Source of the DNA: an uncultured Bacteroidales bacterium
Lineage (GTDB): Bacteria > Bacteroidota > Bacteroidia > Bacteroidales > UBA3663
Direction of reading: 5' to 3'
Assembly (NCBI GenBank): GCA_905236195.1
Contig: CAJOOX010000039.1
Coordinates: forward strand, 1 to 33,967
DNA: 33,967 nucleotides
The notes beneath the pieces are model-generated. The model ran no database searches. It saw only the letters and a list, made by a program, of their open reading frames with translations, and had not been told where the DNA came from. Made by a program: the position numbers and the translations under genes. Positions 1 to 33,967 of this stretch are shown here, piece by piece; position 1 is the stretch's first letter; each line of letters begins with the position of its first letter.

Positions 1-892
1 CCAGATAAATTTTGTCCACCTTGCCCAATCCCTGAATTCCTCCAGTGCTGCCGCGTAGCTGCCCCACAAGACCGGCTTTCTCCAGCCAAGCACACAGGTC
101 GGCAACGATGTTGCGCGAAACTTCCAATTGTGCCCCTAACTGCGAAAAATTCGGCTTGAACGGAGCCGTCTGAGCCACTATTGCCAACAGGCGTTTCAGT
201 TTCCGTATTGTGGATGCCGTCAAATCTGCATACTGTGCGATATCTGCTTCCAAAGTGGTGTTGACTATCTGCATGATATAACGCTCGAAGTTATCATCAC
301 GAAACGGATAATATCCCCGATTCAGATAATCAGAAAAATGCTGCAATGGCAGGAATCCCTGAGGTAAGGTCACTTGCTGACCGATTATCTGCTGAAGATT
401 ATAAACCGGAATATCTATATGATGGAATAGTGTGAGATATTCGCGATATGAGAGACCCTGCATTTCGTAAACCAGCACTCGACGGCTCAAGTCGGATACC
501 CCTTTGGATATATCCAGCACCGAAGAACCTGTGAAAAACACATGCAGTTCCGAATGATAGTCGCTAATAAGCTTCAGTTCACGTGACCATCCCGAATATT
601 TGTGAATCTCATCGATGATGAAATACTTACCGCCAACTTTTGAAAAAGCATCGGCAAGGTCCAATAGTGTATGTTGTGAAAAATATAAATCCTCGGCCAC
701 AACATATAGAGTCTCCTGTCGTGGAAGATTCTCTTTGATGTATTGCAGCATCATAGTTGTCTTACCTACACCACGCGGCCCCATCAGCCCTATCATTTGG
801 GCACGCCAATCAATGAGATGGTACATATACCGATGGAACGCAGAGGGCGTTTCACGTAAGAGCTTGTCGAAAGTGGATTGCAGTCTTTGCAT
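1..892 (-). CDS. AAA+ ATPase of the AAA_14/DUF4143 type (N-terminal ~297 codons; the C-terminus lies beyond the left window edge)
   Basis: Missing from the ORF track because no stop codon lies in-window. Hand translation of the reverse strand from ATG (complement of 890-892) gives MQRLQSTFDKLLRETPSAFHRYMYHLIDWRAQMIGLMGPRGVGKTTMMLQYIKENLPRQETLYVVAEDLYF...KYFIIDEIHKYSGW. The parts I translated showed no stop, and the frame checked codon by codon over nt 61-1 ends ...QLRGSTGGIQGLGKVDKIYL. Walker A GPRGVGKTT and Walker B-like IIDEIH are present. Confidence 0.8.
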   Translation of the reverse strand, partial: MQRLQSTFDKLLRETPSAFHRYMYHLIDWRAQMIGLMGPRGVGKTTMMLQYIKENLPRQETLYVVAEDLYFSQHTLLDLADAFSKVGGKYFIIDEIHKYSGWSRELKLISDYHSELHVFFTGSSVLDISKGVSDLSRRVLVYEMQGLSYREYLTLFHHIDIPVYNLQQIIGQQVTLPQGFLPLQHFSDYLNRGYYPFRDDNFERYIMQIVNTTLEADIAQYADLTASTIRKLKRLLAIVAQTAPFKPNFSQLGAQLEVSRNIVADLCAWLEKAGLVGQLRGSTGGIQGLGKVDKIYL

Positions 893-928
893 ATATTAAT
901 GGGATTTCAAAACTACTGATAATCGCTG

Positions 929-936
929 CAAAGATA
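929..936 (-). promoter_or_regulatory. Candidate Bacteroidota -7 promoter box (TATCTTTG on the minus strand) for the AAA+ ATPase gene
   Basis: The plus strand reads caaagata at 929-936, which is TATCTTTG on the minus strand and matches TAnnTTTG. It lies ~37 nt upstream of the ATG at 892. No well-spaced -33 TTTG was seen. Confidence 0.4.
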
Positions 937-948
937 TGGAAAATTTTC

Positions 949-1009
949 AAAACTGCACTAAACTCAGTGCACTTTTTTATTAAAACTGCACTAAATTCAG
1001 TGCAGTTTT
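949..1009. repeat. Two tandem copies (33-bp period) of an 11-bp-stem inverted repeat, AAAACTGCACT-N6-AGTGCA(G/C)TTTT
   Basis: Copy 1 is 949-976: aaaactgcact aaactc agtgcactttt, with one stem mismatch, followed by tttt. Copy 2 is 982-1009: aaaactgcact aaattc agtgcagtttt, a perfect 11-bp stem. The pair lies between the miaA stop (1057) and the ATPase promoter and start. It could be a terminator pair for miaA or an operator. Confidence 0.6.
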
Positions 1010-1056
1010 GACGATTTTGACCCCAAAACTATAAAAATAGACGGAATTTTCGGAAT

Positions 1057-1956
1057 TTATACCTCGCTGTTTATAAACGAAATGATATCTTCCATCCGGT
1101 CGGGATGGAACCAATGGATCGAAAAATCCCGCTGAAACCAGGTCATTTGCTTTTTGCTGTAGATGTGGGTGTTGTGGCAGATGCGCTCCTCAGCCTGCGG
1201 AAGGGTATAGACACCATCGAAATAGAGAAACATCTCCTTCAGTCCGACGGTATTGAGACTGTTGAGGTGACGCAGGGGAAAGACACGGCGCGCCTCTTCG
1301 ATGAGACCGGTGTCCAGCATCTGACGCACACGCCGGTCAATACGTGCATAGAGTTCGGGACGTTCGCGACGAAGACCGATCTGCAGGATACGGAAAGGAC
1401 GCTCCTTGCGCACACCCGTATGGAACGATGAAAACGGTTTGCCGGTCGAGAGGCACATTTCCACGCCGTGAATCACACGTTGAGGGTTGCGTTTGTCCAC
1501 CCGGTCGTAATAGACAGGATCCAGCAGACGGAGCTGGGCGAGGATGGAATCGAGGCCCTCGGCCTCATACTGCCGGCGCACCGATGCCCGTATCTCGGGT
1601 TCGACATCCGGCATATCGTCGATCCCTTTCACCACAGCATCGATGTAGAGCATCGACCCGCCCGACATGACCAGCACATCGTGAGAACGGAACTCCTCTT
1701 CAATCACCTTGAGTGCCTCGGTCTCATACTGGGCCGCCGAGAAGTATTCATCCAATGCCCGAGTACCCACAAAATAATGCTTCACCCGCGCCAGCTCTTC
1801 TGCCGTCGGGGCCGCCGTACAGACAGGAATGTCCCGGAAAATCTGCCGTGAGTCGGCATTGACAATGGGAGACGCGAACCGTTCCGCAATGCGGAGCGAG
1901 AGTTCGGTCTTGCCCACCGCTGTGGGGCCGAGTATGACGATAAGAGTCTTTTTCAA
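1057..1956 (-). CDS. miaA: tRNA dimethylallyltransferase (tRNA isopentenyltransferase)
   Basis: The 299-aa ORF has the N-terminal P-loop LIVILGPTAVGKTELS and the MiaA-typical IVNADSRQIFRDIPVCTAAPT and GGSMLYIDAV motifs. The only in-frame start after the upstream stop is TTG (complement of 1954-1956). Confidence 0.93.
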   Translation of the reverse strand: MKKTLIVILGPTAVGKTELSLRIAERFASPIVNADSRQIFRDIPVCTAAPTAEELARVKHYFVGTRALDEYFSAAQYETEALKVIEEEFRSHDVLVMSGGSMLYIDAVVKGIDDMPDVEPEIRASVRRQYEAEGLDSILAQLRLLDPVYYDRVDKRNPQRVIHGVEMCLSTGKPFSSFHTGVRKERPFRILQIGLRRERPELYARIDRRVRQMLDTGLIEEARRVFPLRHLNSLNTVGLKEMFLYFDGVYTLPQAEERICHNTHIYSKKQMTWFQRDFSIHWFHPDRMEDIISFINSEV

Positions 1957-1997
1957 GTTGAGAGTTTAGAGTTTATAATTCTATAGTCTAAAGTCAA

Positions 1998-3383
1998 TTA
2001 GTCTTCAGTCTGTTCCTCGTCCAGACGGTCTTCCCACAGATAATACCTCGTTTCACGCACCAGCACTCCGCTGAGGGCCAGGAGACAAATCAGGTTGGGA
2101 ATCGCCATGAGAGCATTGGCCGTATCGCCGAAGTTCCACACCAGTTCAAGCGCCCAGTTGGCACCGGCAAACGTGGCCAGGATAAGCAGGATGCGATAGA
2201 TGAACTGTGCAGCCTTGTAGTGGGACCCGAACAGATATTCCAACGCTTTTTCACCGTAATAGGCCCATCCCAATATGGTCGAAAACGAAAACGTGAAAAT
2301 CGCAATGGTCAGCAGCAGTTTGCCGACACCGATGCCGCCTATGTAAAGGGGAATCTGGTCAAAGGCTCGCTGGGTCAATGCTGCCGACGCGGAAGAATCA
2401 ATTCCGTTATCAGCCATGATGGCGATGACGATGACGAGTCCTGTCATGGCGCAGACCACCACGGTGTCCCAAAAGACCGATGACGAAAGCACAAGGGCCT
2501 GACGTACGGGATTGCGGGTCTGGGCTGCTGCAGCCACAATAGGAGCGCTGCCCATGCCGGCCTCGTTACTGAAGAGACCTCGGGCTACACCGAAATGCAT
2601 CGCTATCATGATGGTGGAGCCCACAAAGCCGCCGCCGGCCGCCTCGTTGGTAAACGCACGCCGCACGATTTCAATGAGTGCATCGTCAATCCATTCAGCA
2701 TGAAGGACAAGGAGAACTACACAGCCCACCACATAGAAGACTGCCATGAAGGGAACCAATTTGTCACAGACGCGGGCAATGCCTTTGATACCGAAAAAAA
2801 CAACAGCGGCTATGAGAAGTGCGAGAACGAGGCCGATGACCAGCGGGTTCCAGCCGAAACTCTCGACCCCCACCGTCACAATGGCATTGCTCTGAATCAA
2901 ACATCCGATGCCGAAACTGGCCAGGAAGGTGCATACCGCAAAGGCCACCGCCAGCCAACGGCATTTCATTCCACGCTCGATAGCATACATGGGGCCGCCT
3001 ATCATTTCGCCGTCAGGTTTACGCACGCGGTATTTGATGGATAGCAGACCTTCGGCATATTTGGTGGCAATGCCCAGAATACCCGTCAGCCAGCACCAGA
3101 ACACGGCACCGGGACCGCCCATGACGACAGCGGTGGTCACACCGATGATATTGCCCGTACCAATGGTGGCCGCCATCGAAGTCATGAGGGCTGAAAACTG
3201 ACTCACATCGCCCGAGGAACCCTTGTCATGGGTCAGCGACAGTCGGATGGCCTTCCCCATATAGCGCTGTGGGAATCGCAGACGAACAGTCAGATAAAGG
3301 TGTGTCCCTACCAATAGGATAATCATGGGCCAGCCCCACAACCAGTTGTTGACCGAAGTGAAGAAATCGTTCAATGCTTCCAT
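1998..3383 (-). CDS. Alanine/glycine:cation symporter (AGCS family, sodium:alanine symporter)
   Basis: The 461-aa polytopic membrane ORF carries the AGCS signature SQFSALMTSMAATIGTGNIIGVTTAVVMGGPGAVFWCWLTGILGIATKYAE. ATG start at 3381-3383. Confidence 0.92.
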   Translation of the reverse strand: MEALNDFFTSVNNWLWGWPMIILLVGTHLYLTVRLRFPQRYMGKAIRLSLTHDKGSSGDVSQFSALMTSMAATIGTGNIIGVTTAVVMGGPGAVFWCWLTGILGIATKYAEGLLSIKYRVRKPDGEMIGGPMYAIERGMKCRWLAVAFAVCTFLASFGIGCLIQSNAIVTVGVESFGWNPLVIGLVLALLIAAVVFFGIKGIARVCDKLVPFMAVFYVVGCVVLLVLHAEWIDDALIEIVRRAFTNEAAGGGFVGSTIMIAMHFGVARGLFSNEAGMGSAPIVAAAAQTRNPVRQALVLSSSVFWDTVVVCAMTGLVIVIAIMADNGIDSSASAALTQRAFDQIPLYIGGIGVGKLLLTIAIFTFSFSTILGWAYYGEKALEYLFGSHYKAAQFIYRILLILATFAGANWALELVWNFGDTANALMAIPNLICLLALSGVLVRETRYYLWEDRLDEEQTED

Positions 3384-4180
3384 TCTTGTAATCTTGTGAT
3401 GAATTTGGCAACGCCGTCATCGTCGTTGCTTTCTGTTATAATATCTGCTGCAGCCAGCACATCGGCTTTCGCATTCCGAACCGCTACGCCCCTACCGGCC
3501 CAACGGATCATCGGAATATCATTCCACGCATCGCCTACAGCAATAAAATCGTTTCTATCGGCATCCAGATAGTCAGCCAGCCGCTGCAGCCCTGTCGCTT
3601 TGTCCAATCCATGAGGCACAAATTCGAGGAAGAAATCCTCCGAGCGGAAGAAATCACAGGGCACCTTTCGATTCCGCAGCTGTGCCTCCAGGACTGCGAG
3701 CCTCGAAGGCTCTCCTACAACGATGCATTTGGAGAGCGGTATTCCGGCCACAGCCTCTGCAAAACAGTCCACCCGACGGGGTGTCATTCGGTTGGCCCGG
3801 GCCGACTTGAGCACATAGGGAGAGTCGGGCGTCTCGGTGAGAATCTCATGTCCGACATAGGTCATGACCGAGAACGGAGGCTGTGAGACTTGACTGATGA
3901 AGGGGATTGCCTCAGCAGGCAGCGTCTCGCGGAACAGACACATGCGGTCGCTCCACCGCACAATCTCGCCTCCGTTGAAAGCCACCACCCAACCGTCGTA
4001 ACGGTCGAGTTGTAACAGATCTGCTACAGGTGCAATTCCGTTGACGGGACGTCCCGAGTCGATGATGATCCGTAACCAACCCTCCTGCTGCGCGGTCAAC
4101 ATGGTATCGAGCGTGAAGTGAGTCAGTGTCTTCTCGCTTGTGGTGAGCGTTCCGTCAAGATCAATCGCTATATATATCAT
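3371..4180 (-). CDS. Cof-type HAD-IIB family hydrolase (sugar-phosphate phosphatase-like)
   Basis: The 269-aa ORF has HAD motif I (IAIDLDGTLT) and motif IV (AVGDAWNDIPMIRWAG), with a cap region between them. Its 3' end overlaps the symporter start by 13 nt. Confidence 0.9.
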   Translation of the reverse strand: MIYIAIDLDGTLTTSEKTLTHFTLDTMLTAQQEGWLRIIIDSGRPVNGIAPVADLLQLDRYDGWVVAFNGGEIVRWSDRMCLFRETLPAEAIPFISQVSQPPFSVMTYVGHEILTETPDSPYVLKSARANRMTPRRVDCFAEAVAGIPLSKCIVVGEPSRLAVLEAQLRNRKVPCDFFRSEDFFLEFVPHGLDKATGLQRLADYLDADRNDFIAVGDAWNDIPMIRWAGRGVAVRNAKADVLAAADIITESNDDDGVAKFITRLQEWKH

Positions 4181-4191
4181 CAGACCAGTAT

Positions 4192-7100
4192 TTATTCATT
4201 ACCGTCGGGAAGGTCATCGTCAACAGAAAGCACTTCTGCTTCTTCCGTCCCGGCTCCGCCGATATCTGCCGACACTTCCCTATCGTTGAGAAGGCAGGAC
4301 AGTCCGTCCTGAGCACAGATGAAATCGATAAGGGTGGTGGAAACGTGGACTCGGGTGGGCGATGCCATTGTCACGTAATAGTCCTTAACCGGGTCAGATA
4401 ACTGAACGAAGAGGGAGGTCTGCGGATTGTTGTCTCTATTGGCATCCGCTATCTCCTCGCCCAACAGCTTAGCCGTTGCGGTGGACAGCTTGGATGCGTC
4501 AACAACCACAGTCATCTTACGGAGTAGCGTCTCGGCCACCTGGTCAAGCTGCTGTATCTGCTGTATCTGAAGTTCCCAATCGTCAGGTTTCTTGGGCTCG
4601 GCTCCGTGGAGGAACCATTTTGGTCCGAATTTGAGATGGAGCAGGACGTAGAGACCTTCCTTGCCGAAATTACGGTACTTGATAAAATCATCCCGCCAGA
4701 GCATCAGTTCGTACGAGCCCGTGTAATCCTCGATGGTAATGGCTCCGTAGTTGGCGCCTTTCTTGGTGTAACCTTCACGCCATTTCGTAACAATACCGCC
4801 GCAGACAATCTCCGTACGTGTAAAGAGGTTTTCGGGATGTTCGAATTCCGCCAACTTGGTGTTGCAGGCGTATTCGAGCTGGAACTTGTATTCGTCAAGC
4901 GGGTGGGCCGACAGATAGAGGCCGACAAATTCTTTTTCCTTGTTGAGACGTTCGAGCGTACTCATCGGCACACCTTCCGGAATCGCGGGATGGGCAATTT
5001 CGATGGCAGTTTCCCCAAAGTCGGAGAACAGCGAATTCTCGGCTTCCTGTTTGTCGGCCTGAAAACTCTGTCCATAACGCACCAGGGAATCGAGGAAGGA
5101 CTCCTTCAGATTGATGGCTCCGATATACTGATGACGTGCCACTCGTGCTGACAACGAGTCGAAGGCTCCGGAATAGACCAGGGCTTCGAAACACTTGCGG
5201 TTCACTTTGGAGAGGTCGATACGCTCGGCGAAGTTAAAGATGTCTGTATAGGGACCGTTGGCTTCGCGTTCGCGGACGATGGCTTCGGCAGCCCCCTCGC
5301 CCACACTCTTGATACCGGCCAGGCCGTAACGAAGTGCGCCTTCCTTATCCACGGAATAACGTTCACGCGAAAGGTTCACATCGGGACCTTTGACCTTGAG
5401 TCCCATCTTGTGACACTCGTCCATATACTTGGTGAGCGTGTTGATATCCTTGAGATTACGCGACAGCACAGCAGCCATGTACTCGGCGGGATAATGTGCT
5501 TTGAGATAGGCGGTCTGGTAGGCCACCCAGGAATAGCAGGCGGCATGCGACTTGTTGAAGGCGTAGGACGCGAACTTCTCCCAGTCGGCCCAGATCTTGT
5601 CGAGCACCTTGGGGTCGTAGCCGTGCCGTTTTCCGCCCTCGATGAACTTGGGCTTCATCTTATCGACGATGTCCTTTTTCTTCTTGCCCATCGCCTTGCG
5701 GAGCGCATCGCTCTCGCCGCGGGTGAAATCGGCCAGCAGACGGGACAGAAGCATGACCTGTTCCTGATAGACAGTGATGCCGTAGGTGTCCTTGAGATAC
5801 TGCTCCATACATGGAATGTCATACTTGATCTCCTCCTTGCCCGTTTTACGCGCGATAAAGGACGGAATATAGTCCATAGGCCCCGGACGGTAGAGGGCAT
5901 TCATGGCGATGAGGTCGCCGAAGACCGTGGGATGGAGTTCCTTGAGGTATTTCTGCATACCGGGCGATTCGAACTGGAAGGTGCCCACCGTGCGTCCCTC
6001 ACAATAGAGCTGATAGGTGAGCGGGTCGTCAATCGGGATGGTGTCGAGATCGATGACATCGCCTGTCGAGTGTTTGATATTGTCAAGAGCCTCGTTCATG
6101 ATGGAAAGGGTCTTCAGACCCAGGAAGTCCATCTTGATGAGACCGGTCGATTCGATGACGTGTCCGTCATACTGGGTTACGAGCAGTTTGGTTCCGTGGT
6201 CGTCGACAACGGAAACCGGCACCACATCGGTGATGGGTTTACCGCCGATAATCATACCGCACGCATGCACGCCCGTTCCTCGGACATTGCCTTCGAGCAT
6301 CTGGGCATACTTCATCGTATTGTAGATCTTGGGATCCTGACTCTCGCAGGCAGCCTGCAGTTCGCGGTTGATCTTGATGCAGTTTTTCAGATTGAGTTTG
6401 AGTGGCTTACCCTTCTCATCGACGGCATTGTCAGGCATGCGGTCGGGAATGAGACCGGCCAAATAGTTGGCCTGCGAAATGGGCACTTTTTCCACTCGTG
6501 CCACGTCCTTGAGAACCATCTTGGTGGCCATGGTGCCGTAGGTGATGATATGGGCCACGCAGTCGGCACCGTACTTGTCCTGCACCCATTCTATCACCCT
6601 GGCTCGACCGTCATCGTCGAAGTCCGTATCGATATCGGGTAGCGAAATTCGGTCGGGGTTGAGAAAACGTTCGAACAGGAGGTCATACTTCATGGGGTCG
6701 AGCTTGGTAATCCCCAGACAATAAGCCACCACGGAACCGGCAGCCGATCCACGGCCGGGACCTACCGAGACACCGAGTTCGTTGCGTGAGGCGTTGATAA
6801 AATCCTGTACAATAAGGAAGTAACCCGGAAAACCCATTGTCTTCATGACGTGAAGTTCGAAGAGAATACGTTCCTCGACCTCTTCTGAAAGCGGGTCACC
6901 ATAGAGGCGGTGGGCGCCGACCATAGTGAGGTGACGCAGGTAGTCGGCCTCGAACTTAATGCGGTAGAGTTTCTCGTAGCCGCCCAGTTTCCTGATTTTC
7001 TTTTCAGCTTCTTCCTGTGAAAGGACAACGTTACCGTGTTCATCGCGGGTAAACTCTTCAAAGAGCTGCTCCTCAGTGAACTTCTGCCGGTATTCCTCCT

Positions 7101-8037
7101 CTGTTCCGAAGCTGGCGGGAATGGCGAAGCTGGGCATGAGCGGAGGATTCTCGATGTCATATTCCTCCACTTTGTCCACAATCTCGACCGTATTGGCCAG
7201 CGCCTCAGGGATATCGGCGAAAATCTCGTTCATCTCGGCAGTTGTCTTGAACCACTCCTGCTTGGAATAACGCATACGCGTGGGGTCATCCAGATCCTTA
7301 CCGGTATTGAGACAGAGCAGGTGGTCGTGGGCCTCGGCATTCTCCTCGTCGACAAAGTGGACGTCGTTGGTACATATCAGTTTAACACCGTGTTTACGGG
7401 CCATCCCGACGAGCCAGGGATTCACCTTCGACTGAAGCACGTATGCTTCGCGATTGCTGTTGGGGTCCACACTGTGGTGACGCTGCAACTCGAGATAATA
7501 GTCTTCGCCAAAAAGCTCCTTGAACCATATGACGGCCTGTTCGGACTTCTGCTCCTCCCCTGCCAGGAAGAGTGCTGGCACTTCACCGGCAATACATGCA
7601 GAACAGCAAATCAGACCCTCGTGATATTTGACGAGCTGTTCGTGGTCAATACGCGGACGCATATAGAAACCATCGGTCCAGCCAATCGACACCAGCTTGA
7701 CAAGATTGTGATAACCGGTCTTGTTCTTGGCCAGCAGAATCAGATGCCAGCCGCTCATATCCTCCCTCGCAGAACGCTGGGCGAGGCTGCGACGCGCACA
7801 ATAGACCTCGCACCCGAAGATGGGTTTACAACGGGGCTTGCCCTCCTTTTCGAGGGCGGCATTCCTGGATTTGGCAATGTCGAAAAACTCCTTGATACCG
7901 AACATATTGCCGTGGTCGGTCACAGCCATGCCAGGCATACCGTCGTTGACCGCCTTATTGAAGATTTTGCTGATGTTGCACTGTCCGTCCAGAATAGAAT
8001 ATTGGGTATGGACATGCAGATGCGCGAATTTTTCCAT
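4192..8037 (-). CDS. dnaE: DNA polymerase III subunit alpha
   Basis: The 1281-aa ORF has an N-terminal PHP domain (FAHLHVHTQYSILDG), the polymerase core (GPGRGSAAGSVVAYCLGITKLDP, FERFLNPDRISLPDIDTDF) and an OB-fold region. Its ATG at 8035-8037 overlaps the upstream gene's stop (TAATG). Confidence 0.97.
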   Translation of the reverse strand: MEKFAHLHVHTQYSILDGQCNISKIFNKAVNDGMPGMAVTDHGNMFGIKEFFDIAKSRNAALEKEGKPRCKPIFGCEVYCARRSLAQRSAREDMSGWHLILLAKNKTGYHNLVKLVSIGWTDGFYMRPRIDHEQLVKYHEGLICCSACIAGEVPALFLAGEEQKSEQAVIWFKELFGEDYYLELQRHHSVDPNSNREAYVLQSKVNPWLVGMARKHGVKLICTNDVHFVDEENAEAHDHLLCLNTGKDLDDPTRMRYSKQEWFKTTAEMNEIFADIPEALANTVEIVDKVEEYDIENPPLMPSFAIPASFGTEEEYRQKFTEEQLFEEFTRDEHGNVVLSQEEAEKKIRKLGGYEKLYRIKFEADYLRHLTMVGAHRLYGDPLSEEVEERILFELHVMKTMGFPGYFLIVQDFINASRNELGVSVGPGRGSAAGSVVAYCLGITKLDPMKYDLLFERFLNPDRISLPDIDTDFDDDGRARVIEWVQDKYGADCVAHIITYGTMATKMVLKDVARVEKVPISQANYLAGLIPDRMPDNAVDEKGKPLKLNLKNCIKINRELQAACESQDPKIYNTMKYAQMLEGNVRGTGVHACGMIIGGKPITDVVPVSVVDDHGTKLLVTQYDGHVIESTGLIKMDFLGLKTLSIMNEALDNIKHSTGDVIDLDTIPIDDPLTYQLYCEGRTVGTFQFESPGMQKYLKELHPTVFGDLIAMNALYRPGPMDYIPSFIARKTGKEEIKYDIPCMEQYLKDTYGITVYQEQVMLLSRLLADFTRGESDALRKAMGKKKKDIVDKMKPKFIEGGKRHGYDPKVLDKIWADWEKFASYAFNKSHAACYSWVAYQTAYLKAHYPAEYMAAVLSRNLKDINTLTKYMDECHKMGLKVKGPDVNLSRERYSVDKEGALRYGLAGIKSVGEGAAEAIVREREANGPYTDIFNFAERIDLSKVNRKCFEALVYSGAFDSLSARVARHQYIGAINLKESFLDSLVRYGQSFQADKQEAENSLFSDFGETAIEIAHPAIPEGVPMSTLERLNKEKEFVGLYLSAHPLDEYKFQLEYACNTKLAEFEHPENLFTRTEIVCGGIVTKWREGYTKKGANYGAITIEDYTGSYELMLWRDDFIKYRNFGKEGLYVLLHLKFGPKWFLHGAEPKKPDDWELQIQQIQQLDQVAETLLRKMTVVVDASKLSTATAKLLGEEIADANRDNNPQTSLFVQLSDPVKDYYVTMASPTRVHVSTTLIDFICAQDGLSCLLNDREVSADIGGAGTEEAEVLSVDDDLPDGNE

Positions 8038-9422
8038 TAACGGATTGTTGTTTTCATTTTATTGATGTAGCGGATGAGCAGCCAGTTGGAGAGCAAGGCC
8101 GAAATAAAATCTGCAATGGGGTGTGTCCACCATACGCCGTTGACTCCATAGAACGGTGGCAATATAAGCAGCAACGGCAACAGGAACAGCAGCTGTCGGG
8201 TAGTGGAAAGAAAGACTGCAGTCTTAGCCTCACGCACCGATTGGAAGAAGGCGGTGATGATAATCTGTCCCCCCACAATGGGAAATGCCATCAGCATGAT
8301 GCGGAGAGCCGGAACAGAGGCATCAAGCATTGCAGCATCGGAGGTAAACATCATAGCCAGCTGACGGGGGAAAAAGGCGATGAGCAGATAGCCGGTCGCC
8401 ATGATGCCCGTAGCCCAACCGTAGGCATGCCATAGGGCTTGTGAGACGCGATTATAGAGTCTGGCTCCAAGATTGAACCCGACAATGGGACGCAGGCCCT
8501 GAGAAAAGCCCAGTGCCATCAGGAAGGCCAGCATCGAGATACGGTTCACAATCCCATAGACACCCACATAACGGTCGCCGTCCGCACCACCATGTTCCAT
8601 GAGGGCGCGGTTGATGAAAATGACTACAACGCAGCCGCAGACGTTGATAAAAAAGGGACTCATGCCGATGGCTATGATTTCACGAATCACCTTGCCGTTA
8701 AAAATCAACCCGAACTTCGAGAAGTGGACAAAATTCTCACGCTGCCAGAAATGATGAACCTCATACGAGAATGCCAGCAACTGTCCCAACACAGTGGCCA
8801 ATGCCGCCCCCCGCATACCCCAGCCGAAGCCGAAGATAAAGAGTGCATCCATAACGATATTGGCAAAGACGGCTATGAGCTGGGCTGTCATCGCTTTCTT
8901 GGGGTGTCCTGTCGATCGCATCTGGTCGTTCATGCCCAGAAAAGTGTGGGTGACGACATTGCCCAACAGGATAATCTGCATGTAGTCACGTGCAAAAGGC
9001 AGCGTGTTCTCCGAGGCACCGAACAGACGGAGCAGCGGATCCAGGAAAACAAGACCCAGCACCGTGATAATCAGTCCGATCGTCACATTCATTCTCAGCA
9101 TGTTGCCGAAGACGATCAGTGCAGCCTTCTGGTTGTTCTCGCCCATGCGAATGGAGGCCAGCGCTCCCGAACCGACACCCATCATGGCTCCGAAGGCCGA
9201 CGAGATATTCATCAGCGGGAAGGTAAGGGCCAGCCCGGCAATGGCAAGAGGACCGGCTCCGTGACCGATGAAAATCGAATCGCAGAGATTATAGATGGAG
9301 GACGCCGACATCGCAATAATGGACGGCGTGGCGTATTCGAGCAGCAACTTGCCGACCGGCTTGGTAGCCAGGTTATAAGACCGCGGATCGCTGAATCGAT
9401 TTTCTATATTTTCTTCTTCCAT
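8037..9422 (-). CDS. MATE family efflux transporter
   Basis: This is a 12-TM-like hydrophobic ORF with the typical MATE N-terminus (KLLLEYATPSIIAMSASSIYNLCDSIFIGHG). The ORF-track start at 9449 is a TTG that sits inside a -7 promoter box, so I place the start at the ATG at 9420-9422 (MEEENIENRF...). Confidence 0.88.
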   Translation of the reverse strand: MEEENIENRFSDPRSYNLATKPVGKLLLEYATPSIIAMSASSIYNLCDSIFIGHGAGPLAIAGLALTFPLMNISSAFGAMMGVGSGALASIRMGENNQKAALIVFGNMLRMNVTIGLIITVLGLVFLDPLLRLFGASENTLPFARDYMQIILLGNVVTHTFLGMNDQMRSTGHPKKAMTAQLIAVFANIVMDALFIFGFGWGMRGAALATVLGQLLAFSYEVHHFWQRENFVHFSKFGLIFNGKVIREIIAIGMSPFFINVCGCVVVIFINRALMEHGGADGDRYVGVYGIVNRISMLAFLMALGFSQGLRPIVGFNLGARLYNRVSQALWHAYGWATGIMATGYLLIAFFPRQLAMMFTSDAAMLDASVPALRIMLMAFPIVGGQIIITAFFQSVREAKTAVFLSTTRQLLFLLPLLLILPPFYGVNGVWWTHPIADFISALLSNWLLIRYINKMKTTIR

Positions 9423-9446
9423 AAAAACAACGTCAAAAGTTGGTCG

Positions 9447-9454
9447 CAAAGTTA
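9447..9454 (-). promoter_or_regulatory. Candidate -7 promoter box (TAACTTTG on the minus strand) for the MATE-dnaE-Cof-symporter(-miaA) transcription unit
   Basis: The plus strand reads caaagtta at 9447-9454, which is TAACTTTG on the minus strand and matches TAnnTTTG. It lies ~25 nt upstream of the ATG at 9422. Downstream genes overlap or have gaps of 11-41 nt. Confidence 0.5.
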
Positions 9455-9534
9455 CAAAATTATTCTCAAAAATGCAAGTAATTGACAGTTTTTTTTATTT
9501 TTTTTGCTCATTATCAATATTTCTTGCCAGTTTT

Positions 9535-9566
9535 TTTGGTCATCCCGATAATTATTTGTATATTTG
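9535..9566 (+). promoter_or_regulatory. Candidate Bacteroidota promoter for the giant gene (-33 TTTG, -7 TATATTTG)
   Basis: TTTG at 9535-9538 and TATATTTG at 9559-9566 are separated by 20 nt, which fits the Bacteroides sigma-AB consensus. This predicts a 5' leader of ~70-100 nt. Confidence 0.55.
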
Positions 9567-9642
9567 CGCCGTCTTATGCGCCTATATGTACATACTTGAG
9601 CGCACGCGAACTAAAAAGATGATAAAACCGTCAATGTAGAAT

Positions 9643-12600
9643 ATGATGACAATATTTCATAATACGATCCGTATGAAATTGAAGGCACTGGTTCTCGCAA
9701 CCCTGGCAATCCTCGGTGGCGTGGCTGCTGCAATGCTGTATGCCGGCCCCGTGACAGACACTTGGGACGGAACCTTCGAGAAGCCCCAGGACTGGAAGCT
9801 CGGCACGAAAGACGAGCCCATTCTCATCAACAATGCCGAGGAACTGGCCTACGTACTTGCCAAGTACGACAACACCACCTCCGTGGGTACTGCCTACTAT
9901 AAACTCACATGCGACGTGGACCTCAACAACATCGAGTGGAGTTTCCCCAACTTCAAGGGTATGGTGTCGTTCCTGGGACATTTCGACGGCGATGGTCACA
10001 CCATCCGCAACATCAATGTGAGTGTGCTCCATTCACGTCTGCCCCAGCGCCTGGCCCTCTTCCCCGCCCTGGGCGGCGATGCCAACCACAAGGCTGAGAT
10101 CTGCAACCTGCACGTCGAGAACATCTCGTTCCACCACGCTAATGCCAAAGACGATATGGGGGACGACCTTATCCTTGGCGGTCTCGTGGGCACGATGTAT
10201 CCCAATGCCGAAATTCGCAACTGTACGGTGAGGGGAATGAAAGTAATCAATGAATGCTCCAGTTCGGGAAGGAAAAACGGCAAGGTTTCCTTCATCTCCA
10301 TAGGCCCTCTGGTCGGTGCCTACGAACCCAGCCCCCAGATTTTTACAGAAAACTATTCGAGTCTTGAAGGACAGATTCACAACAGCTTCGGAGAAATCAA
10401 TTATCTCGAAGCCGGCCTCTGGAACCAGAGTGTCACCTTCCATGTGGACAAACAGCAGGGCCGGATTACCGACAAAGACGCCATCGGCAGCACCTTCGAC
10501 AGTAACATACTGTCTGCCCAGATTATCAAGGACAGCGAAACGGACTATCATGTCCAATTGTCGGACAACAGCGAGAAGAAACACAAATATGTGTGGCGTC
10601 TGAACCGTGAGGAACTGAAAGAAACCGGTCCACGCGTAAGCATTCCACACAGCATTTCCGACAATATGCTCAGCGTCGAGGTGATGGATGGCAAGAAAGT
10701 TATTGCCAGCCGCTCCGTCGACATCGAGGCCGAGCCCCTCCACGTGGTCATCACCGATGTCAAGCGTTCGGGAAATAACTACAACCTCACCGCAGCCGTG
10801 CTCTCCAAGGACAAGCAGGACGTTTCCAAAGACTTCAGTTTCTCCTGGCACGACATGGACCGTGCTCACAAGGTCTTCGGCAGAAGCCAGACCCTGACCG
10901 GCGCCGACAGCACCCACTGCTACCACGTCGTTGCCCGTCATCGCAGGTTCCCCTCCTGCATCATCGCAACGTTCTATTCTTTCCACCGTCCCGTCTACGT
11001 GGCTGCCCACGCCATAACCGGCGAGGATGCCAAACGCTATACCCACAACGGCAAGGAATATGCCGAGGGTAATGATGCCAACGACGGAAAATCGCCCGAG
11101 ACAGCGGTCAAGACCCTGAAACGGGCTTACGAACTGCTTAAGACGGAAGCCGAGGGAGGCACCTCCTGGAACAACATGATTGTCATTATGGGTGATTATG
11201 ACGAGGCTGTATTCAACACCCATCACGACCAGTATCAGAAAAAGAGAAATCTCAAATATTTCGTCAAAGACAAACCGGCCACCATTACCGGTCTCTACGG
11301 CAACATCTGCAACGGCCGTTTGAAAATGATCAGCGAGTGCAACGTCATCGATGCCGAGACTCGTTTCGAATCGCTGGTACTGCACGGAAGTGACGACTTC
11401 GACGGCGACATTTTTGTACTCTACGCCCAGGATAACAACCTGACGATGGGCGACGGTCTCCAGATGGAGGACTATGCCGCAATGCCGGCAACACGAGGCT
11501 TCCAGCCCGGCATCAACGCCCCCAACATCTCGGTGTTCGGCGGCTACTACAACAATGACAATCCCGACATCAGACGCCGGGCTCACCGTGTCATATTCTA
11601 TTCTGGGCACTACGGACGCATCATTGCAGGCGACCGCTCCGGACGTGAACTGCCACATACCGGCAACGTGTCGGGTTCGCCGGAGAATCCCATCCGCTCT
11701 TTCGTACGCATAGAGATCGCAAACAACGACAACCCCAAACACTACACCCACGATGTCGCTCTCCTCGTGGGCGGTCAGGCCGACGGTTCGTGCTTTGCCA
11801 CCGACACCATTGAGGTGAATGCCCCGTCTCATGTGGGCCGTGTTATCAGCGGCAATCTCGGCTATGGGCGTGAAGCACATGTCATTGAGAACGGGCAGAC
11901 GGTGACACGTCCTGCCGACTCCTATTTCGGACAGGTGATCTTCAACCTCTACGGCGGAACGATATCCGAGCTCTACGGCAGTTCTCTGGGACGTAACGGA
12001 CACAGCATCCATCCCGACGACGAACTCATCGATTCCTGCCAGACCTATTTCTACGGCAATATTTTCCTCGAACTCTACGGAGGCACTGTCAATGGTGAAG
12101 TCTATGGTGGCGGTGCCGGCGGTGTGGTCGGTCTCGGCAAGGATATCCACCACACGTTCGACCCGCATGTGCCCTATCTGAATCAAGGCCGTCTCACCTA
12201 CGGCATCTATGAACAGGCCAAAGGCAAGATGCCCAAGATTTCCATAGACGGAAAGGAAATCATCGATTTGAGCAAAAGCGAGATTCACGTCGATATCCAG
12301 AATTCCGCTCTTGTAAGGGGCTCGGTCTATGGCGGCGGCTACGGCTACAGTGCCCACCTTCCTACAAGCTACGCTTCGTCTCAAGGCGGATCCGTTTTCG
12401 GCGACATCTTCGTACAGTTGAAGGATAAAGCAGTTGTCGAACACAACATCTTCGGCGGCGGTCGCGGTACGTTGGTTTACTACGACAATCTCGACGATGC
12501 AGGGTACAGCCGTACAGCCTCGGGCATCAGACTCGACAGGAGCAACGTTTCCAGACTGGGCTGTGTCTATGGCAAAGCCTGGATCGACCTTTCCGGCGGA

Positions 12601-15600
12601 CACGTTCAGGAAAGTGTTTACGGCGCCGGTCGCGGTGTGGCCTATCGAGCCAATAGCGAGAACGCCGACATCAACGATGTCCGTCAGATGGCTGCCATCT
12701 ACGGTTCTGCGAATATCCACGTTTCGGGAGACGCACTGTTTGACGAACCGATCTACGGCGGTGGTATGGCCGGCACGGTTTTCAAGACCGGCGAACTTCC
12801 GGAATACGAGGACGGCTGTGCCCACATCGACATCGAAGGCGGACGTTTCCGCAACGCCATCTACGGCGGTGGAAACGGTCTGTTCTCCACCGGACAGAAT
12901 ACCACCCACAAAGGATCGGCCGACATTGAAGGCGACACCTGGATTTATATCCGCGGCGGCGAGTTCGCGTGGTCTGACGAAAAAAACTTCTTCGAGACTG
13001 ACCGTCTCTATAACATAGTGGGAGGCGGACGCCGCTTCTCGGTTGTTCACGGCAATACCCACATTGAAGCCTATCGCTCACTCTTCTCCGAATCGTTCAT
13101 CAGGGAAGCCGGCATCAGCCATTGGGATTACAGCAAGCTCTGGAACAAGCAGTTCTCTCTCATGGGAGGCGGCTACGGCAGTTCTGCCCGCGTAATGGGT
13201 GATACATATGTCACGCTCGATGTCAAGGACGATATCGACGAAAAGGCTGCCCACCACATGTACTTCGGTGTCAGCGGTCGCAACAGGGAATTCGACAGCG
13301 ACGAACCCCGCATGATGCCCCACGTTTCGTTCATCGATGTGCTCGGAGGCGGTTTCACGGGTGCTGTCCACGGTTCGACCCACATCACCATGAAGGGCAA
13401 TACCCTGGTCCGCAATATCTACGGCGGAAGTGTCTACGGCAAGGTGGGGCTGCGCGACTCCCTGCTCAACGAATCCGACAAACTCATCTCCACCAACACG
13501 CGCACCTATACAACCGGAACATACATCAATGTTCTCTCGGGCCTGGCCTACAATGTATTCGGAGGCGGTTTCATGGGAGACGTGACGGGCGAGACGCATG
13601 TCACCATCGGTTCCCAGACCGATGCTGAAGCCAACAAACGGCTCTTCCTGGCTTCGGTTTACGGAGGAAATGACATGAGCGGAAAAATTGCAGGAAGCAA
13701 CAACGAGAACTATGGTGTCAATCTCGACATCTGGGGCGGTACCATCCGTCACAGCGTCTATGGTGCCGGCAACGGACACCTGAGCACCATGCATATTCCC
13801 ACACCCTTCGATACCACGACGACGATTATCACCCTCTTCAATCCCGACGCACATGAATTTGCACTGCCTCATGTGGCTTGCACCAGGATTCGCATGGCCG
13901 GCATTGACGAGAACAACCGTGTGATGCTGGAAGGCTCGTTCTTCGGCGGTGGCAACTGTGCTTCTGTCGGCATCTTCAAGCGCGACTCTCTCTTTGCCGA
14001 CAACAACTTCGGAGCCGAACGCCAAGTACCAGTGCCAAACCGCGGACGTATCTACATCAACCTGGGTTCCCACGTCATGATGCGTTCGTTCTTCATGGGT
14101 TCCGACGGCAAGGGGTTGCTCAAGAACATCCCCTACCACAAACATGCAGGCAAATGGATCAAGGGCTTCCGTTCCAACGAGGACTTCCAGCACTACTGCT
14201 CGATGATTGACTTTGCAGGCATGCCTCAGCTTACCTTCAATGCCGACAACTCATTCCACAACAACCATCCGATCATCGACTTCTTCGGTGACCGCCGCGA
14301 ATTCGAGACTCCCGGAGAAATGGATGCCCGGGATATTGACATCAGCGTATTCTTCGGTGGCAGTAACCGGGGTTCGATGACGTCCGACTCCACTTATATT
14401 TTGACGTTGCCCCCAGGCCTCACCATCCACAAGTCGGTGACAGGCGGTTGCAACAATGCCTATCTCTCCTACACCGAGACCGAAGGCCTCGATATGGGTG
14501 TCAAGCGTGAGCGCATCGGCGGGTTCATCCCCATGAACCTCAACACTCCGCAGTACCACCGCATGCAGATCAACGTGTTCAATAAATTCGAACCCGTAAC
14601 CTACAAAGTCAACCCTACGACTGGCAAAACCAAATTCTACGGCTGCAATATGTATGCGGGTTGCTTCTACAGAGGCATCATCTACGGTGCTTCGTCTATC
14701 AATTTCCATGCGGATATCGTAGGCGAAGATTCCAACATGTCGGAAGAAGGCCCCATCTTTAACGCCTCCAACTGGCTGAACACCGACGTCGGCATCCTCT
14801 ACGGCGGCGGATACGGCGACTCAACCGAGGTCATCGGCAACACCTACATTTCCATGACGGGTGCACGTCTCAATGGGACGGTCTGCATCCCCAACCTGCT
14901 TGATGCATTCGGCGGCGGTATGAGAGGTGCTGTGGTGGGACGCACCCAGGTGACCTACGACGGCGAAGTGAAGGGCGTTTCTCCCCTCCTGGCTACGCGC
15001 AAGGGGCTGTGGGGCAAGATGTTCGGCGGCGGACGACAGGGTTCCATCGTCAGCAAGAGCGTCCTCATGCCCGGCCACAAGGCTCCGGCTGGAACCGGCA
15101 CGCGCGTATATGTCTATAGCGGTATCGTCGATCAGGTCTTCGGCGGTGCCCGTATGGCCGACATCGAAGGCGGCACATACGTCGAAATCAACGACCACTC
15201 CAAATACCATTTCCACACCATCGTCCGTAAGGTTTATGGTGGCAACGACGTGGCAGGCTACATCGGAGTGGGCAAGGTGAAGCCCTATCTGGAGGACAAA
15301 CACACCAGTCGCAACACGTTCGTGCGCATCACCGAGGATTCCAAGGCGGACGGATCCTATACCGGATTCCCGTTCGTGGGTGAAGTCTTTGCGGCCGGCA
15401 ACGGCAACTACGGTCCCCACCTCGAGAACTATTCACGCATCCGCCGTTCCTACGAGGGAGGATACCTCCAGACCGACCGCGACTCTGTGCTCCTCACCGG
15501 CAAACGGCGTCCCCATGTCGATTCTGCGTATGTCGAGGTCACAGGCGGTTCCATCATGAACCTCTATGGCGGTGGCAACAACTCGGTGGTCGACAAGGAT

Positions 15601-17226
15601 ATCGTCATTTCGGTACGTTACAACGACAATAACGTCTCCAAACGCGCCACTTTCGACAACGACATCATGACCGACTGCTACCAGCGGGGCAAGTGGCTGA
15701 CTGCGATGAAATCTATCCGCGACGGTCTGGTCGATAACGGTCATCAGATTTATCCCGAGGACAATATACACCGCATCTTCGGCGGCAACAACGAGATGGA
15801 TATGAACGTACAGCCTAAGTGGCGTCTGCGCAAGGGTAATGCCGGCACCGTCTACGGCGGCTGCAACGTCGGCTCTGTCATCTACTACAACGAGGCTGCC
15901 GACCGCAACTTCCACACGGGTGTAGGCGGCATCCCTGGTTATACTCTCAATCTCAACTACCCCGAATTCTCGGCCAAGAATGTATTCGGCGGTTCCCGTA
16001 TGGGCACTGTCCAGGCATCCCGCATGACCTACACCCCGGATGGAAGCCGTATCGAAAAAATCGAGCCCGTCACCTTCGCCTCCACTCAGTATGGCGTCAC
16101 CGTGAATATCTCAAACGGCAACTTCGGACGTGTATTCGGCGGCAACGACATCACCGGTACCATCAACAACGGCACCCATATCGAAATCTCCGGCGGAGCC
16201 TGTGACGAGATTTACGGCGCCGGAAACGGTGAATATATCTACAAGGTCGACTCCACCGTCAACAAGGTGACCGAAATGTGGGACAAGGAGAACCTCCAGT
16301 GGTACTACCTCGTTCCCACCATCGACTCACTTGGGGGCGACAAACCCTCCGACATTGAGAAGATCAGGGTCATCAACCGCTACCGTCCCAACATCGCAAA
16401 ATCGTTCATCGAGATTGCAGGCGGTATGCGTCGTGACATGTCGCGCCGAATGACATACGTCTACGACGCCATCTACTGCGGCGGCAACTGTTCTACGATT
16501 CTGGGACCCGATGGCGGACAGGGCAAGGTACGTCTTGATATCGGCGGACAGATTGTGGCCAACAAGGTCTTCCTCGGCTCCAACGGTGTCAATCTCATCA
16601 AGGACGAATATGCCAAGAGAATTAGCCAATACAACAACCTCTCGGGTAATCCTTATGCGACGGACAGGGACGGCAAAACCCTCCTCGACCGATATATGGA
16701 GGCTGTGACAATGTACGCCTTCCCCGAGGACTTCCAGCTCCGTCGCAACTACACCGAATGTTTCATCGGCGATTTCTTCCTAGGCGGCAACCGCGGATCC
16801 ATCCGCACCCACGGAGACATCAACATCACCTTCCCCTCCTCACTCACCATATTCGGTAAGATTGTGGGCGGCTCCAACCGCGGCGACATCACTTGTCCTG
16901 AAATCACCGGCGGACAGAACATCACCCATCAGGGCGGTATCATCTGGGACGGTGAAGGCTCCCAGCCGAACATCCTGCTCAAAATCAATTGTCTCTACAA
17001 GCCGCAGATAATGTCCAAGGATGCGGACAATAAATACTACCATCTGACACCGGATGTTCAGGGCACCTCTATCGTACCCGTCTACAGCGGTTGCTTCGAG
17101 AGTGGTATTGTCGAAGGTTCCATTGATGCCGAGATTACCGACACTAACGAAGGTATTTCTATCTCTTCCGAAACCGAAGAAGAGAAACAATCATCCGAAC
17201 CGCAGTTCTTCGAAATTCCAATGTAA
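9643..17226 (+). CDS. Giant (2527 aa) secreted repeat protein with a GLUG-like N-terminal head followed by a long putative parallel beta-helix built from Gly-turn repeats; putative adhesin or surface fibre
   Basis: A single uninterrupted ORF. A signal-peptide-like segment, MKLKALVLATLAILGGVAAAMLYAG, starts at the third ATG (9673), which may be the true start. The head carries AEELAYVL...YKLTCDVDL...FLGHFDGDGHTIRNINV...LILGGLVGT...IRNCTVRG, a GLUG-type pattern. GNDANDGKSPETAVKTLKRAYELL at 11068 resembles a beta-helix entry. More than 30 h-[YF]-G-G-G/N turns follow (VYGGGAGG, IFGGGRGT, IYGGGNGL, VFGGNDITG...). The C-terminal tail is acidic. Confidence 0.88.
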   Translation: MMTIFHNTIRMKLKALVLATLAILGGVAAAMLYAGPVTDTWDGTFEKPQDWKLGTKDEPILINNAEELAYVLAKYDNTTSVGTAYYKLTCDVDLNNIEWSFPNFKGMVSFLGHFDGDGHTIRNINVSVLHSRLPQRLALFPALGGDANHKAEICNLHVENISFHHANAKDDMGDDLILGGLVGTMYPNAEIRNCTVRGMKVINECSSSGRKNGKVSFISIGPLVGAYEPSPQIFTENYSSLEGQIHNSFGEINYLEAGLWNQSVTFHVDKQQGRITDKDAIGSTFDSNILSAQIIKDSETDYHVQLSDNSEKKHKYVWRLNREELKETGPRVSIPHSISDNMLSVEVMDGKKVIASRSVDIEAEPLHVVITDVKRSGNNYNLTAAVLSKDKQDVSKDFSFSWHDMDRAHKVFGRSQTLTGADSTHCYHVVARHRRFPSCIIATFYSFHRPVYVAAHAITGEDAKRYTHNGKEYAEGNDANDGKSPETAVKTLKRAYELLKTEAEGGTSWNNMIVIMGDYDEAVFNTHHDQYQKKRNLKYFVKDKPATITGLYGNICNGRLKMISECNVIDAETRFESLVLHGSDDFDGDIFVLYAQDNNLTMGDGLQMEDYAAMPATRGFQPGINAPNISVFGGYYNNDNPDIRRRAHRVIFYSGHYGRIIAGDRSGRELPHTGNVSGSPENPIRSFVRIEIANNDNPKHYTHDVALLVGGQADGSCFATDTIEVNAPSHVGRVISGNLGYGREAHVIENGQTVTRPADSYFGQVIFNLYGGTISELYGSSLGRNGHSIHPDDELIDSCQTYFYGNIFLELYGGTVNGEVYGGGAGGVVGLGKDIHHTFDPHVPYLNQGRLTYGIYEQAKGKMPKISIDGKEIIDLSKSEIHVDIQNSALVRGSVYGGGYGYSAHLPTSYASSQGGSVFGDIFVQLKDKAVVEHNIFGGGRGTLVYYDNLDDAGYSRTASGIRLDRSNVSRLGCVYGKAWIDLSGGHVQESVYGAGRGVAYRANSENADINDVRQMAAIYGSANIHVSGDALFDEPIYGGGMAGTVFKTGELPEYEDGCAHIDIEGGRFRNAIYGGGNGLFSTGQNTTHKGSADIEGDTWIYIRGGEFAWSDEKNFFETDRLYNIVGGGRRFSVVHGNTHIEAYRSLFSESFIREAGISHWDYSKLWNKQFSLMGGGYGSSARVMGDTYVTLDVKDDIDEKAAHHMYFGVSGRNREFDSDEPRMMPHVSFIDVLGGGFTGAVHGSTHITMKGNTLVRNIYGGSVYGKVGLRDSLLNESDKLISTNTRTYTTGTYINVLSGLAYNVFGGGFMGDVTGETHVTIGSQTDAEANKRLFLASVYGGNDMSGKIAGSNNENYGVNLDIWGGTIRHSVYGAGNGHLSTMHIPTPFDTTTTIITLFNPDAHEFALPHVACTRIRMAGIDENNRVMLEGSFFGGGNCASVGIFKRDSLFADNNFGAERQVPVPNRGRIYINLGSHVMMRSFFMGSDGKGLLKNIPYHKHAGKWIKGFRSNEDFQHYCSMIDFAGMPQLTFNADNSFHNNHPIIDFFGDRREFETPGEMDARDIDISVFFGGSNRGSMTSDSTYILTLPPGLTIHKSVTGGCNNAYLSYTETEGLDMGVKRERIGGFIPMNLNTPQYHRMQINVFNKFEPVTYKVNPTTGKTKFYGCNMYAGCFYRGIIYGASSINFHADIVGEDSNMSEEGPIFNASNWLNTDVGILYGGGYGDSTEVIGNTYISMTGARLNGTVCIPNLLDAFGGGMRGAVVGRTQVTYDGEVKGVSPLLATRKGLWGKMFGGGRQGSIVSKSVLMPGHKAPAGTGTRVYVYSGIVDQVFGGARMADIEGGTYVEINDHSKYHFHTIVRKVYGGNDVAGYIGVGKVKPYLEDKHTSRNTFVRITEDSKADGSYTGFPFVGEVFAAGNGNYGPHLENYSRIRRSYEGGYLQTDRDSVLLTGKRRPHVDSAYVEVTGGSIMNLYGGGNNSVVDKDIVISVRYNDNNVSKRATFDNDIMTDCYQRGKWLTAMKSIRDGLVDNGHQIYPEDNIHRIFGGNNEMDMNVQPKWRLRKGNAGTVYGGCNVGSVIYYNEAADRNFHTGVGGIPGYTLNLNYPEFSAKNVFGGSRMGTVQASRMTYTPDGSRIEKIEPVTFASTQYGVTVNISNGNFGRVFGGNDITGTINNGTHIEISGGACDEIYGAGNGEYIYKVDSTVNKVTEMWDKENLQWYYLVPTIDSLGGDKPSDIEKIRVINRYRPNIAKSFIEIAGGMRRDMSRRMTYVYDAIYCGGNCSTILGPDGGQGKVRLDIGGQIVANKVFLGSNGVNLIKDEYAKRISQYNNLSGNPYATDRDGKTLLDRYMEAVTMYAFPEDFQLRRNYTECFIGDFFLGGNRGSIRTHGDINITFPSSLTIFGKIVGGSNRGDITCPEITGGQNITHQGGIIWDGEGSQPNILLKINCLYKPQIMSKDADNKYYHLTPDVQGTSIVPVYSGCFESGIVEGSIDAEITDTNEGISISSETEEEKQSSEPQFFEIPM

Positions 17227-17244
17227 TACTTCCGCTCAAAACTG

Positions 17245-17276
17245 AAAAACAGCTCCGGGTCTCGGAGCTGTTTTTT
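17245..17276. terminator. Bidirectional rho-independent terminator shared by the giant gene (+) and the HAD hydrolase gene (-)
   Basis: The sequence aaaaa-CAGCTCCG-ggtct-CGGAGCTG-tttttt has a perfect 8-bp GC-rich stem (17250-17257 / 17263-17270). It is flanked by an A-run and a T-run, so it works on both strands, and it sits between convergent genes. Confidence 0.75.
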
Positions 17277-17931
17277 ATCCTTCCACAATACGGAAGATTT
17301 CTTCGGGCCGGTCGGCCAGGTATTCTGGATGTTCGGCTTCCAGTTCGGTCCGGGGCCGGAATCCCCAGGTGACGCCACAGGCCGCTATCCCCGCATTGTG
17401 CGCCGTGCGTATATCCACATTGCTGTCGCCTACATAGAGCGTCGTCTCCCGCCTCATCCCGCCTGCTGCAATGATGGCGTTCACGATGGCCGGATCGGGT
17501 TTCACTGGCTGTCCCTCCCGGTTGCCGCACACAGCCGCCCACGGCGTCTCCGGGAAATAGAACGGTATCAGTTTCTTCACCGCCGCATCATACTTGTTGC
17601 TGGCCACGGCTAAACAAGCTCCGGCGGCTGCCAACGAGGACAACAGTTCCGGGATGCCGGAATAGGGTCGCGTTGCGTCCCGTCCGTGGGCTTCGTAATA
17701 TGGGGTGAACAGGTCTTTCACCTTATTTATATATATAGGAGTACGTAACTCCTCCGGCAGCGAACGCTCAAAGAGTTTCATCACTCCGTTGCCAACCTTC
17801 CAGCGGTAATCTTCCATGGTCCATGTAGGAAGGCCCAACTGAACCAGTGCCTGATTGACCGCATTGCCCAAGTCGGCAATCGTATTGAGCAGCGTTCCGT
17901 CCAAATCAAATATTACACTTTCGTATTTCAT
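17275..17931 (-). CDS. HAD-IA family hydrolase (phosphoglycolate phosphatase-like)
   Basis: The 218-aa ORF has motif I VIFDLDGTLLNT, motif II AVASNK and motif IV YVGDSNVDIRTAHNAG. Confidence 0.9.
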   Translation of the reverse strand: MKYESVIFDLDGTLLNTIADLGNAVNQALVQLGLPTWTMEDYRWKVGNGVMKLFERSLPEELRTPIYINKVKDLFTPYYEAHGRDATRPYSGIPELLSSLAAAGACLAVASNKYDAAVKKLIPFYFPETPWAAVCGNREGQPVKPDPAIVNAIIAAGGMRRETTLYVGDSNVDIRTAHNAGIAACGVTWGFRPRTELEAEHPEYLADRPEEIFRIVEG

Positions 17932-17936
17932 GACCG

Positions 17937-17944
17937 CAAAGATA
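17937..17944 (-). promoter_or_regulatory. Candidate -7 box (TATCTTTG on the minus strand) directly upstream of the HAD hydrolase ATG
   Basis: The plus strand reads caaagata at 17937-17944. The box ends only 5 nt before the ATG (17931), implying a leaderless or near-leaderless mRNA. Confidence 0.4.
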
Positions 17945-17983
17945 GCGTTTTTCGGTGACTTTGCAAAAAAAATGACAATTTAT

Positions 17984-18014
17984 TTTGTCATGTCTGTTTT
18001 TTTTCCTATCTTTG
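17984..18014 (+). promoter_or_regulatory. Candidate promoter for the nucleotidyltransferase gene (-33 TTTG, -7 TATCTTTG)
   Basis: TTTG at 17984-17987 and TATCTTTG at 18007-18014 have a 19-nt spacer. The ATG at 18027 implies a very short leader. Confidence 0.55.
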
Positions 18015-18026
18015 CACCGTTAATTA

Positions 18027-19394
18027 ATGAATAAATTCGAAAAGACGCTTGAGTTTATCAAGCAGACTATCACACAAGAGTCACCGTTCTGGATGCATAT
18101 CTGGCTCGTTGGAGGCTGCGTTAGGGATGAGCTGCTGGGCGAACGTTATTCTGATCTCGACCTGCTCATCGACCTTCCCCAGGGACAGAAGCAATTCGTA
18201 GAATACATGTGCAAGACTTATCCCGACGTTTGTCGCGGTCCGTTCTACTATCAGCGGTACGGAACCACGGCGATGGACGTCATCATTGACGATGCCCTGA
18301 CCCTTGTGGAATGTGTCGAGCCCCATGTCGAGAACTATGCTGACGACGGTGTAACCTTGCTCGAAACACGGTTCTGTTCGCTCGAGGAGGATGCCGTGCG
18401 GCGTGACTACACCTGCAATGCGCTCTACAAGAACCTCCATTCCGGACAGGTGGCCGACCCAACCGGAAAGGGGCTCGATGATCTCAATGCCGGGCTGCTG
18501 CGAACACCGCGCGATCCCGAAACCATCTATCGTCAGGACCCCGTGCGTATGCTCCGTGGCATCCGTTTCAAACACCAGAAAGGGTTCCGTCTCGACGAAG
18601 CTGCATGGGACGCTATTCTGCACTATCATGAAGAAATAGCCAAATCCGCCCCGAAACGGCTGCGTGACGAACTCAACAAACTCCTCAAGACCGCTTCCTT
18701 CGGTGAAGCCGTCAACGACCTCCTCATCTGCGGTCTCCTGCCCTATGTTTTCCCGGGTCTGAACGAATATTTCGAAGACAATACTCATATGGATTGCTGC
18801 GAAGAGGTGGGTACAACCCTCTGGCAGCATACCCGCATGGCTCTTTATACCCTGCTGAAAGAACATCCCCATGCCGACACAGTTTCCAAATTGGCCGTCC
18901 TGATGACTGACATTGCCGACAAGGCTGGCATCAGCCACACCCAGGAACTGCTCCACGGTGCCCTTATCGGCAAGGAAAAGGCAAGCAGCGTGCTCTACAC
19001 CATCCAGTGTTACCAGCGGTTCCGCTCTTTCTATGGAGAAAACCAGACCTACCTCGGGAAAAACCGAACGCTCCCCCATTTCATCAAAGGTCTCAACAGT
19101 AATAAAACGGAATTCCGGCGCATCGTTAGGGCCATGAACAGTGGACTCCGGCCGGAACTGCGGCTCCCCTACAACATCTTCTACGACAACGCAAAACTCC
19201 CCGAGAGCAGAAACGACAGTTCAACCCGTCGGAAGAAGATGCCGGCTCTACATGAGGCTGTACATGAACCCCTGCCCCTCTCCGAGGCTCAGAAACTTCG
19301 CAATCACAAACGTAACCTGAAACGCAAGGAACAGCGTCGCCGTGCCAAGGCAAAACGCAGGGCAGCGAATCAAAACAAAGAACCACAGGATTAA
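18027..19394 (+). CDS. tRNA nucleotidyltransferase / poly(A) polymerase family protein (CCA-adding-enzyme-like) with a Lys/Arg-rich C-terminal tail
   Basis: The 455-aa ORF has the class II nucleotidyltransferase head motif WLVGGCVRDELLGERYSDLDLLID and RRDYTCNALY. The C-terminal ~55 aa are strongly basic (KRNLKRKEQRRRAKAKRRAANQNK). Confidence 0.88.
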   Translation: MNKFEKTLEFIKQTITQESPFWMHIWLVGGCVRDELLGERYSDLDLLIDLPQGQKQFVEYMCKTYPDVCRGPFYYQRYGTTAMDVIIDDALTLVECVEPHVENYADDGVTLLETRFCSLEEDAVRRDYTCNALYKNLHSGQVADPTGKGLDDLNAGLLRTPRDPETIYRQDPVRMLRGIRFKHQKGFRLDEAAWDAILHYHEEIAKSAPKRLRDELNKLLKTASFGEAVNDLLICGLLPYVFPGLNEYFEDNTHMDCCEEVGTTLWQHTRMALYTLLKEHPHADTVSKLAVLMTDIADKAGISHTQELLHGALIGKEKASSVLYTIQCYQRFRSFYGENQTYLGKNRTLPHFIKGLNSNKTEFRRIVRAMNSGLRPELRLPYNIFYDNAKLPESRNDSSTRRKKMPALHEAVHEPLPLSEAQKLRNHKRNLKRKEQRRRAKAKRRAANQNKEPQD

Positions 19395-19478
19395 CCCGTG
19401 GTCCTTTTACTTTTATTCTATATATTCCGACTCCCCCCTCGTCTTCTCCCTCCTTTCAAGAAGGGGTGGGGTGAATCG

Positions 19479-20342
19479 TTATTCGCTCATAATCGGCTTG
19501 TGCACTGCCACCACCGCCCAATGGTTCCGGCTCTTGCTGTACCCGAACTCAAAACCCAGGCGTTCCGCCTTGGCCCGGATCAGCGGTATGTCTTCTTCAA
19601 AGAATCCGCTCATAAGCAGGACTCCGTCATATTTCAGCACACGCCCGTAAGTCTCCATGTCGGCAATCAGCACATTGCGGTTGATATTAGCCACTATCAG
19701 GTCATAAGAGCCGTACTCCTGCAACAAAGAAGCGTCGCCACAGTCCACCGTCACGATTTCGTTCACACCATTCACCATCACATTGTCGGTCGCATTGGCG
19801 GCAACCCAGTCGTCGATTTCAATGGCTCTGACACGTTTGGCTCCGCATTTGGCACACAGAATTGCCAGCACTCCCGTGCCGGTGCCCATGTCCAGACAGG
19901 TCTTGCCCTTCAGTGGGACTCGAAGTATTTCCTCGAGCAACTGGGCCGTCGTCTCATGGTGACCCGACCCGAACGACATCCGGGGTTCAATCACTATATC
20001 ATAGCGGCAGGCGGGGATATCGGTAGCCAACGGAGAATGAACCGCACAGAGTTTGCCGATCACGATGGGCTCTACATTCTGCTGCTCCTCCCACTCCAGA
20101 TTCCAGTCTTCGGTGGCTACTTCCTGGGCTGTAAACGAACATGTGACGTCCGGTACGGGAAAATCTTCCAGCACTTTCTGTACGCCTGTGGCCGAATACT
20201 TGTCCGTCGGACAGTAGGCTAGCAGCCCGTCTTTGGCATTCGTGAAACTTTCATACCCCAGTGGCGCAAGCAGCGATGCCAGGATATCGCATGTGGCTTC
20301 ACTCATCGGCTGTGGATGCAGATGCAGTTCGATATAATTCAT
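19479..20342 (-). CDS. prmA: Ribosomal protein L11 methyltransferase
   Basis: The ORF has a PrmA-like N-terminal domain (MNYIELHLHPQPMSEATCDILASLL...) and the SAM-binding motif CLDMGTGTGVLAILCAKCGA...AIEID. I place the start at the ATG at 20340-20342 rather than the ORF-track start at 20429, because a -7 box lies at 20370-20377. Confidence 0.88.
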   Translation of the reverse strand: MNYIELHLHPQPMSEATCDILASLLAPLGYESFTNAKDGLLAYCPTDKYSATGVQKVLEDFPVPDVTCSFTAQEVATEDWNLEWEEQQNVEPIVIGKLCAVHSPLATDIPACRYDIVIEPRMSFGSGHHETTAQLLEEILRVPLKGKTCLDMGTGTGVLAILCAKCGAKRVRAIEIDDWVAANATDNVMVNGVNEIVTVDCGDASLLQEYGSYDLIVANINRNVLIADMETYGRVLKYDGVLLMSGFFEEDIPLIRAKAERLGFEFGYSKSRNHWAVVAVHKPIMSE

Positions 20343-20369
20343 AGAGTCGAAGAATTTAGTTTTGTGCTG

Positions 20370-20377
20370 CAAATTTA
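20370..20377 (-). promoter_or_regulatory. Candidate -7 box (TAAATTTG on the minus strand) for prmA
   Basis: The plus strand reads caaattta at 20370-20377, ~28 nt upstream of the ATG at 20342. Confidence 0.45.
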
Positions 20378-20492
20378 ATAAAAATTCCCATTTCGGGATA
20401 CAATTCATCGATAAAAATGAACAATTCATTGATTTTTTTGAAGATTTAGGGTTAAATTTGCGTTTTTGATGTCTGAAAATTAAAAAAAATGC

Positions 20493-20500
20493 TATCTTTG
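20493..20500 (+). promoter_or_regulatory. Candidate -7 box (TATCTTTG) for the low-complexity protein / FadL-like barrel / helicase unit
   Basis: The sequence gcTATCTTTGcacc at 20493-20500 lies ~50 nt upstream of the ATG at 20550. The nearest TTTG (20465-20468) is 24 nt upstream, which is longer than the ideal spacing. Confidence 0.5.
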
Positions 20501-20549
20501 CACCAACAAATGAAGTTACATACTTTATAAACTAAAATTAACAGCAACG

Positions 20550-21881
20550 ATGAAAAAGATGATTCTGGCTGCACTCGCAATGGCGGTGTCCTTGCCGGCA
20601 GCAACTTTCACTTATGCGCAGTATGATGACGACATCTACTTCAGCAGCAGTAGCGCCGAGAGGTACGAACCCGTCCGGGAGACAGTGATGGAAGAATGGT
20701 CCACCAATGCCAACAACGACTGGGACATCGACTCCTACAATCGTCGCTCCGCCGATGTGCCCCTCTATTCCGCATCGACTGATGATACCTACACCCAAAG
20801 TGTAACGTCCAACAGGCACCAGAACTTCCAGTTCGGTACCGAACAGGCCTCTGCCGACGACAATATCATCCACGACACAGTCTATGTGGTTGAAAACTAT
20901 TATTATACCGACCGCATCCGCCGGTTCCACAATCCCTGGTGCTCCTACCATATCTGGAATCCCTATTGGGATGTCGCCTACTGGGATCCGTTCTACTGGG
21001 ATTACTGCTACTGGGATCCGTGGTGGTACGTGTCTCCCTCATTCGGGTTCCACTACGGCAGCTGGTACTGGGGTTGGAACTACGGCTACTACACGGGCTG
21101 GTACGGCGGCTGGTATTCCCCCTTCTACCGTCCCTTCCCCCACTATTACGGGCCTTACTATGGTGGCAGCCATCACGGATGGCATTCCCTTCCCAACCAG
21201 GGTCCCCGCACCAACAACATGGGCGGCAGCTATGCCCGCAACAACCGTAACGGTGCACGGCGTCCGGACAACCGTCACTACACGGCCGATGCTCGCCGCA
21301 GCGGCATCGAGGGCGGCGGGGCTTCCTATTCCACTCGCGGGGCTTCTGCCAACCGCAACAGCAACATGCGGATGAGCAACGACCAGATCTCGCGTAACGC
21401 CGGAACCCGCTCCGACAGCCGCAACCTCACCACCGGTGGAACTACCGTTCGCAGTAACCGCGGTGAAAACTACACCCGTTCCGCTGCAACCGTTGCCAAC
21501 CGGGCCCAGGCCAACAACAGCAATGCGCGCCGGCAGGCCAATGGCGTACGCCAGAACAGCAGCGGACGCACCTACCGCTCTACCGAACGCGCCGCTTCCA
21601 GCAGCAATTCGTTCAATCGCAGTACCGCGACCCGGTCCTCTTCCTACCGCAGCGGCTCATCGCGTTCCTACAACAACGCGTCCAGCTCCAGCAACAACTC
21701 CAGCAACAGCTCCAGCAGCTCTTCTACCCGTTCCTACACGCCTTCCAACTCGTCGTCTTCCTCCTACTCCGGCGGAAGCTACTCTGGTGGCCGTTCCAGC
21801 GGAAGCAGCGGAAGCTTCGGTGGTCGATCCGGCGGTAGTAGCGGAAGCTTCGGTGGTCGCTCCGGCGGCGGTCGTCGTTAA
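20550..21881 (+). CDS. Secreted low-complexity protein with a signal peptide, an extreme Trp/Tyr-rich block and a Ser/Arg/Asn/Gly-rich disordered C-terminal half
   Basis: The signal peptide is MKKMILAALAMAVSLPAATFTYAQ. The aromatic block is WNPYWDVAYWDPFYWDYCYWDPWWYVSPSFGFHYGSWYWGWNYGYYTGWYGGWYSPFYRPFPHYYGPYYGG. About 220 aa rich in S, R, N, G, T and A follow, ending GGRSSGSSGSFGGRSGGSSGSFGGRSGGGRR. A promoter box lies upstream and the gap to the next gene is short (41 nt to the ATG at 21923). Confidence 0.78.
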   Translation: MKKMILAALAMAVSLPAATFTYAQYDDDIYFSSSSAERYEPVRETVMEEWSTNANNDWDIDSYNRRSADVPLYSASTDDTYTQSVTSNRHQNFQFGTEQASADDNIIHDTVYVVENYYYTDRIRRFHNPWCSYHIWNPYWDVAYWDPFYWDYCYWDPWWYVSPSFGFHYGSWYWGWNYGYYTGWYGGWYSPFYRPFPHYYGPYYGGSHHGWHSLPNQGPRTNNMGGSYARNNRNGARRPDNRHYTADARRSGIEGGGASYSTRGASANRNSNMRMSNDQISRNAGTRSDSRNLTTGGTTVRSNRGENYTRSAATVANRAQANNSNARRQANGVRQNSSGRTYRSTERAASSSNSFNRSTATRSSSYRSGSSRSYNNASSSSNNSSNSSSSSSTRSYTPSNSSSSSYSGGSYSGGRSSGSSGSFGGRSGGSSGSFGGRSGGGRR

Positions 21882-21922
21882 CCCCTTTCCTCTCTTTAAT
21901 ATTTGATAATATTTTGAATCTG

Positions 21923-23572
21923 ATGAAATATCTCCCGATAATCCTTCCGGCAGTGCTGTTTACTACAGTTGCCAATGCTCAGAATGTAGTCGATGCATCT
22001 CGTTTCTCCGAGACTACGCTCTCAGGCACAGCCCGCTACCGTTCCATGGGCGGAGCTTTCGGTGCCGTGGGCGGCGACGCTACGGCCATGACAGACAACC
22101 CAGCCGGTCTGGGCATCTACCGCGGCACCAGCGAGGTGTCTTTCACGCCCCAGGTGACAACCTACAACACCTCCACCAAGGGCGATATCGAGAAGGATAC
22201 TCGCAAGACGGGATTCTCGATGAGCAACCTCACCTATGTCATTTCCTTCAATACCGAAGATGCCGGTGAACTCATCAATTTCAACATCGGCGTCGGCTTC
22301 AACCACTCTGAGGGTGTAGATCGCAAATACCGCTCCTATCTGGGCAATCCCAATTCGTCATTCGGTGCCTATCTGGCCAACCAGGCCAACAATTTCCTGG
22401 TCAACACGGGGCGTTACAACACCCCCGGTTACCTCGAGACCGACCGTCCCGAAAACATGATAGAGATGGGCTACAACAGCTATGCCCTCGACGATGCTCG
22501 CGATGCCAGCGGCAATCTCGTCGGTGTGTGCAGCTTCGACCAGGCCGAGGGACTCGCCAATACCCAGACTCTTTCCGTCCGGGAGAAGACCCGCATGGAC
22601 GAGTACAACATCTCGGCGGCGGCCAACTGGAGCAACATGATCTACGCCGGCCTCACCCTCAGCATCGTCGATTTCAACTCCATTGTCGAGAGTGAGTACA
22701 ACGAGGACTATAAGAACACAGGCAGCTACACCGACTATTTCAACAACCTTGAGTCCAAAGGTTCCGGTGTGAACCTCAAGCTCGGACTGCTCTTCAAACC
22801 CATCGATGCCTGGCGCATCGGCCTCTCTTTCCATACGCCCACATGGATGTATATGAAGGACATCTACGACGGTTCGATGTACACCAATGCCACTGGAGGA
22901 AAGAGCCGAACCGGCTCCTACGAGTACAAGTACCGCATCAACACGCCCTGGGAACTCCAGTTCTCCACGGCCTACGTCATCGGCAACCGCGGTCTCGTCA
23001 GTTTTGAGTACGACATGAAGGACTTCTCGTCCGCTTCCTACAAGGAGGACAAGTCAAATGATCAGGATCTCCTAGATGTCACCAACGATGTCATCAAGGA
23101 CTACATGCAGCCCCAGCACATCTTCAAAGTAGGCGGCGAGTTCCGTGCCACACCCCGTTTCTCGCTTCGTGTAGGCTATCAGTACCGCACCTCACCCTTC
23201 AAGAAGGAGGTCTTCGACGAGATGGCAGGACGTTCCTGGTTCACGACCGACGGTTCGGGCACCTGGGGCGACGACAATGAGACGCTCTTCTCCTCTTCCA
23301 CCAAACCCAACTACTCCGTCACCGACGACCAGCACTACTTCTGCATAGGCTGCGGCTGGAAGGGCCACGGCTGGTTCATTGACCTCGCTTTTGTCGACCA
23401 GTTCCGCAAGGACAAGATTGCGGCTTTCCCCACCACCGACGCCCTCATGGGCTTCGACAACGGAAATGCTGTCATGAGTTCTTACAGTGAAGACGGTGCA
23501 GTCACGGCCAACCACATCGACATGAAGTCCAATATCATGTCATGGGATGTGACTTTTGGTTTCAAATTCTAA
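21923..23572 (+). CDS. FadL/TodX-like outer-membrane beta-barrel protein (OM transport protein family)
   Basis: The signal peptide MKYLPIILPAVLFTTVANAQ starts at the ATG at 21923; the ORF-track start at 21914 is a TTG. The N-terminal motif ARYRSMGGAFGAVGGDATAMTDNPAGLGIY resembles the conserved FadL-family N-terminal segment. The sequence has alternating beta-strand character and ends in a C-terminal Phe (...WDVTFGFKF). Confidence 0.82.
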   Translation: MKYLPIILPAVLFTTVANAQNVVDASRFSETTLSGTARYRSMGGAFGAVGGDATAMTDNPAGLGIYRGTSEVSFTPQVTTYNTSTKGDIEKDTRKTGFSMSNLTYVISFNTEDAGELINFNIGVGFNHSEGVDRKYRSYLGNPNSSFGAYLANQANNFLVNTGRYNTPGYLETDRPENMIEMGYNSYALDDARDASGNLVGVCSFDQAEGLANTQTLSVREKTRMDEYNISAAANWSNMIYAGLTLSIVDFNSIVESEYNEDYKNTGSYTDYFNNLESKGSGVNLKLGLLFKPIDAWRIGLSFHTPTWMYMKDIYDGSMYTNATGGKSRTGSYEYKYRINTPWELQFSTAYVIGNRGLVSFEYDMKDFSSASYKEDKSNDQDLLDVTNDVIKDYMQPQHIFKVGGEFRATPRFSLRVGYQYRTSPFKKEVFDEMAGRSWFTTDGSGTWGDDNETLFSSSTKPNYSVTDDQHYFCIGCGWKGHGWFIDLAFVDQFRKDKIAAFPTTDALMGFDNGNAVMSSYSEDGAVTANHIDMKSNIMSWDVTFGFKF

Positions 23573-25882
23573 ATGGAAGCAGAATTTCTCTCCCAACTGA
23601 ACAGTTCCCAACGAGAGGCCGTTACGTATTGTGACGGTCCTCAGTTGGTTATAGCGGGTGCCGGTTCCGGCAAAACGCGCGTCCTCACCTACAAGATAGC
23701 CTACCTTCTCCAGAACGGTTACCACAGCGACGAGATTTTGACCCTCACCTTCACTAAGAAGGCCGCAACCGAGATGAAGAACCGTATCACCACGCTCGTC
23801 GGGCCCAACCTCTCCCGACGCCTCTGGATGGGCACGTTCCACTCCGTTTTTGCACGCATATTGAGAAAGGAGGCCGAACGCATCGGCTACAAGCGCGACT
23901 TCACCATCTACGACCAGTCCGACTCGCGTTCCCTCTTCAAGACCATTATCAAGGAGATGCAGCTCGATGACAAGAAATACAAACCCGCAAGTGTGCAGGC
24001 TTATATTTCCAACATGAAGAACAACCTCATCACCCCATCCATGTATCGCGGCAACGCCCAGCTCATGGACTACGACCGCAAGTCGGGACGCAGCCAGACC
24101 TCCGAGATTTATCTGCGCTATTGGAATCGGTGCCGCCAGGCGGGGGCCATGGACTTCGACGACCTCCTCCTCTACACCAACATCCTGTTCCGCGACTTCC
24201 CCGACGTGCTCGACTTCTACCGAAAGTGGTTCCGCTATGTCCTCGTCGATGAGTATCAGGACACCAACCGTGCCCAGCACCTCATCGTCGAACAGCTCGT
24301 GGGCGACCACCGTCACCTCACGGCCGTAGGCGACGATGCCCAGTCCATCTATTCTTTCCGCGGGGCCAATATCCGCAACATCCTCGACATGACCAAGTCG
24401 ATTCCCGGTACCCGCATCTTCAAACTCGAACAGAACTACCGTTCCACTCAGAATATCGTCGAGGCCGCCAACAGCCTCATCGCCAAGAACAGGCAGCAAA
24501 TCCCCAAGACCATCTTCTCCGAGAAGGAGCGCGGCTCCCTCCTGCAGCTCACGGGCAACTACTCCGACCTCGAGGAGGCATTCCAGGTCTCACGCCAGAT
24601 TGCCGCTCTCCACGACCGCGACCGCTTCCGTTACTCCGACTGCGCCATCCTCTACCGAACCAATGCCCAGAGCCGCAGCCTGGAGGAGAGCCTCCGCAAG
24701 AACGGCATCGACTATCGCATCTACGGAGGTCTGTCCTTCTACCAGCGTAAGGAAATCAAGGATATTCTGGCCTATATGCGCCTCACCGTCAATCCCGCCG
24801 ACGAAGAAGCCTTCAAACGCGTCGTCAACTACCCCGCCCGAGGCATCGGCGACACTTCCCTCTCGCGTGTGGCCGAGGCCGCCACTGCCCAGGGAAAGTC
24901 GTTCTACGAGATTTGTCAGGACCCGCTCTCCTACGGGGTGAAGGTCAACCGGCCCACTGCCGAACGCCTCCACTCGTTTACACTCCTCATCGACAACTTC
25001 CGTGCCATGGCCGACAATCTCAATGCCTACGAGACGGCGGTGGAGATTATCGCCCAATCCGGAATCAAGGCCGACCTGGGGGCAGATACTTCGGTCGAGG
25101 GTAAATCACGCCAGGAGAACGTCCAGGAACTCCTCTCAGCCATCGATATCTTTGTCCATTCGGCCATTGAGGAGGGTCGTCCCGACGAGACGCATCTCAT
25201 GGACTTTCTCCAGGACGTATCCCTCTCGGGCGATGTCGATCCCAACGAGCAGGACGATGCCGACCGCGACTGCGTGTCCCTCATGACTATTCATTCCGCC
25301 AAGGGTCTCGAATTCCCCAATGTCTTTGTCGTCGGACTGGAGGAAGGCCTCTTCCCCAACGACATGAGTTTCAACGAGCTGGGCGGCATCGAGGAGGAAC
25401 GTCGTCTCTTCTATGTGGCCATTACCCGTGCCGAGGTGAACTGTTTTCTCAGCTATGCCAAGTCGCGATTCCGCAACGGACGAAGCGAGGCGAATGCGCC
25501 ATCTCGGTTCCTCAAGGACATCGACAGCCGCTACATCCGCCAGACCAACGACATCTCCCCGCGCACCGACTATTCGGCTGCCTCCTCCGGCTCTTTCGGC
25601 GGCGTGTTCCGCACCCCCGTGAAATCCGTTCCCTCCGGATTATCCAAAGTTTCAATCCCCTCCGTAAAATCCGCACCCACCGTCCCCTCCGTAAAATCCG
25701 TCACAGCCTCCCCCGCCGGCGTTTCCTACGCCGTGGGCGACCGTATCCGCCACAACATGTTCGGCGAGGGGGTTATAGCGGCCATCGAGGGCGAAGGCGA
25801 CAACACTCGCCTCAAGGTCCGGTTCTCGGTCATGGGACTCAAAACACTCCTACTGAAATTCGCCAAACTCGAAAAATTGTAA
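23573..25882 (+). CDS. ATP-dependent DNA helicase, UvrD/PcrA/Rep family (SF1A), with a C-terminal Tudor-like domain
   Basis: The 769-aa ORF has helicase motifs I (AGAGSGKTRVLTYKIAYL), II (VLVDEYQDTN) and III (VGDDAQSIYSFRGA), plus QNYRST and TIHSAKGLEFPNVFVVG. The C-terminal sequence VGDRIRHNMFGEGVIAAIEGEGDNTRLKVRF resembles the PcrA/UvrD Tudor domain. The ATG directly abuts the previous stop (TAAATG). Confidence 0.93.
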   Translation: MEAEFLSQLNSSQREAVTYCDGPQLVIAGAGSGKTRVLTYKIAYLLQNGYHSDEILTLTFTKKAATEMKNRITTLVGPNLSRRLWMGTFHSVFARILRKEAERIGYKRDFTIYDQSDSRSLFKTIIKEMQLDDKKYKPASVQAYISNMKNNLITPSMYRGNAQLMDYDRKSGRSQTSEIYLRYWNRCRQAGAMDFDDLLLYTNILFRDFPDVLDFYRKWFRYVLVDEYQDTNRAQHLIVEQLVGDHRHLTAVGDDAQSIYSFRGANIRNILDMTKSIPGTRIFKLEQNYRSTQNIVEAANSLIAKNRQQIPKTIFSEKERGSLLQLTGNYSDLEEAFQVSRQIAALHDRDRFRYSDCAILYRTNAQSRSLEESLRKNGIDYRIYGGLSFYQRKEIKDILAYMRLTVNPADEEAFKRVVNYPARGIGDTSLSRVAEAATAQGKSFYEICQDPLSYGVKVNRPTAERLHSFTLLIDNFRAMADNLNAYETAVEIIAQSGIKADLGADTSVEGKSRQENVQELLSAIDIFVHSAIEEGRPDETHLMDFLQDVSLSGDVDPNEQDDADRDCVSLMTIHSAKGLEFPNVFVVGLEEGLFPNDMSFNELGGIEEERRLFYVAITRAEVNCFLSYAKSRFRNGRSEANAPSRFLKDIDSRYIRQTNDISPRTDYSAASSGSFGGVFRTPVKSVPSGLSKVSIPSVKSAPTVPSVKSVTASPAGVSYAVGDRIRHNMFGEGVIAAIEGEGDNTRLKVRFSVMGLKTLLLKFAKLEKL

Positions 25883-25902
25883 TCCTAAGATTGCATTTCA
25901 GA

Positions 25903-25940
25903 GAAAATCACCTCGATTTTCCCTTTCTTTTTTATTTTTT
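25903..25940 (+). terminator. Candidate rho-independent terminator after the helicase gene
   Basis: GAAAATC-acctc-GATTTTC forms a 7-bp AT-rich stem (25903-25909 / 25915-25921), followed by a long T-rich tract (ccctttcttttttattttttcgctttttt). Confidence 0.4.
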
Positions 25941-25951
25941 CGCTTTTTTCT

Positions 25952-25982
25952 TTTGTCATATCGTCTTAGTGTCCTATCTTTG
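25952..25982 (+). promoter_or_regulatory. Candidate promoter of the dual-ABC/GntR/efflux operon (-33 TTTG, -7 TATCTTTG)
   Basis: TTTG at 25952-25955 and TATCTTTG at 25975-25982 have a 19-nt spacer, ~34 nt upstream of the ATG at 26016. Confidence 0.55.
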
Positions 25983-25983
25983 C

Positions 25984-26010
25984 AGTGTACTAATTCACTA
26001 ATACACTAAT
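25984..26010. promoter_or_regulatory. Candidate operator, an inverted repeat AGTGTA-N12-TACACT overlaid on three 8-bp-phased ACTAAT direct repeats; possible binding site for the operon-encoded GntR
   Basis: AGTGTA at 25984-25989 and TACACT at 26002-26007 are reverse complements. ACTAAT occurs at 25989-25994, 25997-26002 and 26005-26010. The element lies between the -7 box and the start codon and contains the GT...AC cores typical of GntR-family operators. Confidence 0.3.
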
Positions 26011-26015
26011 TAAAT

Positions 26016-26852
26016 ATGATTGAACTGAATGATTTGCGTTACGGATACTACAGGCATCAGCCCGTGCTGCGAGGCATCTCGTTGAGTCTGCCCGAAGGCC
26101 ACATCTACGGTCTGCTCGGCAAGAACGGCGTCGGCAAATCCACCCTGCTCAAGATTCTCTGCGGCTCCCTTATCGGCGAAGGTGAATACACGGTGGCTGG
26201 CTACAATCCCCGCCGGCAGCATCCCGCCATGCTTGAGAAGATACGTCTTGTGCCCGAGGCTGAGGCCATCCTGCCCGTTGCCGTCGAGGATCTCGCGCGT
26301 GTCACGGCACCCTTCTACCCCACTTGGAACCAGAGCATCTTCGAGAGCGCCCTCAACGAGTTCCAGGTGCCCCGCAACAAGCAGCTCACCACCCTCTCGC
26401 TCGGTCAGCAGAAGAAAGCGCTCATCTCTCTCTCGCTCGCCTGCAATACTCCTTATTTATTAATGGATGAACCCACCAACGGTCTCGACATCCCTTCCAA
26501 GAGCATTTTCCGCCGGCTGGTAGCCGGCCTCTGCGACGAGGGCAAGACCGTCATCATCTCCACCCACCAGGTCGATGACATCGACTCTCTCATCGACAGG
26601 ATTGTGATTCTCGAGAACGAAGGCGTCCTCCTCAATGCCTCGATTGACGAGGTGTCCGGGCGGCTCGCTTTCCGCCATGCCGGCGAGGGCGACGAGGTCC
26701 TCTACACCGAGGGTTCTCCTGTGGGACCATGGAGTGTCGTGGTGCGCCGTCCCGACGAACCCGAGACTTCGGTCAATATGAAGATGCTCTTCAATGCCGT
26801 CATCTCCCACAAGGACCGCATCCGCACCCTTTTCTCCCCTCTTGAGGACTGA
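26016..26852 (+). CDS. ABC transporter ATP-binding protein (ABC-2/YtrB-like)
   Basis: The ORF has Walker A GKNGVGKSTLL, the signature LSLGQQKK, Walker B LLMDEPTNGLD and the H-loop ISTHQ. Confidence 0.92.
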   Translation: MIELNDLRYGYYRHQPVLRGISLSLPEGHIYGLLGKNGVGKSTLLKILCGSLIGEGEYTVAGYNPRRQHPAMLEKIRLVPEAEAILPVAVEDLARVTAPFYPTWNQSIFESALNEFQVPRNKQLTTLSLGQQKKALISLSLACNTPYLLMDEPTNGLDIPSKSIFRRLVAGLCDEGKTVIISTHQVDDIDSLIDRIVILENEGVLLNASIDEVSGRLAFRHAGEGDEVLYTEGSPVGPWSVVVRRPDEPETSVNMKMLFNAVISHKDRIRTLFSPLED

Positions 26853-26864
26853 TTTTCAACCAGC

Positions 26865-27758
26865 ATGAATACAAACGCTATGAAACAGAATACTTCCCTT
26901 CAATGGTCCCGTATCAGGAACCTCCTGTGCTACGACTGGGCTGTCGATAAAGGCAAAATCAAATTCACCCTGGCCATCGTCGTCGGCCTCTATGCCGCCC
27001 TCTTCATCATGGCCTACTGGAATCAGACTTCCATGGGTCTCCTTCCCATGACGCCCCAGTCCGGCGAGGCGCTTGTGACCTTCGCCAACGTCAGCGTCAT
27101 GAACTATTTTGAGTATGCCACCATGATTGTGGGCATCCTCACCACTGTCATTCTCCACCGCAAGTTCACCAATCCCCAGACCTCTCTCCAGTATCTGGCA
27201 CTCCCCGGGTCGCGCATCGAGAAATACATCGTCATGCTTGCCGACTTCGCATTCGTCGTCATCGGCATGCAGGTGCTCTATCTCGTCGTCTATGCCGTCT
27301 CCATGCTCATCTGCCAGCTCACCTACCCCGAGTTCTCTTGGTGGATGAATCCCTGGAACAGTCTCAACATGGCCAAGAAACTCATGAGTGTCACCGAGTC
27401 CGGCGAGAATCAGTTTGATGTGATTCACACCTCCGTGATGCGCCTCTTTATTTGGATGACTCCCGTCATTTCTTTCGGCACCTTCGGCCTCTGGTGTGTG
27501 GTCAATATGCTGTTCAAACACAACGGCATCCTCAAGTCCATCGGCGTCTTCCTGCTGGCCTATGTCTTCCTCGTCATTGTCAGCATGATTGTCATGGTCG
27601 GTGTCGTGGCATCCTTCGCCGAGCATCCCGAACTGCACGCCCCCGCCCTCCACGTTCTCGCCACTGTAATCAAAGTCATCCTCTGGCTCCAGATTCCTCT
27701 GGCCCTTCTTTTCCAATGGATTTTCTATCGTCAAATCGCTAACCGTCAGGCCAAATGA
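26865..27758 (+). CDS. Polytopic membrane protein of unknown family (probable permease partner of the upstream ABC ATPase)
   Basis: The 297-aa ORF has about six hydrophobic segments. It starts 12 nt after the ATPase stop, and its own stop overlaps the next start (ATGA). No motif was recognised by eye. Confidence 0.78.
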   Translation: MNTNAMKQNTSLQWSRIRNLLCYDWAVDKGKIKFTLAIVVGLYAALFIMAYWNQTSMGLLPMTPQSGEALVTFANVSVMNYFEYATMIVGILTTVILHRKFTNPQTSLQYLALPGSRIEKYIVMLADFAFVVIGMQVLYLVVYAVSMLICQLTYPEFSWWMNPWNSLNMAKKLMSVTESGENQFDVIHTSVMRLFIWMTPVISFGTFGLWCVVNMLFKHNGILKSIGVFLLAYVFLVIVSMIVMVGVVASFAEHPELHAPALHVLATVIKVILWLQIPLALLFQWIFYRQIANRQAK

Positions 27759-28093
27759 AATATCTTGATGCGATAGGTTACGTCCTCCTCGTGGCTGGCA
27801 TCCTCTGCATGCTTCTCTGGCCTGCAGGCGGTCCGTGGATATTCTCTGTCGGTGCGGCCATGGTGGCCATCGACCACCTTACCCAGGCCTACAAGGGCAA
27901 CAACCTGCGCCTGCGCCGCATGAGCCGTATCCGCGCCATCTGTGGCATCTGCTACGTTATCGCCGCGTTCTATGTCTTCCGCGGTGAGGGACGCTACTGG
28001 CTCCCCGTCACCATCGTGGGGGCCGTCCTCGAACTCTACTCTCAATACGTAATAACAAAAGAAAACCGCAAAGACAATGGAATTTCAGAATAA
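27755..28093 (+). CDS. Small integral membrane protein (112 aa)
   Basis: The ORF has three to four hydrophobic segments (YVLLVAGILCMLLW, IFSVGAAMVAI, ICGICYVIAAFYVF, LPVTIVGAVLELY). Its start is coupled to the upstream gene (ATGA overlap) and its codon usage matches the neighbours. Confidence 0.65.
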   Translation: MKYLDAIGYVLLVAGILCMLLWPAGGPWIFSVGAAMVAIDHLTQAYKGNNLRLRRMSRIRAICGICYVIAAFYVFRGEGRYWLPVTIVGAVLELYSQYVITKENRKDNGISE

Positions 28094-28469
28094 CAACCCC
28101 ATCTTCCTCCAGATTGTCGACTGGATCTGTGACAAGGTGCTGAAGGGGGAACTCCAGATCGGACAGCAGCTCCCCTCCGTACGCGATCTGGCCGTCCAGC
28201 TGGAGGTCAATCCCAACACGGTGCAGCGTTCCATCGAACGTCTCATCGCCCAGGACATTGTCGTAACCCAGCGAGGAAAGGGCAACTACCTCACTGCCGA
28301 TGCGTTTTCACGCATCGAGGACTTCCGCCGACAGCGACTCCTCGACGAAGCCCTGCCCAAACTCGCCGACGAGATGATGCTCCTCGGTGTCAAACCCGCC
28401 GACGTGGCCGATGCCCTCGGCAATATCATCAGCCGGCGTCAACAAGCCATAACTGCTCCTGCTCAATGA
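28077..28469 (+). CDS. GntR family transcriptional regulator, short YtrA-like subtype (winged-helix domain only)
   Basis: The 130-aa ORF has the GntR helix-turn-helix LPSVRDLAVQLEVNPNTVQRSIERLIAQDIVVTQRGKGNYLT and no large effector domain. It overlaps both neighbours (17 nt upstream; ATGA downstream). Confidence 0.9.
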   Translation: MEFQNNNPIFLQIVDWICDKVLKGELQIGQQLPSVRDLAVQLEVNPNTVQRSIERLIAQDIVVTQRGKGNYLTADAFSRIEDFRRQRLLDEALPKLADEMMLLGVKPADVADALGNIISRRQQAITAPAQ

Positions 28470-29143
28470 TCGACCTGGTTAACATCAACAAGACCTATCC
28501 CTCGGCTACGCCGCTCCACGTCCTCAAGGGCATCAACCTCCACATCGGAGAGGGCGAACTCGTCAGCATCATGGGGGCTTCAGGATCCGGCAAATCGACC
28601 CTGCTCAACATCCTGGGCATTCTCGACAACTACGACACCGGCGAGTATCACCTCAACGGAACCCTCATACGCAACCTCAGCGAGACACGTGCGGCCGAAC
28701 TCCGCAACCGCCTCATCGGATTCGTTTTCCAGAGCTTTAACCTCATCGGCTTCAAGAATGCGATGGAGAATGTAGCTCTTCCCCTCTACTATCAGGGGGT
28801 CTCCCGACGCCGTCGCAACGAACTCGCCCTCGAATACCTCCGCATGATGGGACTCGGCGACTGGGCCGACCACTACCCCTCCGAGATGTCCGGCGGTCAG
28901 AAACAGCGCGTCGCCATCGCCCGGGCTCTCATCGCCCGGCCCAAGATTATCCTCGCCGACGAACCCACCGGTGCCCTCGATTCCCACACCACCCAGGAGG
29001 TCATGGACATCCTGCGCCGTGTCAACCGCGAACAGAACATGACCGTCATCATCGTAACCCACGAGGCCGACATCGCCGCCCAGACCGACCGCCGGATCCA
29101 CATCCACGACGGCCGTATCGAGTCCGGAGCTTTCAGGGGATAA
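28466..29143 (+). CDS. ABC transporter ATP-binding protein, MacB/LolD/FtsE-like
   Basis: The ORF has Walker A GASGSGKSTLLNILG, the Q-loop, the signature MSGGQKQRVAIARAL, Walker B ILADEPTGALD and the H-loop IVTHE. Confidence 0.93.
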   Translation: MIDLVNINKTYPSATPLHVLKGINLHIGEGELVSIMGASGSGKSTLLNILGILDNYDTGEYHLNGTLIRNLSETRAAELRNRLIGFVFQSFNLIGFKNAMENVALPLYYQGVSRRRRNELALEYLRMMGLGDWADHYPSEMSGGQKQRVAIARALIARPKIILADEPTGALDSHTTQEVMDILRRVNREQNMTVIIVTHEADIAAQTDRRIHIHDGRIESGAFRG

Positions 29144-29150
29144 GCCCCCC

Positions 29151-29186
29151 CCCATCAACCCCATTAAACCCATAAAACCCATAAAA
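29151..29186 (+). repeat. Four tandem 9-bp units CCCATNAAN (cccatcaac cccattaaa cccataaaa cccataaaa)
   Basis: Read directly. The array fills the gap between the ATPase stop (29143) and the next ATG (29198). It contains no G and is followed by aaattaaaaat. Confidence 0.9.
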
Positions 29187-29197
29187 AAATTAAAAAT

Positions 29198-29950
29198 ATG
29201 TACAACTTCACAGTTTCCGAGGTGCTCGACCAGGCTTGGGCCCTCACCAAAAAGCACGGCCTTCTTCTGGCCCTCATTCTTCTCGTCATCAGCCTCGTAG
29301 AAGGCGCTTTCACCTCCGTCAACCCCGCTGATTACACTGAGTTCGTTTCTAAGTATCAGAGCGGCAATCCCGATCCCCAGGCCATCATGCAGGACTACTC
29401 TGCCCTGCTTTCCCAGTCGGCCTTCTCGGGAGGTTCTCTGCTCGGTATGCTCCTCTCCCTTGTTCTCACTTGCGCCCTCACGGCCATCATGCTCTCCCTC
29501 GCCAAGGGCAAGACTTCCGAGATTAGCATCGAACCCTGCAAAATGCCCGTCATGACTTATGTCAAGTACATTGCATGGCAGCTCCTCTACGGCATCATCG
29601 TCTGCCTCGGCATCTGCCTCTGCATCATCCCCGGCCTTTGGTTGGGCGCACGTCTCAGCACGGTTTCCTACTACCTCATCGACAATCCCGAAATCGGATT
29701 CGGTGAAGCCATCAGCCGTGGTTGGAACAGCACCAGCGGACATGTCATGGGTCTCATCGGCCTCGGCATTCTGTGCTTCTTCATCGTTATTGCCGGTCTC
29801 CTGCTCTGCTGTGTCGGCATCTATTTCACCGAGGTCATTGCCCACTTCGCCATCATCATCGTTTATCTCGTCCTCTCCGGCTTCTACAACCGTCCCGCCG
29901 ACGAGTCCTCCGATGTCGTTGAGACCATCGAAGTGGAAGAGATTAAATAA
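29198..29950 (+). CDS. Integral membrane protein of unknown function (topology reminiscent of DUF975/GDPD-membrane-like proteins) inserted inside the MacB-type operon
   Basis: The 250-aa ORF has four to five hydrophobic segments. The central motif YYLIDNPEIGFGEAISRGWNSTSGHVMGL resembles the conserved loop of DUF975-like proteins, an assignment made from memory only. The C-terminal tail is acidic. Confidence 0.75.
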   Translation: MYNFTVSEVLDQAWALTKKHGLLLALILLVISLVEGAFTSVNPADYTEFVSKYQSGNPDPQAIMQDYSALLSQSAFSGGSLLGMLLSLVLTCALTAIMLSLAKGKTSEISIEPCKMPVMTYVKYIAWQLLYGIIVCLGICLCIIPGLWLGARLSTVSYYLIDNPEIGFGEAISRGWNSTSGHVMGLIGLGILCFFIVIAGLLLCCVGIYFTEVIAHFAIIIVYLVLSGFYNRPADESSDVVETIEVEEIK

Positions 29951-29983
29951 CCCATAAAGCCCATAAAACCCATCCGCCCCGTC
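29951..29983 (+). repeat. Three tandem 9-bp units CCCATNNNN plus a partial unit (cccataaag cccataaaa cccatccgc cccgtc)
   Basis: Read directly. The array fills the entire gap between the stop at 29950 and the ATG at 29984. Confidence 0.9.
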
Positions 29984-31228
29984 ATGCTCTTTGACATCCT
30001 CGGAGAAATCTACATCTCCATGTCCCGCAACAAACTGAGGATAGCTCTCACAGGATTCTCCATCGCATGGGGCATCTTCATGCTCATCGTGCTCCTCGGT
30101 GCCGGCAACGGGTTGTTGAACGGCATGATGTCCAATTTCGGTTCCGACGCCCAGAACTTCATGCGACTCTATCCCGGCACCACCGACACGGAGTGGCATG
30201 GATGGGCCAAGGGACGCAGAATACAGTTCGACGACCGCACCGCTGAATTCCTGCAGCAGACCTTTCCCGACCACATCGGGGCCGTCACTCCCAAGGTGTA
30301 CGACTCCAAGGTCATTGCCTGTGGCAACGAATACGTCTCCAGTGATGTCAATGGTGTGGCCGCCGGCTTGTTGGATAATGGCGAACGCATTGTCGCCGGA
30401 CGCCGTATCAACAGCAGCGACATCTCCGGTCGCCGCAAGGTCATCCTCCTCAAGGACCAATCCCTGCCCTCCCTTTTCCCCGGCTGCGAACCCGAGCAGG
30501 TCCTCGGGCGCTGGGTCAATGTCGCGGGCATCCCTTTCCAGGTGGTGGGCATCTATCATCCCCGTGGCGGCGACAGCGGTCACAAAAGCTACATTCCCCT
30601 CTCCACTTCCATCGCGCTCTTCTCGCCCGACGGTCATTACGACCGCCTCGAACTCGAACTGCACAGACTCCATTCCAAAGAGGAGAACGAAGCCTTCAAC
30701 AAGGAGGTGCGTGCTGCCCTCGCCCGCCTCTACGACTACAACCCCGAAGACCACGCCGTCTGGATATGGAACAACCACGAGAACTATCTCCAGACACGTA
30801 GCATCTTCACTGCCATTCAGTCGTTCATCTGGATCATAGGCCTCGCAACACTCATCGCCGGTATTGCAGGCATCTCCAACATCATGATGATTACGGTACG
30901 CGAACGTACCCGCGAAATCGGAATACGCAAGGCGCTCGGTGCCTCCCCCCGTTCCATCCTCTGGCTCGTCCTCCTCGAGGCCGTCTTCATCACCATGCTT
31001 TTCGGCTACATCGGAATGTTCCTCGGCATCGCCCTCACCCAGGGCATCGATGCCCTCATGGCCCCTTCCGACGACAAGCAGTTCACGATGTTCCTCCACC
31101 CCACTGTGGGCCTCGGCATCGTCATGGCTGCCAACCTCGTCATGATTATCGCCGGCATCATCGCAGGATATATCCCTGCCAAACGTGCCGTAAGTATTAA
31201 ACCCGTTGAAGCCCTCGCCGCACAATGA
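29984..31228 (+). CDS. ABC transporter permease, MacB-type (MacB periplasmic core domain plus FtsX domain)
   Basis: The 414-aa ORF has an N-terminal TM segment, a large periplasmic domain and a C-terminal FtsX region (ISNIMMITVRERTREIGIRKALGASPRSILWLVLLEA). Confidence 0.92.
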   Translation: MLFDILGEIYISMSRNKLRIALTGFSIAWGIFMLIVLLGAGNGLLNGMMSNFGSDAQNFMRLYPGTTDTEWHGWAKGRRIQFDDRTAEFLQQTFPDHIGAVTPKVYDSKVIACGNEYVSSDVNGVAAGLLDNGERIVAGRRINSSDISGRRKVILLKDQSLPSLFPGCEPEQVLGRWVNVAGIPFQVVGIYHPRGGDSGHKSYIPLSTSIALFSPDGHYDRLELELHRLHSKEENEAFNKEVRAALARLYDYNPEDHAVWIWNNHENYLQTRSIFTAIQSFIWIIGLATLIAGIAGISNIMMITVRERTREIGIRKALGASPRSILWLVLLEAVFITMLFGYIGMFLGIALTQGIDALMAPSDDKQFTMFLHPTVGLGIVMAANLVMIIAGIIAGYIPAKRAVSIKPVEALAAQ

Positions 31229-32487
31229 TTGATCTCGATTTCTTTGCCGAGATATGGGAGACCATACGACGCAACCGCAGCCGATCCATCCTCACCGCCT
31301 TCGGCGTCTTCTGGGGTCTCCTCATGCTCATCATCCTCGTCGGGGTGGGAACGGGACTCAACAACGGTCTCATCAAGGGGCTCCAGGGTGTCCCGGCCAG
31401 CTCCCTTTACTTCGGAACTGACCATACTTCCCTGCCCTACAAGGGGTTCCAGAAGGGACGCCGTTTCAATATCGACAATGACGATGTCGATGCCCTCCGC
31501 CGCGAATTCAGCGATGTAGCAGAATATATCTCACCCATCAACTTCGTGGGGAGCAACAAATTCTCGGTGGGCGACCGTGCCGGCGACTATCAACTCGTGG
31601 GCATCACCCCAGACTACTTCCACACCATGCCCCTTGCCCTCGACATGGGTCGCACGCTCAATGTCAACGACATCCGCGAACGGCGTAAGGTATGTGTCAT
31701 CGGACGGCGCATGTACGACGAACTCTTCCCCGGCGAACCCGACATCGCGGGACAGCTCATCAAGGCCGGTTCCGTCTATTATCAGGTCGTGGGGGTAATC
31801 CACCGCCTCAGCGACAACATCAACATCGGGTTCAATGCCGACGAGACGCTCATGATGCCCATCACCACCGCCCAGCTCAACTACGGACAGGGCAACACCG
31901 TCCATTTCATGTCCCTATCCCTCCGTGACGGCTATTCCATGGCCGGACACCAGGACCGCATCATCGGACTCCTCAAACAGCGCCACATCGTCCATCCCGA
32001 CGACCCCACGGCATTCTGGTCGTTCAATGTCGAGGAGATTATCGGACAGTTCTCCATGCTCTTCGGCGGTGTCAACATCCTCATCTGGATTGTAGGCATC
32101 GGTTCCCTCCTCGCCGGTCTCATCGGCATCTCCAACATCATGCTCGTTACCGTGCGCGAACGCACCCAGGAAATCGGCATCCGGCGTGCCCTCGGTGCCC
32201 GTCCGTCCACCATCACCCGCCAGATTCTCTCCGAGACCCTCCTGCTCACCTTCGCCGCCGGCATCGGCGGGCTCCTCATCGGGGTTTGGATTATCTCTGC
32301 CGTCGGTTCCTTCATGGCCAGCCAGCCGCCTTCCGCCGAACCCTCCCTCATGGGTCCGCCCCAGATCCCCTTCTCCGTCGCCGTTGCCGCCTTCATCATC
32401 CTCATCCTCGGCGGACTCCTTGCCGGATGGCTCCCCGCACGCCGCGCCATGCGAATCAAAGCCATCGACGCCCTCCGCGAAGAATAA
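31225..32487 (+). CDS. ABC transporter permease, MacB-type (second paralogue)
   Basis: The 420-aa ORF has the same architecture (ISNIMLVTVRERTQEIGIRRALGARPSTITRQILSETL). Its start overlaps the upstream gene (ATGA). Confidence 0.92.
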   Translation: MIDLDFFAEIWETIRRNRSRSILTAFGVFWGLLMLIILVGVGTGLNNGLIKGLQGVPASSLYFGTDHTSLPYKGFQKGRRFNIDNDDVDALRREFSDVAEYISPINFVGSNKFSVGDRAGDYQLVGITPDYFHTMPLALDMGRTLNVNDIRERRKVCVIGRRMYDELFPGEPDIAGQLIKAGSVYYQVVGVIHRLSDNINIGFNADETLMMPITTAQLNYGQGNTVHFMSLSLRDGYSMAGHQDRIIGLLKQRHIVHPDDPTAFWSFNVEEIIGQFSMLFGGVNILIWIVGIGSLLAGLIGISNIMLVTVRERTQEIGIRRALGARPSTITRQILSETLLLTFAAGIGGLLIGVWIISAVGSFMASQPPSAEPSLMGPPQIPFSVAVAAFIILILGGLLAGWLPARRAMRIKAIDALREE

Positions 32488-32530
32488 AGAAACTTAGATT
32501 TCGAAATATTGCCCCTATTTAAACAAAAAT

Positions 32531-33637
32531 ATGAAAAAATCACTCCGTATCCTCGGCATCATCCTTGCCGCCGTCATCATCATCGGCACCTTCTGGTTCC
32601 TCTGGCGCCAGTCCCAGCCCAAAGAGGTCTCCTTCGAAATCCTGTTGCCCGAACGGCGCACCCTCTACCGCAAGACTGTGGCCACCGGCAAAGTCGAACC
32701 CCGCGACGAGGTCAACGTCAAACCCCAGATCCAGGGCATCATCTCCGAAATCTACGTCCACCCGGGAGACCGCATTCTCGCCGGCGAACCCATCGCTCGC
32801 ATCAAGGTCATCCCCGAGATGGCGTCCCTCAACAACCACCAGTCGCAGGTGCGAACGGCTCAGCTCACCCTCGAGGAAACCGAACGCGAGCATGCCCGCA
32901 TCGAGAACCTCTACAGCCGCAAGGTCGTTTCCCGCGAGGAATATGAGAAGTCCCTCAACAACCTCCTGAAGGTGCGCGAACAGGCGCAGGCTGCCCAGGA
33001 CCAGCTCGACATCGCCGTCAGCGGAATCTCCAAACGTTCCGGCAAGGTCAACACCACCCTCGTTACCTCAACCGTCAACGGAACCGTACTCGATGTCCCC
33101 GTCAAGATTGGTACCGCTGTCATTTCCACCAGTTCCTTCTCCGATGGTACCACCGTGGCCATCGTGGCTGATATGAGCGACATCATCTTCCGCGGCAACA
33201 TCGACGAGACCGAGGTCGGACGTCTCCGCTCTGGCATGGGCATCAATCTCACCATCGGCGCCCTCCAGAACATCGTCCTCCCCGCCCGTCTCGAGTACAT
33301 CTCCCCCAAGGGCTCGGAATCCAACGGAGCCGTTCTCTTCGAGATCAAAGCCGCCGCAACCATCCCCGACACTCTCCTCATCCGTGCCGGATATAGTGCC
33401 AACGCCGAGATTATCCTCGACAGCCGCGACAGTGTACTTTCCATCCCCGAGAGCGCTGTCGAGTTCATGGCCGACTCCGCCTTCGTATATAAACTCACCT
33501 CCGACCCCGACGACAGGCCTCAGACATTCTCCCGTCAGCCCATAACTATCGGCCTCAGCGACGGCATCTACGTTCAGGTCACCGACGGCATCAGTCCCGC
33601 CGACCGTCTCCGTGGCAATGAGCAACGCCCCCGATAA
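32531..33637 (+). CDS. Efflux transporter periplasmic adaptor subunit (HlyD/MacA-type membrane fusion protein)
   Basis: The 368-aa ORF has an N-terminal TM anchor, a lipoyl/barrel-sandwich motif (VKPQIQGIISEIYVHPGDRILAGEPIARI), a coiled-coil hairpin and beta-barrel segments. Confidence 0.92.
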   Translation: MKKSLRILGIILAAVIIIGTFWFLWRQSQPKEVSFEILLPERRTLYRKTVATGKVEPRDEVNVKPQIQGIISEIYVHPGDRILAGEPIARIKVIPEMASLNNHQSQVRTAQLTLEETEREHARIENLYSRKVVSREEYEKSLNNLLKVREQAQAAQDQLDIAVSGISKRSGKVNTTLVTSTVNGTVLDVPVKIGTAVISTSSFSDGTTVAIVADMSDIIFRGNIDETEVGRLRSGMGINLTIGALQNIVLPARLEYISPKGSESNGAVLFEIKAAATIPDTLLIRAGYSANAEIILDSRDSVLSIPESAVEFMADSAFVYKLTSDPDDRPQTFSRQPITIGLSDGIYVQVTDGISPADRLRGNEQRPR

Positions 33638-33649
33638 TTAATCCCAAAG

Positions 33650-33694
33650 GCCATCAGACCCATTAAGCCCATTAAGCCCATCAACCCCATCCAC
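33650..33694 (+). repeat. Five tandem 9-bp units (gccatcaga cccattaag cccattaag cccatcaac cccatccac)
   Basis: Read directly. The array lies in the gap between the adaptor stop (33637) and the TolC-family ATG (33700). Confidence 0.9.
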
Positions 33695-33699
33695 AGTCT

Positions 33700-33967
33700 A
33701 TGGTTAATAAATTCCCTGTCACCCTCCTTCTCCTGTTCGCAGCTGCCTGCGGATCCCTCCAGGCCCAGTCCGTGTGGTCCCTGCGTCAGTGCATCGACTA
33801 TGCCCTGGCCCATAACATCCGCCTGCAGCAACAGCAGATTGACGTTCAGAATACCGAAATCCAGCTGGAGACCTCCCGCTACCAGCGACTGCCCGACCTC
33901 AATGCCAGCCTCGGACAGGGATTCGGTTTCGGACGCAGCACCGCTCGCGACGGATCCACCGTCGACC
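33700..33967 (+). CDS. TolC family outer-membrane efflux protein (N-terminal 89 codons; continues past the right window edge)
   Basis: Hand translation from the ATG at 33700 gives MVNKFPVTLLLLFAAACGSLQAQSVWSLRQCIDYALAHNIRLQQQQIDVQNTEIQLETSRYQRLPDLNASLGQGFGF... This is a signal peptide followed by the typical OEP/TolC N-terminal helix motif. It is not in the ORF track because it has no in-window stop. Confidence 0.85.
   Translation, partial: MVNKFPVTLLLLFAAACGSLQAQSVWSLRQCIDYALAHNIRLQQQQIDVQNTEIQLETSRYQRLPDLNASLGQGFGFGRSTARDGSTVD

Follow-up and report, generated by a model that had tools for sequence, protein, structure and literature searches.

The window, by which we mean the whole stretch of 33,967 nucleotides that was analysed, derives from an uncultured gut-type Bacteroidales bacterium. 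The subject of this analysis is a single, well conserved gene of 7.6 kb. The coding sequence and its flanking expression signals are as follows.

9535..9566, + strand: Bacteroidetes-type promoter, with -33 element TTTG (9535-9538), a 20-nt spacer and -7 element TATATTTG (9559-9566).
9643..17226, + strand: coding sequence for 2,527 aa, an uninterrupted ORF from ATG to the TAA stop codon at 17224-17226.
17243..17277, both strands: bidirectional intrinsic terminator, common to the convergent HAD gene, with a perfect 15-bp stem, a 5-nt loop, an A-tract and a T-tract.

An earlier note on this DNA, made from its letters alone, had described a real, monocistronic gene with its own promoter and a strong bidirectional terminator 3' of the ORF, and these points were borne out. 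The gene lies between a divergent MATE gene upstream (8037-9449) and a convergent HAD gene downstream (17275-17931). A pattern search for TTTG-N19-21-TAnnTTTG found 4 sites in the window where 0.10 were expected, and all four are just 5' of gene starts. The terminator folds with a dG of -22 kcal/mol (z -6.3; 0 of 200 shuffles folded equally well) and overlaps the stop codon of the HAD gene. Pattern search and folding were used instead of a sigma-70 promoter/terminator scanner, which is unsuited to Bacteroidetes promoters and missed the real terminator owing to the limits it sets on loop and stem. As previously described, housekeeping genes flank the ORF: miaA, a Na/Ala symporter, HAD, dnaE and MATE precede it, and HAD, a CCA-type nucleotidyltransferase and prmA follow. 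Housekeeping genes adjoin the query-clade gene in three lineages, the synteny is stable in an 82%-identical orthologue, and the GC content of the gene is that of its flanks. An antisense ORF of 1,009 aa (10033..13062, minus strand) is not conserved where the locus was compared between orthologues and was dismissed as an artefact of base composition.

Along the encoded protein (the query) the following regions were delimited.

9643..9744, + strand: signal peptide, aa 1-34, with a basic n-region, a hydrophobic core and a small residue at -1; predicted SPI cleavage between LYA and GP.
9754..10422, + strand: GLUG-type head module, aa ~38-260, from sub-threshold Pfam Glug and head-profile matches.
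10516..11007, + strand: two putative tandem Ig/FN3-like beta-sandwich domains, aa ~292-455, from AF2 and borderline Foldseek matches, the range being estimated from the strand pattern.
11050..11175, + strand: beta-helix entry or cap segment, aa 470-511, GNDANDGKSPETAVKTLKRAYELLK, invariant among orthologues.
11176..17127, + strand: parallel beta-solenoid body, aa ~512-2495, from motif counts, AF2 and weak Foldseek matches.
13300..14712, + strand: super-module copy 1, aa ~1220-1690, from sliding sub-profiles.
15040..17022, + strand: C-module, aa ~1800-2460, including super-module copy 2 (aa ~2070-2495); common to ~250 clusters of giant proteins, the majority T9SS-sorted.
17128..17223, + strand: variable acidic C-terminal tail, aa 2496-2527, with no T9SS sorting domain; AF2 pLDDT <50.

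The signal peptide was read from the translation and has no lipobox Cys. All orthologues carry such an SPI-type leader, which ends right before a conserved x-D-x-W-(D/N)-G and agrees with the signal-peptide-like N-terminus first noticed. The assignment of the head to the GLUG type was upheld only in part. Against Pfam Glug (PF07581) the isolated head scored 17.7 bits and the full protein 11.4 bits, below the gathering cut-off of 20.5 bits, but a head profile did match modules of the PF07581-annotated proteins P0025 and P0027 (E 1e-13 to 2e-19, with 2e-19 for P0025). This profile matched 15 non-orthologues. Among them are Firmicutes-like surface proteins that carry PF07581 and several copies of the module; the N-terminal ends of T9SS giants of 5 kaa were matched as well. 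Some distant relatives pair head modules with GH16 domains. Behind the head, a region of ~250 aa had been left without assignment. Residues ~257-420 of AF2 model 1 are all beta (pLDDT 70-88), and the best Foldseek PDB matches are tandem FN3/Ig pairs at a borderline E~1e-3 (none at E<=0.001), which place two Ig/FN3-like domains there. At the sequence level this region is essentially specific to the query clade. The motif of the entry segment also opens the beta-helix regions of P0025 and P0038, and in AF2 the rungs begin at aa ~512, after a cap helix.

The solenoid body consists of degenerate rungs with a minimum spacing of ~25 aa, interrupted by helical or loop insertions. Its core turn, [hydrophobic]-[YF..]-G-[GSA]-[GN..] or in short h-[YF]-G-G-[GN], is present in 36 copies at aa 778-2408, compared to 12.3 +/- 3.1 in shuffled sequences, in agreement with the repeat region placed at nt ~11940-16890 by the earlier note. 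The longer module of 16-21 aa, in the strict form in which it had been written, was found only ~5 times (0.01 expected), and the count of more than 30 copies therefore holds for the turn alone. The relative P0011 has a regular unit of 24-25 aa. No DNA-level repeat was found in the gene, and a BLAST of the query against itself gave no internal repeats. Sliding sub-profiles of the orthologue alignment did however reveal duplication of a super-module: aa 1251-1683 are colinear with aa 2070-2493 (E down to 1e-11), aa 1221-1342 match aa 1751-1875 (E 2e-19), and aa 1208-1678 of orthologue P0004 are matched by query aa 2038-2512. In 134 aligned copies of the C-module, 97 columns are at least 80% identical, of which 42 are G, 14 are N and 7 are Y, and the conserved columns contain no catalytic-type residue set. 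The acidic tails differ between orthologues, and all query-clade members end at one conserved point, VYxGC(F/Y)xSGxVEG.

Full-length orthologues share 37-98% identity at a near-constant length of 2,409-2,527 aa, and the ORF is intact in every one of them. The earlier note had suggested looking for variation in length and copy number; length is conserved among orthologues and copy number is constant between relatives, and the repeat is therefore not a dynamic array. Against the 82%-identical orthologue dN/dS is 0.108 and low in every region, compared to 0.02-0.155 for the housekeeping neighbours. The one split ORF, from a public MAG that was the sole related MAG in the contig scan, reflects a contig break, the gene lying across two contig ends. 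An exhaustive search of 1.84 billion protein clusters returned only 259 relatives, most of them 3-5.6 kaa long and ending in a T9SS sorting domain (CTD). A local CTD profile, seeded from P0009, whose tail passes TIGR04183 (24.5 bits, cut-off 23), detected the CTD in 105 of 188 relatives, and most of the others are fragments. Through head, entry segment, solenoid and C-module, the query runs colinear with the 5-kaa forms as far as their residue ~3,400. It ends where the colinearity ends, and thus does not have the C-terminal third and the T9SS type A sorting domain of those members. The term orphan given to the gene is apt for its context, in which no partner gene is conserved over three different orthologue contexts, but not for its evolution, since the gene is a CTD-less short form in a rare giant family of ~260 clusters.

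The proposal that the repeat may be an undescribed family gained support from searches of curated libraries. Pfam 2025 (whole protein and six segments, E<=10), NCBIfam (June 2026, whole protein) and PHROGs (whole protein) returned only the sub-threshold Glug match. As had been suspected, the repeat is neither the Chlam_PMP nor the PATR repeat: these models and Beta_helix were unmatched in Pfam even at E<=10. An idealised YGGGN array from P0011 gave no Pfam match, and PDB sequence searches with the single protein, a 9-sequence profile and the relative P0009 gave none. Literature searches likewise turned up no description of such a family. Both the rung repeat and the C-module of ~650 aa are new, with no counterpart in Pfam, NCBIfam, PHROGs or the PDB.

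Two AF2 models were built on alignments of only 9-10 sequences (pLDDT 71 and 78, pTM 0.66 and 0.82), and consist almost entirely of short beta-strands. Model 2 used orthologues only, because alignment A4 had put full-length ~4-kaa relatives in the wrong repeat register. When Foldseek was run with both models on the PDB and with model 2 on a viral library, no match reached E<=0.001. For the repeat body, all nine of the top PDB matches were right-handed beta-helix proteins (E 0.03-2.6, TM <0.2), with Fap2 (9qe7), IgA1 protease (3h09), HxuA (4rt6) and Hap (3syj) among these weak neighbours. The general style of a parallel beta-helix adhesin, suggested before any search, agrees with the only structural neighbours found, all of them weak, and across HMM and structure searches no confident match to a characterised family appeared. 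The solenoid may be right-handed, and the rung count suggests a rod roughly 20-30 nm long.

With a probability of roughly 0.55, we read the protein as an extracytoplasmic, rigid, adhesin-like fibre, the short form of an undescribed giant family. It would be exported by Sec and its signal peptide cleaved to leave a mature, rod-like extracytoplasmic chain made of a GLUG-type beta-helical head, two Ig-like domains and a very long parallel beta-solenoid. The solenoid would open at a pectate-lyase-style cap (GNDANDGKSPETA...) and run for ~2,000 residues in rungs of ~25 aa, each closed by the tight h-[YF]-G-G-[GN] glycine turn, and the body would have grown by duplication of the ~450-aa super-module. 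Such a chain would most likely serve as a rigid, length-constrained fibre or adhesin-like spacer presenting binding surfaces, with the head and Ig domains as putative surfaces at one end and the family-wide C-module at the other. An extracellular adhesive role is inferred, and the extracellular reading is supported by the 105 of 188 relatives that carry a T9SS CTD. Because T9SS anchoring is impossible for this protein, it may be released or held non-covalently.

The export route was approached through the known systems. Cargo of T9SS type A bears a C-terminal, Ig-like sorting domain of ~70-100 aa (TIGR04183); neither the query nor orthologue P0004 gave an NCBIfam match to it at E<=1, and the local CTD profile matched none of the 14 query-clade members. 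Cargo of T9SS type B usually has an adjacent PorP/SprF-like gene; TIGR04131 was unmatched in NCBIfam and no such neighbour is present. Pfam gave no match to the autotransporter models PATR (PF12951) and beta-barrel (PF03797), the C-terminus being solenoid plus a disordered acidic tail. For two-partner secretion, the query has no TPS or haemagglutinin-repeat Pfam match, and the 9.6 kb before the gene and the 16.7 kb after it contain no TpsB or POTRA gene. The query likewise has no pilin operon, vWA domain or CTD of the kind found with Mfa5-type pilus subunits. Two candidate partners in the window were rejected. A FadL-like barrel 4.7 kb downstream, considered as a PorV-like partner, fell short of the threshold (26 bits, cut-off 90), and neither the P0004 nor the P0008 context contains it. 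A MacB/HlyD-type pump (28.5-33.6 kb), weighed as an exporter, is unlinked and was rejected on general grounds, a folded 2,500-aa solenoid being, we assume, an implausible substrate for it. With no T9SS CTD, lipobox, autotransporter barrel or TPS domain in the query clade, no known outer-membrane route could be assigned.

This absence of a known outer-membrane translocation signal, with the CTD missing from 14 of 14 clade members, fits a second reading, in which the protein, once its sorting domain was lost, remained within the periplasm or on the inner side of the outer membrane and works there as a stiff strut or ruler rather than as a surface fibre. The strict conservation of length, purifying selection at the level of housekeeping genes and housekeeping neighbours in three lineages also point that way. 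However, relatives with the same modules are mostly T9SS cargo, and thus extracellular, and head modules of this type are found in surface proteins of Gram-positive-type organisms. Neither AsmA/DUF490 (AsmA/TamB) nor SprA_N/TIGR04189 (SprA/Sov), the periplasm-spanning families, was matched in Pfam or NCBIfam, and we know of no precedent for a periplasmic beta-helix of 2,500 aa. We regard this envelope-internal placement as unlikely, at about one chance in five.

A polysaccharide-active enzyme, that is a pectate-lyase-fold lyase or hydrolase with a very long carrier domain, was also considered. Pectate-lyase-fold proteins have an N-terminal cap that the entry segment resembles, the weak Foldseek matches included structures of polygalacturonase, pectate lyase, PL6 and GH110, and GH16 domains are joined to head modules in some distant relatives. 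These enzyme matches reached only E 0.9-8, however, and no Pfam lyase, hydrolase or Beta_helix model was matched even at E<=10. The residues conserved across the family are a scaffold of G, N and Y with no acidic or basic catalytic cluster, and the locus has no polysaccharide-utilisation context. The protein is probably not an enzyme, and we hold the enzymatic reading to be improbable.

A protein that is colinear with the 5-kaa T9SS forms over their first ~3,400 aa alone, and that has no CTD, could also be a decaying remnant, a non-functional pseudogene of a T9SS giant truncated by loss of its 3' third. Yet the ORF is intact in all full-length orthologue clusters down to 37% identity, each region shows a dN/dS of 0.11, a promoter and a terminator of its own flank the gene, and all clade members share the end point noted above. 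The intact orthologues, the selection and the conserved end point effectively refute this reading. Beta-helix fibres are common in phages and the best match in the viral Foldseek library had E 2e-3, but cargo of a mobile element (a beta-helix of the phage tail-fibre or depolymerase type, or the delivery arm of a polymorphic toxin) is the least credible explanation, given that PHROGs returned nothing, viral Foldseek probabilities were <=0.21 with TM <0.2, GC content equals that of the flanks, synteny with housekeeping genes is stable in the 82%-identical orthologue, no integrase, immunity or toxin domain is present, and the protein ends in conserved scaffold and a short acidic tail instead of a variable toxin.

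Giant beta-helical proteins are familiar bacterial surface fibres, and the adhesin-like fibre that we favour is not new in overall type. Type V passengers and exoproteins (Fap2, Hap, IgA1 protease, Hbp and the TpsA protein HxuA) are likewise long, rigid, parallel beta-helix rods and serve as adhesins or carriers. The query differs from them in having no barrel, PATR or TPS domain, in its rung motif and in its export logic, and structural similarity is low (TM <0.2). Chlam_PMP proteins (PF02415) share a short Gly-rich motif once per rung of a predicted beta-helix, but h-[YF]-G-G-[GN] has no FxxN partner and the Pfam model is unmatched at E<=10. In PF07581 GLUG proteins (Gram-positive surface, IgA1-protease-type) the modules are homologous to the query head (aa ~38-260); they occur 5-11 times in Firmicutes-like giants, whereas the query has one copy, fused to a solenoid that is absent there. 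True homologues are the giant T9SS type A relatives of Bacteroidales (3-5.6 kaa), in which YGGG-type rungs are found as in the query. These relatives, for example the 5-kaa P0044, are ~1,500-2,000 aa longer and carry a sorting domain, both of which the query clade does not have. None of them is characterised or named.

Three of these relatives (P0013, P0017 and P0010; ~4 kaa, T9SS-sorted) lie 7-72 nt 3' of runs of genes for Mfa_like_1, a type V pilin family, and at each locus a second giant gene follows. The query clade has no such operon linkage. All three examined relatives lie right after Mfa-like pilin genes, which suggests that type V pilus-like systems of gut Bacteroidales have giant accessory proteins of a class not yet studied. 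In Porphyromonas gingivalis, Mfa5 is a T9SS-dependent accessory subunit of the type V Mfa1 fimbriae and the last in its operon (PMC8512630). The relatives, not the query, resemble it in being last after the pilins, in the T9SS CTD, in tandem large paralogues and in variable N-terminal halves (PMC8512630). No sequence homology to Mfa5 was detected and there is no vWA domain, and the query has neither such an operon nor the CTD.

The query sub-clade is conserved and under selection, but sorting domain and operon alike have been lost from it. A more specific proposal, which we regard as unlikely, is that the CTD-less clade is a functional offshoot of pilus-associated, T9SS-sorted giant adhesins that uses an envelope route outside T9SS, lipoprotein export and type V secretion. 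If true, the clade would have an unrecognised outer-membrane signal or partner, or would have taken on a new function as a strut of constrained length in the periplasm or envelope. The wider family would represent an unrecognised class of giant beta-solenoids that serve type V pilus-like operons as tip or accessory proteins and are made of a repeat not found in Pfam, NCBIfam or the PDB. The gene raises the concrete, testable question of how, or whether, a 2,500-aa solenoid without a known signal crosses the outer membrane. With its domain boundaries and seed alignments, the analysis at least lays out a new family of repeat and domains, which would allow better annotation of several hundred very large 'hypothetical proteins'.

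The giant gene is an ATG ORF of 2,527 aa that runs without interruption from 9643 to 17226 on the plus strand. The MATE gene upstream (8037-9449, minus strand) is divergent and the HAD gene downstream (17275-17931, minus strand) convergent, so that the giant ORF stands alone on its strand. Its GC content is that of its flanks. The promoter fits the Bacteroides-type -33/-7 consensus TTTG/TAnnTTTG; a pattern search for TTTG-N19-21-TAnnTTTG returned four matches in the window against 0.10 expected, and all four lie just upstream of gene starts. The signals and neighbours are as follows:

9535-9538 (TTTG), 20-nt spacer, 9559-9566 (TATATTTG), plus strand: promoter of the giant gene, from sequence reading
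17937-17967, minus strand; 17984-18014, plus strand; 25952-25982, plus strand: exact matches to the promoter pattern, each ending TATCTTTG, just before a gene start
17243-17277: terminator, a perfect 15-bp stem flanked by an A-tract and a T-tract; dG -22 kcal/mol, z-score -6.3
Upstream side of the giant gene: miaA, Na/Ala symporter, HAD, dnaE, MATE
Downstream side: HAD, CCA-type nucleotidyltransferase, prmA
Further downstream: unknown 443-aa protein, FadL-like barrel, uvrD, then ABC, GntR, MacB-like and HlyD genes

Two of the three additional promoter sites stand back to back between HAD and CCA and point in divergent directions. The terminator overlaps the stop codon of the convergent HAD gene and can therefore serve both genes. 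ORF analysis, pattern search and stem folding values thus bear out the earlier note's description of a single giant ORF with its own promoter and terminator. Against the orthologue of 82% identity, dN/dS is 0.108 overall and 0.08-0.15 in every region, within the range of its neighbours (symporter 0.02, CCA enzyme 0.109, 443-aa protein 0.155, the highest in the region). The giant gene is real and under selection, with its own expression signals.

Several other ORFs of the window deserve mention. On the minus strand inside the giant gene lie ORFs of 1,009 aa (10033-13062), 371 aa, 199 aa and others. The longest was rejected as a gene and is a composition artefact, since it is closed in the orthologous loci L005, L003 and L004; such an ORF could mislead gene callers. 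A 274-aa plus-strand ORF (19398-20222) with no family match overlaps prmA (19479-20429, minus strand; NF001785, 294 bits) and is probably spurious. The 443-aa protein, which matched nothing in Pfam or NCBIfam, is followed 32 nt on by a 552-aa outer-membrane barrel of the FadL family (20550-23572 for the pair, plus strand; Toluene_X E 1e-9, PorV_fam only 26 bits against a cut-off of 90). This pair is also present in the 82% relative (L005). At 26016-33637 (plus strand) lie an ABC ATPase, unknown membrane proteins, a GntR regulator, a second ABC ATPase, two MacB-type permeases and an HlyD-family adaptor. This cluster is a tripartite efflux-type system; we considered it as an exporter of the giant protein and dismissed it.

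The repeat body and the C-module (aa ~1800-2460) of the giant protein are uncatalogued. Neither NCBIfam nor PHROGs matched the protein, Pfam gave no match to the solenoid segments or to an idealised array even at E<=10, and PDB sequences were matched neither with the single protein nor with a nine-sequence profile. The library searches being near-empty, signatures of Chlam_PMP, PATR, Beta_helix, TPS, autotransporter barrels, AsmA/TamB and SprA are absent, as the earlier note had supposed for the first two. Glycine makes up 12.3% of the protein. The turn [hydrophobic]-[YFLIVMCW]-G-[GASC]-[GASN..], with the surrounding consensus h-[YF]-G-G-[GN]-x-[G]-[G]-x-h, is found at 36 places from aa 778 to 2408, where shuffled sequences give 12.3 +/- 3.1. 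A count above 30 therefore holds for the turn, but not for the full module h-x-h-x-G-G-x-h-x-x-x-h-Y-G-G-G, of which only five strict copies exist (0.01 expected). Turn-to-turn spacing is irregular, from 18 to 110 aa, the shortest regular spacings being near 25-26 aa. The ideal form is found in a distant relative, P0011, as nine consecutive units of 24-25 aa (NVxIxGGxIxxVYGGGNxAxVxxT); this was the array used in the Pfam search. There is no DNA-level tandem repeat in the giant gene. With sliding sub-profiles of the orthologue alignment, aa 1251-1683 were colinear with aa 2070-2493, and aa 1221-1342 matched aa 1751-1875 (E 2e-19). The repeat body thus grew by duplication of a super-module of ~450 aa.

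AlphaFold2 models of aa 36-1235 (10-sequence alignment; pLDDT 71.4, pTM 0.66) and aa 1328-2527 (nine sequences; pLDDT 77.7, pTM 0.82) both consist of short beta-strands nearly throughout, with a few helices at non-repeat insertions. An SPI-type signal peptide precedes xDxW(D/N)G in all full-length orthologues, and the modelled protein is predicted to be Sec-exported, with a GLUG-type head, tentatively two Ig-like domains and a parallel beta-solenoid of ~2,000 aa. The head (aa ~38-260) stays below the Pfam Glug cut-off of 20.5 (11.4 bits with the full protein, 17.7 with the head alone), but is homologous to GLUG-type modules present in 5-11 copies in Firmicutes-like surface giants. Flg_new, GH16 or SLH domains, or a membrane anchor at the C-terminus, occur in some of these giants; P0026-P0032, of 2-3.9 kaa (thousand aa), have 3-11 copies of the module with a period of ~300-350 aa. 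The head therefore belongs to a surface module in wide use and is separate from the YGGG solenoid. For the ~250 aa that the earlier note left unassigned, Foldseek against PDB returned tandem FN3/Ig-like pairs at a borderline E~1e-3 (growth-hormone receptor, SGBP-B and GhpA fragments), and the strand pattern tentatively places such a pair at model residues ~257-420 (aa ~292-455). The entry segment GNDANDGKSPETAVKTLKRAYELL, invariant among orthologues, also opens the beta-helix regions of two relatives (P0025, P0038); in the model it is a cap helix, with first rungs at aa ~512. The solenoid had no significant neighbour in PDB or in a viral structure library. Its best PDB matches were Fap2 (9qe7, E 0.03), H. 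influenzae IgA1 protease (3h09), HxuA (4rt6), polygalacturonase, Hap, Hbp and pectate lyase, each of them a right-handed parallel beta-helix matched with a TM below 0.2. Motif counting gives at least 36 rungs and the ~140 modelled strands ~48, from which the rod would be roughly 20-30 nm long.

The family is rare. Word-indexed searching of 5.8 billion clusters yielded 25 proteins, profile searching 37; exhaustive HMMER with aa 1328-2527 against 1.84 billion 50%-identity representatives gave only 259 matches at E<=1e-3, 115 of them at E<=1e-30. Full-length orthologues form ~7 clusters (2,409-2,527 aa, identity 37-98%), all ending in VYxGC(F/Y)xSGxVEG and a short, variable acidic tail. The host is an uncultured Bacteroidales known from MAGs alone. 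In CALBPV01, the only GTDB representative genome recovered, the orthologue is split between contigs 132 and 24 (L001 1958-6076, L002 3-3509) at contig ends, apparently by an assembly break within it and not by disruption, which shows how such genes drop out of MAG annotations. Beyond the orthologues, the entry and first rungs (aa 461-850) are common to P0011, P0044, P0045 and P0056, the rungs at aa 900-1150 to Fn3_assoc/CHB_HEX_C_1 giants, and the C-module to 160 proteins. In an alignment of 134 C-modules, identity reaches at least 80% in 97 columns (G 42, N 14, Y 7, V 6 and others), the hallmark of glycines in turns, ladders of Asn and stacked aromatic residues.

The family consists mostly of type IX secretion (T9SS) cargo, and the giant protein itself lacks both a sorting domain and a partner gene. 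Most of its relatives have 3-5.6 kaa and a T9SS sorting domain (CTD) at the C-terminus; the tail of P0009 passes TIGR04183, and a local CTD profile matched 105 of 188 relatives, the exceptions being mostly fragments. The same profile matched none of the 14 members of the clade of short orthologues. The 5-kaa forms P0044, P0048, P0051, P0056, P0057 and P0061 are colinear with the whole giant protein, matching profile positions 20-235, 473-1485 and 1631-2485 before a further ~1,500-2,000 aa to the CTD, and the clade ends exactly where this colinearity ends. The clade is the CTD-less short form of the 5-kaa architecture. T9SS signals need not be canonical: Flavobacterium johnsoniae secretes ChiA by this system through a C-terminal region recognised by neither of the TIGRFAM CTD models. 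The final conserved element of the clade is, however, also internal in the T9SS relatives, and what follows it is a variable tail with predicted disorder, which speaks against a concealed signal at the terminus. The ~4-kaa forms have the C-module as their first ~700 aa, right after the signal peptide. P. gingivalis type A cargo is anchored through its C-terminus (PMC11969387); if these forms are anchored likewise, the C-module end would be distal from the cell.

Genomic context also separates the clade from its relatives. The 82% orthologue shares the synteny of the window, and the 37-43% orthologues occupy another housekeeping locus, adjoining lgt, rpe and xseA. No partner gene is kept across these contexts, so the earlier designation as an orphan among housekeeping genes was correct. 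Right behind the distant orthologues P0004 and P0008, gene calls place small ORFs of 47 aa (L003 9731-9874) and 59 aa (L004 7930-8109); the window has none, as the terminator directly follows the stop codon. T9SS relatives lie at three independent loci 7-72 nt after, and co-directional with, two to five Mfa_like_1 genes (type V pilin family), with DUF3575 and DUF5119 also upstream at L010. Behind each pilin-linked relative of ~4,000 aa comes a second giant gene, of roughly 4,000 to 8,300 aa:

L008/L009, 10001-22264: pilin-linked ~4,000-aa T9SS relative
L010, 10001-22495: the same
L011, 10001-21757: the same
L012, 8846-20602: the same

This arrangement is apparently an undescribed operon type with a giant in the Mfa5 position. 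P. gingivalis Mfa5, whose gene closes the mfa operon, requires both its CTD and T9SS; it has variable N-terminal halves and is sometimes duplicated in tandem (PMC8512630). Its place after pilin genes is mirrored by the T9SS relatives but not by the giant gene, and no sequence similarity to Mfa5 or any solved protein was found.

We infer that the giant protein works outside the cytoplasm as a rigid fibre or adhesin-like spacer of constrained length, by analogy with the weakly resembling beta-helical passengers and from the extracellular, pilin-operon setting of the three examined relatives (P0013, P0017, P0010). The main rival is retention in the periplasm or envelope; any outer-membrane crossing would proceed without CTD, lipobox or type V machinery. 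An enzyme is poorly supported, no catalytic-type constellation being conserved across the aligned C-modules. So are a pseudogene (no internal stops occur among the orthologues) and a mobile element. The suggestion of an undescribed repeat family or fibre from an orphan gene is supported, with the addition that the protein is an unsorted short form of a rare giant T9SS-cargo family. Bacteroidota commonly encode giant uncharacterised beta-helix proteins, and the overall type is already known; what is concrete and testable here is an uncatalogued family, its association with pilin operons and a sorting-domain loss that is conserved.

What the first reader, a model, noticed from the sequence alone, without database searches (positions are those of the whole stretch)
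29144..29197. Family of tandem 9-bp CCCATNAAN arrays at intercistronic junctions of the MacB-like operon (site A)
Three gene junctions in this operon, and nowhere else in the 34-kb window that I could find, are filled by head-to-tail 9-mers with the core CCCAT. Site A is 29151-29186 (4 units), site B is 29951-29983 (3 units plus a partial) and site C is 33650-33694 (5 units). Each array ends 0-12 nt before the next start codon. All are in the same orientation, contain almost no G, and have no dyad symmetry, so they are not REP/BIME-like hairpins or terminators. A 9-bp unit without spacers is far too short for CRISPR. C/A-rich, G-poor, unstructured leaders would suit Shine-Dalgarno-independent initiation in Bacteroidota, where A-rich unstructured upstream regions favour initiation. 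That does not explain the strict 9-nt periodicity or the conserved CCCAT core, which suggest a repeated protein- or RNA-binding unit or a slippage-prone simple-sequence repeat that tunes downstream gene expression.
Basis: seen in the sequence. Interest (0 to 1): 0.7.

Follow-up and report, generated by a model that had tools for sequence, protein, structure and literature searches.

The report
CCCAT nine-base repeats before start codons
The three CCCAT arrays are real and belong to a widespread family of 9-base tandem repeats, which I found described nowhere, that gut and rumen Bacteroidales carry in the short gaps just before start codons, most likely as slippage-made, structure-free, AUG-free spacers rather than as a dedicated binding site.

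Summary
CCCATNNNNCCCAT occurs 8 times in the window, all on the + strand at the three named junctions, against 0.10 expected.

The arrays are not special to this operon. 78 of the 120 loci are Bacteroidota, mostly rumen Prevotellaceae and other Bacteroidales. Some rumen phage contigs carry the arrays too.

In those genomes the C-rich strand is almost always the mRNA strand: 38 arrays versus 2 within 50 nt of a start codon. 29 of the 38 end within 15 nt of the ATG, and the last unit sometimes supplies the start codon (CCC-ATG).

Strains 99.2% identical to the window differ by one unit at site A. A related species (86-91% identical) has unrelated 7-9-bp repeats at the same junctions.

Array-preceded initiation regions are predicted to be almost unstructured (median -0.8 kcal/mol, against -4.7 for other starts).

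Best reading: slippage-born simple-sequence repeats, kept in the orientation that gives a G-poor, AUG-free, open leader for Shine-Dalgarno-independent initiation. This is a new member of a known kind, alongside the TAACTGA and GGGNATC repeat families. Function is inferred, not shown.

The parts
25975..25983 (+). Bacteroidota-type -7 promoter motif (TATCTTTGC) upstream of the first gene (ATG 26016). It is the only such motif upstream of the gene row that contains the arrays.
   Evidence: TANNTTTGC occurs 9 times against 2.2 expected. Seven of the nine lie just upstream of, and on the same strand as, a called gene start. None lies at sites A-C.
25989..26011 (+). A different short tandem repeat (ACTAATNC x2.9) in the leader of the first gene. 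It shows the phenomenon is not limited to CCCAT.
   Evidence: TRF; upstream sequence listing.
28466..29143 (+). ABC transporter ATPase gene (MacB-type, separate ATPase), ending in TAA upstream of site A.
   Evidence: Pfam ABC_tran 1.7e-30.
29145..29153 (+). C9 homopolymer run that leads into array A. Its length varies between strains.
   Evidence: Sequence. A 3-nt deletion and other indels appear in metagenome contigs. It is shorter in L122.
29151..29186 (+). Array A: 4 units of CCCATNAAN.
   Evidence: L122, 99.2% identical, has 5 units here.
29187..29197 (+). A-rich stretch directly before ATG 29198. It falls inside the block that still aligns with species lacking the CCCAT array, so it is probably the initiation region proper.
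   Evidence: blastn alignments to L183 and L184 start at 29184 and 29173; junction listing.
29198..29950 (+). DUF975-like membrane protein gene, flanked by arrays A and B.
   Evidence: Weak Pfam DUF975 hit. Orthologues at 75% and 69% identity start with the same MYNF... residues.
29951..29983 (+). Array B: 3 units plus CCCGTC. It fills the whole 33-nt gap from TAA to ATG 29984.
   Evidence: One RNA contig spans it (X10, 29150-31220).
29984..32487 (+). Two MacB_PCD/FtsX permease genes (29984-31228 and 31225-32487).
   Evidence: Pfam.
32531..33637 (+). HlyD-family membrane-fusion protein gene, ending in TAA upstream of site C.
   Evidence: Pfam.
33650..33694 (+). Array C: one degenerate unit (GCCATCAGA) plus 4 CCCAT units. 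It ends 5 nt before ATG 33700.
   Evidence: Identical in L121, which is 99.35% identical overall.
33700..33967 (+). Start of the outer-membrane efflux (OEP/TolC-like) gene; it runs off the window.
   Evidence: Pfam OEP 9.3e-07.

Best explanation
The arrays are simple-sequence repeats with a 9-bp unit (consensus CCCAT-H-AA-N). They belong to a large family dispersed through gut and rumen Bacteroidales genomes. I propose that they arise and change length by replication slippage in the short non-coding gaps between co-transcribed genes.

They persist almost only in the orientation that puts the C-rich strand into the mRNA. There they form a 30-60-nt G-poor, AUG-free leader with no capacity for secondary structure, running from the upstream stop codon to the next start codon. 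In Bacteroidota the ribosome does not use Shine-Dalgarno pairing. Initiation is tuned by mRNA structure and by the absence of competing AUGs. Such a spacer therefore keeps the downstream start accessible and insulates it from the structured upstream coding sequence.

No sequence-specific reader of CCCAT is required.

Shown: existence, non-randomness, clade-wide distribution, position, orientation, strain polymorphism, turnover between species, low predicted structure, and co-transcription across site B.

Inferred: slippage as the generating process, selection for an open leader, and any effect on translation.
For: 1. Non-random and phased: 8 matches against 0.10 expected.

2. Clade-wide family. 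The genome scan returned at least 120 loci, against about 4 expected from 19 specified bases in 1.2e12 positions. 78 are Bacteroidota. Array bins in rumen DNA runs have 2-10 times the depth of their flanks, and Logan contigs break there.

3. Position and orientation in Bacteroidales loci. 68 of 85 arrays lie in the 14% of sequence that is non-coding. Within 50 nt of a start, 38 are sense and 2 antisense (p=1.5e-9). 29 of the 38 end within 15 nt of the ATG, and 5 have the start codon as an in-phase CCC-ATG. In Prevotellaceae trp operons, arrays fill 2-4 junctions per operon from TAA straight to ATG.

4. Slippage-type variation. The window has 4 units at site A, and L122, at 99.2% nucleotide identity, has 5. 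Other indel alleles appear in metagenome contigs.

5. The unit sequence is dispensable. In L183 (same gene order, 86-91% nt identity) the same junctions hold GATTAYTCN x9, CGATATTN x7 and AACTYTT x4.5. The sampled Bacteroidales loci carry 18.4 other 6-12-bp arrays per 100 kb, against 4.4 in the non-Bacteroidota loci.

6. Open leaders. For the -40..+20 region, the three window starts fold at 0.0, -4.7 and -2.4 kcal/mol. Across loci the median is -0.8 for array-preceded starts (n=29), -4.7 for other starts (n=248) and -13.2 inside genes (p=1.6e-9). Shuffling the array keeps the leader open (-4.3 against -3.8). Reversing it gives -19.3 and raises upstream AUGs from 6 to 137.

7. Published background. 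In Flavobacterium johnsoniae initiation is tuned by mRNA structure, and AUG is under-represented near starts in Bacteroidetes (PMC6847099).

8. Downstream genes are diverse and include housekeeping genes: a class II aminoacyl-tRNA synthetase, RuvB, SHMT, PdxA and Trp enzymes. So the arrays are compatible with normal expression and do not mark a regulon.
Against: No expression data test the effect. The RNA evidence is assembled contigs only.

At site A, a conserved A-rich stretch lies between the array and the ATG. There the array is a spacer upstream of the initiation region, not the region itself.

Other short-repeat families placed before starts do not give significantly more open leaders than repeat-free starts (median -3.9 against -4.7, p=0.07).

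G is avoided at unit position 6, the position that would create AUG. This holds equally in arrays far from starts (0.7%) and near them (3%), so it cannot be attributed to start-site selection.

CCC at -3..-1 is the opposite of the A at -3 favoured in F. johnsoniae.

Openness explains composition. It does not explain why the same nonamer recurs at many unrelated loci and in several Bacteroidota orders.

In viral contigs my crude gene calls show no orientation bias (13 against 12).

The reversal test is inflated, because leftover sense units pair with the reversed part.
Confidence: 0.5

Rival explanations
1. Passenger repeat. The arrays are neutral or mildly selfish products of a slippage-prone replication system. 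They bring no benefit. Purifying selection only removes copies in the harmful orientation (upstream AUGs, G-tracts, hairpins) or in coding sequence.
For: The sampled Bacteroidales loci are rich in 6-12-bp repeats of many unit types. Turnover between species is rapid and strains differ. Downstream genes show no functional pattern. An orthologue at 69% identity has a repeat-free 113-nt spacer. Reversal would add about 130 upstream AUGs across 39 leaders.
Against: Many arrays fill the gap exactly from stop to start, and some supply the start codon in phase. Array leaders are markedly more open than ordinary leaders of the same loci. Compact phage-like contigs carry several arrays in the stop-array-ATG arrangement. 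These facts fit use better than mere tolerance, but none is decisive.
Confidence: 0.22
2. Sequence-specific reader. CCCAUNAAN is a repeated binding unit for an RNA-binding protein or an sRNA. Candidates include ribosomal protein S1, a KH, CSD or RRM protein, or an oligomeric ring protein. The reader would recruit ribosomes or co-regulate the genes, as was proposed for the TAACTGA repeats of Beggiatoaceae.
For: Seven of nine unit positions are conserved across loci, genomes and several Bacteroidota orders, although the logo is partly fixed by the search pattern. The 9-nt phase is strict. Some phage contigs carry the same unit before ATGs. The published analogue is PMC4679880.
Against: Orthologous junctions work with unrelated units. 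Several unrelated repeat families occupy the same kind of position within one locus. The genes served have nothing in common. Copy number varies freely from 2 to more than 10. At site A a conserved non-repeat stretch sits between array and ATG. No candidate reader was identified.
Confidence: 0.13
3. Non-B DNA. At least four C3 tracts with 5-6-nt loops make a G-quadruplex on the template strand, or an i-motif on the coding strand, that modulates transcription through the junction. This was discussed for the GGGNATC repeats of Xanthomonas and Nostoc.
For: All three arrays match G3+N1-7 x4 on the - strand. GGGNATC repeats show the same placement: G-rich strand antisense within 50 bp upstream of ORFs, and between aligned ORFs (PMC4692102). 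The common 32-nt trp junctions have exactly four C-tracts.
Against: There is no peak at four units. Arrays not forced by the search pattern number 18, 6, 6, 1 and 3 for 2 to 6 units. The ViennaRNA quadruplex model predicts a G4 only for the antisense of site A, with the help of the G9 run, and none for B or C. The conserved A, T and AA positions are not needed for a G4. Repeat families without G- or C-tracts occupy the orthologous junctions.
Confidence: 0.06
4. Contingency (phase-variation) switch. Copy-number changes tune or switch expression of the downstream efflux genes, as the AGAT repeats do in the 5' UTR of Moraxella uspA2.
For: Copy number and C-run length differ between near-identical strains at site A. 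The uspA2 precedent is cited in PMC4679880.
Against: A 9-nt unit cannot shift a reading frame, and the arrays are not between promoter elements. The same family precedes housekeeping genes, not surface or antigen genes. Sites B and C keep the same number of units in the 99% identical strains; B differs only by a C-to-T change.
Confidence: 0.05
5. Rho loading (rut-like) sites. C-rich, G-poor, unstructured RNA between cistrons would recruit Rho and impose polarity when upstream translation fails.
For: The composition (C 37%, G 9% on the sense strand) and the lack of structure resemble rut sites. This comparison rests on established knowledge of Rho.
Against: Most arrays are 27-45 nt long and flanked by translated sequence. 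That is shorter than the roughly 60-80 nt of free RNA that Rho needs (established knowledge). RNA contig depth goes up, not down, after site A. One RNA contig spans site B.
Confidence: 0.03

Closest known systems
TAACTGA heptamer direct repeats of marine Beggiatoaceae, some Cyanobacteria and five Bacteroidetes (MacGregor 2015, PMC4679880)
   Same: Both are tandem direct repeats of a short unit. Both are mostly intergenic, in 'forward' orientation, and lie within a few nucleotides upstream of start codons in regions lacking a Shine-Dalgarno sequence. Downstream genes show no functional pattern. Relatives have the same gene neighbourhood without the repeats.
   Different: The unit here is a 9-mer of different sequence (CCCATNAAN), C-rich and G-poor. 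The host range is gut and rumen Bacteroidales and some of their phage contigs. Here the whole stop-to-start gap is often made of units, and the last unit can contain the start codon.
GGGNATC / GGGGA(C/T)T quadruplex-forming repeats of Xanthomonas and Nostoc (Rehm et al. 2015, PMC4692102)
   Same: Both are abundant intergenic simple-sequence repeats that prefer gaps between aligned ORFs. In both, the G-rich strand is antisense within 50 bp upstream of an ORF. Repeats lie between the same genes in related species but vary widely in length and sequence. They are transcribed, and their function is unknown.
   Different: Those are 7-mers with a sharp preference for four units and G4 formation shown in vitro. 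Here the unit is 9 nt, no peak at four was seen, and predicted G4 stability is marginal.
Long simple sequence repeats with 5-11-nt units (Mrazek et al. 2007, as summarised in PMC4679880), including cyanobacterial STRR heptamers
   Same: This is the general class: arrays of short units, longer than chance allows, sporadically distributed among lineages, mostly non-coding, and attributed to polymerase slippage.
   Different: According to that summary, the ten genomes richest in 5-11-nt repeats in the survey did not include Bacteroidetes. The STRR comparison rests on my own knowledge; I did not read the primary papers.
SD-independent, G-poor translational leaders such as the CAA-rich omega leader of tobacco mosaic virus, which works in E. 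coli
   Same: Both are G-poor, C/A-rich, unstructured leaders that contain short direct repeats and act without Shine-Dalgarno pairing. This is the functional analogy for the mechanism proposed here.
   Different: Omega is a single viral 5' leader with demonstrated enhancer activity. The arrays here are a genomic repeat family with no functional test.

Membership tests
Long simple sequence repeat (unit 5-11 nt) | Head-to-tail copies of one short unit, more than chance gives | tested here: met
   8 phased pairs against 0.10 expected. TRF finds period 9 with 2.8-5 copies at all three sites.
Long simple sequence repeat (unit 5-11 nt) | Copy number varies between close relatives (slippage signature) | tested here: met
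   Site A has 4 units in the window and 5 in L122 (99.2% nt identity). Further indel alleles appear in runs X1 and X3. B and C keep their unit number in those strains.
Long simple sequence repeat (unit 5-11 nt) | Enriched in non-coding DNA | tested here: met
   68 of 85 CCCAT arrays lie in the 14% non-coding fraction of 65 Bacteroidales loci, using my own codon-model gene calls.
Start-codon-proximal oriented repeats (TAACTGA type, PMC4679880) | Forward orientation, within a few to tens of nt upstream of a start codon | tested here: met
   38 sense against 2 antisense within 50 nt. 29 of 38 lie within 15 nt. The window sites are 11, 6 (0 if the partial unit is counted) and 5 nt from the ATG.
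Start-codon-proximal oriented repeats (TAACTGA type, PMC4679880) | Unit is the heptamer TAACTGA | tested here: not met
   The unit is CCCATNAAN, 9 nt. It is the same kind of element, not the same family.
G-quadruplex-forming repeats (GGGNATC type, PMC4692102) | Four or more G3 tracts with loops of 1-7 nt on one strand | tested here: met
   On the - strand A, B and C each have at least 4 G3+ tracts with 5-6-nt loops.
G-quadruplex-forming repeats (GGGNATC type, PMC4692102) | Clear preference for four units | tested here: not met
   Arrays not forced by the search pattern number 18, 6, 6, 1 and 3 for 2 to 6 units.
G-quadruplex-forming repeats (GGGNATC type, PMC4692102) | The quadruplex actually forms | tested here: inconclusive
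   The ViennaRNA gquad model (RNA parameters) predicts a G4 only for the antisense of A, using the G9 run, and not for B or C. DNA biophysics is not testable here.
REP/BIME-type palindromic elements | Imperfect dyad symmetry (hairpin) | tested here: not met
   No inverted repeats at A, B or C. Sense-strand MFE is 0 to -4.7 kcal/mol. Elsewhere, inverted pairs of the same unit do make hairpins (L083, -68.5 kcal/mol).
CRISPR array | Repeats of roughly 21-48 bp separated by unique spacers | tested here: not met
   9-bp units with no spacers.
Intrinsic terminator | GC-rich hairpin followed by a T run | tested here: not met
   None at the arrays. An RNA contig reads through site B.
Known structured RNA family (Rfam) | Match to a curated covariance model | tested here: not met
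   No match at gathering score anywhere in the window. Only two sub-threshold chance hits occur, both away from the arrays.
Contingency locus (phase-variable SSR) | Association with surface or antigen genes; repeat number switches expression | tested here: inconclusive
   The association is not met: downstream genes are diverse housekeeping genes. Switching cannot be tested with assembled contigs.
Rho utilisation site | About 60-80 nt of C-rich, G-poor, unstructured untranslated RNA that causes termination | tested here: inconclusive
   The composition fits. The length is too short at B (33 nt) and borderline at A and C. There is no sign of RNA loss after the arrays. Termination is not testable.

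The most novel reading that the evidence does not exclude
CCCAUNAAN repeats are a dedicated, sequence-specific ribosome-recruiting signal of gut Bacteroidales and their phages. They would functionally replace the Shine-Dalgarno sequence, be read by a ribosomal or ribosome-associated RNA-binding protein at 9-nt register, and have copy number set the output of internal cistrons.
Probability: 0.1. Interest if true: 0.85.

Novelty: new member of a known kind. Interest (0 to 1): 0.45.

Why it matters
How Bacteroidota choose and tune start sites without Shine-Dalgarno pairing is still being worked out, and almost entirely in Flavobacterium johnsoniae. A repeat family that writes whole stop-to-start spacers in rumen Prevotellaceae and relatives offers a natural, easily manipulated test bed. 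Varying the number of units (0 to n), reversing them or shuffling them would show what an SD-blind ribosome needs upstream of AUG.

There are practical consequences too. The arrays break short-read assemblies of rumen metagenomes. They can mislead gene callers, because two antisense frames stay open through them. They also provide hypervariable strain markers.

If the repeats prove to be passengers only, they still document an unusually slippage-prone intergenic landscape in an ecologically dominant gut clade.

Tried and rejected
- Read-through or N-terminal extension. Site B is in frame with both neighbours, but A and C are not, and the 31-32-nt trp junctions are not multiples of 3. Rejected.
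- Internal promoter in the arrays. There is no TAnnTTTG motif and no sigma-70-like site on the + strand near A-C. The 2-3-fold RNA depth step at site A remains unexplained.
- Known RNA family. None found.
- REP, terminator and CRISPR. Rejected.
- Pairing with 16S rRNA, or resemblance to the initiator tRNA anticodon loop. Considered from memory only. AUGGG is not in the 3' tail, and I dropped the idea as untestable here.
- Functional regulon. Pfam on 20 downstream genes showed no theme.
- Peak at four units as a G4 signature. Not seen.
- Exact-sequence look-ups of two window proteins found no record, so the source genome and family could not be named.
- Raw RNA reads for 5' ends were not available; only assembled contigs were.
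- Two literature searches for the motif or for Prevotella 9-bp repeats found nothing relevant.
- Viral contigs turned out heterogeneous. They include giant-virus and coding repeats, and my host-trained gene calls gave no orientation bias. I use only the individual stop-array-ATG cases, such as L155.
Full report

Yes.

- Site A is TAA-G-C9 merging into CCCATCAAC CCCATTAAA CCCATAAAA CCCATAAAA (29151-29186). It is followed by AAATTAAAAAT and then ATG 29198.
- Site B is TAA, CCCATAAAG CCCATAAAA CCCATCCGC (29951-29977), CCCGTC, then ATG 29984.
- Site C is GCCATCAGA CCCATTAAG CCCATTAAG CCCATCAAC CCCATCCAC (33650-33694), AGTCT, then ATG 33700.

The phased pair CCCATNNNNCCCAT occurs 8 times. All 8 are on the + strand and all lie at these three sites. 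Dinucleotide-preserving shuffles give 0.10 on average and never more than 2. CCCAT alone is at chance level, 90 found against 90.2 expected, so the signal is the 9-nt register. Tandem Repeats Finder reports period-9 arrays at the same three places.

The arrays have no inverted repeats. They have no terminator-like or sigma-70-like sites and no Rfam match.

**2. Setting in the window**

Pfam and the ORF map give one row of co-directional genes from 26016 to the end of the window:

- ABC ATPase
- a membrane protein
- a DUF308-like protein
- a GntR regulator
- a MacB-type ABC ATPase (28466-29143)
- [site A]
- a DUF975-like membrane protein (29198-29950)
- [site B]
- two MacB_PCD/FtsX permeases
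- a HlyD-type membrane-fusion protein (32531-33637)
- [site C]
- an outer-membrane factor

The Bacteroidota -7 promoter motif TAnnTTTG(C) is enriched in the window, 9 found against 2.2 expected. Seven of the nine copies sit just upstream of, and on the same strand as, a called gene start; the other two are near the divergent region at 20.4 kb. One copy lies at 25975, before the first gene of the row. None lies at A, B or C.

The window is held at 60-81% of sampled words by goat, sheep and cattle gut metagenome runs, and at about 70% by metatranscriptome runs. I could not name the family.

The start codons after A and B appear correct. In the orthologues, the gene after A begins with the same four codons and the gene after B begins with ATG CTC.

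**3. The arrays are a clade-wide family, not an operon feature**

I scanned one genome per species (185,579 species, 596 Gb) with CCCATNAANCCCATNAANCCCAT. With 19 specified bases, about 4 matches are expected by chance (my arithmetic). Of the 120 loci, 59 are gut or rumen Bacteroidales: Prevotella, Prevotellaceae, Bacteroidaceae and unclassified Bacteroidales MAGs from cattle, sheep, goat, buffalo, deer and yak, plus Hallella multisaccharivorax DSM 17128. Another 19 are other Bacteroidota: Saprospiraceae, Kapaibacterium, Lentimicrobiaceae, Geofilum, Maribacter and others. Among the 42 non-Bacteroidota hits, arrays with G at position 6 (CCCATGAAN) are common and several look coding; I did not count them.

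Three further lines agree. In rumen DNA runs the array bins have 2-10 times the depth of their flanks, the loose ends lead into many different sequences, and Logan contigs break at the arrays. A scan of viral contigs gave 59 stretches. These are heterogeneous, but several phage-like contigs show the same stop-array-ATG layout. One example is L155, with six arrays on one strand in 14.8 kb.

**4. Anatomy of the family**

The unit logo from 96 arrays is C C C A T [C/T/A] A A N. It is partly fixed by the search pattern, but positions 6 and 9 were free. G is 1-10% at position 6 and 16-33% at position 9.

I called genes in 65 Bacteroidales loci with a self-trained codon model. It reproduces my manual map of the window apart from one region and one start. 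On those calls:

- 68 of 85 arrays lie in the 14% of sequence that is non-coding.
- Within 50 nt of a start codon, 38 arrays have the C-rich strand as the sense strand and 2 the opposite (p=1.5e-9).
- Within 50 nt of a stop codon, the counts are 40 against 7.
- 29 of the 38 start-proximal arrays end within 15 nt of the ATG.
- In five of them the start codon is the in-phase CCC-ATG of a final unit.

A 95% sense bias exceeds what I would expect from gene-strand bias alone. That expectation is an inference from general knowledge, so the orientation probably tracks transcription rather than replication.

Three Prevotellaceae trp operons make the point visually. In L025 and L066 the junctions trpE>G, trpD>C, trpC>F and trpF>A are filled by units. 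Five of these eight junctions run from TAA to an in-phase CCC-ATG, and five are 31-32 nt long. In L105 the array-filled junctions are trpE>G and trpG>D instead.

Where two arrays of the same unit face each other between convergent genes, they form a long hairpin (L083, -68.5 kcal/mol, z=-8.2). That is a second mode of use, and it is absent from this window.

**5. Dynamics**

L122 and L121 are 99.2% and 99.35% identical to the window over 7.0 and 4.8 kb.

- At site A, L122 has five units (CAAC x3, TAAA, AAAA), against four in the window (CAAC, TAAA, AAAA x2). It also has a shorter C run.
- Site B has one C>T change.
- Site C is identical.

Metagenome contigs add further indel alleles at site A.

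L183 comes from a related species. Its genes are 86-91% identical at the nucleotide level, and its DUF975-like protein is 75% identical. It has the same gene order, but other repeats at the same junctions:

- GATTAYTCN x9 at the site A equivalent
- CGATATTN/CGTTATTA x7 at FtsX2>MFP
- AACTYTT x4.5 at the site C equivalent

L184 and L123 (69% and 68% protein identity) lack the MacB genes altogether and have a repeat-free 113-nt spacer before the DUF975-like gene. So the position and the tandem-repeat character persist, while the unit sequence does not.

This is general. Besides the CCCAT arrays, the gut Bacteroidales loci carry 18.4 other arrays of 6-12-bp units per 100 kb, with heptamers the most common. 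The non-Bacteroidota loci of the same scan carry 4.4 per 100 kb. Several families recur across MAGs: GAATAMTCR, CGAAATAT and GGGTTAT. One caveat: the loci were chosen for having a CCCAT array, so they may over-represent repeat-rich genomes.

**6. What the arrays do to the mRNA**

For the -40..+20 region, the three window starts fold at 0.0, -4.7 and -2.4 kcal/mol. The other starts in the window average -6.1, and internal coding windows average -13.2.

Across loci the medians are:

- -0.8 kcal/mol for array-preceded starts (n=29)
- -4.7 for other starts with a gap of at least 25 nt (n=248)
- -13.2 inside genes

The difference between array-preceded and other starts has p=1.6e-9. The mean unpaired probability over -20..+10 is 0.78 against 0.60.

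Shuffling the array in place keeps the leader open (-4.3 against -3.8). Composition, not periodicity, therefore gives the openness. Reversing the array gives -19.3 kcal/mol and raises the number of upstream AUGs in 39 leaders from 6 to 137. The energy figure is inflated, because leftover sense units pair with the reversed part.

Published work on Flavobacterium johnsoniae shows two relevant things. Initiation in this SD-blind phylum is tuned by mRNA structure, and AUG is under-represented near starts (PMC6847099).

**7. Transcription**

One metatranscriptome contig spans site B (X10, 29150-31220). Another runs from the membrane-fusion gene into site C (X8, 32146-33690). So the arrays appear to be transcribed within polycistronic RNA, although DNA carry-over in these libraries cannot be excluded.

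RNA contig depth is about 4-9 from 26016 to 29143. It is 11-26 from 29172 to about 30600-31200 in all four runs. DNA depth, by contrast, is flat across site A: 178 against 182-200 in X2, and 119 against 123 in X6. Contig depth is a poor measure, and no canonical promoter motif lies nearby. I leave this step unexplained. An internal start or a processing/stability boundary at site A are both possible.

**8. Explanation and rivals**

Best reading (about 0.5): these are slippage-born 9-bp simple-sequence repeats. They are kept in the sense orientation because there they provide a G-poor, AUG-free, structure-free spacer between the upstream stop and the next start. That is what SD-independent initiation needs. 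Which steps are shown and which are inferred is set out under the best explanation.

Weak points of this reading:

- At site A a conserved A-rich stretch, not the array, abuts the ATG.
- Other repeat families before starts are not significantly more open than repeat-free leaders (p=0.07).
- G-avoidance at position 6 is the same far from starts.
- CCC at -3..-1 is unlike the A at -3 preference seen in F. johnsoniae.
- Nothing explains why the same nonamer recurs at many loci and in several Bacteroidota orders.

Rivals:

- Pure passenger repeat, tolerated only in the harmless orientation (0.22).
- A sequence-specific protein or RNA reader (0.13). The conserved unit and strict phase favour it. 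The unrelated units at orthologous junctions, the coexistence of several families in one locus, and the diverse downstream genes count against it.
- Template-strand G-quadruplex (0.06). The motif and placement match the GGGNATC repeats, but there is no peak at four units and predicted stability is marginal.
- Phase-variation switch (0.05).
- Rho loading site (0.03).

**9. Comparison with what is known**

Two published families are the closest.

- TAACTGA heptamers lie in forward orientation a few nucleotides before start codons in Beggiatoaceae, some Cyanobacteria and five Bacteroidetes. Their regions lack SD sequences, the downstream genes show no functional pattern, and a translational role was proposed but not tested (PMC4679880).
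- GGGNATC/GGGGAYT heptamers occur in Xanthomonas and Nostoc. They lie between aligned ORFs, with the G-rich strand antisense within 50 bp upstream of ORFs. They are variable between related species, and their function is unknown (PMC4692102).

Both fall in the class of long simple sequence repeats with 5-11-nt units defined by Mrazek et al. 2007, as summarised. The CCCATNAAN arrays share the defining features of that class (see the membership table). They are not members of either named family, because the unit differs. I found no description of this nonamer or of 9-bp repeats in Prevotella. The searched library is not exhaustive.

**10. Verdict**

Novelty: a new member of a known kind. Interest: 0.45. 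The feature is real, strongly non-random, widespread and apparently undescribed, in an ecologically important clade, and it bears on an open question in translation. But it is the same kind of element as earlier repeat families, and it has no functional test.

Noticed in passing
window 29145-29153: A C9 homopolymer lies between the ATPase stop codon and array A. Its length differs in L122 and in metagenome contigs (a 3-nt deletion in X3). Tracts of this kind are classically slippage-prone.
   Followed up: partly
window 28958-30650 (step at about 29150-29190): Metatranscriptome contig depth rises 2-6-fold at site A in four runs, while DNA depth stays flat. No canonical Bacteroidota promoter motif lies within 200 nt upstream. 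It could be an internal transcript start or a processing/stability boundary.
   Followed up: partly
window 25924-26011: The leader of the first gene of the row holds TTTCTTT x4 (25924-25954), the promoter motif TATCTTTGC (25975) and ACTAATNC x3 (25989-26011) directly before ATG 26016. These are short tandem repeats of other units near a start.
   Followed up: partly
window 28466-33967 compared with L183, L184, L123: The DUF975-like gene sits between the MacB-type ATPase and its permeases. In species at 68-69% protein identity the MacB genes are all absent, and GntR > DUF975-like > GH127 are adjacent. The efflux genes therefore appear split around a resident gene, or were lost twice.
   Followed up: partly
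L183 5907-5983; L095 7668-7760; L053 5397-5474; L123 8019-8065; L054 2531-2600: Other recurrent short-repeat families occur in gut Bacteroidales: the 9-mer GAATAMTCR (in both orientations), the 8-mer CGAAATAT, and the telomere-like 7-mer GGGTTAT (x10, filling a 95-nt gap on the sense strand).
   Followed up: partly
L083 2410-2530; also L067, L118, L109, L071, L028: Inverted pairs of CCCATNAAN arrays occur in six loci and lie between convergent genes in L083. The L083 pair folds into a very stable hairpin (-68.5 kcal/mol, z=-8.2), so these pairs may act as bidirectional terminators.
   Followed up: partly
L155 (- strand) 13505-13540 and 12779-12841; L136 3989-4015: In some phage-like contigs a long open frame runs through the array. 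The array would then encode a Pro-rich PLSPLNPLNP-type stretch, so some arrays may be coding.
   Followed up: partly
window 28580-31225 (- strand): An 881-aa antisense ORF runs through arrays A and B. It was not retained by the codon model in competition with the + strand genes, and two antisense frames stay open through CCCAT arrays. It is probably spurious but could mislead gene callers.
   Followed up: partly
window 9643-17226: A 2527-aa ORF on the + strand has the highest coding score in the window. I did not examine it.
   Followed up: no
window 21772-21868 and 28358-28420: There are 33-bp tandem repeats inside coding sequence: 2.8 copies in the gene at 20550-21881 and 1.9 copies in the GntR gene.
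   Followed up: no
L105 7404-7545: The trpD>trpC junction of this Prevotella MAG holds three copies of a 32-bp repeat (GTCATCTCGACTAAGCGAAGCGCATGG...) instead of a CCCAT array.
   Followed up: no
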